DNA of 64,000 bases from Vermamoeba vermiformis (GCA_045837725.1 JBEWZL010000203.1:1-64000), one strand, 5' to 3'. Counted from the stretch's first letter, positions 1 to 64,000 are shown. Numbers and translations: made by a program. The notes: generated by a model from the sequence alone, not told the origin.

Positions 1-187
1 AACGCACTTTGTTATTTTAACTGCCTGATGTCCAAACGCACCAAGTCAGAGCAATATTGACTATACGAACCTCATTGTATTGTGTCTTACAAAAAGTAGC
101 CTCAGCTGGTAGATGCAGATCGAATTTTCAAATAAATAACTTGTTTTTGTTTTATTACGGTTATTTTTATTATTGGAGTTGTGTCTA

Positions 188-3100
188 TTATTTATTGCCG
201 GTCATTTCAGCCTTTTCTTTACGTCTCTTTTCTTCCTCGCGTTTTCGTTTCAACAGATCTTGACGTTTCTTCTGAGCCAAGCCCAAATCAGTCAAATAAG
301 AAGCATATTCTTTGTCAACTTTCCATTTCTTTCTGTCACCCAAATCTCGTTTTTTATCTGGCTCGGCCAATTCCCACAATCGTTCTTCTTCTTCGGGCAA
401 ATCATCAATTTTCACACGCATTTCAGCACGGTCCAATTTTCCGAATTCTTCTTCTTCTTTTGTCTTTTGGACTTCAAGTGGATCGATCTCTTCGGGACTA
501 TAGTCACGAGCATCTGGCTCGTACAAGTTTCGTTTGGCCTCGATCGTGATCTCCGGATCTAACTCTGACATGCGTTCAAAAATGTATTGGTCCATTTCTT
601 GACGCAAGGCGGTGAGTTGGGCGTCATCTGCAAATATCGAAATTTCGTTAGATTAAAATAAACGAAAAAAAAAAATAATTGTTTCACGGATGTGATAATT
701 TTTCTCTACTTACCTCGCTTATCTTCAGGCAACATAGTACGAACGTGATTAATGAAGTTATCGACATCAGTTTTAGCAGTCCATAAGATATTGTTCACGC
801 GCACGACGTCATTTTTCTTGATCACGGTATCCATCTTGCTCGATCGTTTTTGATGGTTGTATTGATAGGTCAACAATTGTGCCCAATAATTCTTGCTGCG
901 CATCCATATTTTACTATATTAGGAAACAAAAAAATAGTTAGTCCAAAACTTCGCAAAAATTTTTTGTGCTGATCCAATACAAATTTTGAAGCATAATATA
1001 ATCTTAACATACCCATCTAATGTCTGAAGCAACATTCTATAAGCAAGTGCTCCTGCAGGATCGTTTTCTCGGAAATCTTTCTTATAGTCACGCAACCAAG
1101 CCATTAAATAACGAGCGTTCCAGCGGAACTAAAATATTACCAAATTAGGAAAAAATAACAAAAATAATACCTTCGAAGGCAGTACTTACATAGTTGATGA
1201 GTCGTAAAAATCTCATGTTACCTCTGGATCCGTCAACTAAAATAAATCGTAATTATTACTACTCCAAAAAAGGAAATAATGTAATTAACTCCGTACCTTG
1301 CTTTTCATCCCATTCACGATGTAATTCCAGCTCGTTGTATACTCGCTCGAATTTGGGTACTTGGTATGGCTTGTAATTCTTCAACATCAACATGTCAAAG
1401 ACTGGCTGCAATGGCAACTCGTCAATGAATCGATTGCGCACGTATGACTTCTGTGCCTTCATGTCCTTTTTAATCTTCTTTTGATTATCTACGATAAAAA
1501 ATATCATTAATAAAATTTTTCCATCGTCCGACGAAGATATTTTTTTTTTGCACTTACACTCGAAGGCCAAATTCTTCATGAACTGCATGCTGAGCTGTTC
1601 GTTATCCTTGCTATAGTCCAAAGGCATTCGCGGCCAGTACCACTGCTCGACAGGATTGAACAGACGAGTGAACTCAGAGTTGTAATAGTGGCTGAACTTG
1701 GTCAACACAGGCAGATCCGCGTCGTTGATTTGCGGGGTCTTGGGCTTGTAATAGCCCACGTCCAAATCAGGGTTGTTGAGGTAGTACTCGTACAACTGCT
1801 TTTCTTGTGCTGAAGTGAGTGTCGTAATGCCTGTTAGTTCGCTGATGGCTGGTACTTCAGGCGAGGCACGGCCCGACAAAGCCACGTGCCTGTTGTGCAC
1901 GAGTCGTCGCACCATTTCAGTGTAACTACAACGCAAATGTTAGGAAATGAAACTTCAACGATTAATTTAATAAGAATTTTGTTATCGTGCTGATCAGGTG
2001 AAGAAATTCGAAATTTTGTCATTGTTGGCGTTAACGCTTTTAGTTTGGTAAAAAAAAGCAATTAACTAGTCCAGTGTCAAAGTGTCATCATGCGCACGTT
2101 AATTTCCCTTCGCATTAACTTTTCAAACTACAATTACTTACCGCGCCGCCAAGACTGACTTTCTGACGCCAGGCTCTTCGTATTCAAAGTCTTCAGTCAA
2201 TTTGCTGACACGTGTAAAGTTGCGAACAAAGCCCGATCGATCGACGTATTGAATTCTAAGAAGAAAAATTATTAGCTCAATCTATTAATACTTATTTCAA
2301 CATACCTGATCGTGTATTCCGATCGTGTGTCCGTGTAATCAGATTGGTACATGCTCAGTTCTTTGTTCCCGAATGGAGTGTCGGTGGGCTTGAACGGGTT
2401 ATATTGCCACGTGTCCTTTCGTTCAATAGTGCTCGGCTTCTTTTGCAACTTGAACAAAAACAATCTCGGGTCCTCCTACAGAAAAAGTGTCAATTTTCAG
2501 AAAGATGACACGTGTCAAACATATTTAACTCCGTACCTCTAGTTTGACCTCTCTTCTAATCACTCGTTTGCGTGCTTGGTCGTCCCAAGTAGCCCGGTCA
2601 ATGTCTTCAACGAGGTCTCTGTCGTGGTGATAGGACCCGAACAAAGTCTTGACGTACAACTGCGGTGTCTTGTCTTTAAGTTTCTCAGCAAAATCGCGCT
2701 CAATAATCACTGCGGGAGTAGCTCTGCCCTCGGGATCGACAACGGCTTCTTGCCTAATCTCGTCTTTGTAGTATGGCGAGACTTGATAGTCGTAGCCATA
2801 GACCTTGTCGACCTTGTAGTTCTCGAAGTCAACCCAAACCTAGACACGTTCAGTCAATATATAGACCTCTAATTAGGCTATATCATCGTGTGTTTCTTAC
2901 TTTAACGTCGTAGAATCGCGGCAGCACTGAGTTCAAGAACATGGCGCCGTGTTGCCTGTCGTACTTCTTTCGGAACTCATCCGAGAAGATGTTGCGGAAC
3001 TCAAGATAGTTAGCTCCGCGTACACTTTCTGTTAAGAGTACAAAATGTTAGCTCATTAACATTACCACAATCTAGGCACGTACCGATTGTTTTTACAATT

Positions 3101-5960
3101 GCGGAATCAAATCTTCGTCCGCTAACGGAGATAAAAGAAGTATTTACACCTGCCAATCAAAAGTTAATTTGTGCGATAAAATTGCGTTGGATTAGCTTTG
3201 CAGACTTACATTTGGTTTCGTTAGCTTCTCGAAGACTCTTCTTAATGCTCTCCAAGTTCTCGTAGGCAGGAACGGTGTCGGTCAACACGACGGTACGAAG
3301 TTCGAGGAACTCTCTGAATTCCTATAATAGCATGTTAGACTCAAATAGAGCAGTGAGCAAATGCTTGTATGAGACTTACATTGAACACAGCCACGTCTTC
3401 TTCGTTGTAAGTGTCGTGAGCGAATTTAGCGGCAGAGGCGTGATCAACATTGTCGCCAGGGAACGTGTCCAAGATGGTGTTGAACAACTTAGTGTGCTCA
3501 ATGACTTGGTTGTCAGTGAACGGCATCAATGTCTTCAAGCCGTCCTTGGTGCGCATTGACACGGCAATCATGTCGTGGCCATCCATTTGACCTAAGATGA
3601 ATTGTACTGCGTCGTGAACTCTGTTCAATTGACGGTAGTACGGCTTCTTCAGTTGTTCTTTCATGTACTTCAACAACTGAACCTTGCCTTCCTTTTCTAT
3701 ATTCAAACATTATTAGAGAAATGCACTATTTAGTGTTACTATCTACGTACCGTATTTTTCAATGTTCGGATCTCGACCGAGCAACAAACGATTAATTTGG
3801 AATTTCTCGTCAAGATCAGCCTTTTGAATGAACTCCTCCCAAGTGTCAAACTCGGGCATGTCAGGGGCCGTAGAGACGTATTCAGTGGCCGACAAGTCAA
3901 TCACAATGTGCATCTTCAGCATGGGTCTCGTGTACTCCACAGCGCGTTGGAGACGTTCGTAAGGGTGCATCCACTTGACCTTTTTGAAGATCATACCCTT
4001 GTCTGTCAGAGTTTCGTATACTGGAATTGGCTAAGCAAAGTATTAGTACCACTTCTATTACTAAGGCAAGAAATACGTACCTTGAAGTCATCAGCCACAG
4101 CTTGCACGTTCACTCGGGCGTAGTATTCTTCGTTGCCAGTGAATGGATCCGGTGTTTTCGCGAACGACAAGGACAGAACAGGGTTCCTGTAGTCTTCGAT
4201 AATCTTTCTAGGAAGGGTGGCAAATTCGGGTTTCTGAACGAAGTTAGTAACGCAAGTACATTCAACGTCAAAATTCACTTACGCCCTGAGACTCGTCCCA
4301 CAGAGGATTAAGTGGCGGTAGCTTTGTCTTTGCAATAACATCATTGAAATTGATTGCGACTGGCAATGGCAGTGACGAGCCTGTTCTCAAGTGACCCTCA
4401 GCTTCAGCGAAAGATTGAGGCTTCGTGATCTAATGTCAAATCATTAGGGTAGAGCTAATTAAGCGTTGAATGTCAAGACTATCGTACCTTCGTGTCCCTG
4501 ATGACATGTCCCAAGTGGTCAACAGTTCTGTTACGGAAGAAATGTGGCTGCAATAGACCCTGTTCACGAGCTCCGTAGAGAGCAGTGCCGACAGCCAAAG
4601 CACTCATCGGTGGTACGACTGTGCGTGAGGTGGCCATGAAAGTCTCTCGTTCAACTGCTTCAGCTGAGCTAGGGTACTGCAGTGAGTTGCCACCGACGAG
4701 AATCGTGTGAGTAAATTCACTGGCCAACACGCCTGATTGCGTCATCAACTCGCCCAAAGTAGCGGCAATGTTGCGCAAAGGCAAGTGAGTCATAAGAGCA
4801 CGTGCTTCGCGTGACACGAAGATGACAACTTCATCGACAATGACACTAGTCTCGACTTCAGTCACCAAATTCTCGTTGATTTGTTGCACGTAAGGTCTCA
4901 ACATCCTTTCAACAGAGCCTCGTGACTGGAACATGTATTTGAGAGGTTTCTACAGACAAAGATTAGTTCGCTGAACGAACATTTTGCACCTCGAAATACT
5001 ACGTACCACTTTGACGAGCTTGTCGTAGACGTAATCTAATACAGCCTGGTCGACAGCCTCGCGAATAGCTTTATCTTCAACGTGGCCCAAAACGTCGTAT
5101 TGGCCGTCAAAGACGCGCATAACACTCGCACGGAAGTTTTCACCAAAATCTAATTGCCGATTAGCCACTGAAATACCGTGTATTGACGTGTCTTCTCGTG
5201 CAACTTACCGGCCAACAAGTATTGCCCGTTTTGTTCCAATCGCCACGTGCTGTTTAAGATCGCCAAGGGCTCTTCAACTAACTTCACGATTTTAATGCCC
5301 GCAATCTCCGCTGCGTGCAAAAGTTCTTCGCGTTGACGAGGAGTGAAGGTATACGGTACTGATACATACGCCTCTACTGGCTCGTTCACGTTATTTTGGT
5401 GCATATATGCCGCTAGAGAGAATATTAGCCAAATAAGGAACATTTAATTTTTGATTTTACGTACCAGCACTCTGGCCCATAGCTTTGAAAATTTGAGCGA
5501 CGAGTTCTGCGGGCTGATATTGATTGCTTTGAAGCACGACAGTGTATTGACCGAGTAGTGACTTCACTCGTTGCACACCGCTCGTGGGATCATCTTGGAT
5601 CTGCATAGAAAAATTCATTTTCAATAAATACCGAAGAATATTTATAAAATTATAGCGCATTTCAATAAATTAAAGTATTTTGAAGTATTAAAATAAAAAT
5701 TAGGGAACTCGCAGATCGATCAAGCCGTATTTAGGGATAGGCTTACCATTTTGAAGGCATTATTGCCAACAATAAAATCATTGCCGCTTTTTGCAACGAC
5801 TGAATGCCAGAAATCTGTATTGTCTTGGATGTTGCGAACTAATCTGGGCTTTTTGGTCACTGGATCAAACACGGATAATCTGCTTCGATGATTTCCTATG
5901 TCTATGCCAAATATAGGTCTTCCTTTTCCGCTTGTTTGCAGTCCAGTGAGAGGAGTTACC
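188..5960 (-). CDS. Large multi-exon protein: degenerate Hsp70-like nucleotide-binding domain + vWA-like domain + long charged C-terminal region (5' end uncertain, probably extends to higher coordinates)
   Basis: Roughly 16 GT-AG-bounded exons. Hsp70-like motifs IFGIDIGNHRS, VSVPYTFTPRQREELLHAAEIAGIKIVKLVEEPLA, ILVGGNS, ALAVGTALYGA. vWA-like motifs HIVIDLSATE and VVLTDT. Stop at 188. Confidence 0.6.
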
Positions 5961-6432
5961 TAAATTATTTAAAAATAATTCAGTCAACAAGATCCGATGT
6001 TCAATGATATAATAGAACCATAAAAAAACTATTTTAACGTGTAATCATATGTATAATATAAAAATAAAATGCAAATATTATTGTAGAAAGAGCCTGTCAA
6101 TTTTAAAAAATTCAGATAATTTAGATCGAGGTCACGCGGCGTGTTTAGCATTAAATAATTCGCTAGCAGACTATTGCATTTATATACACGATAAAAACAA
6201 ATTATTCAGCATGATTGCTACTCACCTCGGCTTGATCTCTTCGCAGAGATCTATTTAAAATCCGAACTGCTCGTAACATTTATCGCTATTTAATTTACAA
6301 TACCATAAATATAATACATATATGATGCTACGCAAAGAGCTAGGGCATAAAAAGTCCTCTTTCGCATCTAGCCGTTTTGAACTCACCAAAAATTTGCTCG
6401 TCAAAATTCGAACACGCGCCACAATCACAGCA

Positions 6433-6449
6433 AATTAATTTCAATACTG
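6433..6449 (+). repeat. Left target-site duplication (AATTAATTTCAATACTG)
   Basis: Identical 17-mer at 13100-13116, on the other side of the retrotransposon. Confidence 0.9.
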
Positions 6450-6510
6450 GGTGTTTCAGTCATGTGTTGGGCACCACAAATCAATTTATCTATATTTTAT
6501 TAAAACCGAA

Positions 6511-9500
6511 ATGACCAGCCAAATGGACCTCGATCAGGAGGAGAACATTATAACGCAATTAGAGAACCTAGAAATAACAATTAAGAACAAAGCTATTATT
6601 ATCGATGACCTCGAAGAACAGAAGATCCGAGACAAACCCGAAAACTTTATTGTTCTGAAGATCACCGACATTTCAGCAAAGAACGAGAACAAGAACGACA
6701 TTGCCTTCTCAATGGTGCTCATGGACACCGAACAAGAAGGCTTCAAATGGGAAACAACGCTGTCCAGTGAAACTGCGATGAAGATCCGATACTTTACAGA
6801 CTGTCTTCAAACGTACGCAGCGAAACAGAAGGAAGAGGAAGAGCAACGAATAACGAACATACCAGAATCAATTCCAATCACCGAAGCGAAACTTGAAGGC
6901 GCGCACTTAACAGTGAAAGGTGTCACAGCAGATGTCATGAAGAAATCCTCGACGGCGATCCGCGAACACTTAGAGAAAGCTCTCAAAGTCAAGATTAATA
7001 ACGTGCAAAAACCTGAATCAAAAGGAAATGCAGAAATGGACTACGTCTTCATCAACCTCAATCCGGATGAAGCGGACAAAATCGCTAACAGAGAGGTGGC
7101 TCACATGGAAATCGACTACCGAGCTGATTATGGAGATCGAGACGTTGCTAGAACTGTCTTACTACGAACGAGTGGTAACCATGGTTTCAATAAGGAAGAC
7201 AGAGATCAAATCCGAAACATCATCATCAAAGGAATTGAAGAGCAAACCGATCAACTAATTAGCAAAAGCAAAGTGCTAGTATTCCCAGGAAAAAGCAATA
7301 ATCAATTCTGGGGAGTAGTCAATACGACCAGAAAGTTTTTCGCCCAGCAAATCAAGAACCTCGAGATCAAGGAGAACGGACTAGAAATAGAGTTCTACAT
7401 GACAGGAAAGAGAATACCGAAGTCATACACGGAAATAACGATCTCCAATGTTCCGAGAAAGATTACAGCAACGCAAGACGAAAACAGCGTAATCCAAGAA
7501 ATTCAGAACAAGACGGGAATTAAACCAGCTTACCTCGATTTCGACAAAAGCAAAGGATTGATTTATATTGGAACATTCACAGCAGAGGAAAGCGATAAAA
7601 TCAAAAGACAATTAAAGCAGATCAATGACACAAATGTGAAAATTCAAAACACGATCGACTACAACGAATCAATGGAAAGACAACCAGATCAAATTCAATT
7701 GAAGTCAAAAGAAACCAATACTGGAATGGAGATAGTCAACGAATTTAGAACGACAACTAACCTTCTTATCGAAACGGTGAGAAGATCGATCGAACAAACC
7801 GACCGTTTATTAGCAATCCAAGAAAAGCAGATTGCAATTCAAGCCGAGAGAGACAAGAGTAATGACGAAAGATTCAATCAGCTAATGACGCTAATGACAA
7901 GTCAAATTGAAAGAGATCAAAAACGATCCGAGATCGAACAAGAGAAAGAGCGAGCAAGAGAAGAAATGCAGAAAAAGCTTGACGACAAAATCAACAAAGT
8001 AATGGAGACATTGTCAATCAATCCGGATCAACGAACAACCAAGAAAAGAACGCGCGAAGACGACGAAGGAGAAGATAAACAAAGCAAACAACCCCGTGTA
8101 GCATCGTCAATAAATAAGCCTTCCCTGTATCCCCGTACGACAATTATAATGACCTTGTTCCTATTAATATCCCAGGTACAAGCGAGTAATACCAACGCGT
8201 TAGAGGAAAAACACATAACGATCTCGGCAGTGAACGTAATGTGTCTATCGTCTCTAATAATAATAAATAAGCTCGTACGGTGGATACAGGATTATGAGCC
8301 CGATATAATAATACTAACAGAACACAAAATTAGACGGATCCACGGCACAGTCACTCCAATAAATATACCAGGCTACGAATGGCGAAGCATAAGTGCGAAA
8401 TCAAAACGAATAAGAAGAAGACCAAATAGTGCACGAGGAGGAGTAGCAATACTAACAAAGCCAAGCATAATCACGATTGATCCAAAGAACAACGACGAAA
8501 ACGAAATAACGGAAGGAAGATATTGCGAGTTATCTGTCGTTACACAAGAAAACGAAAGAATACGAATAATTGGAGTATATGGACCAGCAGACCAGAGAGA
8601 ACAACCGCAATTCCTAAATCAAATCACGAAGATCGTCAAAGAAAATGAAAATCGAATCATCATTGGTGGCGATTTCAATAACTTAATTAGCAAAAAAGAC
8701 GCCACGCATAATACGCACCATAAAATCAAACATATGCAGCTTTTTCGGGACAAATGTCAGTTAGAAGAACATGATGAAAACGACAATATTAAAGAACGAG
8801 CCACCTTCATGAGAAAGAACTACGCAAGTAAACTAGACTACATATTAACTAATTTCCGAGACGGAGTGGTCACGAGCAAAACAATTAACGTCGAGATCGC
8901 GGACCACCTACCGGTAGCACTAACAATCTCCCCCAAGTTAATTACAGGAAACGTAGAAGCGCAACAATTCAAAGAACGAATCAAAATTGATAGAAGAGAC
9001 AAAAAGAAATTACACGAATACCAAAGAATGATCAGTAACTGGTGCTACCAAAACGAGGAAACGATCGAAGAATTTAAAACGGACAAGAAAGACAAAGGCG
9101 AGCACCTCTATGAACAATTTAACGAAATTATAACGACAACGGCGAAGCGTATCTACGCACAGACAAAAAGAAGTATCAAGAAGGCGACCAGAACCTTCCC
9201 GTACGACTCGAAAGGAGGACGGCTAATAGGAAGAATTAGCTGGATCAACAGGGCGATCAAAAGAATGAAATTCATACAAGCAACAAATCCGATTAATATA
9301 ACAAATGAAGATAGGAAGATTTTCGAACCAAACGAGTTGACGGAAGATATCGCCGAACTCAAACCAGGAGACATAAATCACGCCGATATCGACAGATACT
9401 TGAAGGAGCTAATTAATAAGAAGAATCGAACCAATAAGAAACTGAATAAAGAAATCAAAGCATTCCGAGAACAACGAACGAAAGAATGGCAAGACTTGAT

Positions 9501-12500
9501 CAAGAACGAAGGGCATGCCAACTCATCGAAAATTAGATCAATTCTCAATAGAGCTCAGAACGTCCAATTGAGAGCTATAACTACAAATGATGGAGAATTA
9601 ATAACAAACCCCGACAACGTAAAAGAATCGATAGCAGACTATTTCGAACAACAGCGTCAAAACATACAACCCAGGAACGTAACAAAACCATGGTTACACG
9701 ATGATATTTGGAAGGAAACAAGAGCACAAATAGCACAATATAATAGTAACCAAAAACTGGAAGCTGACATAACGGTCGACGAATTGACAAATCATATTAG
9801 AGAAAGACCAAACGGAAAGGCTAGCGGTATTGACGAGGTAACGTACGAAATGATTAAAATATTACCCAAGGAAGGAATTGAATTATACACGAATATTTTA
9901 AACGCTATCGTTAATGAAAAATTATCACCTAAAAATTTCAAGAGCGCGGAAATCGTATTAATTTACAAACGAGATAACCAATATTCACCAAAAAATTACC
10001 GACCGATTACGCTCTTGGAAATAGCATACAAAGTAATTACAGGAGTGATCGCAGAACGAATTAGCATAATGAACCAACAAATACAATTCATAACACCATG
10101 TCAATTTGGAGGAATTGCAAATACGAGTTGCGGAGAAGCAACCCAAGTGATAATTAACATCATTAAGAAAGCTCATAGACAGCAGGATGAACTGCACATC
10201 GGATGCCACGATATTTCTGGAGCGTACGACAACGAACCAAACGAAGCCGTCATCGACACATTCCGCTCTCTAGGATTACCAAATAAGATGATAGAAACAA
10301 TTATCTTCATGCAAGACAAACTAATTAACAAAGTGCGAACAGTATACGGACACTCACGAGATATAATCTTCAACAAAGGAATACCACAAGGAGACCCTTT
10401 CAGCGTGCTCAAATTTGTCCTTTTCATGGATATGTTTACGCGCTGGATGATATCGAAGCAAAGAGGATACGAGGTAAATAATATACACATACCAGGACTA
10501 CAATGGATAGATGACTCGAATTTCATCGCACGATCAAACGAAGAACTACAAACAATGACTAACGAGCTAGTACAATTCCTGGACGCGTATCAAATGAAAT
10601 TATCACCACACAAAAGCAGCTATATGGCCTTCAATAATAACAACGATGACATAATCAACGTTGACCAGACAGAAATCAAACCGAGTAACACAATGCGCTT
10701 CTTGGGATATCACATAGACAAATACGTTAACTGGAGTGAACATGAAAGAATAATGAAATACGCAATGAAAAATAGCATGAAGCGAATAACGAAACATAAT
10801 ATACCAGCCGAAACAAAGCTGAACCTGATTAACTCGGACACCATTAGTATATACAGATTTTCAGCGGATCTGGTACCGTACAGCAAATCTTTCAACAAGG
10901 AAATAATTAGAGCGATTAAGAACAAAGCAGATCCAACGAACGCCTACCGCATCGCAACATCGATGTATTTCCTCGACAAGAAACTATTTGCGCATCATAT
11001 CGAAGACCTCGAGGCAATTAATAAAGGAAGGATGGTAAGTAACCTCATGAAGTGCTTAAATAACAAGAATATTTTCGTACGATTAACGACCGAGAACACA
11101 ATAACGGATATGAATAAAGACTATAAAACACAAGTATTAAACGGAAGAAATATACGGAACGATAACAAATCAAAGAAATATCCACCAAACATCGTTAACG
11201 CAATCAAAACACTGCACGAATTAGACATAAAAATCTTCATCAACAAGGCCCCGACAAAGGAGATAGAGGATTTAACGATCGAAGAATACTTCAACGAAAT
11301 CAAACTAACAAAAGAGCAAGAGAAAACCCTTGAAACCGAACTCAAGGGCAGGAAGAACGAAAAAATGAAGAAAATATGCAGTTTATTCAAACGAAATGGA
11401 AGAGAACACGCTCCAATATACGATCTAATTACCTGCCGTCCCATAAACTACCACTACGAAACAACATTCAAACTACCAATAGATAGACAACGAGCAATAC
11501 TACCGATATTCAACCAAGTCTATGAAACAGCGCATGCTAGATTAGAACGATACACCGAACGAATGCAACACAACGTACCGTTAAACAACCTGATATGGGC
11601 AACGGACGGATCTAAACGAGGTGAAATTGCAACCACGGCAGTGGTGTCAGATAAAGCCACGTACAAACACCGAGTGCCCGAACAACAGTCAATTGCAAGA
11701 GCAGAGGCATACGGAATCCAAATATGCCTAGAAAAGAACCTAATCAATAACAGGAACATCAATATTATATCGGACTCAAAAACGACTCTACAAATCATCG
11801 AAAAATACCGGAGAACGAGAAAAGAGAAAATAATCAATAAGAATGACAACGCATCAATTATACGAAGAATCGTAGAGATCATGGACCAGGTAAACGTATC
11901 ACTAAGACATATTAAAGCGCATACAGGAAACCAAGACGAACTTTCGAAACTCAACGAGAAGGCAGATAAAGCGGCAAAAGAAACGAATGAACGAGAACAA
12001 CGGGCCCCAATCAACTGGAAACACTTACCAATGTATATCCCGCTAATTAAGAACGAGTTATTCGAAGGCAATATCTCCAAAATAATCCGAATAGATAGCC
12101 AAAACCAACGCATGAAGAAAGAAGCAACAATAGCATCGATAAGAACAGCAACAAGCGAACAAGTATGGAAAATTCCGTCTTTCTTTAGTACCGGAAGGAA
12201 TCAAGACAGACTGAACTTCGCCATACAATGCAACGCCAAAGCACTGCCAACAATGAGCCTATTGTCAACAAGATGCGCAGAATTATACGACTCGAGATTA
12301 TGCCCGGCGTGTGGAAAAGAAGACGAAGATCAAGAACACGTGATGCTACGATGCGAAAAGTACCACGAAATAAGAGAAGAACTGAAGCAACAAATTAAGG
12401 ATGAAATGAACATACCAAATGACAGATATCTATGGCTCGCACCAACACAAGAGAACCGCTTCTTCCCTGAGCAATTAGCTTGTCGCGGAGCAATACCGAT

Positions 12501-12726
12501 ACACCTGGAGAGAGTCATTACATTAAGGAAAGCGAAGAGAATTAATAATATCATTATTCAATCATTCAATCAAATATGGAATGAAAGGAACAAGATCATA
12601 GTCGAGAAAGGACTTACGCACGTAGAACAGAAGGCTAGAAAGCTCGAAGAACAATTCAACAATATTGAACAAGAGGAAGAAGAGCAAAGAAAGGCAATCG
12701 AGCAACTATATTTTAACGAATTTTAA
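6511..12726 (+). CDS. Retrotransposon polyprotein: ORF1-like coiled-coil region + APE endonuclease + reverse transcriptase + RNase H + C-terminal zinc finger (about 2071 aa from first ATG)
   Basis: APE: PDIIILTEH, RGGVAIL, GVYGP, IIGGDFN, SKLDYIL, ADHLPV. RT: KASGID, YRPITLL, QFGG, DISGAYD, GIPQGDPFS, WIDD, FLGY. RNase H: ATDGS, RAEAYG, ISDS, HIKAHTG, NEKADKAAK. ZnF: CPACGKEDEDQEHVMLRC, then IWNERN. Confidence 0.93.
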   Translation: MTSQMDLDQEENIITQLENLEITIKNKAIIIDDLEEQKIRDKPENFIVLKITDISAKNENKNDIAFSMVLMDTEQEGFKWETTLSSETAMKIRYFTDCLQTYAAKQKEEEEQRITNIPESIPITEAKLEGAHLTVKGVTADVMKKSSTAIREHLEKALKVKINNVQKPESKGNAEMDYVFINLNPDEADKIANREVAHMEIDYRADYGDRDVARTVLLRTSGNHGFNKEDRDQIRNIIIKGIEEQTDQLISKSKVLVFPGKSNNQFWGVVNTTRKFFAQQIKNLEIKENGLEIEFYMTGKRIPKSYTEITISNVPRKITATQDENSVIQEIQNKTGIKPAYLDFDKSKGLIYIGTFTAEESDKIKRQLKQINDTNVKIQNTIDYNESMERQPDQIQLKSKETNTGMEIVNEFRTTTNLLIETVRRSIEQTDRLLAIQEKQIAIQAERDKSNDERFNQLMTLMTSQIERDQKRSEIEQEKERAREEMQKKLDDKINKVMETLSINPDQRTTKKRTREDDEGEDKQSKQPRVASSINKPSLYPRTTIIMTLFLLISQVQASNTNALEEKHITISAVNVMCLSSLIIINKLVRWIQDYEPDIIILTEHKIRRIHGTVTPINIPGYEWRSISAKSKRIRRRPNSARGGVAILTKPSIITIDPKNNDENEITEGRYCELSVVTQENERIRIIGVYGPADQREQPQFLNQITKIVKENENRIIIGGDFNNLISKKDATHNTHHKIKHMQLFRDKCQLEEHDENDNIKERATFMRKNYASKLDYILTNFRDGVVTSKTINVEIADHLPVALTISPKLITGNVEAQQFKERIKIDRRDKKKLHEYQRMISNWCYQNEETIEEFKTDKKDKGEHLYEQFNEIITTTAKRIYAQTKRSIKKATRTFPYDSKGGRLIGRISWINRAIKRMKFIQATNPINITNEDRKIFEPNELTEDIAELKPGDINHADIDRYLKELINKKNRTNKKLNKEIKAFREQRTKEWQDLIKNEGHANSSKIRSILNRAQNVQLRAITTNDGELITNPDNVKESIADYFEQQRQNIQPRNVTKPWLHDDIWKETRAQIAQYNSNQKLEADITVDELTNHIRERPNGKASGIDEVTYEMIKILPKEGIELYTNILNAIVNEKLSPKNFKSAEIVLIYKRDNQYSPKNYRPITLLEIAYKVITGVIAERISIMNQQIQFITPCQFGGIANTSCGEATQVIINIIKKAHRQQDELHIGCHDISGAYDNEPNEAVIDTFRSLGLPNKMIETIIFMQDKLINKVRTVYGHSRDIIFNKGIPQGDPFSVLKFVLFMDMFTRWMISKQRGYEVNNIHIPGLQWIDDSNFIARSNEELQTMTNELVQFLDAYQMKLSPHKSSYMAFNNNNDDIINVDQTEIKPSNTMRFLGYHIDKYVNWSEHERIMKYAMKNSMKRITKHNIPAETKLNLINSDTISIYRFSADLVPYSKSFNKEIIRAIKNKADPTNAYRIATSMYFLDKKLFAHHIEDLEAINKGRMVSNLMKCLNNKNIFVRLTTENTITDMNKDYKTQVLNGRNIRNDNKSKKYPPNIVNAIKTLHELDIKIFINKAPTKEIEDLTIEEYFNEIKLTKEQEKTLETELKGRKNEKMKKICSLFKRNGREHAPIYDLITCRPINYHYETTFKLPIDRQRAILPIFNQVYETAHARLERYTERMQHNVPLNNLIWATDGSKRGEIATTAVVSDKATYKHRVPEQQSIARAEAYGIQICLEKNLINNRNINIISDSKTTLQIIEKYRRTRKEKIINKNDNASIIRRIVEIMDQVNVSLRHIKAHTGNQDELSKLNEKADKAAKETNEREQRAPINWKHLPMYIPLIKNELFEGNISKIIRIDSQNQRMKKEATIASIRTATSEQVWKIPSFFSTGRNQDRLNFAIQCNAKALPTMSLLSTRCAELYDSRLCPACGKEDEDQEHVMLRCEKYHEIREELKQQIKDEMNIPNDRYLWLAPTQENRFFPEQLACRGAIPIHLERVITLRKAKRINNIIIQSFNQIWNERNKIIVEKGLTHVEQKARKLEEQFNNIEQEEEEQRKAIEQLYFNEF

Positions 12727-13027
12727 TTTTAATATTATTAGAACGGGAAAAATAACTAGATTACCGGATGCGACTGACCAAAATTCAAAGATCGAAATCC
12801 AAAACCTGATGAAATAACCCCCGAATAGATGCTTGAGGTGGGGCAAGCAACATTCGTTAAAACCATGATTAGTGGGACGAGTGGAAAGTAGGGGCGTCAG
12901 GATGGAGAAAATGAGATCGATGAACAAAGTTAGAAGTAGCCGAGAAATAGGGATTGGACCCGATATATACATATTTTAAACCTGTAAATATTGTATTTGA
13001 AACGAATCTTAATAAAGTCCTGCGTGG

Positions 13028-13067
13028 GACTAGTCATATCGCTAGAAATAAAATAGCGAGACTAGTT
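13028..13067 (+). other. 3'-terminal stem-loop of the LINE
   Basis: ACTAGTC(ATA bulge)TCGCTA, 9-nt loop, TAGCGA-GACTAGT: 13 Watson-Crick pairs about 30 nt before the tail. Confidence 0.6.
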
Positions 13068-13099
13068 AGCAGTGTGAGGAATTTCAAAACAAAACAATC

Positions 13100-13116
13100 A
13101 ATTAATTTCAATACTG
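13100..13116 (+). repeat. Right target-site duplication (AATTAATTTCAATACTG)
   Basis: Identical to 6433-6449. Confidence 0.9.
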
Positions 13117-13641
13117 CCAACGTAAACACGAGCATGAAGGAACTAAAATAGTATATGCACCAATATTATTGTTGGTGTTAAAGTTGAAGACGGGGATGAA
13201 GCTTGTTATTGTTTCAAAGCTAATTACACTCACAATTAACAAATAACGAGACTAGTGGTTGAATATAATTACAATCGTGATTAAAGAGCAAGTCCCTATC
13301 GTTGCACGACATCCTCGGCCGAAATATTTTTCTGAAGGTCTGCGTAAGCCATTTTATTAATCCGCTTTGGCTCCCATACGAGCATATTTATTCGCTTATT
13401 TTCCTAATTTTATTACGTCATCTGAAACTCTTTGGAAAAACTTTAATCTGACGTTAGAAAGCTCACAAGATACTGCATTTCGTTTGTTATTCTTTTTGAT
13501 GTTTTTTGCAGACAGTGGCACGTGCACGTGTCAAAAATGTCTATTGACGGAAGCTCTTGGCGGCGAAATTAGACCAATTTGCGATCGCGCGGTCGCGTGA
13601 TTACAAAATATTACTTAGCGCGTTTTATTATCTTTTTAAAC

Positions 13642-15144
13642 ATGTTGCCCACGTTGGAAGACACTACAATGAACCGACAAATACATTCAGCACGGCCACA
13701 TCACACTCATACGAAGCACCATACTGATCTCAGATCGACAGTTAGTCTTAGCGAGGCCATCATCTGCGGCGGAGCTTCTGGTTTCTTATCTGAAGGCTTA
13801 TTACACCCTATTGACGTCATTAAGACTCGTTTACAAAGCGTTTCGGTACGTGCCAAGCAACCTTTTAGATCCGCGAATTGATTTTATTAAATTTTATAGC
13901 TTAAGATTGAAAATCGAACGTAAATTAAATAGTACAAATTATTTTCAGCAACAATATGCTTCCTATTCTTACTTGTAGAATATTTTGAACTTTTTCTCAT
14001 TTATTCTCGATCACAGAGCGAGAAATTTAATTCAATCAATGACGTTATAAGAAAGACATTATATAAAGACGGACCTCGAGGATTTTTCAAAGGATTTTCA
14101 GTCGTTCTCACAACTGGCCTGCCTATAACTTCATTGTACTTTTTGAGCTACGAACTCTCAGTGCGGATGTACGACAAACTTTTGCCACATTCAAACACAC
14201 TAGCAAAGGTAATTAATGACGATAATACATGCAAGTGCCACCTATTAATATATTCTGCAGCAATTTTTATCAGGAATGACCGCACAAGTCTTCGCCGGGT
14301 TGATGTTTACCCCACGTGTAAGTGCTCGTGGATGTGACAATTTGATTCGGAGAAACAAGGAGCTGATACATTCGTCAATAGGACATTGTAAAAGAACGTT
14401 TGCAAATTCAAGTTGGTGATCGGAAGCTCTACAATGGTCCTATAGATGCCATCAAGAAGATTGTGGCACGCGATGGAATCAAGGGGCTTTACAAAGTACG
14501 CTTTGCGTCTATTTTACTATTCTCTTGTACTAATCACTATGACTCAGGGCTACTGGGAGTCACTGGCACTCTGGGGTCCGTACGGTGGCATCTACCTTGC
14601 CTTATACGGTAACATTGGACCCGTGTCAATGTCATACTTTTTCTCGCTAACAATATGACACTTAGACTGGCTCAAGACTACGAGGAGAAATCAAAAGCGC
14701 GCTGAATTATCGACTGCGGATCTGCTGCGTAAGTTCATTTCGTTTTGCGTATAAATTAATGTAGGAACTAACCGATATGAATGACCAGTTGCGAGTGGCA
14801 CTGCAGCATCAATCGCAGCGTTTGTTACATGTCCTATAGATAACGTTAAGCTGAATCTTCAAGTAAGTTCGTTTTTCGTGCATCCAGATTTAGTTAACAT
14901 TTATTCTCAAAGACCTCGACGAATTCGGAATTGAATTCTGGATGGAAATTGGCCAAGTATCAGTACAAGCACGAAGGCTTCAAGTTTTTCTTCCGCGGTG
15001 TTTCAGCACGGCTGTTGTGGGTAGCGCCGCGAACAATGTTACTCTTTTTAACGTGTAAGTGGATTATTTCTTGCTCATATCGCAATATTAATGTTATTTT
15101 CTACAGACGAACAATTGAAAGCGTTATTCGCAGCTCGCAAATAA
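13642..15144 (+). CDS. Mitochondrial carrier family (SLC25) protein, multi-exon
   Basis: Three carrier repeats: HPIDVIKTRLQ, TP.DIVKERLQ (across an intron), CPIDNVKLNLQ; also DGPRGFFKG, DGIKGLYK, EGFKFFFRG. Confidence 0.9.
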
Positions 15145-15245
15145 GACAGCAATGTAAAATAAGTTTGTAAATAATTTTTTGGCCAGTCGAAAATCTTGTT
15201 TAGCTTTTATTCTTACTCTGTACAACAATACTATACGTATATATC

Positions 15246-16032
15246 ATGGCTAAAGGTCCGTTGCCTAGCTTTGTATTTGTTTGCTTGTTGATCTCGATCC
15301 CCGTCGTTCTGTACGAGTCCATCTACGTGCTCCTTCGCCCGAGAAGTATCGAGCAGAGTGACTTAGGATGGGCATTCACTATGTGTATGTATTAGTAAAC
15401 AAATGCAACGAGAAAAGCAAGCGAGTTTGGAGCGGATTAGCTATTATTACGTTCGTATTAATTAATAATTATTTGTATAGACAACACTGTATATTGCCAA
15501 GTTGATAAGAGATTTTGTGACCTTGAAGACGGCTATATGAAGGCCGTAGAAATGTAAGATAATTTTTTGGATATTTTTTCTATTTTGATCAAAAACAATT
15601 ATCTCGTGTATTATCACATCATATAGATGTATACTAATAGGATATATTCAGCGTTAATTTAGCCGAAATTTTTGTTGGCTTTGTAGCTGTTATTCTGGTA
15701 AGATCAGATCTCTCGTCCTGAAGGCAGCCAACGTATTAATATTTATTATATAGCACTTGGCTGGCTACCAACAAGCCATATTATGGGCGTTCTCTCATTG
15801 GGTGAGCTCTCTTTGCAAAACAACGTTGCACATTGGTATCGAGGTTATGGCCAACTTCCCTTACACTGGCCACCATATTAAGTCCGGCGATATGAGCACA
15901 TTTTACTTGATGTACCTTATGCCTAATATGTTATGGTGGTTCGCTGCTTTGATTTCTGTCTGGCTGCTCGGATCCTTGATCGGCAAGGCTTTGTCTCGTC
16001 CCGTTGTCGTTGTTAACAAGAAGAAAAAGTAA
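15246..16032 (+). CDS. EXPERA/EBP-like 4-TM membrane protein
   Basis: Four exons; YVLLRPRS, VDKRF, KTTLH, YLMPNMLWW motifs; C-terminal KKKK consistent with ER retrieval. Confidence 0.6.
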
Positions 16033-16268
16033 GCGTTGCTATAAATGATTTATTTACAATGATAATGGCCTGCTTTGTCTGATCCGCTCCGAATTGGATC
16101 TGGGAGGCAATTTTACAACGGACCAAGCTCCGTTCCGCTCCGATTATCTAGGCAATAAGTATGACATTCTATACGCAGCAAGACACTTGGCAATATCAGT
16201 TAGACGAATATCACCAAAGTACGTATTTAATTAACAAACGAGCTGCCGTTTTCTTACCTCGATCTAGG

Positions 16269-17138
16269 ATGACTTCAGAAGCACCAATAATATTATTTGG
16301 CTTCGCTAAAATTAAGGACCATCCAAGCCCATCAGGATTTTGCCAAAAGCTCGAGACATTTCTTCGCTACACATCCGTTAAGTACGTGCTTAAAAATTCG
16401 TTGCCGTCCAGAGCTCCGAAAGGAAAATTGCCGTATATTTATGACGATAAGAAAATAGTTGCAGACTCTCATTTCATCATCGAGTATCTTGTTCAGAAAG
16501 GAACGGTACCAGATTTAGATGCGAAACTGACCGCGAACCAAAAATCTGACAGTAGAGCCTTTCAAGCTTATATGGAAGAGTTAATCTATCCTTGCGTCTT
16601 AAAAGAACGTTGGCTCGAAGAGAAGAACTACCAGAAGATGCGCCAAGAGAATTTTAGTCGGGTCTTTTGGCCGTTGAACTGGATCATGTCGTCGTGGTAC
16701 GAAGTTGCCTAAAATTTAGATTAAAATACTAATAATACTAGGTATCGATATGGCATACGGTCTGCACTTTGGAGCCAAGGAATAAGCCGTTATTCGGACT
16801 CCGAAATTGACTCGATTGTGGCCAGGTTCTGGATCGATCTTGAAAACAAGTATTCGCACGGCCAAACATTTTTCCATCAAACTGCAGAACCCACGTTAAT
16901 AGATATTATCGTCTATGGATTTATTGCGAATTTTCTGAGCACAAAAACAAATCCTTTCACAACGAAGCAAATTTTATCTCAGCCCAACCTCGTCAAGTTC
17001 GCCAAATTAATGACCCAAAAATTATTCCCTGAATATCATAGAATATTAGCCATATTAGAAGGTGCTACTAATATATCAGTTGGAGATCAACCGAAATATG
17101 GAACCAAAGAAATTTTAGGAATGTTTGGAAAGATGTAG
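16269..17138 (+). CDS. GST-fold protein, failed-axon-connections/metaxin-like family
   Basis: SPSGFCQKLETFLR, APKGKLPYI, ADSHFIIEYL, PTLIDIIVYG; one short intron near 16697-16741. Confidence 0.85.
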
Positions 17139-17890
17139 ATCAGCATAAATACTCGATATTGATGTGTTTACCGGTGTTTTTTAAACATATAAAGCAGCGT
17201 ATAATTCTTTGTTACGCGTAACAATTATGTATACGTAAATGTCAAAATGTCATAATCAAGATGTCCAGCGAAAACTCGCGGCAATTAATCTTGTAAAGAT
17301 TCGATGCGCTATTAAATCCAAGGGTTGCAACAAAGCGTTGTATTTATCATGAGTACCTTCGATACTATGGTGTTGGATCTTTAACTCCAATTCAGTTCGC
17401 TTTCAAAAAAATCTTGGTACATCCATCGCTGAACCCTTTCATGACTGGGAATGAGCTCGAAAACTGTTACAAATCAAAAAATTAGTATTTTTATACACGC
17501 AACGATCATTATTCTGGTATTTGCGTGGGTTTTACGTTCGGTACACATGTAAACCTGGATCTCGCTTGGATATTTGTTCACGTGTTACTGTTTATAACTT
17601 GTTGGTACCGCGAATCACGGTGTACCCGTAAAGTATAAAAAGATTGTTTATTGAAATGCGTGCATTATATTTTATTCTCTGCAGTTGAAGAGTAAAACAC
17701 GAGCAATACTCGATCAACTTCAAATTCATCATTATACTCTAGAGAGCTTGTAAGTATACCCGCAAATTGAAAGATGATTTTAATTGATATTAATTAATAT
17801 TATTCACCTAAAATGAAGCAAAATACTAACCTGAATATCTTTTCGATTTAGATCCGGTTCAAAGTTGCAAACTAGAATAAACAACAAACT

Positions 17891-18335
17891 ATGGGTTTCT
17901 TCGGCGGTCACCACTACTTCAGAACAAGTGTCTCTATTATCGTATTTAGCTGCGTCTGTGCTGCCCTTGGAGTCCTCAATATTGTTTGGAACTCGAACAT
18001 TGTCGTCGGAAACGGTTACGCAGGCGGATCCATCGATTATCCTCTTGGATTTGCTACAGGAATCAGTTCAAGTACTAGTATGTGGTATTCTAGGCATTTG
18101 GGGTGGTGCTAAGCGACGCTACATCCCACTCGTTTTGTTCGTCATCGGCATCTCGATCACGATGGCTCTCAACGTGCTTTCTTGCGCCTTCTTCTTCTCG
18201 CAATATCAAATTTCATACGACGTGCTTCGCTTTGTATGGTTCATTTGCTCTATTGGTATTTCTGGAGGAATTTTGTTCCCGCTCGGCATCTACTTGACCA
18301 ACCACTCTCACGGCAAGTGCTGCGTATGCTGTTAA
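17891..18335 (+). pseudogene. Small 4-TM protein with an apparent 1-nt frameshift (pseudogene or sequencing error)
   Basis: Removing one A at about 18065 joins MGFFGG...GFATGI to VQVLVCGILGIWGG...KCCVCC, giving four hydrophobic segments. Confidence 0.5.
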
Positions 18336-18776
18336 TATCGAAAAAATAATAATTGCATAATCATATTGATTATAATCAAACCTTATTTATTTAACCTTGT
18401 AATTAGTAATTAAAAACAACAAAAATTTCAAATTAACTGACCGTTATTCCAATATAATCCTGCAGTAATATTGCACGAGTAATATAACAATTTTTGGATT
18501 GAAATTCAAGTTGCAGGCAATTCTTAATAATTACTAATCAAGCTTCAAAGATATCTAACAATTAAAGTGTCTAACATGTTCAACGTACTGCATGATATCC
18601 CATGCTAGCGTGTGGATGATAATGATCAATTTGATCGTGGTCCTTCTTGAATTTTTACGCATTAAAAACAATTCCGCAGAAAATCTTGGTTCGTTTGTAA
18701 CCGAAAGATTTTTTATTTGATTATTTTAGTAACACGTTGCTTATATAACAAGGTTAAAATCAATCTTCAGCTCACG

Positions 18777-20347
18777 ATGGAAGAACTAGCTTTGAGTGGC
18801 TTAGATCACTTTATGTTGCCTGTTTACACGCGAATGCTATTTTTTTATGAAAAGACTCTTAATGTAGAGGTAATATTTATTTTAAACGACATTTTCTGAT
18901 CGATTATAAATTTTTAAGCGCGATCCGAAATATTTTTGCAATGCGACGAACTCAAATGCAATTTTATATTGTTGGCCCGATTAAATTACAAATACATATA
19001 AATAACTGTTTATTATTCGCAATATTCATTACTTAAGATTAAAAATCAAAGTGACATCCAAGCTTCATCGAATAGCTACTAACGAATTATAAGGCACTTG
19101 AAAGAGCTCTTGTTACAGTAATGCAACGCGATTACAAACCTTGGTTGGGTGTGGTGGCTCATGTGGATGAGACCAAGCCAGTCTTACGCTACGATCCAAA
19201 TGCAACTCCCTCGATCACCAAAGTGACTCTTGATTGTTCTTTTGCCGACGTGAAGGGCCATGATGGAAGTTACCGATTTATTTCTGATGATTTAGTGGTC
19301 CCCAAAGAACTTTTTGTCACCGCGCCTGAGGCCCAGATCTTGCATACCGTCTTGTTCACCTTTGCCAAGAGCGACGGCTGCGTGTTGGCAGTAAGTCTGC
19401 ACCACCGAGCAGGAGATGGATCAGCACAGTTCACATTTGTGAAGGCTTGGGGCGACGAAGTGCGGGGCCTCAAACACGCTCGTGCTACAATTGTCCATGA
19501 GCGAAGTTGCATACCAAAGATACTTGATCAGCCCATTGAAACACCTCCTTCATATCGCCATATTGTCAATCGACCGCCATTGCCGGCTTCTTATGGTCCC
19601 GCCAATTCACTGCTGGTTAGATTCCCTACACAAGCCTTGCGTGAGCTTAAAAGTCATCTCTCCGCAACCATTACTGCCCCTCAATATGTCAGCACAAACG
19701 ACGTGCTCCTTGCTTTGATATTCCGAGCTGTTGTTAGAGCCAAAGGACTTCCTACGGATGCTCCCATATTCACTAAGGTACGCGTACTATTTTGCTTCCA
19801 TCATCAGATCCGATTTTAAGTTTTGTTTTTGCAGTTCAATGCCGATGGTAGATTTCGCAATGCTGGCATCCCATTGACATATACAGGCAATGCAGTATTC
19901 TTCATGATGATTGAACCGAAGAATGTTGGCGAGGTTCTCAACTCCTCTTTAGCCGAAGTTGCGTTATGGTACAGATCAGCAATCAATTCACTTAACAACA
20001 CGTCTATGGCCAATATTGTTAGTTTCTTGGACCAGTTTTCAATGCCGTACTTGCAAGAATCATTCTTTTACATGCCTCCGTACCTGCATATCTCGAACTG
20101 GGACACGCTTGGTGACTTGACCGAATACGATTTTGGAACTGGCCCTGCAGCAGCAATTCGCTTGCCTCCTCCCGGCCTCGATTCAATATTTTACATTCTG
20201 CCGTCTATTGGCGCAGTAGAGTGCGTTGTTGGACTGGCACCTGACGTACTCGCGAAATTCAGGGAAGATAAGGAGTTGTTACAAGCTGGCGCCGAGATGC
20301 TTGGCGAGTTTTCTGCACTCAATGCGGACTCGAACAAATACGAATAA
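18777..20347 (+). CDS. BAHD-type CoA-dependent acyltransferase (transferase family)
   Basis: N-terminal LSGLD, catalytic HxxxDG (HHRAGDG), STND, YTGNA, DFGTG (DFGWG variant); three exons. Confidence 0.85.
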
Positions 20348-21132
20348 AAGCCATCGCATTGCGATAATACTCGAGTCTGTTAAGGGCCAGTTTTCTTCGT
20401 TTTAACAGTCCATTGACAACAACTAATGTTACCAAACGTAAATAACCAACACGGTGCTTCAAATTAGTAAGTAGCGCTTCTATGTCGATATCGCTTGTTC
20501 ATATACTGAGCAAGCTAAGACGATCTTAGCACGAGCTCAAAAATTTATGTTAATCACTAAATATCACAATTAATTGATTATAAAATTAGCTACCTATTAG
20601 GGGTATTTATTAGACGTTAAAAATAAATTATTAGCCTTAGGGCTAATTTTAATTAAAAATTTTCTAATTGATTTTGATCGATCAAAAAATCTTCTTGTAA
20701 ATTATCCAATAAGGATTACGATGTACGATGTTTATTATTAAATATTCCTAACCAACTAGATGTTCAGGGACAACAAGCAGATCTTAACGTAATCACGCTT
20801 CAGAATTGTTCGTAGTTGCTTTAACTAGCGTTTAAGAAATCTATTCTTAAACGAGCAGTCGAAAGATTATTCCACCGGTTCAAAAATAGAGCTTCTTAAT
20901 CGCAAATTATTGCAGCCAACGGACGGCTCTGGATGCAGGTACTTTTATCTCACACTATTATGATGTTCGTGATGCTAATACTGAACAATAGGTGCGATAT
21001 GGATTCGGCATCCGTTCCATAGCGAGGAGATTTCATAAGCTAATTTTAGCGCGTGTCATGTACGTCTAATTAATTTATTCGCCCCAATTCTCTTTCGATA
21101 ATTTTTAAAATTCAACGCGAAAGAACGCACGC

Positions 21133-23699
21133 ATGAAGCTCTTATTGATTATATTTATTTGCATAGGCGTTCAATTTGCATATGCTAGCCAAGTCACCTT
21201 TGGCATCAGCATCTCTACGCAAGCTCCATCCGAGTTTTTGAACTCTAACGGACGCAGTGTGCTTGCTGGTCTTCAATTGTTCGTGCACTCAGCTAATCAA
21301 TGGAACATCACTATCAATAAGAACGATAGCCTATCATTTGCTATCAAGTACATGGAAGACTATGGCAACGCCACGATCGTCAAACAAAACTATCAAGCGT
21401 TTGTCAGTGACCCCGAAATCAGCTACTTGATCGGTCCTGTGTCATCACCCCTCAGTTCTGCAGCTAAAAGCATCACTGAGCCTGCTGGACGGTTGCTTCT
21501 TGGAACCAAAGTCGGATCTGCTAGTTTCTACACCAACGCTGAATATAGCTTCTCTGTGACTAGTTCGCCACCACGATACGCTACAACAACGTTTCCAGAG
21601 TTCCGCATCAATAATATTCGCAGGATTGTGCTAGTAATAGAACAAACGCCATTTCAAATTGATATCGGCAAAGGATTCGTATCGAATGCGCAAGATTTCA
21701 GTATAACAGTGTTAAGCCAATACAACGTTATTACCGACACGCTGAATGGCGTAGACGAGCATTTTTTGGACAACATAACCGCGACTGTCGAGTTAATCCG
21801 CTCATCGGAATCTGACTTTGCGGCCGATGGTGGAATTGATGCCGTAGTGATTGCGTCGTTCACTAACGTCGGAAGATATTTCTTGGAAGCAGCCAGGAAG
21901 ATAAACTACATGCCCAAAGCGATCTACGTCAGTTCTTTCTACTTGCCGGATTTTCAGAAACTTGATCCAAGTTTGACAGCTTTTGTGTGCGGATGTGACG
22001 TGATGGCGCCTGGAATAGAGTTCAGAGGCGACTACTTTGGCACTTATGAAGACTTTCAGAACGCGTTTAATAGCTTCAGACCGGATTTGGCTCCAGCGGA
22101 TGCCAACCATGCTATTGGCGCCGTTAGTGGCTTATTACTTATGCGGTCTATAATGTCCGCTGATTCATTGGACACGAGTGAAGTCACTAGAGCCCTTAGC
22201 AGAATCAACGAAGAAACTTTTTTTGGTCCTTATCAATTCGGATCGGATCATTCTCAACTCAGATTTATTCCAATTCTGCAATTTGCGCCGGAAACCGAAG
22301 ATTTTAGAAGAGCTGTTATTTCAAATTCTTCGCAATTCGCGAATAATATCAACGTCGTTGGTCCCAGCAGAGTCAAGTTACAAAATCTGATCTATCCAGT
22401 GCCAACGTGGGACGAGCGAATATTTGACCCTAAATACGTTACAGCCGAATACGCGATCATGGGAATCACCGCAGGTATAATAATTATTCCGAGAGACTAA
22501 AATTAGAGTTACTTAAATTTCTAAAATTGCGAAATCGACGTATCTGCCAAAAGAAATGAAATGTCTGCAATGCTTACTTTATTACTTAATCGATATATAT
22601 TATAGTGGCACAGCTGTTATCAGTAGTCTGTCTGATGCTCACGGTCAAATACCGCAAAAATCGGGTCGTAAAAGCTTCGTCCCCGCTGTTCCTGATCTAC
22701 ATCTTAGCCGGCACGCTATTGTCTTACAGCACTAACTACACATGGACTGCAACACAGTTCAACATTGCCAACTGTGCTTTGACACCAATAGTCCTCGGCT
22801 TGGGCTTCGTTATCACATTCGGCGCACTCTTTGCAAAATCGTGGCGCATTGTCACGTTGTTCAGACAAGCTGAAAAACTCACTGTAGTCACGATCAGCAA
22901 CAAGAAATTGACCGTGATCCTTGCGGTGCTGGTCGGAGTTCAAGTCATCTTTTCAGTGCTCTTGGCCGTGTTTTCAGATCTCGCGGTGGTCGTGACGGAT
23001 CCGTACCGACCAGTCTTATGGGAACAACGCTGCTTCCTTAATAATGGATTCAACATCTTGCTGTACATCAACATTGCATTCGCGGGTCTGATCATCTTGA
23101 CCGGCCTGGTCCTCGCAGTGATGATGCGCAAGATCAAGAATCAGCTCTTCAATGAAGCGAGGCACTTGGCGTTTATCATCTACGCGATAGCTGTGTTTGT
23201 TGCCGTAGTTACTGCGCTCAGTTTTGACGTCTTAACAGGTTCGTACAAACAGATCGGGATCCACATCCATCGTTATTTTCAATCGATATGATCATGTATC
23301 TAATCAATTGTATTAATAGGGTTGAATCAATATATATTCAGAAGTGTGGCTATTCTCGTAATCAATTTAACGACGGTGATCACTCTGTTCGGAACGAAAC
23401 TGAACTACATCCGCACCGGAAAGTTGCCAACCAACGAAGAACCAACAGCACTGCATCGTTATGTACCTTCTCCGCGTGATCGAGAAGATGCAGATCTGCG
23501 CACAACTGTGCAAAAATTGAATGCACGCATTGCCGAACTGACAGCGCTGTTAGACACGACCAAAAAGGACTACGAATCACTTAAAAACAGCGTTGTGGCT
23601 GATAATAACGCGCGACAAAGCCAAGTGACGTTATTGCAGGGCAAAGAAGACGACAGTTCTGAACACAATTCATCTTCTTCGTCTAGCTCCGAGTCCTAA
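21133..23699 (+). CDS. Class C (GABA-B/Grl-like) GPCR
   Basis: Signal peptide; type-1 periplasmic-binding (Venus flytrap-like) ectodomain; 7TM region with VVKASSPLF, FGALFAKSWRI, LFNEAR; coiled-coil and Ser-rich tail; two introns. Confidence 0.88.
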
Positions 23700-23999
23700 T
23701 CTCAAATCTTATAATTAGGTTGTAATATTAAAAAATAAAATCAATATTGATCGACAATAAACGAGCACCCGCTTGCCGAAAATATTTCGGATTATTTTAA
23801 ACATCCATTTTATTTCAAGATGAAGAACACACAGCAAGCCAACATTATATTTGCGTTATTGCAATAACTAGCAGACATACAAACAAAAATAACAGCATTA
23901 TTAATCCATGTATCACTCTGTGTCAAGGTAAGAAAGAATTAACAATTGAAATCTAGATCGACAATTTTTAAATTAATCAAATATTTATTACATTTGCTA

Positions 24000-25079
24000 T
24001 TACCATGGGTTGTACGAGCCATTTTCACGAACAATTTTAGTAGTAAAATTCTTGAGGATTTTAATTTTGATGCCCAAAAGTTCAACGGTTGCTTTGTGAT
24101 AGATCTCGGGCTTGAATAATCCGGTGTAATAATACACGTTGTCGAAATCAGCGTATAATTCGTAATTAGTGTTGCTGCTCAACATGAATTTATCGTTTGC
24201 ACCATCCCAGTGCTGGTTGTCAGGAATCCACCAATCGTTCGAAGCCAGATTTTCCAGCGAGAACGAGTTTTTGAAGGTATCGGGATAAAAATATACTACG
24301 TCAGGTCTGGCACGTGCAATCTAGATAATAAGACAATGTTTAGCGTTCAAAGCTTGGAAATTTGTTTCGATCGAGTTTTGTAAGCTCATACCCATTCGTA
24401 TTTGATCCTTGTGCGTTCCTGATACTCTCGTATGACATTATAGCACCCAGCAATACCATAGTACTGTTGCAGCCATCCTTGAAAGTTGGTTCTGTAATGG
24501 TAAAGATAACCTGATTTTGGTTCACGCAAGTCTTGTTGTTTGTAGGTCCGAAGTTCAGTGACAGCTCCATGAAATGTTCGGAAGAGACTGAATTTGATCA
24601 TCTGTTGATCACTTGAGGCACGTACATGAAGATATCGATGTTCTCTTCACCAAACAAACTGAAAAGCTCATTTCGGATTCGTTGTTCGGTCAAACTGAAG
24701 TTGCGGAGGAATCCTGAGAAGCAAATAGCAAGCTTCTTTGTTCCTATATAATATCTAGACTCTGTTCTTTGTCGTTCTCGCTCTTCAATCATTTTGCGTC
24801 GTGCAGCGAATTGATGTTGCCTCATAAAATCGATCTGGCTTCTGAAATCCATTACAGTCTTGTTCAAACGCGTAATATCTTCTTTCAATTTGTTATTATC
24901 TGATACGGGTGCCTTTGGGACTTCTGGGCAAACGCATTCTGTTGTGTTGCTAACTTCGGTGGTAGTAGGGGCTCTAACTCCGAGTTCCATCCCGAGCGCA
25001 CTTTAGCAATAGCAAATACTGATGCAGCTAATATCACAAAATATACTACAGCTATTTGGATAGGCCTGCGTGTTGTCAT
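24000..25079 (-). pseudogene. Type II membrane glycosyltransferase-like protein, copy A (three apparent frameshifts)
   Basis: N-terminal TM and stem; AICFSGFLRNF, DIFMY, YEW/IARARPDV motifs. Frame breaks near 24970, 24604 and 24568; the latter two are seen by comparison with copy B. Confidence 0.55.
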
Positions 25080-25694
25080 TTTGCTTACTGAGCGAATGAA
25101 TGCATTGCTTTCTGTTTGTCTGCCAAAAAAGCGTGAATTAATCACGTGGATTTTCCAAATTAGTATAAACTTACACAACTTTTTTGAACTCTTCTCAGTT
25201 TTGCCGTTTTTTTTGCTCGATAATTACTTTGTGGTTATTCTATCATATTCCAAAGCTAGAAGTAGTTTAATTTTTTCGTTATTGAATCGGCAACGTACTC
25301 ATTATACCAAACTAATTCCGCGTTTACAACTTTAACCAATTCGCTTTTCGATTTCCGGAAACCACCGTACAATTGTTGGCAACAATTCATAATGGATTCG
25401 AAGGAGACTGCGTTGTATTGAATCAAACGCATGATTATTTACTCCAAGAGCTCTGCCGCTGCTTAAGAGCTGATTCAATGACCATTGAATCTTCCACATT
25501 GGCATCTACCAGATATACGGGGTTTGATTTTACGGTAAAAATCACAACTCATACATCCACCCATACATCGTTCTACAAGGGTTAGCTCTGTTCGGGAAAA
25601 TTTGTGTTTGTTCTAATTCCTTTAATGTTGCAAATTTGGATTTTTTTTTGAACGAACGAAAAACGTAATAATTTTTTACTCAGGACGGCAACGA

Positions 25695-27116
25695 ATGACC
25701 ACAAGTGCGTTATATTTATCTTTCCCTAGTGGGTACATAAGGGATTCAGACCTATCAACTGCGATCCAACATCGTTTTAACTCGACTCGTGCGACCGTTG
25801 AGTCGTTAGAGTTTATGATTCGAAGATTTTGGTCGCAAATAGTTGGTAATGAGGTAAATAAGCATTAAATTTGATTTGAAAATCATTACAGCATTTGAGC
25901 GAGGATTGTTTACAAAATTAAATTTATTTTTATTTATAAAAAAGCGAAATTGAGCAAGTTTGCAATCGATTACGATTTAAAAAAATTAATGCACCGTTAG
26001 AAATTAATATAAAAATATTTGATCGCATTGAACCAAAATTTGTTGTTAAAAGTCTTTATTTTGTAACAGATGCTGAAAGCCGAGATTATCCACTACGCAT
26101 TGTACTGGTCAAATAACAGCATCGAATATTTCTATCATTTCTACGATTTACTAAAACCTAATCTGGATTTGGTAATCGATCGCACGAAGTGTTGGACTTT
26201 TGTAAGTAATTTTTGAGCTTATTACTATCACATTGTTATTGATAATATTATAGAGCTATAAGATGACTAACTTGCAATTCGCGGTGCATCGGTTTGACAA
26301 CGCTAAAATTGCCGCGCTTTTGTTGGCTCACGGCGCCAGCCCAGATCTGAGTGGACCCGCAGTACGTAGAGAAAATCATATATATAATCGTATATGGCTT
26401 ATACTGATATATATAACTAATAGAAGCCTTCGCATGTCGCTCAAAGCATTAAGGAAAATATGACTAAATTCAATGAAATTTTGACGGATCTGAACAACTT
26501 GCCGCGAGCAGAATACCTGAAAAAATATGATATAGAGGACCCTCGTAGACCTAAAGCGAAAGATATTGATGGATTTGAGTTTAATAAGATTTTGCCGGAG
26601 ATCCAAGAGTTGATACTAAATATGGTAATTGACCGACAATTTGAGTGGCTCCGATTGGTCTGCAAAGATTGGCGAGATTTAACGATGAAAATTCTCCGAA
26701 GAAAAATTCCGAGAGTGCCGAAGAAAATGATTGGCAAATTTTTATACACGAAGAACGAGCCGTACGATGAAGAAACGACTTTAACGCTCAAAAACTCCGT
26801 GGAGGTGCTCGAAACCGACGAAATTTCGCTGAAAATATTCCAAGATCGGGTGGATCTGCAACCAACAAGCACAGCGTTAGAAAAAATATTGCCTTCGTCG
26901 ACTGAAATTCCTTCATTTCCTCACGCAGAATTCGAGGAATTTATTTACAATTATTATCACAGCGGCTGTCAATACGTGGCGTGCGAAACAAGCATTAGTA
27001 CTTACGGAGATTGTTCGGAGACCACTGCGCGAGTATTTATTTGCAAAGCTGCAGGATTTGGCGTGTTCATTACCAGCAAGTCGGTTGTTGAAGGGCTGCC
27101 TGATACTTTTGAATAG
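25695..27116 (+). CDS. Protein with ankyrin-like repeat(s) followed by an internal F-box-like motif (start uncertain)
   Basis: Ankyrin-like TNLQFAVHRFDNAKIAALLLAHGASPD; F-box-like ILPEIQELILNMV...LRLVCKDWRDL. Confidence 0.5.
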
Positions 27117-27618
27117 GCAAAGTCAGTAGTAACTGGATCTGGTTCGGAATTAAAAATTAATGTAATTTTACCTTTGCCGATTGTAATACAATTTCCTCTA
27201 TTGCAACAAACGATTAATATATTAGTTAAAGAAAAAAGAGAGGAAAGCGCTTGAAAAATTTTTGGGTCGCCATGCGGTGGATTTATTTTTAAAAAATTTT
27301 TTTTTTATGGTTTTATTAAATTTTTTGGGGTTTTATTTTATATTTTTGAATTCTATGACGCAAGGAGTTGTAGACCTCTCAGCTACTTGAGCTGGCTGTC
27401 ATTCGATTCGTTTGCTCGTGTATCGGAGATTTAGCCGTGGAAAACTACGCAATTAGGACAACAATTTTTGAGTGAATTAATTTCCAATTTCAGAAATAGC
27501 TCACGAGTAATGGTGGCATGTTGTAACATTACAGTATGATGTCATTTTGAAGCATTACTTTGTGTTTATTTGAAACGCAACTTCCCGGTCATTTTCAATC
27601 CATTTCACTAACAAAAAC

Positions 27619-28667
27619 ATGCGTTGCTCAATCTTATGGTGCAGAGCAAGACCGATGAATATAGACTACACGCCACTAACACGGCGGATAAAAGAGCGCC
27701 AGAACATTATTGTCGCATTGCTGTCTTTTGTTTTAATCGGAGCATTAGCGATTGCTTTAGTCATCCTTCAGCTTAACAATAATGAAGAAATTACGCGATT
27801 GAATCAAAATGTCTCGGATTTCAGGGATCAGATCGATTTTATGAGACAACATCAATTCGCTGCACGACGCAAAATGATTGAAGAGCGAGAACGCCAAAGA
27901 ACAGAGTCTAGATACTACATAGAGCACCAAGAAGCTCGCTATTTGCTTCTCGGGGTTCCTCCGCAACTTCAGTTTGACCGAACAACGAATCCGAAATGAG
28001 CTTTTCAGTTTGTTCGGTGAAGAGAACATCGATATCTTCATGTATGTGCCTCAAGTGATCAAAGATGATCAAATACAGCCTCTTCCGAACATTTCATGGC
28101 CTGTCACTGAACTTCGGACCTACAAACAACAAGACTTGCGCGAACCAAAATCAGGTTTTCTTTACCACTACAGAACCAACTTCCAAGGATGGTTGCAACA
28201 GTACTATGGTATTGCTGGATGCTATAACGTCATACGAGAGTATCAAGAACGCACAAGGATCAAATACGAATGGGTATGAGCTTACAAAAACTCGATCTGA
28301 AACAAATTTCCAAGCTTTGAACGCTAAACATTGTCTTATTATCTAGATTGCACGTGCCAGACCAGACGTAGTATATTTTTATCCCGATACCTTCAAAAAC
28401 TCATTCTCGCTGCAAGATCTGGCTTCGAACGATTGGTGGATTCCTGACAACCAGCACTGGGATGGTGCAAACGATAAATTCATGTTGAGCAGCAATACTA
28501 ACTACGAATTATATGCTGATTTCGACAACGTGTATTATTACACCGGATTATTCAAGCCCGAGATCTATCACAAAGCAACCATTGAATATTTTGGGATCAG
28601 CATCAATATTATAAAAGATTTTACTACCCAAATTGTACGAGAAGATGGTTCGTACAACCCGTGGTAA
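27619..28667 (+). CDS. Type II membrane glycosyltransferase-like protein, copy B (one apparent frameshift near 27923)
   Basis: TM IIVALLSFVLIGALAIALVIL; same core as copy A; an extra A in ATAGAGCACC breaks YIGTKKLAICFSG. Confidence 0.55.
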
Positions 28668-28784
28668 TAATTAATAATAAAAAACCGAAAAAAGTTAATT
28701 CTTTTTAAACAAATCTTAAGATCGGATCTAGATCGAGCTGGATCTACAAAACTGTTAATAAAATACACTTTACTATCAGTAGTT

Positions 28785-31700
28785 CTACACGTCCAAAGTT
28801 TCCTTCTTCTTGTCTTTGTCTTTGCCACCTTGTTCTTTCTTCTTGGGAAGTTCGCTGTACATGTCGAGAATGGCATTCAACAAATGAATCATTTGCGCGG
28901 ACTTTTCTTCGTCTTCAATTTGAGCAAATCGTTCACGAATCTTGTTTTCATTTCGCGTAATGTGCTCGTGCAAGTACGCAAGGGAGTTGAGTCGAACTTC
29001 GCTTGGCAGTTCAAGATCCATTTTCACTTTCGCTTGTGCTCGTTCTTGCGGATTCTATTTTAAAAATATCAGCATATATTATTACACCACACTATATTAT
29101 ATATTATGAGATTTGCAAGAATAATTCGACATGAAAATAAAATTTCTTGGACTTACGAGAATGGATCTGTAGAACTCGGCGACCTTGGGCTTATTTCTGT
29201 TAATAAAGTCACTCAAGTTCTCCATATACGCCTCTTTGTTATTAGTAGCCATGTTCGCAAGTGTTTGAAGCACTTTTGCAATCAAAACAAGTTGTCGTTG
29301 AGCTACTTGATTTGGCGCTTCAAGTAGAAGACCGTAATAGTGCGGTGCTGTCAGTGCTGGACCGATGTAACTGCAAATGAAGTTAATACGATGATGATGA
29401 TTGCCTAATATGGTAAAAACAAAACTTACCGCAAGAACAACAGACCACCAATAGCTTTGAACACGGCGTCTTCATTGCCAAATTTGTCCATGATTGTGTT
29501 CGACATGCGCGAGAAAATTTGACGGAATTCACTGAACGAAGGAGTTAGCAAAAATAAAAAAAATGTAGAAAAGAATTGACTTACTTAGGTACTTTGTCAT
29601 CACCGTTTTTGATCACCGTGAAGATCTTTTGACACGCAAGAGCGAGTTGATAAACGTTCTGATCGGTGTCAACACTCGCGTCCTTGATCTTGTTCGGATC
29701 CACTTCCATTTCAATCTGAAGCAACGACGCTCCTTTATCATCGCCGTCCATTTTGTCTGCTTCTTTCATCGCCTTTGCGGCCACTGTGTTCAGTTCATTC
29801 ACGACTATGAAATTGAAGAGCAGTTAGTCGAAGCACAGGTTTGACATTTTTGACACTTTGACATGTTGACACGTGTCACTTGTAAGTGGTATTGAAGTGT
29901 CACTTACCTCTCGCCAATGTGAACCACAAGTACTTGGTTCCTACGAGCTTCGAGTAGAACTTGAACATCTTGCTACTAATACTATTTTGACGGAATATGG
30001 TGTTCTCGCTCGAGGCTTTTCGTGCTTCTTCTGACACGAAGTATTGCAACAATTCGGCACCTTGTTGCTTGCTTTGTGCCAAGAAGATCAAGTACTTCGC
30101 GACCTAACGATAAAAATTGAAAGATTAGACTCGAATGCGGTGAATTAGTATTGTACTTACCGCGTCTTGTTCAGTTGGAGCAGTCACGTCTGCAACTGCA
30201 TCAACAAATGTTCTGTCGCGACTCATCAAAACATCTTCAAGTTTTCTACGAAAGAGGTGATAATTAGTAAATGAACGATAATTTGAAACTACTGTGCTAC
30301 TCACTGATAGTCGTCCTTGGCACTAATCTTGTACTTGAGTGTCAAGTCAGTTTGATAAGCCACGGTCAGATAGTCAGGCTCGACGACTTCGACAATCAAT
30401 CCACCACGACGTTTTCTCCATCGCATGAACAGAATCAGCAGCACTGTGCCTGCAATCAGCGCTGATCCACCGACGACAACACCTGCCACGAGGCCTGCAA
30501 CATCAATGGCTGCACTGCAGTTCGATCCCCAAAGCTCGGCACTACCGCATGTTGCTTGAGTTGTGCACGAGTTAGATTCTGAACACCAGCCACAAAGATT
30601 CTTTGCGACACATTGCGAGCACGAGGTGAGCTGAGAGCAGTCTGTTTGGCGCCTTTTGTTAGCATTATAGAATTAAGAATAATGAGCTAAAATGACTTAC
30701 CAACGAAAGTGAACGGCACTGGTCCGGCAATCGAAGTGCTCTCATATAACAATCTGAAGTTCAAACTGCTCTCAAAGATCACTTTTGGCGGTGTGCACGT
30801 CAGCGAGGATGAGTTGACGAGTGTTGCTGACACTTTTGGAACTCCTTCAAACTCGCAAAAGAACGAGTCTGAAACTGATCTCTTCTTTGTACTAGTTTCG
30901 TTTGACGCCACTGAAGCAAGAGCAACGAATGGATCAATGGACGGATTGACACCGATTGTCAACGTGTCATTGCCAAACAATGTCGCGTAGTTTGGAGCGA
31001 CTGTCAGATCTGCCACAAAAAAAAACGATTAACTTTTTGGGCTAGTCTTTTGAAATCTACTTACCAATGCATTGTCGCAAGAAGAACTCCTGGGAACCAG
31101 TGCATCGAGTTTGAGGACCGCACGACTTGGTTGTCAAGCACCAGCCACAGTACGGCGAGTCAGACATGCATTGTGCCTGACATCCCGATCCTGTCGAGAA
31201 CGAGTTGCAACCTGAGATAATTCGTTAGTTAGCATTATTAAATAAGACATGTATGACTGCTTACTGAAGAAAGTGAAGTTGAGAGGCGAGTTCGGTGCTA
31301 TATCATCACCGTTCAATAACACACGTAAAAGAACGTCACCAATCAAACGACGGCGAGACGGTGTGACACAAATCAAGTTTGAAGAATCCGAGCTGACTGT
31401 TGTGCTATCAGCTGGTTGATCATCAAACATACACGTGTAAGTGAAGTCAGGGCGGGTGAAGAAGGGACCACCGTTAATGACTATTGTTTCGCCTCCCTCG
31501 AAATATCCGTAGTTTGGTGTGACGCTGTTCAGAGCTAAGAAAGATGTTAGTAGCCGCACCTTTGAAGCCTTTACGTGACTTACAAGGACATTGAATTTGT
31601 TGGAAGTCTGATGAATCGCACGTGAAAGCACAGTAGCGCGAGCACCATCTGCAACGTGTGTTCAGTGGAGCCAAACAGTCACTGCAGCCTGTTGTAATCG

Positions 31701-34700
31701 CCGCGCAATCTAACGAAGATAACATTAGCCAACAATAATAGAGGTCATTTGTAACTTACCGTAAAAAGTAAATGAGATTGAGTTCGTGTAGACAACGCCG
31801 TTGACCGTAATGTAGGCTTGTACGACCCCGACAGGTGCAACAGTTGTGACGCACGACACACTGCCATCTGTCCAGTTCGTCGCTGCGAGTGTACTATTGC
31901 CAAGCACGCAATTAATTTGACTCAAGCTGGCGACTTGTGAGAACGAGAACGAGCCAGTGAACACCACCACTTCATCACCGAGCGTTGATGCACTCGATGG
32001 CGTGGCACTCGTGATTGAAGGACACGTTGACGAGTTGCTCGAAGTAGCTTGTGCTGCGCATGTTGAGCTGCCTTCGTGGAAACATTGAAGGTTTGTGCCA
32101 CACCACGAACACGTTGGTCTTGCATCAGAAGCGCAGTCCGAGCACGAGGTCGCCGAGCAATCTTGAGAAAGAATTAGATTATCATAGCTTAATTTAGATG
32201 AAATCACTTACCATAAACGGCAATAGTCGAATCAGGTGTCAGACGCGAATAACTTCCACTGCCAATGTCAGCCCAAATACTCACCTAACACCGAGTTAAA
32301 ATGATATAATAATGAGATGTAGGTCCATACCCTGTGCTGGCCAACAGCAAGACCAGTCTGTGCGGGACAAGAGATGTACGTGTTGTTGGTGGGAGTAGCG
32401 TCAGTCAATTGAGCCGAAGTGACCGCTGTACCGACGTCCCATGCGCATTTTAAGGTTGGAAGAGTTTGTCCGTCGAACACGAATAAACCACTAATGTGAC
32501 TGCAAAAAAATAGAAAGAATCATAAGACCAAGAACTTTTCATGAATTATTTGACCTCTGACTTACATCGTTGTCGTAGCGAGATCACCAACGTAAATAGA
32601 GCTCGGGGAAATATCATTGATTGCTGATTGAAGGAGTTAGCAAATGCTACTCAGAGTGCATAAAACGTACCAGGACAACGGCCGTTGGTCGTGCAGGAGG
32701 CAGTAGCATTGGCAGCGTAAGTGCACAATCTCGTATTGAAACAGAACGTGCAGTCATCGCGCAGTGCAACGGCCGAGAAGGCGTCAGTGCACGTTGAACA
32801 ATCTTGACCGTACAAGTCACAATCTAAAAGTTCGAGTCAATTTCTCACTTTCAATATTAGCGGTATTATGACTTACCATAAATAATGAACCCAGAGGTCG
32901 AAGTGTAAAGTTTGCCATTAGCGTGAACTTCAATTGTAGTTTTGATCTCCGCTTGACCCGCACGAAGTGTGTCCCATTGAGAGCGAACGTCAGGCGTGAG
33001 ACAAGTGATCGATGTGCTGCTCACTCTTGTCGCTTGTGTCTCGAACTGACCATCGAACACACACGTGTAGTTAGCATTGGCAACGACTGTAGGCGAGATC
33101 GTCAATGTGATCAACTTGTCTGTGGAAAGAAATTAGTCATTAGTGTCGGTGACAATGGTCCCGAACTTACTTCCTCGAATGGATGCACCCAGCGAAGAAA
33201 GAGATGTCACAGCTGAAGAAAGGTGATTAGACCAATGATAACGAAGATGTGTAATATAGACTGAATTACCAGGGCAAGTTCTTGTCCACGAACTGGCGTC
33301 ACATCGTTGAGCAGATCCACAAGTCGAATTCGTCAAACACAAACCACACTCTGCCTCACTGAAGCACGAAGTACAATCTGGGCTTGCCGAGCATTCTGTG
33401 AATGTATTCAACGTTAGCAAAGCACCATCTTATCTTAATGTACGTACGATAGTAAGTGAATGACGCAGAATTTGTGGTCCACCAAGTATTTTTCCAACGA
33501 ATGCGGAGATTCTTTGAACCTGCTGCTGCTGCCGCAGGACTCGTGCATTGCAGCGATTGATACTGAAGATTATAGACGGTGGTGGTTGTTGATTCGTCCC
33601 ATACACAACGCAAATCAACGTCGCTGAGGAGATTTCCTGAAGAATCGGCGAATGTGCTGGTCACGTTGATGACTGTGTTGCCGTCAATCGAGCCACGTGA
33701 CGGCGAGATTTTTTGAATAACTGTAAGTACATAATGTTAGGGCTTGGGAGGTCTGAAAATGTATTTGCAAAGAGAGCTTACCAGGACAAATATAATTACG
33801 AATATCAACGTCCCAATCGTTCGCTGTGCAGTCCTTGGACAAGGAACAAACGCGAGAAGTAGAACAAAAGCCGCAGTAATTTTGATCCGTCTGGCACGTC
33901 AAGCAATCGTACAAGCCACAGCCTAAAATGACACGTGTCAAAATAATATATCAATGACATTAAATCAATATTTTCTTACTCGTAATCTGGTACTTGTAAA
34001 CTACGTCACCAGATCCAGACTTTGTGAACCAATACATGGCGTTGTTATCGAGATCGAAGTACGCGAAGAGCAGTGGCTTATTCACGAACATACCTGAATC
34101 ACATGGCAAAGTTAATATACGGAAAATATTTCAATTCGCTGCAAGGTATACTACGCGTATACTTTTTTACGTACTTGTTTGTCCAAACGACTGCCAATAA
34201 CTATTCAAGCGAATAATACTGCTCGAAGTATTTGTATCTTGCATTCCCCAGAAAACAACGTCGTTAATGGCATCTAAAAAATTCTTATCTTTAGTACTAT
34301 AGTTCCTTGATTATAAGCATCCGTTAATGTACGTACCATATCCAATGCCGTACATTGTTTTTCCATTTTGAAAGAAAATTTGACGACTTGCAATGTTGCT
34401 ATCAATCTGAAAAAAAAATTGTAGTAATTAGCCCAGTTATTATAATTACTAATAATAGCTGTACGTACTTCGTAACCGGTACCAGCATTATCTCCTGTAA
34501 TAAAAGTGCCTCTGCGAGGATTATTTTTCAACGATACAACCTGCGGAGAAAATTAGCTCGTGCGCGACAAAAAGACTGTTCGGAATTTCACTCTTACGTA
34601 AGCATTTCGCTCTGTTTTAATGACCGAAGATGTGCTAGCAATATATCGAGCCATAAAGCCAACGCTCCGACCAACTCCGTTTCTTTGGCCGCCAAACAAG

Positions 34701-35748
34701 ATCTGCACATCCAAAATAAAGTTAAAAACTCCTACATTTTCAAATTAATATACATACCACGCCACTTCCTTCATCAACTGCTACATAGTAATACGCATCA
34801 TAATAGATATAAGCCAGATCCGCGCTGAAAAAGTTATCCACAATTTTAACGCTGGATGCGCTTCCAGTAACTCCGGAAAATATTACAGGAGCTTGGGCTG
34901 CTATATAGATCGTATCGCTACTTGATAAGTACGCGCAATCCTTGTTAATGAACAAGTGTCAGTTTTATCTTTTGAATCATTACGATAAGTGATTGATTGA
35001 AAAGAACATTGTAAATATAATTGGCAATTTAATACTTTAATATATTCTTAATATATATTATACTTACTGATATAGTCGAGCACATATAACACCAGCTATT
35101 GTAGCTTCCCAAATTTTCTATCGTGCCGCTTGGATTTGTCAAAGCGAACCGATACACATTTCGATCTCGGCAAATGAATCCTGTATAATAATATTAATAT
35201 TATTCTATCATGTTTACAATAAACGATTCAGGATCCCGAATCTGACGCATACCGTAATTTTTTGCGGGAGCCAAGGTAACTGCGGCAACGGGAGAGGTGT
35301 ATACTTGTTGGGCAGAAGCCACATTATCAGGAGTACCAGTCAGCTGCAAAAGGTTAGTTAATCGAAAATCGAATCCACAACGACAGATGTGACGTGCGAA
35401 TTTATTTTTATTACGGTAAAGTCTAAAAACACTCCAATTGCTTACTATTATGATATAACTTAATTATGATTTATACGTACTCTATAGAGCCCTCCACTGC
35501 CTCCCCAGAAGAATATTTTTTGTCCGGTGGTAGGATCTGTGTAATTTGCAAATGCCGTTAATCCAGCCATTCCACCAATAGTAAACGATGAGCCTATTTG
35601 CTATAGCATATAACGGTATTAATAAACAGAATCAATATAAACGTTGAATGGTACGTACCACCATCCCGCGATCAGCGAGCGTTTGTGCTTCACTGAATGA
35701 GCAGTACTGGCTCAATATGAGCACCAAAACGGCCAGTAAAATGCGCAT
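28785..35748 (-). CDS. Plexin-like receptor: signal peptide, putative beta-propeller, (PSI-IPT)x6, PSI, TM, RasGAP
   Basis: Signal MRILLAVLVLILSQYCSFSEA; repeated CxxC...CxWC/CxFC...C..CP PSI units alternating with IPT/TIG units (ISPSRGSIDGNTVINV, VTPNYGYFEGGETIVING); TM VAGVVVGGSALIAGTVLLILFM then RWRKRR; RasGAP motifs IFRQNS, EVDPNK, GGLLFLR/YIGPALTAP, LIAKVLQTLAN, KEAYM. Confidence 0.85.
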
Positions 35749-36577
35749 CGAACAAGCGAAGGTAAACGATAACCTGTTGTGGCTGTGCGTGCTTCAAATA
35801 ATTATGATTGAATGTCAAAGCGGGGCCCGCGTGTGAAATTTGTTCGTTGTGATTCGATTGGGGAGTCCAATTCCGTTGTTCAACATTATAATTAATATTG
35901 TATATTCAACTGAAGGCTTTGCAAGTGATTACGAATAATCTTTTCCTAACCATTTGTACGAGAAGTTCGTATTTTCTTCGGATCCGTGATTGAATTCAAA
36001 TTCGAAATGCGCCTACTGGATGGTACATACCAAACATGGTAATTGATCAGATCTAATAATTCAAATTTCAATTGATTTCAGAACTCACTGGGAATCATTT
36101 CATCACCATCTCCGCAACTGTCGTGGCAAGTCCACTGTGTGAAAATTAGTATATACTCGCCAAATGCACGTGTAAATAATTGGAGGTAGTCTGGACTGAT
36201 TTTCTGGGTACCAGATTTGCAATCCGACGAAACCGAAAAAATCCAAAAATTGAAACAAAATTTGTGTTGGCCCTGGCAAGAGTCATTATTCATTTAATTG
36301 CGAAGTTTCAATATTTATGGCTCTCTTACTGGATTATTTTTGAGTAGCGTCAGTAAAGAATCTTTCTCAATCGTACACCATTCGAGTTCTTCTTTCTAAA
36401 GCCTTATAATTACCAACAGGTATTTCATAGTCGTGCCAGAGAAGCTAAAAATGAGGCTGTTGTTCTCTGAAACTAAAATTATCACGTTTACAGGGAAGCC
36501 CAAAAATTCTACGACGCTGTTTCTGGCTAGAAATAATTTAAAGTCAGCTGTGAGCACACATTGACTTATATTTTGTA

Positions 36578-38291
36578 ATGGATACCTTGCCAGAAGAATT
36601 AAAAGCAGCACTGGCGCTGCATCTGCCTCCGACCTCGATCGTCAAATTTGCACAGTCTTCAAAATCAATTAATGGCGCTTTAAAACAAGAAACTTTTTGG
36701 AAGCAATTATATACACGTGATTATGAACGAAATTCGCGACAAATTACCGCAGGCAACTGGAATTCAATTTACAAACAGACGTATGAATTATTTTATTCTT
36801 TTGAATTTCATATTTTATTTCAACTATCGACTTAATATATATAACACAAATATTACTAATATGCAATTGCTCATTTTTCTAATTTTTTTGGTTTTCTAAT
36901 TAGGATCTCGATCGCGCATTTTTCTAACTTTTTTCCTGCCTTTAGTTATACACAACACATGCAATGGCTGCATCCCAAAGGCCAATTAAATGTTATTCAA
37001 AACGTGAAACTTGGCCATCGAGTCGTTTGTGCTGCATACGATCCAGAAACACGATCAGCGTTTACAGGAGGTTGGGACATGCCCGTTCAAGAATTTAAAA
37101 TAGGAGACGATTACACTATTACACCTTTTGCTAAGTACGAGGTTGGAGGGACTGCAGAGGCCACAGAGTATTGGTGTAAGTGAGCTAGCAGATTTGTAAC
37201 AAATTCGTTACACTTAGTCTGAATAGTAAATAATATGAATATTAATAACATTTTATAGCTGCATTTTCTGGCTCTTGTTCGCTCGCATTTAGCGATCGAA
37301 TTCTAATGACGGGACTTTACAGTGGTACGTCAATTGTAAAAATGCCTATCTCTCTTTAATTAATTGCTAATATCGTGATATTAATAGGCGAATTATTGAT
37401 ATTCGATCGCAATGAAAAGACTTTGCTGCGAAGATTATCGAAAAAAGATGTTCCTGGTACTCACGAGCTCAGATCCATCCAATTTGACAATGAAAAAATC
37501 ATTTGTCCTTCAGAAGACCGTCATCTCAAGGTACAAATATCTTCATATATAGACATTATAAGCTTACATGTTTTATTAATAGGTTTGGGACACAGAGACG
37601 GGAACGCTGTTACAGCACTTTAAAGATCCGGATAACGGCAAGTGTTGGATAGCAAAGTTCGACAATGCCTCGCATATGTGTTTATATGGCAATTCTGCGT
37701 CTAAAGCAGTCGCGGTTGATATGCGCACTTGGACTGCTGTGAAGAGCTGGACTACTGGTGCGACGGGCGAAGGAGTCAAGTCCCTGCAATTCGATGGCGA
37801 GAAAATATTATGCGGAACTATGTCTGGTAAGATGATCATGAGACGGTCTTAAGACAGTCTTATTATCTAGCAATTAGAGTGTTAGCGGATCCAGATCGAA
37901 CATCACTTTTTTTCGTTACAAAATTTTTGCTAACTTGAGTTTGATTATAGGAAGTGTTCATATGTTCGATTGGAATTCCACTAGTCTATTCGAATACTGG
38001 AATGTAAAGGGCTTGAACTACGTAGAGGACGTATACTTCGATCCGTTTAAAATAGTCACTGCAGACTTCCATTTCATTCACGTATTTGACCCAAAAACAT
38101 ATCAACTGCTTAATAAGTCACCACTGAGGGAGGCCAGAAACGTGTCCATTCAACCTGAATACACCGTCGTTGGTTACTCACAAGATCTTGCAGTCTTGTC
38201 TATGAAAATCGATGAAAATGCTGGAGAAGAGCAAAAGAACGACGAAGAGCCCGATAATGAACCGCAGAGTGACGAAGACGACTTGTTTTAA
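36578..38291 (+). CDS. F-box/WD40-repeat protein
   Basis: N-terminal MDTLPEELKAALALHL...FWKQLY; WD-like repeats FTGGWD, IQFDNEKIICPSEDRHLKVWD, LQFDGEKILCG; acidic tail. Confidence 0.8.
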
Positions 38292-38427
38292 TAAAGAAAG
38301 CAGCATCCGTTTAAAAATTTGAACTCCGTTACTTTAAAGTATTTATAGGTCGTAAAAACTTGAAATGGCTCAAATACATATAATTATCAAACCTTGAGTT
38401 TAATGTCAAAGGGAAACAGTTTCCATT

Positions 38428-39922
38428 TTAGGCCTCGAACTCTTTCGGATCGGGCGACAAAAATACCTTTCCTTTGACCTTTTGCTTAGACTCTAATGCT
38501 CTCTGATAATCTTCAAAGGAAAATACGCCGAATACAGGCACCGATAACTTCTTCGTTGCGAACAGTTCTTTCAGTTCGTTATGGATCTCCTTAATTCTCT
38601 TGGGGTCGGCGTAGTCGTACCATTTATCTTCCCAAAATCCTAATTTAACAATTTATTAATATAAGCGGACATAATTATCGGAAATTAAGGTTTGAAATGT
38701 AAATGGGAAGTAAAACGTACCAGCAATAGTCTGCATCTTGAACAAGGTCTGATGCGCGCTGATCTTGATCTCGTTGCCTGCCATAATAGAAAACACGAGC
38801 ACCTTGCCGCGTTCAGCCAAGCAATTCAGAATTAGTTCAGTTGTAGGTGAACCAACCGGATCAATGGCTGAGAACAAATCAGCAGTCAGTCGTCACGTTA
38901 AATCGTAAAGGAATGATTCAATATATATAACATTATATAATCAGTAGCATTTTAACAGAGTTAGCGTACGTATAAACAGCAATCATATGCTGATGGAAAT
39001 TTCGTGCGGTCAAACTTTGGTCAAATGGCTCGTTTGTACTTACCGTAATTAGCTCCTTTGCCATTAGTCAGCTTCTTTACTTGCTCGATAACCTTGTCGT
39101 CGTTCTTATTATTCGCAACAATGACGTTGATGTCACCGTACTTTTTCTTCAGCTCTTCGGCGGATTCGTCTTTGCGAACTAAGTTGATAAGCTTGAAACC
39201 TTTGACCCTATTACTTGTTATTAATACATTGTATTGATAAAATTATGTGCTTACTTGGAGAGCTGAATAACGAGATTTCCGAGGACAGAGTTTGCTGCGG
39301 ATTGCAGAACCCAATCGTTTGGCGTGACTCGCAATTCATCTGTTTTGCAATCACTATAAATAATAATCCGAAAATATAAAGGAATGAAGCCAAGCCATAC
39401 CAAACAGCATTACATAAGCGGCGACCGGATTCACGAAGAATTGGCCTGCGACCATGTTGGAAATGCGCTCATCTTCCAGCGATACTACGCGAGTAAAAGG
39501 TTTCTTGATAACAACGTATTCGCTCCAAACGCCTAGAGTAAGGATTAGGTTAGATCTTTCGTGACTTTGCGATCTGATCGAAATTTACCTTTGCCGGAGA
39601 AAGCCACGCGCTGGCCTTGCTTAAGTTCAGATACGCCAGAGCCTACTTCGTGGATAATTCCGACTCCTTCGTTACCTGGTACAGCAGGAAGCTTTGGTTT
39701 TTCGATCCCGTACATTCCTGCAAGAAAAAATCATTACACAAATGAAAGAAAGGTTAATTACTTACCCTTAATGAAGAACTCTACAGAAGGATGGATTGGA
39801 GAAGCAATTAATTTGATTACAATTTCATCGGCGCCAGCTTTTGGGATCGAGGCTTCTTTCTTGAGCTGAAGAACCTTTTGTGGGTCTCCAAACTCGGTAA
39901 ATTCTAATTTTCTGTATGACAT
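38428..39922 (-). CDS. Medium-chain dehydrogenase/reductase, 2-enoyl-thioester reductase (MECR/ETR)-like
   Basis: [52 protein letters not shown]. Confidence 0.85.
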
Positions 39923-40285
39923 GATGAGTTGTTTATATGAGGCCTTAAGGTTAGAGATTAAAAGAGAGTGTAAGACTTTGTGTTTTATATTTTGAAAGGA
40001 GATGCAGTTTTCATGGAGAAACACGGTGATTAAAAATTATAAGAACTTTACCATAATTATTGCGATATATCGTATGATCGACTTCGGACTACGGCACTTT
40101 GTTTGGCTCTCACCAAAAATTCATAAAATTAAAGTCGCTCAAGAGATCTCCTCCTGTCACCCTCTTTGCTAAATAACAAGGCCATTAAATCACTAAAATA
40201 TAACCAGCGAATATTTGTCATCGAGTAACAGTTGTGGTCACCTATTTACTAACTAAACTACAATTACAAAGTTATTAGTTCTAAC

Positions 40286-42600
40286 TTAGGCGGTGATCGA
40301 AGGGAAAGTTTGTTGAATGTAACATCTCATGCGAGAGCGCTGTTGAGTAGTGAATTGATTGCGGCAATTTTGAGGTGCGTAGCCCATCAAGTTACGGAAC
40401 GGAGTGGCGCCAAAAGCTACATTTGTGCAATCGCGAGTACCTGGATCTTGGCACATGTTGTTGTTAGGAGTCGCGCGAGTATCAGAACAGAAGTCACCTA
40501 CAATAAGATATAAGAATACAATATAAAGCGAAACATTATTTTCAATGAAGACTGGTGCCAGATCTGCTACATACCGTTCCTATCGGCAGTGGTACGAGCG
40601 ACAGGTTCAAAGCAAGGATTGCCGCAGCCCCAAGCGCTTCCTTGGAACGTGTGCCACAAGCCTAACACAGAGTCAATACGACCTCATATGATTTACTAAA
40701 TAAGGAAAAACATACCAAACACGTGACCCATCTCGTGTGCAATGGTGTTGAAATTTCGACTGACAACACCAGGACGAACAGCCATGACGAGATTGATGGT
40801 GGGATTGCGAGTCCAAGGGAAGCGTGCTTCACCGTTGATGATGCCATTGGCAGTGCTGGGGTATTGGACGACGAAAATGTCGATGTTGCGAGGTTGAGCA
40901 AGTCCTGCAAAAAACAAGATCAGACCACGAAAGTTCTAGGCATATATTTCACACGATCTTGTACCTCTGTTTGAGTTGTACTGGCTCCACAAATTGTAGT
41001 ACACGTTGCTGTCTCTCATCGTGTAGAAGTTCGAGTTTCTGATGCGACGAGTTTCGCGGGTCACGAAGCGAATGTTAGTGGGACGGAAAACGTCGTTCAA
41101 AACGGCCAACTAAAGGGGTCGCTATTAATATTGCGAAGCTAATTAAGTTATATCGTGGTGGCGTACTGAATCAGGAATGGAAAAACCACTGATCGCGTCG
41201 ACAGGTTGCGAGCCATCAGTCTGCGAGAGAATATGCCACACAATGCCAATTGTCCACTGTTGAGTAGAGCTTGCGTAGCGGTCACTAACCATGCAATTAG
41301 CTTTTGTAGAAAACACAATATTGTTCATACCGAGTGGTCGGATTATCGCAGGCCAAAACACCATAAGGAGCACAAGTGGCTTGTTCAACAGAACGGTGTT
41401 TTTGTTCCTCGAAATGTTGTTCCATATGTCGGTGGTAGTAGTGATCAGTACCACAGCTCTCAGCGGTGTTGTTCATACGTCCTGCCAAGACTTTCAGATC
41501 CTAAAACCCAACCTTCGTAAAATCATTTTTTACGCACCTCCGTTGCGAGCCATTTTCTCGGCACGATAGAACTCGATAGAATTGTACGTGTAAAGCGAGA
41601 GGCCTAGAAAAACAGCACAGATAAGAATCAAGATTGTAAGTGACACGTGTCATTTTTGACGTACCAACATTTTCATCACGGATTGGATCGTAGCGAGACA
41701 TATCGAGCAATCCATGGTCTTCAAGCACATTGCTGACTTGGAACACTGAATTGGGCGTCAATCTAAAAATTAACGAGGGTTAGGGTTAATTTTGAAATTG
41801 ACGTGGAAGCTTCGTTTATGTTACGTACAAGAACAAACCCTTTCTGAATCTAACAATGCCATGGCCATAGACTCTAGGATTAGACTCGAATTGAATAGTA
41901 TTATAGTGGTCCGTATCAAATTCAAAGGTGCATTGTTCCGCCTAGTTCGGCGGCGCAGGAGCGGATGTGGACCTCTTCAGCTTTGAATTGGTCTTTAACG
42001 ATAAGATTGGCGTTGTCTAATGTGACCTTGGTAGTATCAATATTATCAACTGCAAAGATGCCGTTGCTAAATTTGGCTTCGTTAGCATGAACGAGATCCA
42101 AATGTAAGGGAACCACCAAATTCGCTGATTATCAATTAGTACTGCATATAAAGAATTGTTTGTACATGATTATTACTTACAAGCATCAAGAAGGACGTTT
42201 AAATCGGTTGATAGACGAAATGGGTTCAAAACGTCATTCACGTCACATCTGCAGAAAAATCGAGTGAATAATTAAATCTAATACGATACTCCAAAAATTA
42301 AAATGAAATTCAATATATGTTTTGACTCTATTCAATTATTTGAATGACATCAACGTTGGAATTAATTAAATACAACCTCAACTTACCGTTTCTCGCCAGA
42401 TTCGCTGAGAACAAAGCAAGACCAATTGTTGAAATTATAGATATCTGATGACATGCCAACCCATCTATTAAATAACAATTAATTTGACCGTTGTTGGTAA
42501 ACAGATGAACCTACTTGAACTGGATTGTGCTGCGTGGGACTTCTGCGAGAACCAAAGCGGTTCCAAGGACGGCCAATAATAAGACACTAGTGGCTCTCAT
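40286..42600 (-). CDS. Secreted metzincin metalloprotease, M43 (pappalysin/ulilysin-like), with long prodomain
   Basis: Signal MRATSVLLLAVLGTALVLA; zinc motif HEMGHVFG/LWH across an intron; GDFCSDT; Met-turn NLMGY; FTTQQRSRMRCY. Confidence 0.85.
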
Positions 42601-43014
42601 ATTGAACGACTGAAAAAACTTAATTGAACTGACGCTTGATTGAATTTACATTACAGGAGGGGGGATACAAACATTACCCGAACAGAGCCCCGAGAACGAT
42701 GGGTGTGAGGGATTACGTAAAAACAAACCCCGGAACTTGTAATGTATGGTTTTGAAAAAAGTTGACATTCGCCGGATCCCAAAAATCTCAAATTCACATT
42801 GCAGCAAATCAACAGGCAGTATATATCTAAACTTGATGGCATATCGTTATGCTATACATCAGCTTAAGAATCGTTACTGTAACTTGAGTTTCTCGTCGCG
42901 GAAATTTCAGGCGTCAGATCCAATCAAATTTTTTCCTTCTTGCGCAGTGTAAGCTAAAATCTATTTACATTTAATTATGATACAGCTCTATTAGGATCAC
43001 TTGTCCTAATGCAA

Positions 43015-46000
43015 TCATCGTCTATGATCTTTCGTGCGAGATTTGTTTTGGTCCTTGATCTCCTCCCCAGCGTTGTTATTATTACTCGGAGTATTTTTCT
43101 TATTACTTTCGGTCTCAGGATAAGTCGCCAATCTCTTTTTTTTGAACCACCGCGCGACTTCTTTAATAGCGCTGTTCTTAGGGAACAAGCGGTGCAGCAG
43201 ATCCAGATGCGAATTTTCAGTCTTCGTATTATCAATTGTATATGCGCCATCAAAAGTCGTTTCATATAATTTTTTAGCTTCTTTGACGCATAATGACGGG
43301 TCTGTGGAGGTAATATTGACTGGCGGGGCAGTGCCATTGGTATTATTGTTGTTATTCACTCCGCTGTTGAACACGCCCTAGCAAGACAATCAAGTCAATA
43401 CTTTGCAAAAATTTATCGATTTTCCTAATTTGGATATGTAATATTAAGTGAGATAAAGTTTTCAATAATCAGCGCTAAAAAGAGTGGTTTTTTAAGTAAA
43501 AAAATTATAGCGAACCAACGACTTGACGCGACATTTCCTAATATGGTAATGCTCTAAAAATAACTTACGACCATGTCACCAATAGTAGGTCCCAAGAGCC
43601 AAATGCGGGCAGGTTCAGTGTGCTTTGAAACTTTTTTCTCGGTGACTGACAGACGATACGCTTCCTGCCACGACTTCAATGCCTCTTCGCGCTCCTCGCC
43701 GAGCCACTTCGCAATGCCGTCCCAAAAATAGATGCGCGAGTGGACTGGACGTGACGCGGCTTGAATGGCCGCTGTCAGATCTGTGCGCGCTTGCCAGATC
43801 TGGCGTTGTTGGAGGGCCAGCAGTGCTCGCCAAAATAGACTCACCTGCAAATATGATCGATATATTAGCACTCATCGCGCATAGTACTTTAAAGAAATTA
43901 TGACTAATACAATATTTTGACCAAATTTTTCACGCGGAAAAAGTTTGCAGAAATTTCACAGTTGTTGTTATAATATAATAGTAGTAAAATTTTCTATTAG
44001 ATAATGATGTTACCTCATCCGGTCGCAAGTTGACAGCCTTGTCCAAGTCATTTGCAGTGTTGTCCCATTGTTCGAGCTCGTAATTAACGGCAGCGCGCCA
44101 GACATAGTGCCCGGCCCAATTAGGCAATAACTTAATCGACTCTGAAAAATCTGCAATGGCACTGTCGTAGCGTTCGAGACCAAAGTAAATTATTCCGCGG
44201 AACTGGTAATGGAAAGAATTGCTTGGCGCCAATTTGATCGCTTGATCGATGTCCTGCAAAGCCTCTTTGTTCCGCTTCAAATGACTGTGCATTATTCCGC
44301 GCCACGCGTAGTCGATGTCATCACCTGCCAAAAATGGAAAAAAGTCATTAGTAACAGCAAAACTTTCACGGCCGTGAAAAAATTGTTTGACACGTGTCAA
44401 ATGTCAACTTCGGCAACAAAATCGTAAGGATAGTTTCTCGAATTAAAGACGAAATTTCAATGTAATTACAGGTGCCACGTACCAGTCATTTTGACGGCAG
44501 CTTCAAAGTCAGCCATGGCCTCGACACATTCTTGTCGGTCACGGCGAATTCTGCCGCGCCAATGCAAGTAGTCGGAATTCGTGGCGTCGAGCTCCACTGC
44601 TTTGTTCATGTCTGACAGCGCTTCGTCCGTGTTGCCGCGATGACTAAATATGGAAAAAGAAAAACATTAGCACTCATCTCGTTTGTTAATCATTATTGTC
44701 CCAGCTATATATTGTACATCGATACATAAATCAGTGTTTTAAGATTAAATAATCTATATTTAGATATTGCAAGCTTGCAGAAGCTAAAAAAAGATCTTGT
44801 TCCAATGTCCAAATTAAAATTTTCACGAGTTAAAAAACGTTGTGCACGATATAGTTGTAATTGTACGTTATAACTAGGACATATATGCATATAAATATGT
44901 ATATGATATTATATTATAAGGAGCGTTACCTATGCAATCGACCACGTGAACAATAGTACTCGGCGTTGTTGGGCTCAATTTCAATGGCCCGATCCAAGTT
45001 GGCAATGGCCTGCGCGTAGTCTTTCATCTCTTTGAACACCAAGCCGCGACAAAAATGGTAAATAGCTATTTCAGGCTCGAGTTCCACGGCCAAATTGAAA
45101 TCGTCTAACGCGTCGGAGAATCTTCCGTCCTCGCGGGCCCAGTTCCCACGGATTCTATAAAAGGAAGAATTGTGGGGTTCGAGCGTTATGGCCTCGTCTG
45201 CGTCCATTTTGGCCGCGTCATTTTGTTTCAATTTTCTGAAGACACTTGCTCGGCGCATTAACAGCCCGCCAGTGCTGACATCTTTGTTTTTATTCTTCTT
45301 TTCTAAATTAGGAATGTGTTAGAGGGGAATATGAACGATATTGTTTTTAACGCGAGATACACGCGCTGAAGCTTTGCAAAAATTTTACGAAAGAGATTGT
45401 AACCGGAGATTACCGATAAAATTGTCTAGTTATTACATGACGCTTAAGAAAGTATATAATAATACTATTATAATGCTTTAATAATCGTTTAAATAATGAT
45501 CAGTTATAAATAACAAAAATAAATCAATTGTTTTAAGAGTTCGGATTTTTCATCCGCTCGACTAGTGATTCAATTATCTATTATTGCACGCAAGGTCATG
45601 TAATGTGATCTTATAATAAGCTAAAAATAGAACTAGCGCTTTAATCGATGCATTTCTAAGTCGGATCTGGCTTACCTGCTTTAAGTTGTAACGCTTTGGT
45701 CAGATCTTCTAAAGCAGTTTGATAATGCTTTAACTCCATATATACTAATGCACGACTATAATAGGAACGTTAATATTTCATAATAAGCATTAGAATCCGG
45801 TTCTCAAAGTTAGATCTGCTCGTGGATCTGGATGTACTTACGAGACGTAACTTTCGCAATCATTAGGTTTGGATTTTAAGGCCTTATTTGAAGGCGTTAG
45901 TCTTTTAGTAGTATCTTCATATACTTTTCTCCAATCTCTTTGACTATACAAACATAAAATCGTTAATTGTTTTTGCAGGCATCGGATGTACCACGAAATT

Positions 46001-46668
46001 TAGCTTAAAATGGCAAATTAATCGAGAAACTAAGTATATACCGTTTATATATATGAACTAGATCGCTTAGATGATATTTATATTAAATTTGAGTCCTCAT
46101 AAAACGAAATTTATGCGTGTATGTCGGATCTAGTTTCCGAAGAACAGAATCTTAAAGTAAATGTTGATTATATAAGAGAGCTTATTTAATATTACGTACC
46201 TTGAATAGTTAATTTTTATCTTAAAGTCCTTTGCCACTAAACGGGCCCAAAGTTTCGGTGAATCCGCAATCTGTCTCCATTTTGAAGATACTCGTGATAG
46301 CAATACCTGATGCAAGGTAAAATAAATTAAGTATGACTATCTAACATTGATTTATTATGAAAATACTGTCATGAAGTAATTTCAATGCTAAATCCAAATT
46401 TAAAAAATTCAAATTTATCCGTCAAATTACTTACGAGTTCTTTTGCCTCCATAAACGTGAATATTATTCCCAATACTTCATTAGGCATCTGAATTAAATA
46501 AGGAATAACGACAATCGGCTCTTTCTTTTTAGATTTTGACTTTGGCTTTTTTTCTTTTTTCTTAATGGTCAGTTTGAACGAAGAAGACTTCTTAATTCCC
46601 TTCTTTTGGGCAACGGAATCATCTTCCGCGTCTTTTTCTTTTTGTTTATGCCCGTCGTTGTCTTCCAT
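43015..46668 (-). CDS. F-box + TPR-repeat protein
   Basis: Lys-rich N-terminus; F-box LIQMPNEVLGIIFTFM...LSRVSSKWRQIA; many TPRs such as ALDDFNLAVELEP and AIADFSESIKLLP. Confidence 0.85.
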
Positions 46669-47121
46669 CGTTAAATTAAATAATAATGATTTCAATTCAC
46701 AAAAACAAACTCATCGTGGAAGAGCGTAAAGATAATGAATTAAGTTTATGTTCTTCCACCTATTTTGGCTTCTTCTATACCCTTTTTGTACGGATCCTTA
46801 CTTTTGTTAAGGTTGCAGATCGAGTGGAGTGAACAGAATTAACATGATTCAAATCTACCGGCGTTATGTATCTATCCAAGTAATAAATCATGGCAGTTAA
46901 AGGTATTTGAGCTCGATGTATTGTCCGCTTTACAAATTACCTAAAAAGGAAAATTGCTTTTGGGAGTGGATCCATAGACTTTAATAAGACGTACTCCAAA
47001 TATTGTACTTATTCCATAAATACTTTGATATGGTAACTAATCAATTGATATTTACAATAAATTTTACAATATTATAAAGAATTACATAGCTCGTTTGTAC
47101 AAAGGGTTTCTTCATTTTCGC

Positions 47122-48718
47122 TTATTTCTGGTTGTTTTTTCTTCGAAATAATTCTTTTAATTCTCGTGGAAAATTGATAGCGACACCAGGACAAGACACG
47201 TGTGATAAAATATTGTACCAGATCTCTAAGGGAAGAAGAGCTAGAAAACTGTCCGTATGCCAATATATAACGCATACTAATGACTTGCCACCTAATACTA
47301 CGTCATCTTGATTCTTTTTGTTGAGAATTAATTGCGGATGTGGCTTTTTTTCGTACTCGTATTCTCTCGGAATAACATCGATTAATGCTCTATTTGTCTT
47401 CATAATCTCGTTAGTATAGTAACCAACTCCAGATATATGCTTAGTGATTGCTAATACGTTCAATCCCGTGTTAAATTTCAAGCCTTCAAAGAACGGAGCC
47501 ACATCCGCATTGTTCATTCGCTCGTTATGCGATAAATATAGCTTCTTTAAGGTATTGTTAACTCTCATAGCTTCGCCTAGATTAATGTATCCTTGAGAAG
47601 TTATATTTTTGCCTTGAATATCAAGCCTGGTCAAAGTTGAATTTTTTTTGAGCGAATCTGCTATTAAGGCTAGATCTTGGAAAGGACTCGATATGCTGGC
47701 CGATGCTAATGATACGAGTGATGTATTATGCTCTATAATCTCTGCGACATATTGTTCAGACATGCTCTCATTCACCATAGATAATTGCGTCAAATTTTTG
47801 CTTTTTTTGATCCCATCCGCGATCGGACCAAAATGTTGGTCTTTAATTCCTGTTCCTAATAGCGATAGCCGCTTGATATTTCCATTTTTGGTAAGTAGGT
47901 CTCCAAGTGGTTGAAAATTGGGTCTCTCGACAGCCGAGTCATTGATCAAATCTGAAATGATCAGATCCGTTATTGAACTGTTGAGTAATTGGCTTGTAAA
48001 TGCACTTAAATTACGGTAGCTTATTCTATGTAATTCCATAGTATATATTTGCTTTTTGCAAATGACTTCGAGAAGCGGTTGGATCACATCTGAAATTGTT
48101 TGCATACATTCTGAAATCTTGAACGCATTGATACTAGTGTTCTTATATAATGCGTTGCTTAGCGATCCAAAATGAGCTCGTTGCATATTAATATCGGCTA
48201 TATTGCTCATATTAAACGGAAATTGAATTTCCAATCTGGTTATGGATTTGCTTTTTTCGAGCAGTTTTAGAACTTCGCCGCTGATTGTTGAAATACATCC
48301 TACCAGTACTATAGTCTTAATATTAGTATTCTTATTGATTCTATCTGCCACGATTTTCCAATCGCTCTCTTTGTAGTCGCCAGATTCCAACAAAAATAGC
48401 AATTTTTGCACCAATTCCGATCGATCTATTGCATCAAATAATTGTTTAATATATTTCCTAGAATATCTAAGGCAATCTACTTCGGTCACGTTGATTTTAA
48501 AGCTGATATTTTTTCGTAAATTATTTAAAATATCAGTCTCATGTGCAGCTTCAACGACCTGTACAATATTTCATATTATTAATAAATAATTATAAGATTA
48601 ATTTAAAATAATTAATCGTGTTAATTTAATGAAAAAATTGTAGATCCGGTTTGGTCTTTACCTTTTGCTCCGCAGCATTGTTGCTTTGCTTGAATAAATT
48701 CGATATAAATCCTATCAT
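47122..48718 (-). CDS. Ribonuclease-inhibitor-type LRR protein with C-terminal F-box-like motif
   Basis: Repeats such as LKKNSTLTRLDIQGKNIT and MRVNNTLKKLYLSHN; C-terminal LALLPLEIWYNILSHV. Confidence 0.8.
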
Positions 48719-48982
48719 TATGCTTCACTATTTATATGTGCTCGTGGTCTTCACATTGTTCTGCTTTAGCAAATTAAGCTCTGACAAACTTTGATACTTG
48801 AAGAGAAACAATAAAGGCCAAATGAAGTCATGCCACTGTATAATATACTAACGTGGATACTAAAATGAGTTAATCGCATTATGATCGCGAAATACGCAAT
48901 AGAAGAATTAAAGATCCGGATAAAATAATGTTGACTCGTCTTTACAAAAAGATTTCTTATTATAATGCTCATTATATTATAG

Positions 48983-50530
48983 CTACATGTGTACACTATC
49001 TACGCAATCAGCCTGATCAATCTTCGTATGTTGCAGAAAATCCAGCAGATCTTCAACACGTGCGCGGTTAACTCCAAAATCTCCTCTGCCAAGTCGTGCT
49101 TGCGCTTGAATTTCAATCGCTACTTGTTTGTCTTTCGTACAACTTAAGCGGAAGAACGTATCGTCGGGGAAAGCGAACCTATAGGAAGCGAATATTATGA
49201 AATTTCCAAAAAAGGCAAAAAAAGATCCGCCTTAAAAAGATGGACGGAAGCCAAAAAATGCAGGAAAATTAGAATAAGGTTGTATCTATATACGATATTA
49301 ACGTACATTTTGGTTAAAGTCCTCCAGCGAATGAATTTTTCGTCCTTTGACGTGGCAATTAAAGTTGAAAGGCTTGATCTGTCGAAAAACGCGTCGATTG
49401 CTTTAGCCATTGTTTGAACATCAGTTCTATATACAGGCATTGCCAATCCTACATATTAATCGTCAATAACAATCCAACCCCAAAAGTTTTGTAACGAGAT
49501 CGGATTTCGAAAATTGTTCAATTTGTTTTAGAACGCCTTAAATATACTTGATAATTACCTTCTGCGTTAACAGAGTTATTATAAGCCAATCTAATGCAGT
49601 TTGTCGTCAGTTTGCATTGAGTAGGAAACCCATCTCCAGGAGTTTCATAAGCGGCGCCAAGCATGTGCGTCAAAACCAATAAAAACACCCAAACTGTGAA
49701 GAATCCGTTTACTATAGTCATAGGTACCTATAAGACCATCATTTAATTAGTAAAGTGATTAAATTTTAAAGCGGATCCCGTTGATGTTGCTACGGGACCA
49801 AAATACCCAAAATACTTTGAATAGAGTCTCGTTAATAAGGCGAGTTCACTATAATACTTACCCTAAATCGCTTTTTCTTCTCAAAACTATGCTCGTCTTT
49901 GATAAATACGGCTATTTAAGGAAACAAAGTTAGTTTCAATTTTCGATCGGGATCTATCATTGCAATAATTATTGCTCGATATCGAGCCTATTATTATTAT
50001 AGGATATTTTAAATTATTAAGATCTTAGTATTACCATGAAAATGGATGCCAGCCAAAGCCACCAAAATAACTGATGAAATTAGACCTACGACATGTCCCC
50101 ACGACACGGCAAAATAAAACTCCATAATTCCCAGTACCTATCATATATTAATATTGTTAATATTAATTTAAATACTTATAGTAAGACGTATCAATAATCA
50201 CTGCGATCCAAAAGAACAAAAACGAAAAATTGCAATAAATTGGGAATCAAATGGCATATTATTTCCATAAATAAATCTTCTTATAGTACATGTTAAATTA
50301 TCCGTATTAATTAATCATTTAATTATGACGCAAGAATTAATTTTGCTAGATCCCAAAACTAAAAAATATTTTGCAAGTTTGACACTTACCAATTGAATTA
50401 TTAATAACGCAACAAAAGTGTATCCGATTTTGCCTATTCTTCTAGTATATAAACTGCTTTGAAAGCCGAATCCGTGAGGACCAACACTGCGCGTTTCTTT
50501 TACTAGCGGCTGCTTCTCACCTCTATGCAT
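48983..50530 (-). CDS. Membrane protein with C-terminal DUF1499-like domain
   Basis: Several TM-coding exons, then CKLTTNC, FPDD and QARLGRGDFGVNRARVE, resembling the DUF1499 C-terminal SRxGxxDxGxNxxR motif. Confidence 0.65.
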
Positions 50531-50864
50531 TTTAAATATATAAATATCAATAAAACATTAAGTACTGCCTATTGTGGTGATAAATGTTAATTTTAAGGCG
50601 GAATAACAGAACAACCTTTCGAATGACTTTTCAGTCAGATCGGATCTGAAATAAACGAATCGAAAACGCGTTAGCATTGATTCAATTACAGTGTAGTAAT
50701 CTAGTGCTTGTTTTTTCATATCCATTAGCCGATCCGCACATGTTTTAAATAGGATCCAAATTTTTTTGCCAGATTGAACTAATTAAATTCTATTTTATTT
50801 ATAAATAAGTACTAATAATATCAATATACGGCTAAAATATCAATAACAATATTTGCCCTCGTGC

Positions 50865-53800
50865 TTATTTCTCAATGTACACAATGTCAGTGGCGGTGCG
50901 TCCAAATATCTCGGGACTGTACATTTCTTCAGCCTTGGCTGGCGGCACGACAAAAGTACCTATGGGACAATACATTAATAACCTATAATTCAAATAATAT
51001 AGAGATAGTAGTGTGAGTTACCTTCGCACGTGGCGCGGCACAAAAAGCGATAGACGTAGTGACCTTCCCACAACAACGATTTGAAGGCCTCAGCGCGCTC
51101 ATCACGCAAGTTCTGATGTTCGTACCACTGGTACTCGTGATAGACGCGCGTCGTGTAGGGATTGTAGTTGTTTTGCTCGTTGCGATTGATCACTTCTTCT
51201 TGAGTCTCGCCCAATTCTGTGCCTATATTTGGCAATTGCTGTTAGTGCCAAGGAATTTTTTCACGGTTTCGAAAAAAAATATCCCGCTAACACATTTCAA
51301 AAGATGTAATTACGAGCAACGAATTTAGCCGTATATGTGAAATTTCAATTTGGGGTTTGTATGAAATGGTTTCTTACCTTTGAGCGAAGAGTTAACAATC
51401 TCAAGGCCAGCAGGCAACTTGTCAACGAGAGCCACGTGATATCTGCGCGAGGTGGTGGTCATCGTGATAATGACACGCACCTTCTTGCCGAGCTTGAAGT
51501 GCCAGTTTCCGATCGCGTCTTTAGTCACGTGACTAGCGCTGTCAACACCTTCGTAAGTACGTGTCAACTTGAAGCCGTAACAAGCAGCCTTCAAACGCAA
51601 ATCTTCCGGAGCGTAGTTCATAGCCAAGCGGAAGTACAATCGACCAGGGCCTTCCTTCGTCAAGATCAGATCCGTGTCGCCGAGTTCGTGCAGCAATCTC
51701 ATCGGCACGTTAATGATGTTCGTGTCCGTCGTGCGGCCCTTGTAGCTCTGTTCGCCTGCAAAGATCTCGCCGAGCCAGACTTGCGTGTTGAAATTGGGTT
51801 CGTCCTTTTCGTAGATTGCGAAGTACTTGTCCAAAGCAACCAAAATGAAGCAGTTTTCTTGCGTGTTGTTCCAACGACCAGCCTTACGATGTGCCAAAAG
51901 ACCCTTGGCGATCTTGGGAATGATCGAGTTTTGTTGGTCCACGGTCAAGAATGCCTCAAGCAAGATACCATCAGTTCTGCGGTCAGAGTGCAACATGACG
52001 TATTTGCCTTCTTGATCGCCAAATTTGGTAATAAAGTTGGCTGTCTCGGCGGTTTCGTTCGATCTGTTCTTCAAGAACTGCGAAAAAAAAAAATAATGAG
52101 TTTCTATTGATTTTCTGAGCTACTAATAGTTACGTACCATCAAGATCGTGTCAATGACTGAACGAGTGTCTTTGCTGGAGTCAATGCTCATGGCCATCAT
52201 CAACCAGCCCAAGGCCTCCATGGTGACACCGTCATTACCGGCAGTCTTGTAAAGGCTCTTAGCAAGGCTGACAACGTCCTCACCGAGCTTGTGGCGCACA
52301 TAGTACGAATACGCCAACAGCGAGCGCTTGCTGTACTGACTCATCCACCAGTAGTACTGGTTCAAGAAGTTTTCCAAAGTCTTCAAGAACTGATGAGCAC
52401 GTGACAAAAGGTCCTTGTCAACAGTGACACCTACAAATTAAAATGATTAGAAAATCGTGAAATTTCGTTATAACCTTGTGCTCAATATTCATACCTTTTT
52501 CGATGGACTTGGCCAAACAATTGGTCACGTGGACGGACAAGAAAGGATCCGGCAAACGCCAGTAATAGACGGGACGAGTCCAGAAATAGAATCCTCCCTT
52601 CGCATAACTCTTGAAGTCAGTGTTCTCTTGACGCTTCACCAACTCTTTCAGTTGTTCTCTGAGTTGCAACAAGAGCTCCAAGTTGGAAGGCAAGTCGGGC
52701 ACATTGAACGATTGCAAGACGTCCTTCAAGGCCACAATACCGAGAATTCTTGAAGCCAGTTGTTCGGAGCAGTCAAACTGGTACTTGTACAAGTAGAGCA
52801 CGGCGTCGGTGAGCGATTGCAAGATAGTTGAACTCGTTGAAACCTCGAGACCACCGAACTCTTTGTAGGTGCCCTTGGGTGCCTTGATCGGTTGGAACAC
52901 AACGGTCTTGTCGTTGATGTCACCATAAGCTATAACATCACATTAGCACTCAGAACATTCGCATTATCAGATCAACACGTACTAGCAAAGGCTTCAGTAG
53001 TGGCAGGAGTCCAGACAGGCAATGAGATTTCGGCGGCGTCAGAGAAATCATCGCTCGAAGCGACAATCTGGAAGCGAGCAGTGCCTGCAAATTTAGTCTC
53101 GACAGGAATGAACACCGCTGCTCTTCTCAACGCAGGGATCTTCACACTGCAAAATAAATACATTAGCCGTGAAAAATTGGCGAGATATTTTCACTTACGT
53201 GTAACCACCAGTGAAGTCAGCACCAAATCTGGCATTGGTGCAACGAGCAGCCACACGAACGGACAAATCAGCGTCAGTCTGATTTTGCAAAACAACGCTG
53301 CATTGAGCCTTGTCGCCGAAGTTCAAGAAGCGAGGGAACGAAGGACGAACCATAAAAGGCAATTGAGCAATGACCGTGGACTCGCCAATACCGAACTGGC
53401 GCTCAGTGGCAGCAACAGCCCAAATGCGGTATCTTGTCAATGAATCCGGCAACTTGAAATCTACTGCCAATTTGCCATGTTTGTCGGTCACGCACGAAGG
53501 TGAGAAGTTAGCAATTGCACTGAAATTGCTGCGGACTGTGATGGCGCTGTCATCTGCGCCGCCCTCTTCTTCGGGTGCCATTGGCGCGGCCATGTCTTCA
53601 TCGTCCATCATCATGTCCTTCGACATCTCTCTCTCCCTCTCTTCTTTTTTATCCCTCATAGGGGCTGCCTTGCTTCTAGAGGAGAAGGCTGATTCTTTCT
53701 TCATTTTAGATTTTCTCATCTTCATCTCTTCCTTTTCTTCTTCTACTTCCTCTTTTTCAGCTTGTGGGGCATTTTCTTTCATCTTAAGCAAGTCTTCGGC

Positions 53801-56800
53801 GCTACAACAACGGTTATTAACCTTTCCATTACCTAGTTTCAAAACTTTAGCGTACCTAATTAACAACACGGCGCTGCGCAAGTAGGTGAAGCCAACACCA
53901 ACAGAGCGGTGCTTGTAGAAGAAAGCCAGTGGATCGTCGATGCTGTAACCAGTCAAAGCCAACACACTTTCATCAACGACAACAACACAAACTATGCAAT
54001 TAAGTTAGTAAGAAATTACGCAGACAGGTCTTGACTGTACCTTCGCTGTTTGCAACGGGCTTTGAGCTGGCGTCTTTGACTTCCACTTCAACACGGGCAT
54101 CAGCTCCAGGCTTGTACGAAGGTCGCGATGGCTTGACGTCAACATGCAACACATCAGACTTGTTTCTGATGGAGATGTTTGCAAGACCTTTCGCGAACGC
54201 AGGACGAGGTGGGGAAGTCAAATCAAGAGCGCCGGAGTTGAGGGCACGAGGGGACGCTCCCATCAAATCCACTTGAATCTGCGCGTTAGGCTGCCAGTCC
54301 TCCTTGATAGGGAACTTCAACACGACTGAGTCATCATCGATTCTGAAGCGCTGAGTGTGCACAATGCCCTCGCACAAGATGCTCAATAAACCTTCCGCAG
54401 GCTTGATTGGAGATTGAACCAACAGTTCTCCCTCCGTTTCGCCGTCGAATGGCGAGTAAGCTTGCTTGTCAGGGATAATGGTAGCGACCTCTTGAGAGAC
54501 TTTCACAATCTTGGGAGCAGTGGCTGCTTTACCTCCTGACACGTTGAATGTAACGATCGTCTCGTTCTTACGCTCTATAAAAAGGATTAGCAAATACTCC
54601 TTAACAATAGTACTAATCCATCTTTGTACGTACTGTTCTCGTCAACGGTGATAAACTCGAAAGTGTATTTGCCACCACGTGCAGGGAAGTATTCGTACAC
54701 GACAGGCTCGGCCTTGGATACCAATTTAACCAGCTTGGTCTCAGTCTTGTTGACTTCTTTAGTCAAACCATTGGCGTCTATCCAAAGTATAGCATTAGCA
54801 AGCGAGATTAAAAATAGCAAAATAAGAATTTTAGCGACTTACCCTTTTCATCAGCGACCCAGTTGCAAGTCTGTTTGATCCAGAAGTTGGTTCCTACAAT
54901 TGCCTTGCCGTCAATGTCGGTGACAATAATCTCCATCGGGAACAGGTCCTTGGGCTTGCCGTAAGATCTCTTCATGTTGACACCAATGTAACGAGACGAA
55001 GGGTGCAACAAAAAGCTTAATCAAATATTAAAATATTGCCGAGTAGTGAAGTGTCATGCGAGCAACGTACCTTGTAGCAGTTTCGCGGGTTTGATAGTTC
55101 AAATCAGTGATGGAAGCAACAGCCTTCAAGCTCTTTGGATGCGGCAGAGTACCCTTGTAGCACACCTTGATCTCGTGCTCACCATTGCCATCAGTCTTTG
55201 CTGACCAGGCGCCCGTGGGCACCCCAGGCCCCCCAGAGGGGGCCGGCCCGGACCGGCGGGGGGCCGACCAGGTCGTCTGAACTCTTCAACCTTGAAGGTG
55301 TGCGTGTAATACTCGTTTGTCGAGACCACTCTAAAGGCCACTTGAGCCTCGCCGAGGTTCATGTTGTCTATATTCAAGTTCGTTAATATTCTGTGCCGAA
55401 TAATAAAAATGATTAATTGTACGTACCCGGCAAACTGAGCTTAAGATCAAATGCACCATACTCGTTGAACTTGAGCGTGCCCTTGGAAATTTCAGCGCCA
55501 CGTGGGTCCTTGAACGAGTACTCGATGTCGCCAGAAGCAAACTTGGGAACAACGCGCATCTTCTCGTCGCGACCGACACGGCGTGCAAAGCCCTTAATGA
55601 AGACCTCTTCCTTGGGTCTGTAGAGCTTTCGGTCGTCAAATACAAACCAATTGAACGTGTCAAAGCTGTTACGAGTGTAATCAATGGGCGTGAAAACTAC
55701 GTCATTGTCGAGCGAGCACATGACAACTCCCTTGGGTGCAGATCCAAACTTTTCAAACAACTTGATGCCGTCATCGTTGGTTGTACCTAAATGGAAAGTT
55801 AGCCTCCGATACCACCGTTAAAGTCAATGTAACACTTACCAGAGCAGCTGTTAGGAGCAAGGATCTTGGCCTTAGGCACGGGCTTGCCATCGACGAGTTG
55901 AGAGGCCCAAACAAGCATGTCGCCATTGTGCGTGGAATACAAAGTATCTACGCACATACGAGTGCATTGGACCCACGAGAACAACTTAATATGATAATCC
56001 TCGTATTTGTCATAGTAGTTCTTGTGGAACACTCTCCAAGCAGACTCAGTGGGCTCAACTTTGACCACGAGTTGACCAAGATTCTCTTTCGGGTGTTGCA
56101 AAAACTTTTGAAGGTCGATCAAGATCTGCTTGGGAACGCAAGGCTCCACACCAGTCTTAATGACTTCGTTGTGCACGACTTTGCCAAACCGAGAGAGCTT
56201 TTCGCTTTTCGAACGATTGTTAAACGCGGCGGCGACCTGGAAGTACTGAGAAGGCTCCACTTGATATACTTTGACCTTAAGTTCAGTGTACCCAACTACG
56301 ATTGGAGTGTAAGTGGGATGAACTGAGGGGTCAAGCACAGTCAAATGAGATGGACCAGCTGAAAATACGCGTTAGTTATGATTCATAGCTGTGCTCTTTA
56401 TGAATGCTTACTTAATGAATCGTAGCCAGGACCCACGGACAGTCTATAAGTGTCGTTCTCGGTAAGTTTTTGGCCGTAAACGTCCTTCAATTCTCGACCA
56501 ACAACGACAGTGTAGTCCGTATTGGGCTCACTATCATTCTCAATAATCAACGAAGTGACGTTCAGTTTCAAGCCGAAGCTTCCTCCCGGCATGATTACTG
56601 TTTGTGAAGTATTCGAAGAATTATTGTCCAACTTGAAAGTAGCGTTCTTCAATGGAGGCTTGACGGTGATCAACTTTTCATTGAACGTGCGGTAGTCAAT
56701 GGGATTGGTGAAATAGATTCTCCAAGTAGAGCGAGGGTGGAAGACAGGGTGATAAGGTTGAATAACACTAACAAAAATATTAATTATTAAGGTCGGCTAC

Positions 56801-59087
56801 GAGGAGTTAGTTAACGTACCCAAACTTGGGATAAGTGGTGAACGAGAAACTTTGACCAGTCGCAATAAGAGGTCCTTCAGCAGATGGGACATTGTTCAAC
56901 GCACAAGTGTAAGATGAGTTTGGCGACAAGTCCTTACTAAACTCAAATCCGAAGTACGTGTTGCGATTGATCTCGTTAGTGTCAATACCATATTCTTCCA
57001 ATCGTTTAACTAACTTTTCTTGCTTCAATAGCTTAGGAGTAGCACCGCCAATACTAATACATAAAATGAGCTAACAGCCATACATAGTAATTGGGTTAAA
57101 CGACTTACCTGAGGCACTTGAACACCTTTTCTACGTCAATTCGTTGATCGTAGCACACAGCTATAGTAGGGTTCAAGCAGTCCACGGTCTGTGTGTATAA
57201 AGATCTGCCGCTTTCCCAATGGTTCTTGGAAAAGTTAGAAAGGTAAATGACCTTGTTGATGATTGGCGTATTGGTTGTGAATTGAAATTGGAAGTCTGAG
57301 GCCAAAACACCGTTCAGCTGTGACTTGACGCCCTTAGCCACCTTCACTTCGTAATTGATAGCAAATGGGAATCGTCCTTCAGCTTCAAATTGCACAGTTT
57401 CGGTGCCCTTCCAAACGAATCGGCCAGGAGGTCTCGGGGTAATGGTAACGATATCAACTGTAAGATCATTAGATTAACTGTAATGAGTATTTAATATCGA
57501 TCTACCCCGTACCTTCTTTCAGTTCTTCGAGGCCAGTAAGAGGTACCATCGGCTGATTGAAAGTGATTGACATTGTGGTCACGGGGTGGTTGAGACTTCC
57601 CTGAGGCGTGTAACGAAGAGCCTTCAACTCTCCAGCCTCGGTCTTGGCCAACTTCTTGGCGGCCTCAATGTCAATAATCTCCTCCGGCATAACTGTATGA
57701 AATCAGTTTCTAGTCGATTTTTCACGGTCCAAAACTTACCCTCAGGTGGTGGCGGGAACGGCTGGTTAATTCTTTCACCAGTCTTAGGAGCCTTCAACGA
57801 CGTTTCTATAGTGGCATATTAATAAGGTGCTATACAATTTGTGTTTCATTTTCACGTACCTCTCATCGCGAAGTTCTTCTCATCGCCCTCTTCGCTCTTA
57901 ATCGGTTCAGCTCTGCTCAACAACTTTTCAACAGCCTCTTTCGCTAATGATTGAGCGGGCTCGCTGGGCTTCTCTTCGGGCTCTTCTTCATCCGCGTTGT
58001 CTTGTTCAGCAGCGGCTTGAGCTTCCAATTTCTTGGCTTCTCGTGCATCCACTTCAGCGAATCCAACAACGAAAGGAACCGATTCAGTTTCTAAATAGTA
58101 ATTAATATTAATAATGCATCGTAGGGTAGTTTGCACTTGTATTTACGTACCAGGCAAGTCTTCAGGCTCTTCTTCGCTGACTTCATCGTCATCTCTGCGG
58201 GGAGATTTAATGTTATCATCAGTAACGACAACAAAGGCTGATGTTTTCAAGTTTGGATCTATAATACACGTTAGTATGAATAAGAGAACGGACTGAGATT
58301 ATTTAGCGGCAGTAAGGAACTCGATCGAGCTTTCATAATTACCTTGAGTTCCAAAACGCGAAGAAACCTTCAAATTATCGTGCTTATTCTTGTCCTTATC
58401 CTCAACAGTATTGGTGTTATTATCGGAAGGAGCTTAGCCGTTTTGAGGTCTCCGTATTGGATCTTGAGCTGCAGTTGTCCGTTAACCGAATCTTTCTTAT
58501 TAGGACGAGCTGAAAGAGGGAACCAGCTGTCGATGATTTCAGTGCTTTGTAACAACTCATTGTTGAACTTGATCGTTACTTGGCCCTTTAACACTCGTTA
58601 GAATTAATCATGAAAATTGGATGTGGTAGGCACTTACCATAAATTTATCGGCGAGAATCTTTTGCTTATGCCAGACACTAGCTTGAATACCGACAAATTT
58701 GCTTTGGCCGACATCACTGAAAACGGTTATCAATTAAAATGTTCACCAAAATAAATTAATTTTCATTTGGACTTACAAAGTGATAGTTTCATCCCATTGA
58801 GGGTTGCCCGCCTTCTTTATAACCTCTACAATTATAGAAAAATTACTGGTTAATAATCTAGGCACCTCAATACCGCAACGGTCGGATTTTGAAAAACTAC
58901 TTACTGGTCAAACGAGGCGTTCCAATGGCTTTACCCGCCTCATCCAACAGCGTCAATACTACATATGCATCGGACTTGGCCTTAACAAGGTCCTTTCCAG
59001 ATACAACTGCGTAAACCCATTAGCCAACCGCAAATCCAGATTTAACATTTATTTACCTGAAACACGTAGTTGGCTTGCCTTCTCCAT
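50865..59087 (-). CDS. C2-domain + bacterial-type alpha-2-macroglobulin (thioester protein), no signal peptide
   Basis: C2: VVSGKDL, NPQWDETITF, DKFMGQV, WFPLSAR, GQLQLKIQY. Ig-like ITFNQPMV. MG2 FDDRKLYRPKEEVFIKG, KVEEFRRP. A2M VRSNF...LPDSLTRYRIWAVA, PRFLNFGD. Thioester region YQFDCSEQ. WNNTQEN, LVDKLPAGLE, PPAKAEEMYSPEIFGR. Confidence 0.88.
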
Positions 59088-59488
59088 GTTTCTTTAAAAT
59101 GAATACACTGATTTCGATTCAACCTTTTATGACCAGAATTCACAGCCAAAAATAGATCCCTTTGTGACGTTTACCTACGATTTTTTCTTTGAAGCAAAAC
59201 GAAACGTTATTAGTGATTGCGTGTGGCACTAACTACAATTGCTGCGACATTGCATGAATTGAGTTTGTCTATGAGCAATCAACGTGCTGACGATAAAAAT
59301 AAACGGATCAAAACCTCGATCTGCTGCTCTTTCGCATTTGCTCCTTGAATAATAATATAGCATATTATTATAATATTTGTAATTTAGTTTGAGCCTAGAA
59401 CGTGGTGGGTTTTGATTAAATTTTGTGTTTGTTTGGCATTAATTTTCGTCGCGTAATTTCTTGCAATTATTTAATTAAACCTCGCACA

Positions 59489-60652
59489 ATGACGCAACAG
59501 ACGCCAGGTTACAACGCTAACCTCGTCGACGTCGATCTTGAAGATGATCTCGAACTAAATCCGCCAGTCCCAACTAAAAAGAACAAACCGACAGTAGTCG
59601 CTTCAGATCCCGATAAAGACACTCAATTAATTAATAATGAAGAGCGTCCTAATGTATGTTCATAACGCGATTACGAGCTTAGTTGCGAATTTACCGCTAT
59701 TTCGTAAAAACTTGCTTGATCTAACCGTTGAATTTTTTTCTACAGCGCCGAACCAAGTGGTATTTTATGATCCAAGTTATAGGTAATTAGCGAGTAATAA
59801 TGACGTTAATCAAATTTATTCGCAATTTCAATTTTCTAACTTATTTTACTGCACAGTTCAATTCGTCGTCAATGCTACGATCAACACTTTTACTGCAGTA
59901 TTAATATATGGTGGATTAGAAACAGGTAATATTTCAATGTTTCCAAATAATTTGCCGATTTATTTCCGATTTTTCGATCTAATCTGTCGCAGTTAATTTT
60001 TTCGGATTTTTGGAGGCCCTAGTCCCCGATCTTATCGTATCCTTGGTCATTATGGGAATTATAACGTGGGTATTAGTCGGCGCTCAAACAGTGAGGTAAG
60101 TGAAATCGGATTCAGATCTTAGTCGCAAAATAATTTAAATTAATTCAATATTATAGAGACGTTCGAGTGCGTCATAGACATAATTTAGGTTTCAATCGAC
60201 CTAAGCTCTTCGATCGTAACAAATATTTTCACTATTTTTTCCGAGCTGAAGATCTGATCCAAATTGGCGTTCCTTTGAAAGAGTGGTTCCCTCGATTTGG
60301 ACGTGCATTATGGCGCGCATTTATTTTTATGATGTTGTTGCAATTAGCGCTTACACCATTGACGCTACTGGCATTTTACATTATGGAAACACAAGGCGTT
60401 ACTTTTACTTGGTTCCAAACTGTCATTTTCAAGGGAATTTGGGGCGCTACTCTGGTATGTATTATAGTGTAATATTACATTTTTTATTTCATATTATATT
60501 GTGGAATTATATGCTCGGAAATTCAAAATTTTTATTGTTTCAAGTTGGATCCGAGTATGTTTTTACTAATTTTTATCATTTAGGGAACATTGGTGGGAAC
60601 TTTTGTATTATACATGGCTTTATGCGCACCTCCCACTATCGTGCAGCACTAA
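59489..60652 (+). CDS. Hypothetical multi-pass membrane protein
   Basis: About six GT-AG exons joining in frame, with about four hydrophobic segments; no family recognised. Confidence 0.6.
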
Positions 60653-60813
60653 GCAATCAACGAATGTATTATTTATCTCCGTATTAAACCAACGCGAAGT
60701 CAGCTTCAAACATCGATAATTTAATGCAACTTTTTTCCTCAAAAGGAAATTAATTTTGAATTTATTTCTGAAGACCTCAATCGTAGTACGAACTAATTAT
60801 TTATTATTAGTCT

Positions 60814-61863
60814 TTAGAACACGGAAAATTTCTTCGCGTAACGGATCATGTTCTGAGCCATCTCTTGCATCGTGTTCATCATAGCTTTGTTAGCGACCGA
60901 TGCCGGTATCCACCCTTTAATATCAATCTGGTTCATAAGCAACAGACGTGTCTTGTCTTTGCCTGTATTCGACTCGATCCGATCCAGCTGAACTCCGCTC
61001 GAATAGTTCTTTGCTCTGACAAATTGCTACAACATGTCTTCAGTATTTATATCAGATACTACACTCACGTCAATATACTTACCTCGTCATTTGGTTTGAA
61101 TTTATCGAAATCTATGCTCGTTCCAACCATTTTGAAGTGCATTAACCGGTCTCCTTTTCTTTCAACTTGAATACTCCTAAGACGTATTTTAGAGGAGCAA
61201 CAATGTATATCCTCTTAACTCTAGCGTACCTTACGTCGATAAAGTCTCTGGCGCTCACGACAGATCCGCTCGTTGTCTTGTAGTGCGTGATCAATAAGTT
61301 ATTGTCAATTTTCTGCAGGATTTTTAGATCATCAAAACCTTTGTCCCATCTCCTTCGTATATCAACGTCTATAAAATATTTAACTATTAAAGAACAGAAA
61401 ATGAAGTGCGATCCGGTTGTCGATCCACTGGAAATTAGGTTTAAGAAATTACTACTTCATCGGGAGATGTAACCAGTAATATTAGCACAAAAATTACCTT
61501 TTAACATCATTAATAGCTTTTCAGGGTCCTCGTAGACAATGCATTCTAATTTCCAAACAGGCGGTCTCTTTTTCTCTGTAAATACTTTTGATTTTGATAT
61601 TACCATGCCATCCTGTCCGTACTTAATTAATATCCTTGAGAAAATAAGAAATCTGATATTCGAGCGCAGGCCCAAATTCGCGATCTAAATTTTTCGTCGA
61701 GCCTTTAAGTAATTTCAGCGTCTTAGTTTCAACATTTAATGGTTTATTATGGCTTACCTATTTCGTGTTCTACTTCCCAATCGCTCGCTGACATCTTCTT
61801 TGTCCATTCTTCCAGAGCATTAGCGGCGATGTCACGTGCCTTTTTAATGATCGATTCGTCCAT
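60814..61863 (-). CDS. START-domain lipid-transfer protein
   Basis: MDESIIKKAR...SDWEVE, RRRWDKGF, SARDFID, FVRAKNYSSG, DIKGWIPASVAN. Confidence 0.8.
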
Positions 61864-62070
61864 ATTACTAAACACTCTGTTATCAAGATTAAAGTTATTG
61901 AATTGATTTCAACTAATGCCAGCAAATTTATATCAAAAAAACGGAGCGGACGAACGCGCGTGTCATAATGCGAGCCAATTATTGCATTTTTGAGAAAGCC
62001 AAATTTGGTAATAACGCGTTTTTTCCTTATATAGATCACCACGTACCTGTCTTTATTATATTTAGGCTTA

Positions 62071-64000
62071 TCAATTGGTCTTGTTATCTTCGTCAAAAAA
62101 TCTCGGACAGTCGCGTGCCATCGCGTGATAATCAACCTGGTACACTTTTCTGGCCGGTCTTATGTTGCCAGCCGGTTTGATCTCAGGAGCAGTGATGTAC
62201 TTTGCATAGCCCAGCATTGTAACAATAATATCGCAGAAGATTTCAGCCGAGACAAGTTCGAACTGACCTTGCGGAATAAGTGCGTGTGCTTCGAGAGGCA
62301 CAAACAATTCGTTGCACCCTACGCCAAGCAAACTACGCACTGATTTTGTAAATGAATGGGATTTTGGGGGAGGCGCTGGAGTGTAGGATTTGATTGTAGG
62401 CCGGGGAAAAGCGCAGATGCTGCAAACGAGCACCTGCGACCAATCATCATCGAACACTAGCTGCGCTTCAATCGCGTGCATGAAACTGTCACTACTGAAA
62501 CAATTGACAACTTGCTCTGAATCGTAAGCTGGATCCAAAGGATTAGTATCGGAATCACTTTAATTTTTTCAATAAAAACCACAATGTATCTTACCTACGA
62601 TATTTAACTTGCGTGAAAGCTCTTTAATTTGACGCGAGTAGCATTTTCTATCGGCGCCGGAGAAATTTAGCAGCAACGGCCAAGATCCGACATCATCGCT
62701 TTTTTGATCCACAACCTTAGTATTATTAGTGAATATTCTATAATAATACGATATTAACTCTACCTCAGATATAGTTGCACGAGCAGTAGCATTGACGCGC
62801 AGCAATCGTAAATAACGAGCGTACTCTTCCAAGTCACTCGGTGAATACAAATCTATTTGTAACAAGTTATAATAATGACATTAATATTCAACGTTTCTAC
62901 TTACCATATTTGGTAATGTCCATCGGCATGAATCCTCGGCGGTCCGAAAACAACTTGCTCACGAGAAGGTTATGTAACTTTTCCGAGCTTAGCCTTATTC
63001 CAACTCGTGTTAATAGGTCTTGAAGTCTATCAGGGTGTAGTATAATTGGATCCTCTGGTATGAAATTTAAAGGCTGAATCTTGAACCGAGTACTGGACAA
63101 ATCCAGATTTTTGTTGCATAGTTCCTCTGCCGCGCTTTTGTCCTCGGTAAGTAAAAACAACGTAGAATCCATACTAGGACCTTCGTCTATATAAGGTTGC
63201 GTGGATTTTGCCTTCCAACCCAGATTTAGTAACTTTCCTTCCAAATCCACAAGCCGAAGCACTCCAAAACCTAACCTCTATATCAATACAAATAGTACAA
63301 TAACAATATGTGTATATATAAGATACCTTCGGTGTACATATAGTAGCCACGATCAGAGTATTTCCCGTACACATAACAGTGATCTGGAGAAATACAATTA
63401 GAGCACGCTTCTATACATGATTGAAGGCTTATAATATTCTTGCCTATCATTGTCATCCTCGATATTAACTTAAAATACTCTTGCTCCTCCTCTGGAGTAA
63501 ATTCTAACAATTCAAATATTTCTCGCTTCACATTTGCAAACTGGAATCTGTACATCAAGGATGGATATATTAAATTGTCTATATGTTCCATAATCTCGGT
63601 TCTATCGGCCAACTGCATAACGAGTTAGGCCCGTACACGGTCCGGCGTAGACAGCAAGTAGTAACTTACGTTTTCACTTGACTCGGCTCGCAGGACGTCG
63701 CTATGCATCCAAGTCAAATAATATGCACCTATTTAAACATTTTAGTCTCTAAGATATTAAATAAGTGGCTGCGTGCCTTACATATTTCAGGCATCATGCG
63801 ATTTTGCAATAATTTCAAAAATAAACTCCATCCTTCGTCTACCGTGCTACTTTTGATTCCTTCATTAATGATGATGGTAAGTATACTAAATAAATAATCG
63901 TTCTAATATTTTACCGAATTTTGTTTCCAAATAACCGGATGCTCTTCTCCGTGCAACCTTTCTCCACAAGTTATTGACAGAGGCAAATGCTAGAGGAAAT
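62071..64000 (-). CDS. Hypothetical multi-exon protein, probably 5'-truncated by the window edge
   Basis: Consecutive minus-strand ORFs flanked by splice signals; no motif recognised. Confidence 0.5.

Follow-up and report, generated by a model that had tools for sequence, protein, structure and literature searches.

The closest relatives of known structure for the gene product reported here are the type I bacterial alpha-2-macroglobulins (A2M; PDB 4ziq, 5a42, 4rtd and 4u48). The Escherichia coli protein YfhM (ECAM) and Salmonella A2M (Sa-A2M) are lipoproteins according to their PDB titles. According to PMC5764988, bait cleavage in Sa-A2M leads to covalent capture of the protease, and the type I gene often adjoins pbpC. 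A second precedent comes from an amoebozoan. The Dictyostelium COG2373-like proteins DdiCPRas2 and EAL60755.1 have been ascribed to horizontal transfer from prokaryotes (Elias and Novotny 2008, PMC2430557), and that paper describes bacterial-type A2M-like proteins, one of them fused to a cytosolic signalling domain. A search of open-access main texts, which does not prove absence, turned up no account of C2 fused to A2M or of bacterial-type A2Ms in bdelloids, and this Dictyostelium work (PMC2430557) was the only precedent.

The 64,000 nucleotides of Vermamoeba vermiformis DNA analysed here (GCA_045837725.1 JBEWZL010000203.1:1-64000; the window) contain a minus-strand gene running from an ATG at 59087 to a TAA at 50865–50867. 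Similar to YfhM and Sa-A2M, its product combines an MG array, a bait-region domain, a thioester domain with CxEQ and a bMG10 domain. Unlike them, it has ~340 extra N-terminal profile positions occupied by Big_5 domains, a C2 domain and 26 introns, and it lacks the N-terminal signal peptide with lipobox that is a trait of type I bacterial A2M. A family profile built from 30 members (1991 positions) finds its best solved matches in YfhM/ECAM (4ziq, E 5e-103) and Salmonella A2M (4u48, 2e-101); single window exons gave no match to solved structures, and the kinship is seen with the family profile. Animal TEP1, CD109, A2M and C3 share the thioester domain and MG homology (family profile E 2e-23 to 1e-5), but they are secreted or GPI-anchored and far more distant, and the window protein carries the bacterial-specific bMG10 and Big_5 domains. 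By comparison with the description in PMC2430557, the Dictyostelium fusion partner is an internally inserted, circularly permuted Ras GTPase, whereas that of the window is an N-terminal C2. The window gene has no such insert, and none of its 23 exon ORFs gave a Ras-family Pfam match.

Gene model and encoded domains

The spliced model comprises 27 exons and 26 introns of 47–155 nt, all GT..AG, in line with the more than 20 introns over 8.2 kb proposed by a first-pass annotation. All exons lie on the minus strand, and apart from the two defects discussed below the 6.6 kb of coding sequence are free of stops and frameshifts. Exon 1 (59057–59087) holds the ATG at 59087–59085, with an in-frame TAA 9 nt upstream, and the same start is found in two related sequences, the 473-aa ORF P0272 and the genomic contig L001. 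The C2 domain is encoded by exons 2 (58905–59006; L001 counterpart 82% identical, 33 of 33 codons), 3 (58777–58825) and 4 (58638–58716), and its last strands lie in exon 5 (58343–58585), which also contains the start of the linker. Exons 3, 4 and 8 are supported by the model and by codon comparison with L001, and exon 5 by intact counterparts in P0271, P0272 and L001. Because the pieces are too short, the four C2 exon pieces taken singly matched no Pfam family. The domain is revealed through P0272, whose residues 6–110 match Pfam C2 (PF00168, E 2.2e-17) and which is 84% identical to spliced residues 1–135 of the window. By sequence, the N-terminal module is a classical C2 domain, and most calcium-binding aspartates of loops 1 and 3 seem to be replaced when compared by eye with the consensus.

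In the encoded protein the C2 domain (residues ~6–130) is followed by an acidic linker (~131–215), which is probably disordered, and then by the bacterial-type A2M part. Exon 6 (58151–58258) encodes linker with a motif common to a C2-SPRY protein of Endostelium, and exon 7 (57860–58090) encodes acidic linker and the beginning of the family-profile match at model residue 216. Beyond exon 8 (57740–57805), the first Ig-like domain begins in exon 9 (57513–57692), as placed by homologue alignment. Exon 10 (57109–57457) is Big_5-like; exon 12 (56412–56767) matches Big_5 (E 3e-6) and exon 14 (55427–55786) MG2 (E 1e-9) in Pfam scans of single-exon ORFs; and exons 11 (56820–57053), 13 (55840–56358) and 15 (55269–55367), the last ending in EEFRRP, have counterparts in the relative. 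Exons 16 (55071–55200), 17 (54843–55015) and 18 (54634–54777) rest on the spliced model, as do exons 20 (53856–53991) and 22 (52983–53146). Between these, exon 19 (54041–54574) encodes the bait-region domain (A2M_BRD, E 1.7e-8), and exon 21 (53199–53801) the bait-like segment followed by the A2M domain (E 3e-17). The thioester domain begins in exon 23 (52495–52929), continues through exon 24 (52138–52430; spliced model) and ends in exon 25 (51378–52077), where Pfam and homologue matches also place the start of bMG10. The latter extends through exon 26 (51022–51222) and ends in exon 27 (50865–50959; spliced model) before the TAA; its Pfam matches on exon ORFs have E-values of 2.2e-13, 1.5e-6 and 2.2e-4. 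The MG array, bait-region domain and A2M domain identify a member of the A2M/TEP/complement superfamily, with one MG domain mostly missing in the window copy.

Several features named by the first-pass annotation recur in this model. The acidic linker and Ig-like domains follow the C2 domain as described, and the CSEQ codons occupy exactly the proposed positions (52771–52760); CxEQ stands at the same place in 108 of 120 homologues. The low-complexity bait-like region, put at about 53560–53790, corresponds to a charged, E/K/M-rich segment of ~90 aa at approximately 53801–53532. The segment is situated where a bait region is expected. It spans 124 aa from anchor to anchor, compared with a median of 102 aa among 77 other homologues.

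Two defects in the window copy

The same annotation does not mention two defects of the window copy. First, the reading frame breaks in exon 5 at about 58431–58440. Here the window lacks 1 nt relative to P0271, a long allele that reads in frame, and has 5 nt more than a short in-frame allele found in contigs of runs X1 and X2; the window ORF as given therefore ends after 158 aa and comprises only C2. Both runs derive from one sample and bear the same species label, and the sole covering contig of each leaves out 5 nt at 58435, which restores the frame. Second, a patch of 85% GC, unique in the window, occupies 55208–55268. It stands directly after EEFRRP, where 84 family-profile positions (764–847) of an MG domain are absent. 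The full bacterial-style A2M series that had been proposed is thus represented in its domain types and incomplete by these 84 positions. The profile otherwise matches the model end to end, at positions 14–763 (residues 216–1000) and 848–1991 (residues 1002–2201), for a total of 1929.6 bits. Genomic contig L002, from the same relative as L001, has the missing segment, with at least 88 further residues after EEFRRP. The frame is recovered if 55268–55201 is taken to be a GT..AG intron. Contigs assembled from DNA under the same species label part from the window at 55269 and rejoin it at 55207; should nothing lie between these two flanks in the contigs, both joined forms would read into a stop.

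Local errors of assembly, or lesions confined to one allele, are the most likely source of these defects, which would then be foreign to the gene in its normal state. That the copy is a genuine null allele or a young pseudogene, in which both lesions are real while intact alleles persist in the population, seems improbable to us, though the idea keeps some weight. Both lesions are present in the sequence as given, and RNA reads of the same species label are almost absent from the gene (0 in run X12 and 3 in run X14). The runs also differ from the window at ~150 other sites over 8.7 kb, so several haplotypes exist. Against a null allele, exon 5 is in frame in every other source (the X1 and X2 contigs and P0271), the GC patch is unlike the rest of the window and the contigs depart exactly at its edges, and the remaining coding sequence is free of stops and shifts, with a dN/dS of at most ~0.1 against a relative.

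Descent, conservation and the C2 fusion

The A2M part is collinear from end to end with Acidobacteriota-type proteins of ~2000 aa, which their sources name 'YfaS' or 'DUF6049'. These proteins, for example P0006, P0052 and P0073, are 51–58% identical to the window over exon 25, with collinearity extending over P0006 residues 33–1983; unlike the window gene, they are bacterial, intron-free and devoid of C2. To our knowledge, no biochemical function is known for this bacterial family. The pbpC neighbour of type I A2M has no application to the eukaryotic locus of the window and is also absent near the 2000-aa family, in which none of the 48 nearest ORFs at 33 bacterial loci encodes a penicillin-binding protein. 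In trees made by quick or FastTree methods, which gave compositional warnings, the A2M part of the window groups within a clade of 14 rows (FastTree support 100) and within one of 17 rows (SH-aLRT 99), each nested among bacterial rows. Judged from these comparisons, the A2M part has its origin in the Acidobacteriota-type COG2373 family of ~2000 aa, in agreement with the first-pass annotation, which called the gene horizontally acquired.

The acquisition is not special to this organism, since the 17-row clade includes Naegleria and bdelloid rotifers and the window nests inside the Acidobacteriota-type proteins only as part of that clade. Its partners there, P0060 of Naegleria gruberi and proteins of Adineta steineri and Rotaria (P0027, P0047, P0080, P0093, P0118), show 46–49% identity with the window across the C-terminal 570 aa. 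They share the lack of an N-terminal hydrophobic segment and differ in their bait segments, which are Cys-rich in the rotifers, and in that none has C2. CxEQ is kept in all 16 clade members that cover the site. No other full-length member of the clade carries a C2 domain, which within the clade is confined to the window's lineage, and the C2 module would have been added there. The idea that C2 replaced a lipid anchor therefore stands only as a functional analogy, the other full-length members having neither anchor nor C2.

That C2 and A2M belong to one gene is supported by exon 5, a single exon that runs from the last C2 strands into the linker, and by the same C2-to-A2M exon chain in two other lineages, represented by the spliced ORF P0272 and a genomic contig. 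P0272 is collinear with exons 1–10 (350 of 469 aligned positions identical). It lacks the in-frame intron stretches of P0121, with residues otherwise identical, and therefore looks transcript-derived. P0272 could, however, derive from gene prediction instead. A third lineage is represented by the genomic contigs L001 and L002, in which all 14 exons tested (2–15) have counterparts of all or nearly all their length. RNA runs X12 and X14, which bear the species label of the window's contigs, lend the joined chain no support. Codon comparison with a relative gave dN values of 0.11–0.14 for C2 (116 codons), linker (165) and A2M (689) at saturated dS, and hence a dN/dS of at most ~0.1 in each part. 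On this sequence evidence, the gene is real, conserved and under purifying selection. The 158-aa, C2-only ORF of the window as written would suit separate genes or transcripts for C2 and A2M, and bacterial contamination or a chimeric assembly could be imagined as well. Such explanations are extremely improbable and already contradicted: the domain boundary falls inside exon 5, the linker exons have no in-frame ATG until just before exon 8, the same chain recurs in P0272 and L001, and a locus with 26 introns lies among eukaryotic neighbours (a LINE element, a class C GPCR and a metaxin-like gene). Introns, neighbours and selective constraint likewise agree with the proposed domestication of the gene.

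The Endostelium zonatum transcript P0275 carries a C2 domain 44% identical to that of the window over 135 aa (E 3e-34), with the same start and the common linker motif, but it has a SPRY domain in place of A2M. The combined evidence makes it probable that the window holds a conserved gene for C2, linker and bacterial-type A2M, with no signal peptide or transmembrane segment, of Acidobacteriota-type descent, with C2 added in its own lineage and with defects that are local.

Cellular site and possible function

The first-pass annotation had the protein begin directly with C2, and no export signal was found. Within the first 70 aa, Kyte-Doolittle means of 12-residue stretches reach no more than 1.17, giving no signal peptide, and the top 19-residue mean in the whole protein is 1.43, giving no transmembrane-like stretch. 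The start is conserved as MEK/MDK. Some secreted proteins, such as perforin, also have C2 domains, so a cytosolic site is not proven by C2 alone. It is conceivable, though quite doubtful, that the protein acts outside the cytosol through unconventional secretion or a missed signal exon, working in an extracellular or lumenal space like animal TEPs or bacterial A2M while C2, as in perforin, binds target membranes. The A2M/TEP proteins characterised to date all function outside the cytosol (PMC5764988), a thioester may be easier to keep away from cytosolic thiols, and hydrophobic N-termini occur in 76 of the 79 bacterial ORFs that are more distantly related. Set against this, three lineages share a conserved N-terminus without hydrophobic character, as does the Endostelium transcript, whose ORF is complete by name; the start is preceded by in-frame stops, 9 and 21 nt upstream in the two genomic sequences; and only ~400 nt separate the gene from a divergent upstream ORF. 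Hydrophobic N-termini are also lacking from all five full-length proteins of the 17-row clade (P0028, P0060, P0160, P0240, P0267). Among the closest full-length bacterial matches, 12 of 13 lack one as annotated.

An intracellular protease trap is a plausible role on the basis of these sequence features. The C2 domain would keep the protein at the cytosolic side of a membrane, where a protease cutting the bait would release the buried thioester, and the freed thioester could then bond covalently to the protease or to a nearby surface. Trapping may not be the function at all. The protein could be a covalent surface tagger, like C3b or TEP1, or a scaffold, with the charged 'bait' a disordered loop, an alternative that we regard as unlikely. 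The segment at the bait position is hypervariable and low-complexity in all homologues, no protease partner or conserved neighbour is known, and the GTPase insert of the Dictyostelium relative hints at signalling roles (PMC2430557). On the other side, the closest solved relatives, YfhM and Salmonella A2M, are protease traps, the latter capturing covalently after bait cleavage (PMC5764988).

Returning to the protease-trap reading, we tentatively suggest, as a possibility rather than an expectation, that several protists and bdelloid rotifers possess a family of intracellular thioester proteins derived from bacteria. Where C2 has been added, as in the window's lineage, it might recruit the protein to cytosolic membrane faces, for example at damaged phagosomes or lysosomes or at pathogen vacuoles, for covalent trapping of escaping or injected proteases or for tagging of invaders. 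If true, this would amount to a complement-like, cell-autonomous form of defence with an origin separate from that of animal TEPs.

Every thioester protein examined to date (A2M, C3, TEPs and bacterial A2M) acts outside the cytosol. Here, thioester machinery without a secretion signal is under purifying selection and is spread over distant eukaryotes, and one lineage joins it to a predicted membrane-binding C2 domain. The gene offers a clean example of a bacterial defence protein gaining introns and a new domain in eukaryotes, and it provides a concrete case in which covalent capture of proteases, or covalent tagging, within cells can be tested.

Gene structure and the C2–A2M fusion

The minus-strand gene at 59087-50865 lies in eukaryotic DNA with no N in the window, and its final model comprises 27 exons and 26 introns. 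The model was built from stop-to-stop ORFs and reading of the DNA, and automatic exon models that overshot or chose wrong donors were hand-corrected against homologues. The ATG at 59087, the TAA at 50865-50867 and the intron count bear out the extent and the more than 20 introns proposed in a first-pass annotation, which read the gene as a C2 domain, an acidic linker and a bacterial-type alpha-2-macroglobulin (A2M). Introns range from 47 to 155 nt; their donors are of the GTAAGT or GTACGT type and their acceptors are AG. A bacterial homologue of 1983 aa, P0006, aligns over 57956-50871 from its residue 33 through to its C-terminal end, and the C-terminus of the gene agrees with six homologues right up to the end.

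Elsewhere in the window, an uninterrupted 2095-aa ORF at 6439-12726 (+) with Exo_endo_phos endonuclease, reverse transcriptase and RNase H domains has the appearance of an intact LINE-type retroelement. At 21109-23291 (+) lie exons of a class C GPCR with relatives of up to 75% identity, the Peripla_BP_6/ANF_receptor ligand-binding part preceding 7tm_3. Two adjacent same-frame ORFs at 19076-20347 (+), separated by one stop, match the two halves of the plant/fungal-type acyltransferase family (PF02458); the split may reflect an in-frame stop, a short intron or a pseudogene. A higher-GC stretch (45–46%) at 30000-34000 (-) contains ORFs with IPT/TIG domains.

The four C2 exon pieces, searched singly, are too short and match no Pfam family. 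PDB phmmer searches with C2 exon pieces return nothing for one and a single chance match (E 1.1) for the other, and an Atlas search with the C2 exons gives a weak lead to a C2 cluster (score 0.85, under the Atlas reliability line). With the last C2 exon as query, five proteins are found among 9 candidates. P0272 is a 473-aa ORF from a JGI record of 7862 nt. Its residues 6–110 match Pfam C2 (E 2.2e-17), it also matches Big_5 (E 1.3e-5), and it is collinear with window exons 1–10 (350 of 469 aligned positions identical; 84% identity to window residues 1–135); its structure predicted from the single sequence has a mean pLDDT of 37, too low to use. Genomic records seemingly from the same organism (P0121) carry the same residues plus in-frame intron stretches missing from P0272, which thus appears to be a spliced transcript that retains intron 10. 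Judged by eye against the classical C2 consensus, the calcium-binding aspartates of the window domain seem mostly replaced.

Two further lines of evidence bear on whether the two parts form one gene. First, two metagenome contigs of a third lineage, L001 and L002, contain the same exon chain, interrupted by introns at matching exon ends, and all 14 window exons tested (exons 2–15) are matched there along their full or nearly full length. Second, in L001, P0272 and a further relative, P0271, exon 5 runs in a single frame from the final C2 strands into the linker, which rules out separate C2 and A2M genes. The fusion is conserved under purifying selection: relative to L001/L002, dN is 0.11–0.14 with dS saturated (>1.5), and dN/dS is at most ~0.1 in the C2 (116 codons), the linker (165 codons) and A2M exons 9–15 (689 codons).

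The linker is acidic as the first-pass annotation described, with 42 acidic and 23 basic residues among the 170 at model residues 131–300. The family profile begins matching at residue 216, so part of this segment derives from the original N-terminus of the bacterial protein. The C2-plus-linker module is also present in Endostelium zonatum (Amoebozoa, Discosea), its only named relative. In the transcript from that organism (P0275), a SPRY domain takes the place of the A2M behind the shared N-terminal C2 and linker motif, which suggests that amoebozoan-like genomes reuse the C2 module as a unit.

A2M domains, thioester motif and N-terminus

Pfam searches with single-exon ORFs of the gene identify Big_5 (E 3e-6), MG2 (E 1e-9), A2M_BRD (E 1.7e-8), A2M (E 3e-17) and bMG10 (E 2.2e-13, 1.5e-6 and 2.2e-4). 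The CSEQ codons occupy 52771..52760 (-), exactly where they had been placed from initial inspection. Among the 120 listed homologues of exon 25, 108 carry CxEQ, five have no Cys at this position and the region is absent in seven. A low-complexity, bait-like segment at ~53801-53532 (-), enriched in E, K and M, separates the bait-region domain from the A2M domain. Here the anchor-to-anchor distance is 124 aa, versus a median of 102 (range 54–173) in 77 other homologues, and the segment at this position is hypervariable across all homologues compared. Rotifer-clade proteins (P0010, P0023, P0027, P0093, P0118 and others) have Cys-rich, Gly-rich segments at the bait position, versus the charged one of the window protein.

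PDB phmmer searches with exons 23 and 25 alone return no matches, and the solved-structure comparison needed a profile of 30 family members. The best matches of this profile are E. coli YfhM/ECAM (E 5e-103) and then Salmonella A2M (2e-101), followed by TEP1, CD109, human A2M and C3. Passages of PMC5764988 describe type I bacterial A2Ms as carrying CxEQ, with the gene often adjacent to pbpC, and the Salmonella protein, Sa-A2M, as capturing proteases covalently after bait cleavage. The ~2000-aa COG2373 family shares the thioester and bait layout of type I proteins but is ~350 aa longer. The two also differ in gene context: none of the 48 nearest ORFs at 33 bacterial loci of the COG2373 family encodes a penicillin-binding protein, and no conserved gene partner is found at these 33 loci.

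The absence of a signal peptide holds up on several counts. The highest 12-residue hydropathy value in the first 70 aa is 1.17, and no 19-residue stretch of the whole model exceeds 1.43 as a transmembrane candidate. The start MEKASQL is common to the window and P0272, L001 has MDKASQL, and MEK begins the transcript from Endostelium, which is designated by name as having a complete ORF. Upstream of the ATG, the frame is closed by a stop 9 nt away in the window and 21 nt away in L001, and a divergent plus-strand ORF begins ~400 nt upstream of the gene start.

It had further been suggested that the C2 replaced a lipid anchor. Of 79 more distant bacterial ORFs, 76 have a hydrophobic N-terminus (signal peptide, lipobox or anchor), yet among the 13 closest full-length bacterial matches 12 lack one as annotated (P0006, P0026, P0052, P0067, P0071-P0073, P0082, P0090 and P0098-P0100), reflecting either mis-called starts or a signal-less bacterial subgroup. 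Replacement is thus a fair functional analogy rather than a demonstrated event. These 12 proteins begin a few residues before a conserved GLxFxLSE motif.

Two defects in the window copy

Two defects were overlooked when the gene was described as carrying the full A2M series; the domain order stands, but the series is interrupted. The first is a frame break in exon 5, where the window ORF stops after 158 aa and encodes the C2 only. In two DNA runs (X1 and X2) of a single sample carrying the same species label, the only covering contig of each lacks 5 nt at 58435; the X1 contig has no other differences. Removing these 5 nt gives a single open frame of 2202 aa. P0271, at 96% identity to the window, is in frame with two extra residues, so the window holds the long allele minus one base.

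The second defect lies at 55208-55268 (61 nt, 85% GC, unique in the window), following the residues EEFRRP, where family-profile positions 764–847, an MG segment, are missing. A GT..AG span at 55268..55201 restores the frame and is treated as an intron in the model. The patch is flanked by a 7-nt direct repeat and may have arisen as an assembly artefact or as filler DNA at a deletion. In L002, the coding sequence continues for at least 88 residues past the EEFRRP position. The X1 and X2 contigs diverge from the window sequence at 55269 or 55283 and match it again from 55207 or 55194, each form having about half depth; by our reading, both forms would run into a stop if joined directly, with no sequence between. 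We therefore think that real sequence is present at this site and that a local fault in the assembly produced the patch; a real lesion is less likely. Errors are likewise the more likely explanation of both defects than biology. With about half of each run read, two RNA runs with the same species label yield no reads (X12) and three reads (X14).

Origin and predicted role

A search with exon 25 finds 958 proteins (E <=0.001) among 2105 candidates, the best at 67% identity; named matches are mostly Acidobacteriota (Pyrinomonadaceae, Blastocatellia), along with bdelloid rotifers and Naegleria gruberi. A FastTree phylogeny of the window and 110 of 120 listed matches covering the C-terminal 572 aa groups Naegleria and ten rotifer-clade rows with the window, P0001 and P0003 in one clade (support 100), and 97 other rows fall outside it. 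In a quick IQ-TREE analysis of 55 rows, flagged like the first tree with compositional warnings, this clade grows to 17 rows (SH-aLRT 99) with three more signal-less proteins and is nested among Acidobacteriota-type rows. CxEQ is retained in all 16 clade members covering the motif site, and the only named eukaryotes are the Naegleria and rotifer rows.

None of the eight clade-related proteins scanned (P0001, P0010, P0028, P0060, P0126, P0160, P0240, P0267) contains a C2. Among 150 matches listed for exon 10 from 1.84 billion representatives, no ~2000-aa protein has its match beyond residue 231, and later matches occur only in multi-stretch proteins of other lengths. Together, these results identify the C2 as an addition of the window's lineage. 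The proposal of horizontal acquisition followed by fusion is supported by the nesting among bacterial A2Ms and the retained fusion chain, but such acquisition is not unique to this organism. Passages of PMC2430557 report COG2373-like proteins in Dictyostelium and ascribe them to horizontal transfer; in one of them a Ras-like GTPase is inserted. Beyond this precedent, the main texts of the literature searched describe no C2–A2M fusion or bdelloid bacterial-type A2M.

Apart from the two defects, the first-pass annotation was largely right, and the gene is real and conserved. The analysis shows its domain layout, CSEQ motif, bait-position segment and lack of a signal peptide, along with the conserved fusion and purifying selection; a role as a protease trap or covalent tagger is predicted and plausible. 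The C2 would tether the protein to the cytosolic face of a membrane, where a protease would cut the bait; the putative buried thioester would then be exposed and may capture the protease or a nearby surface.
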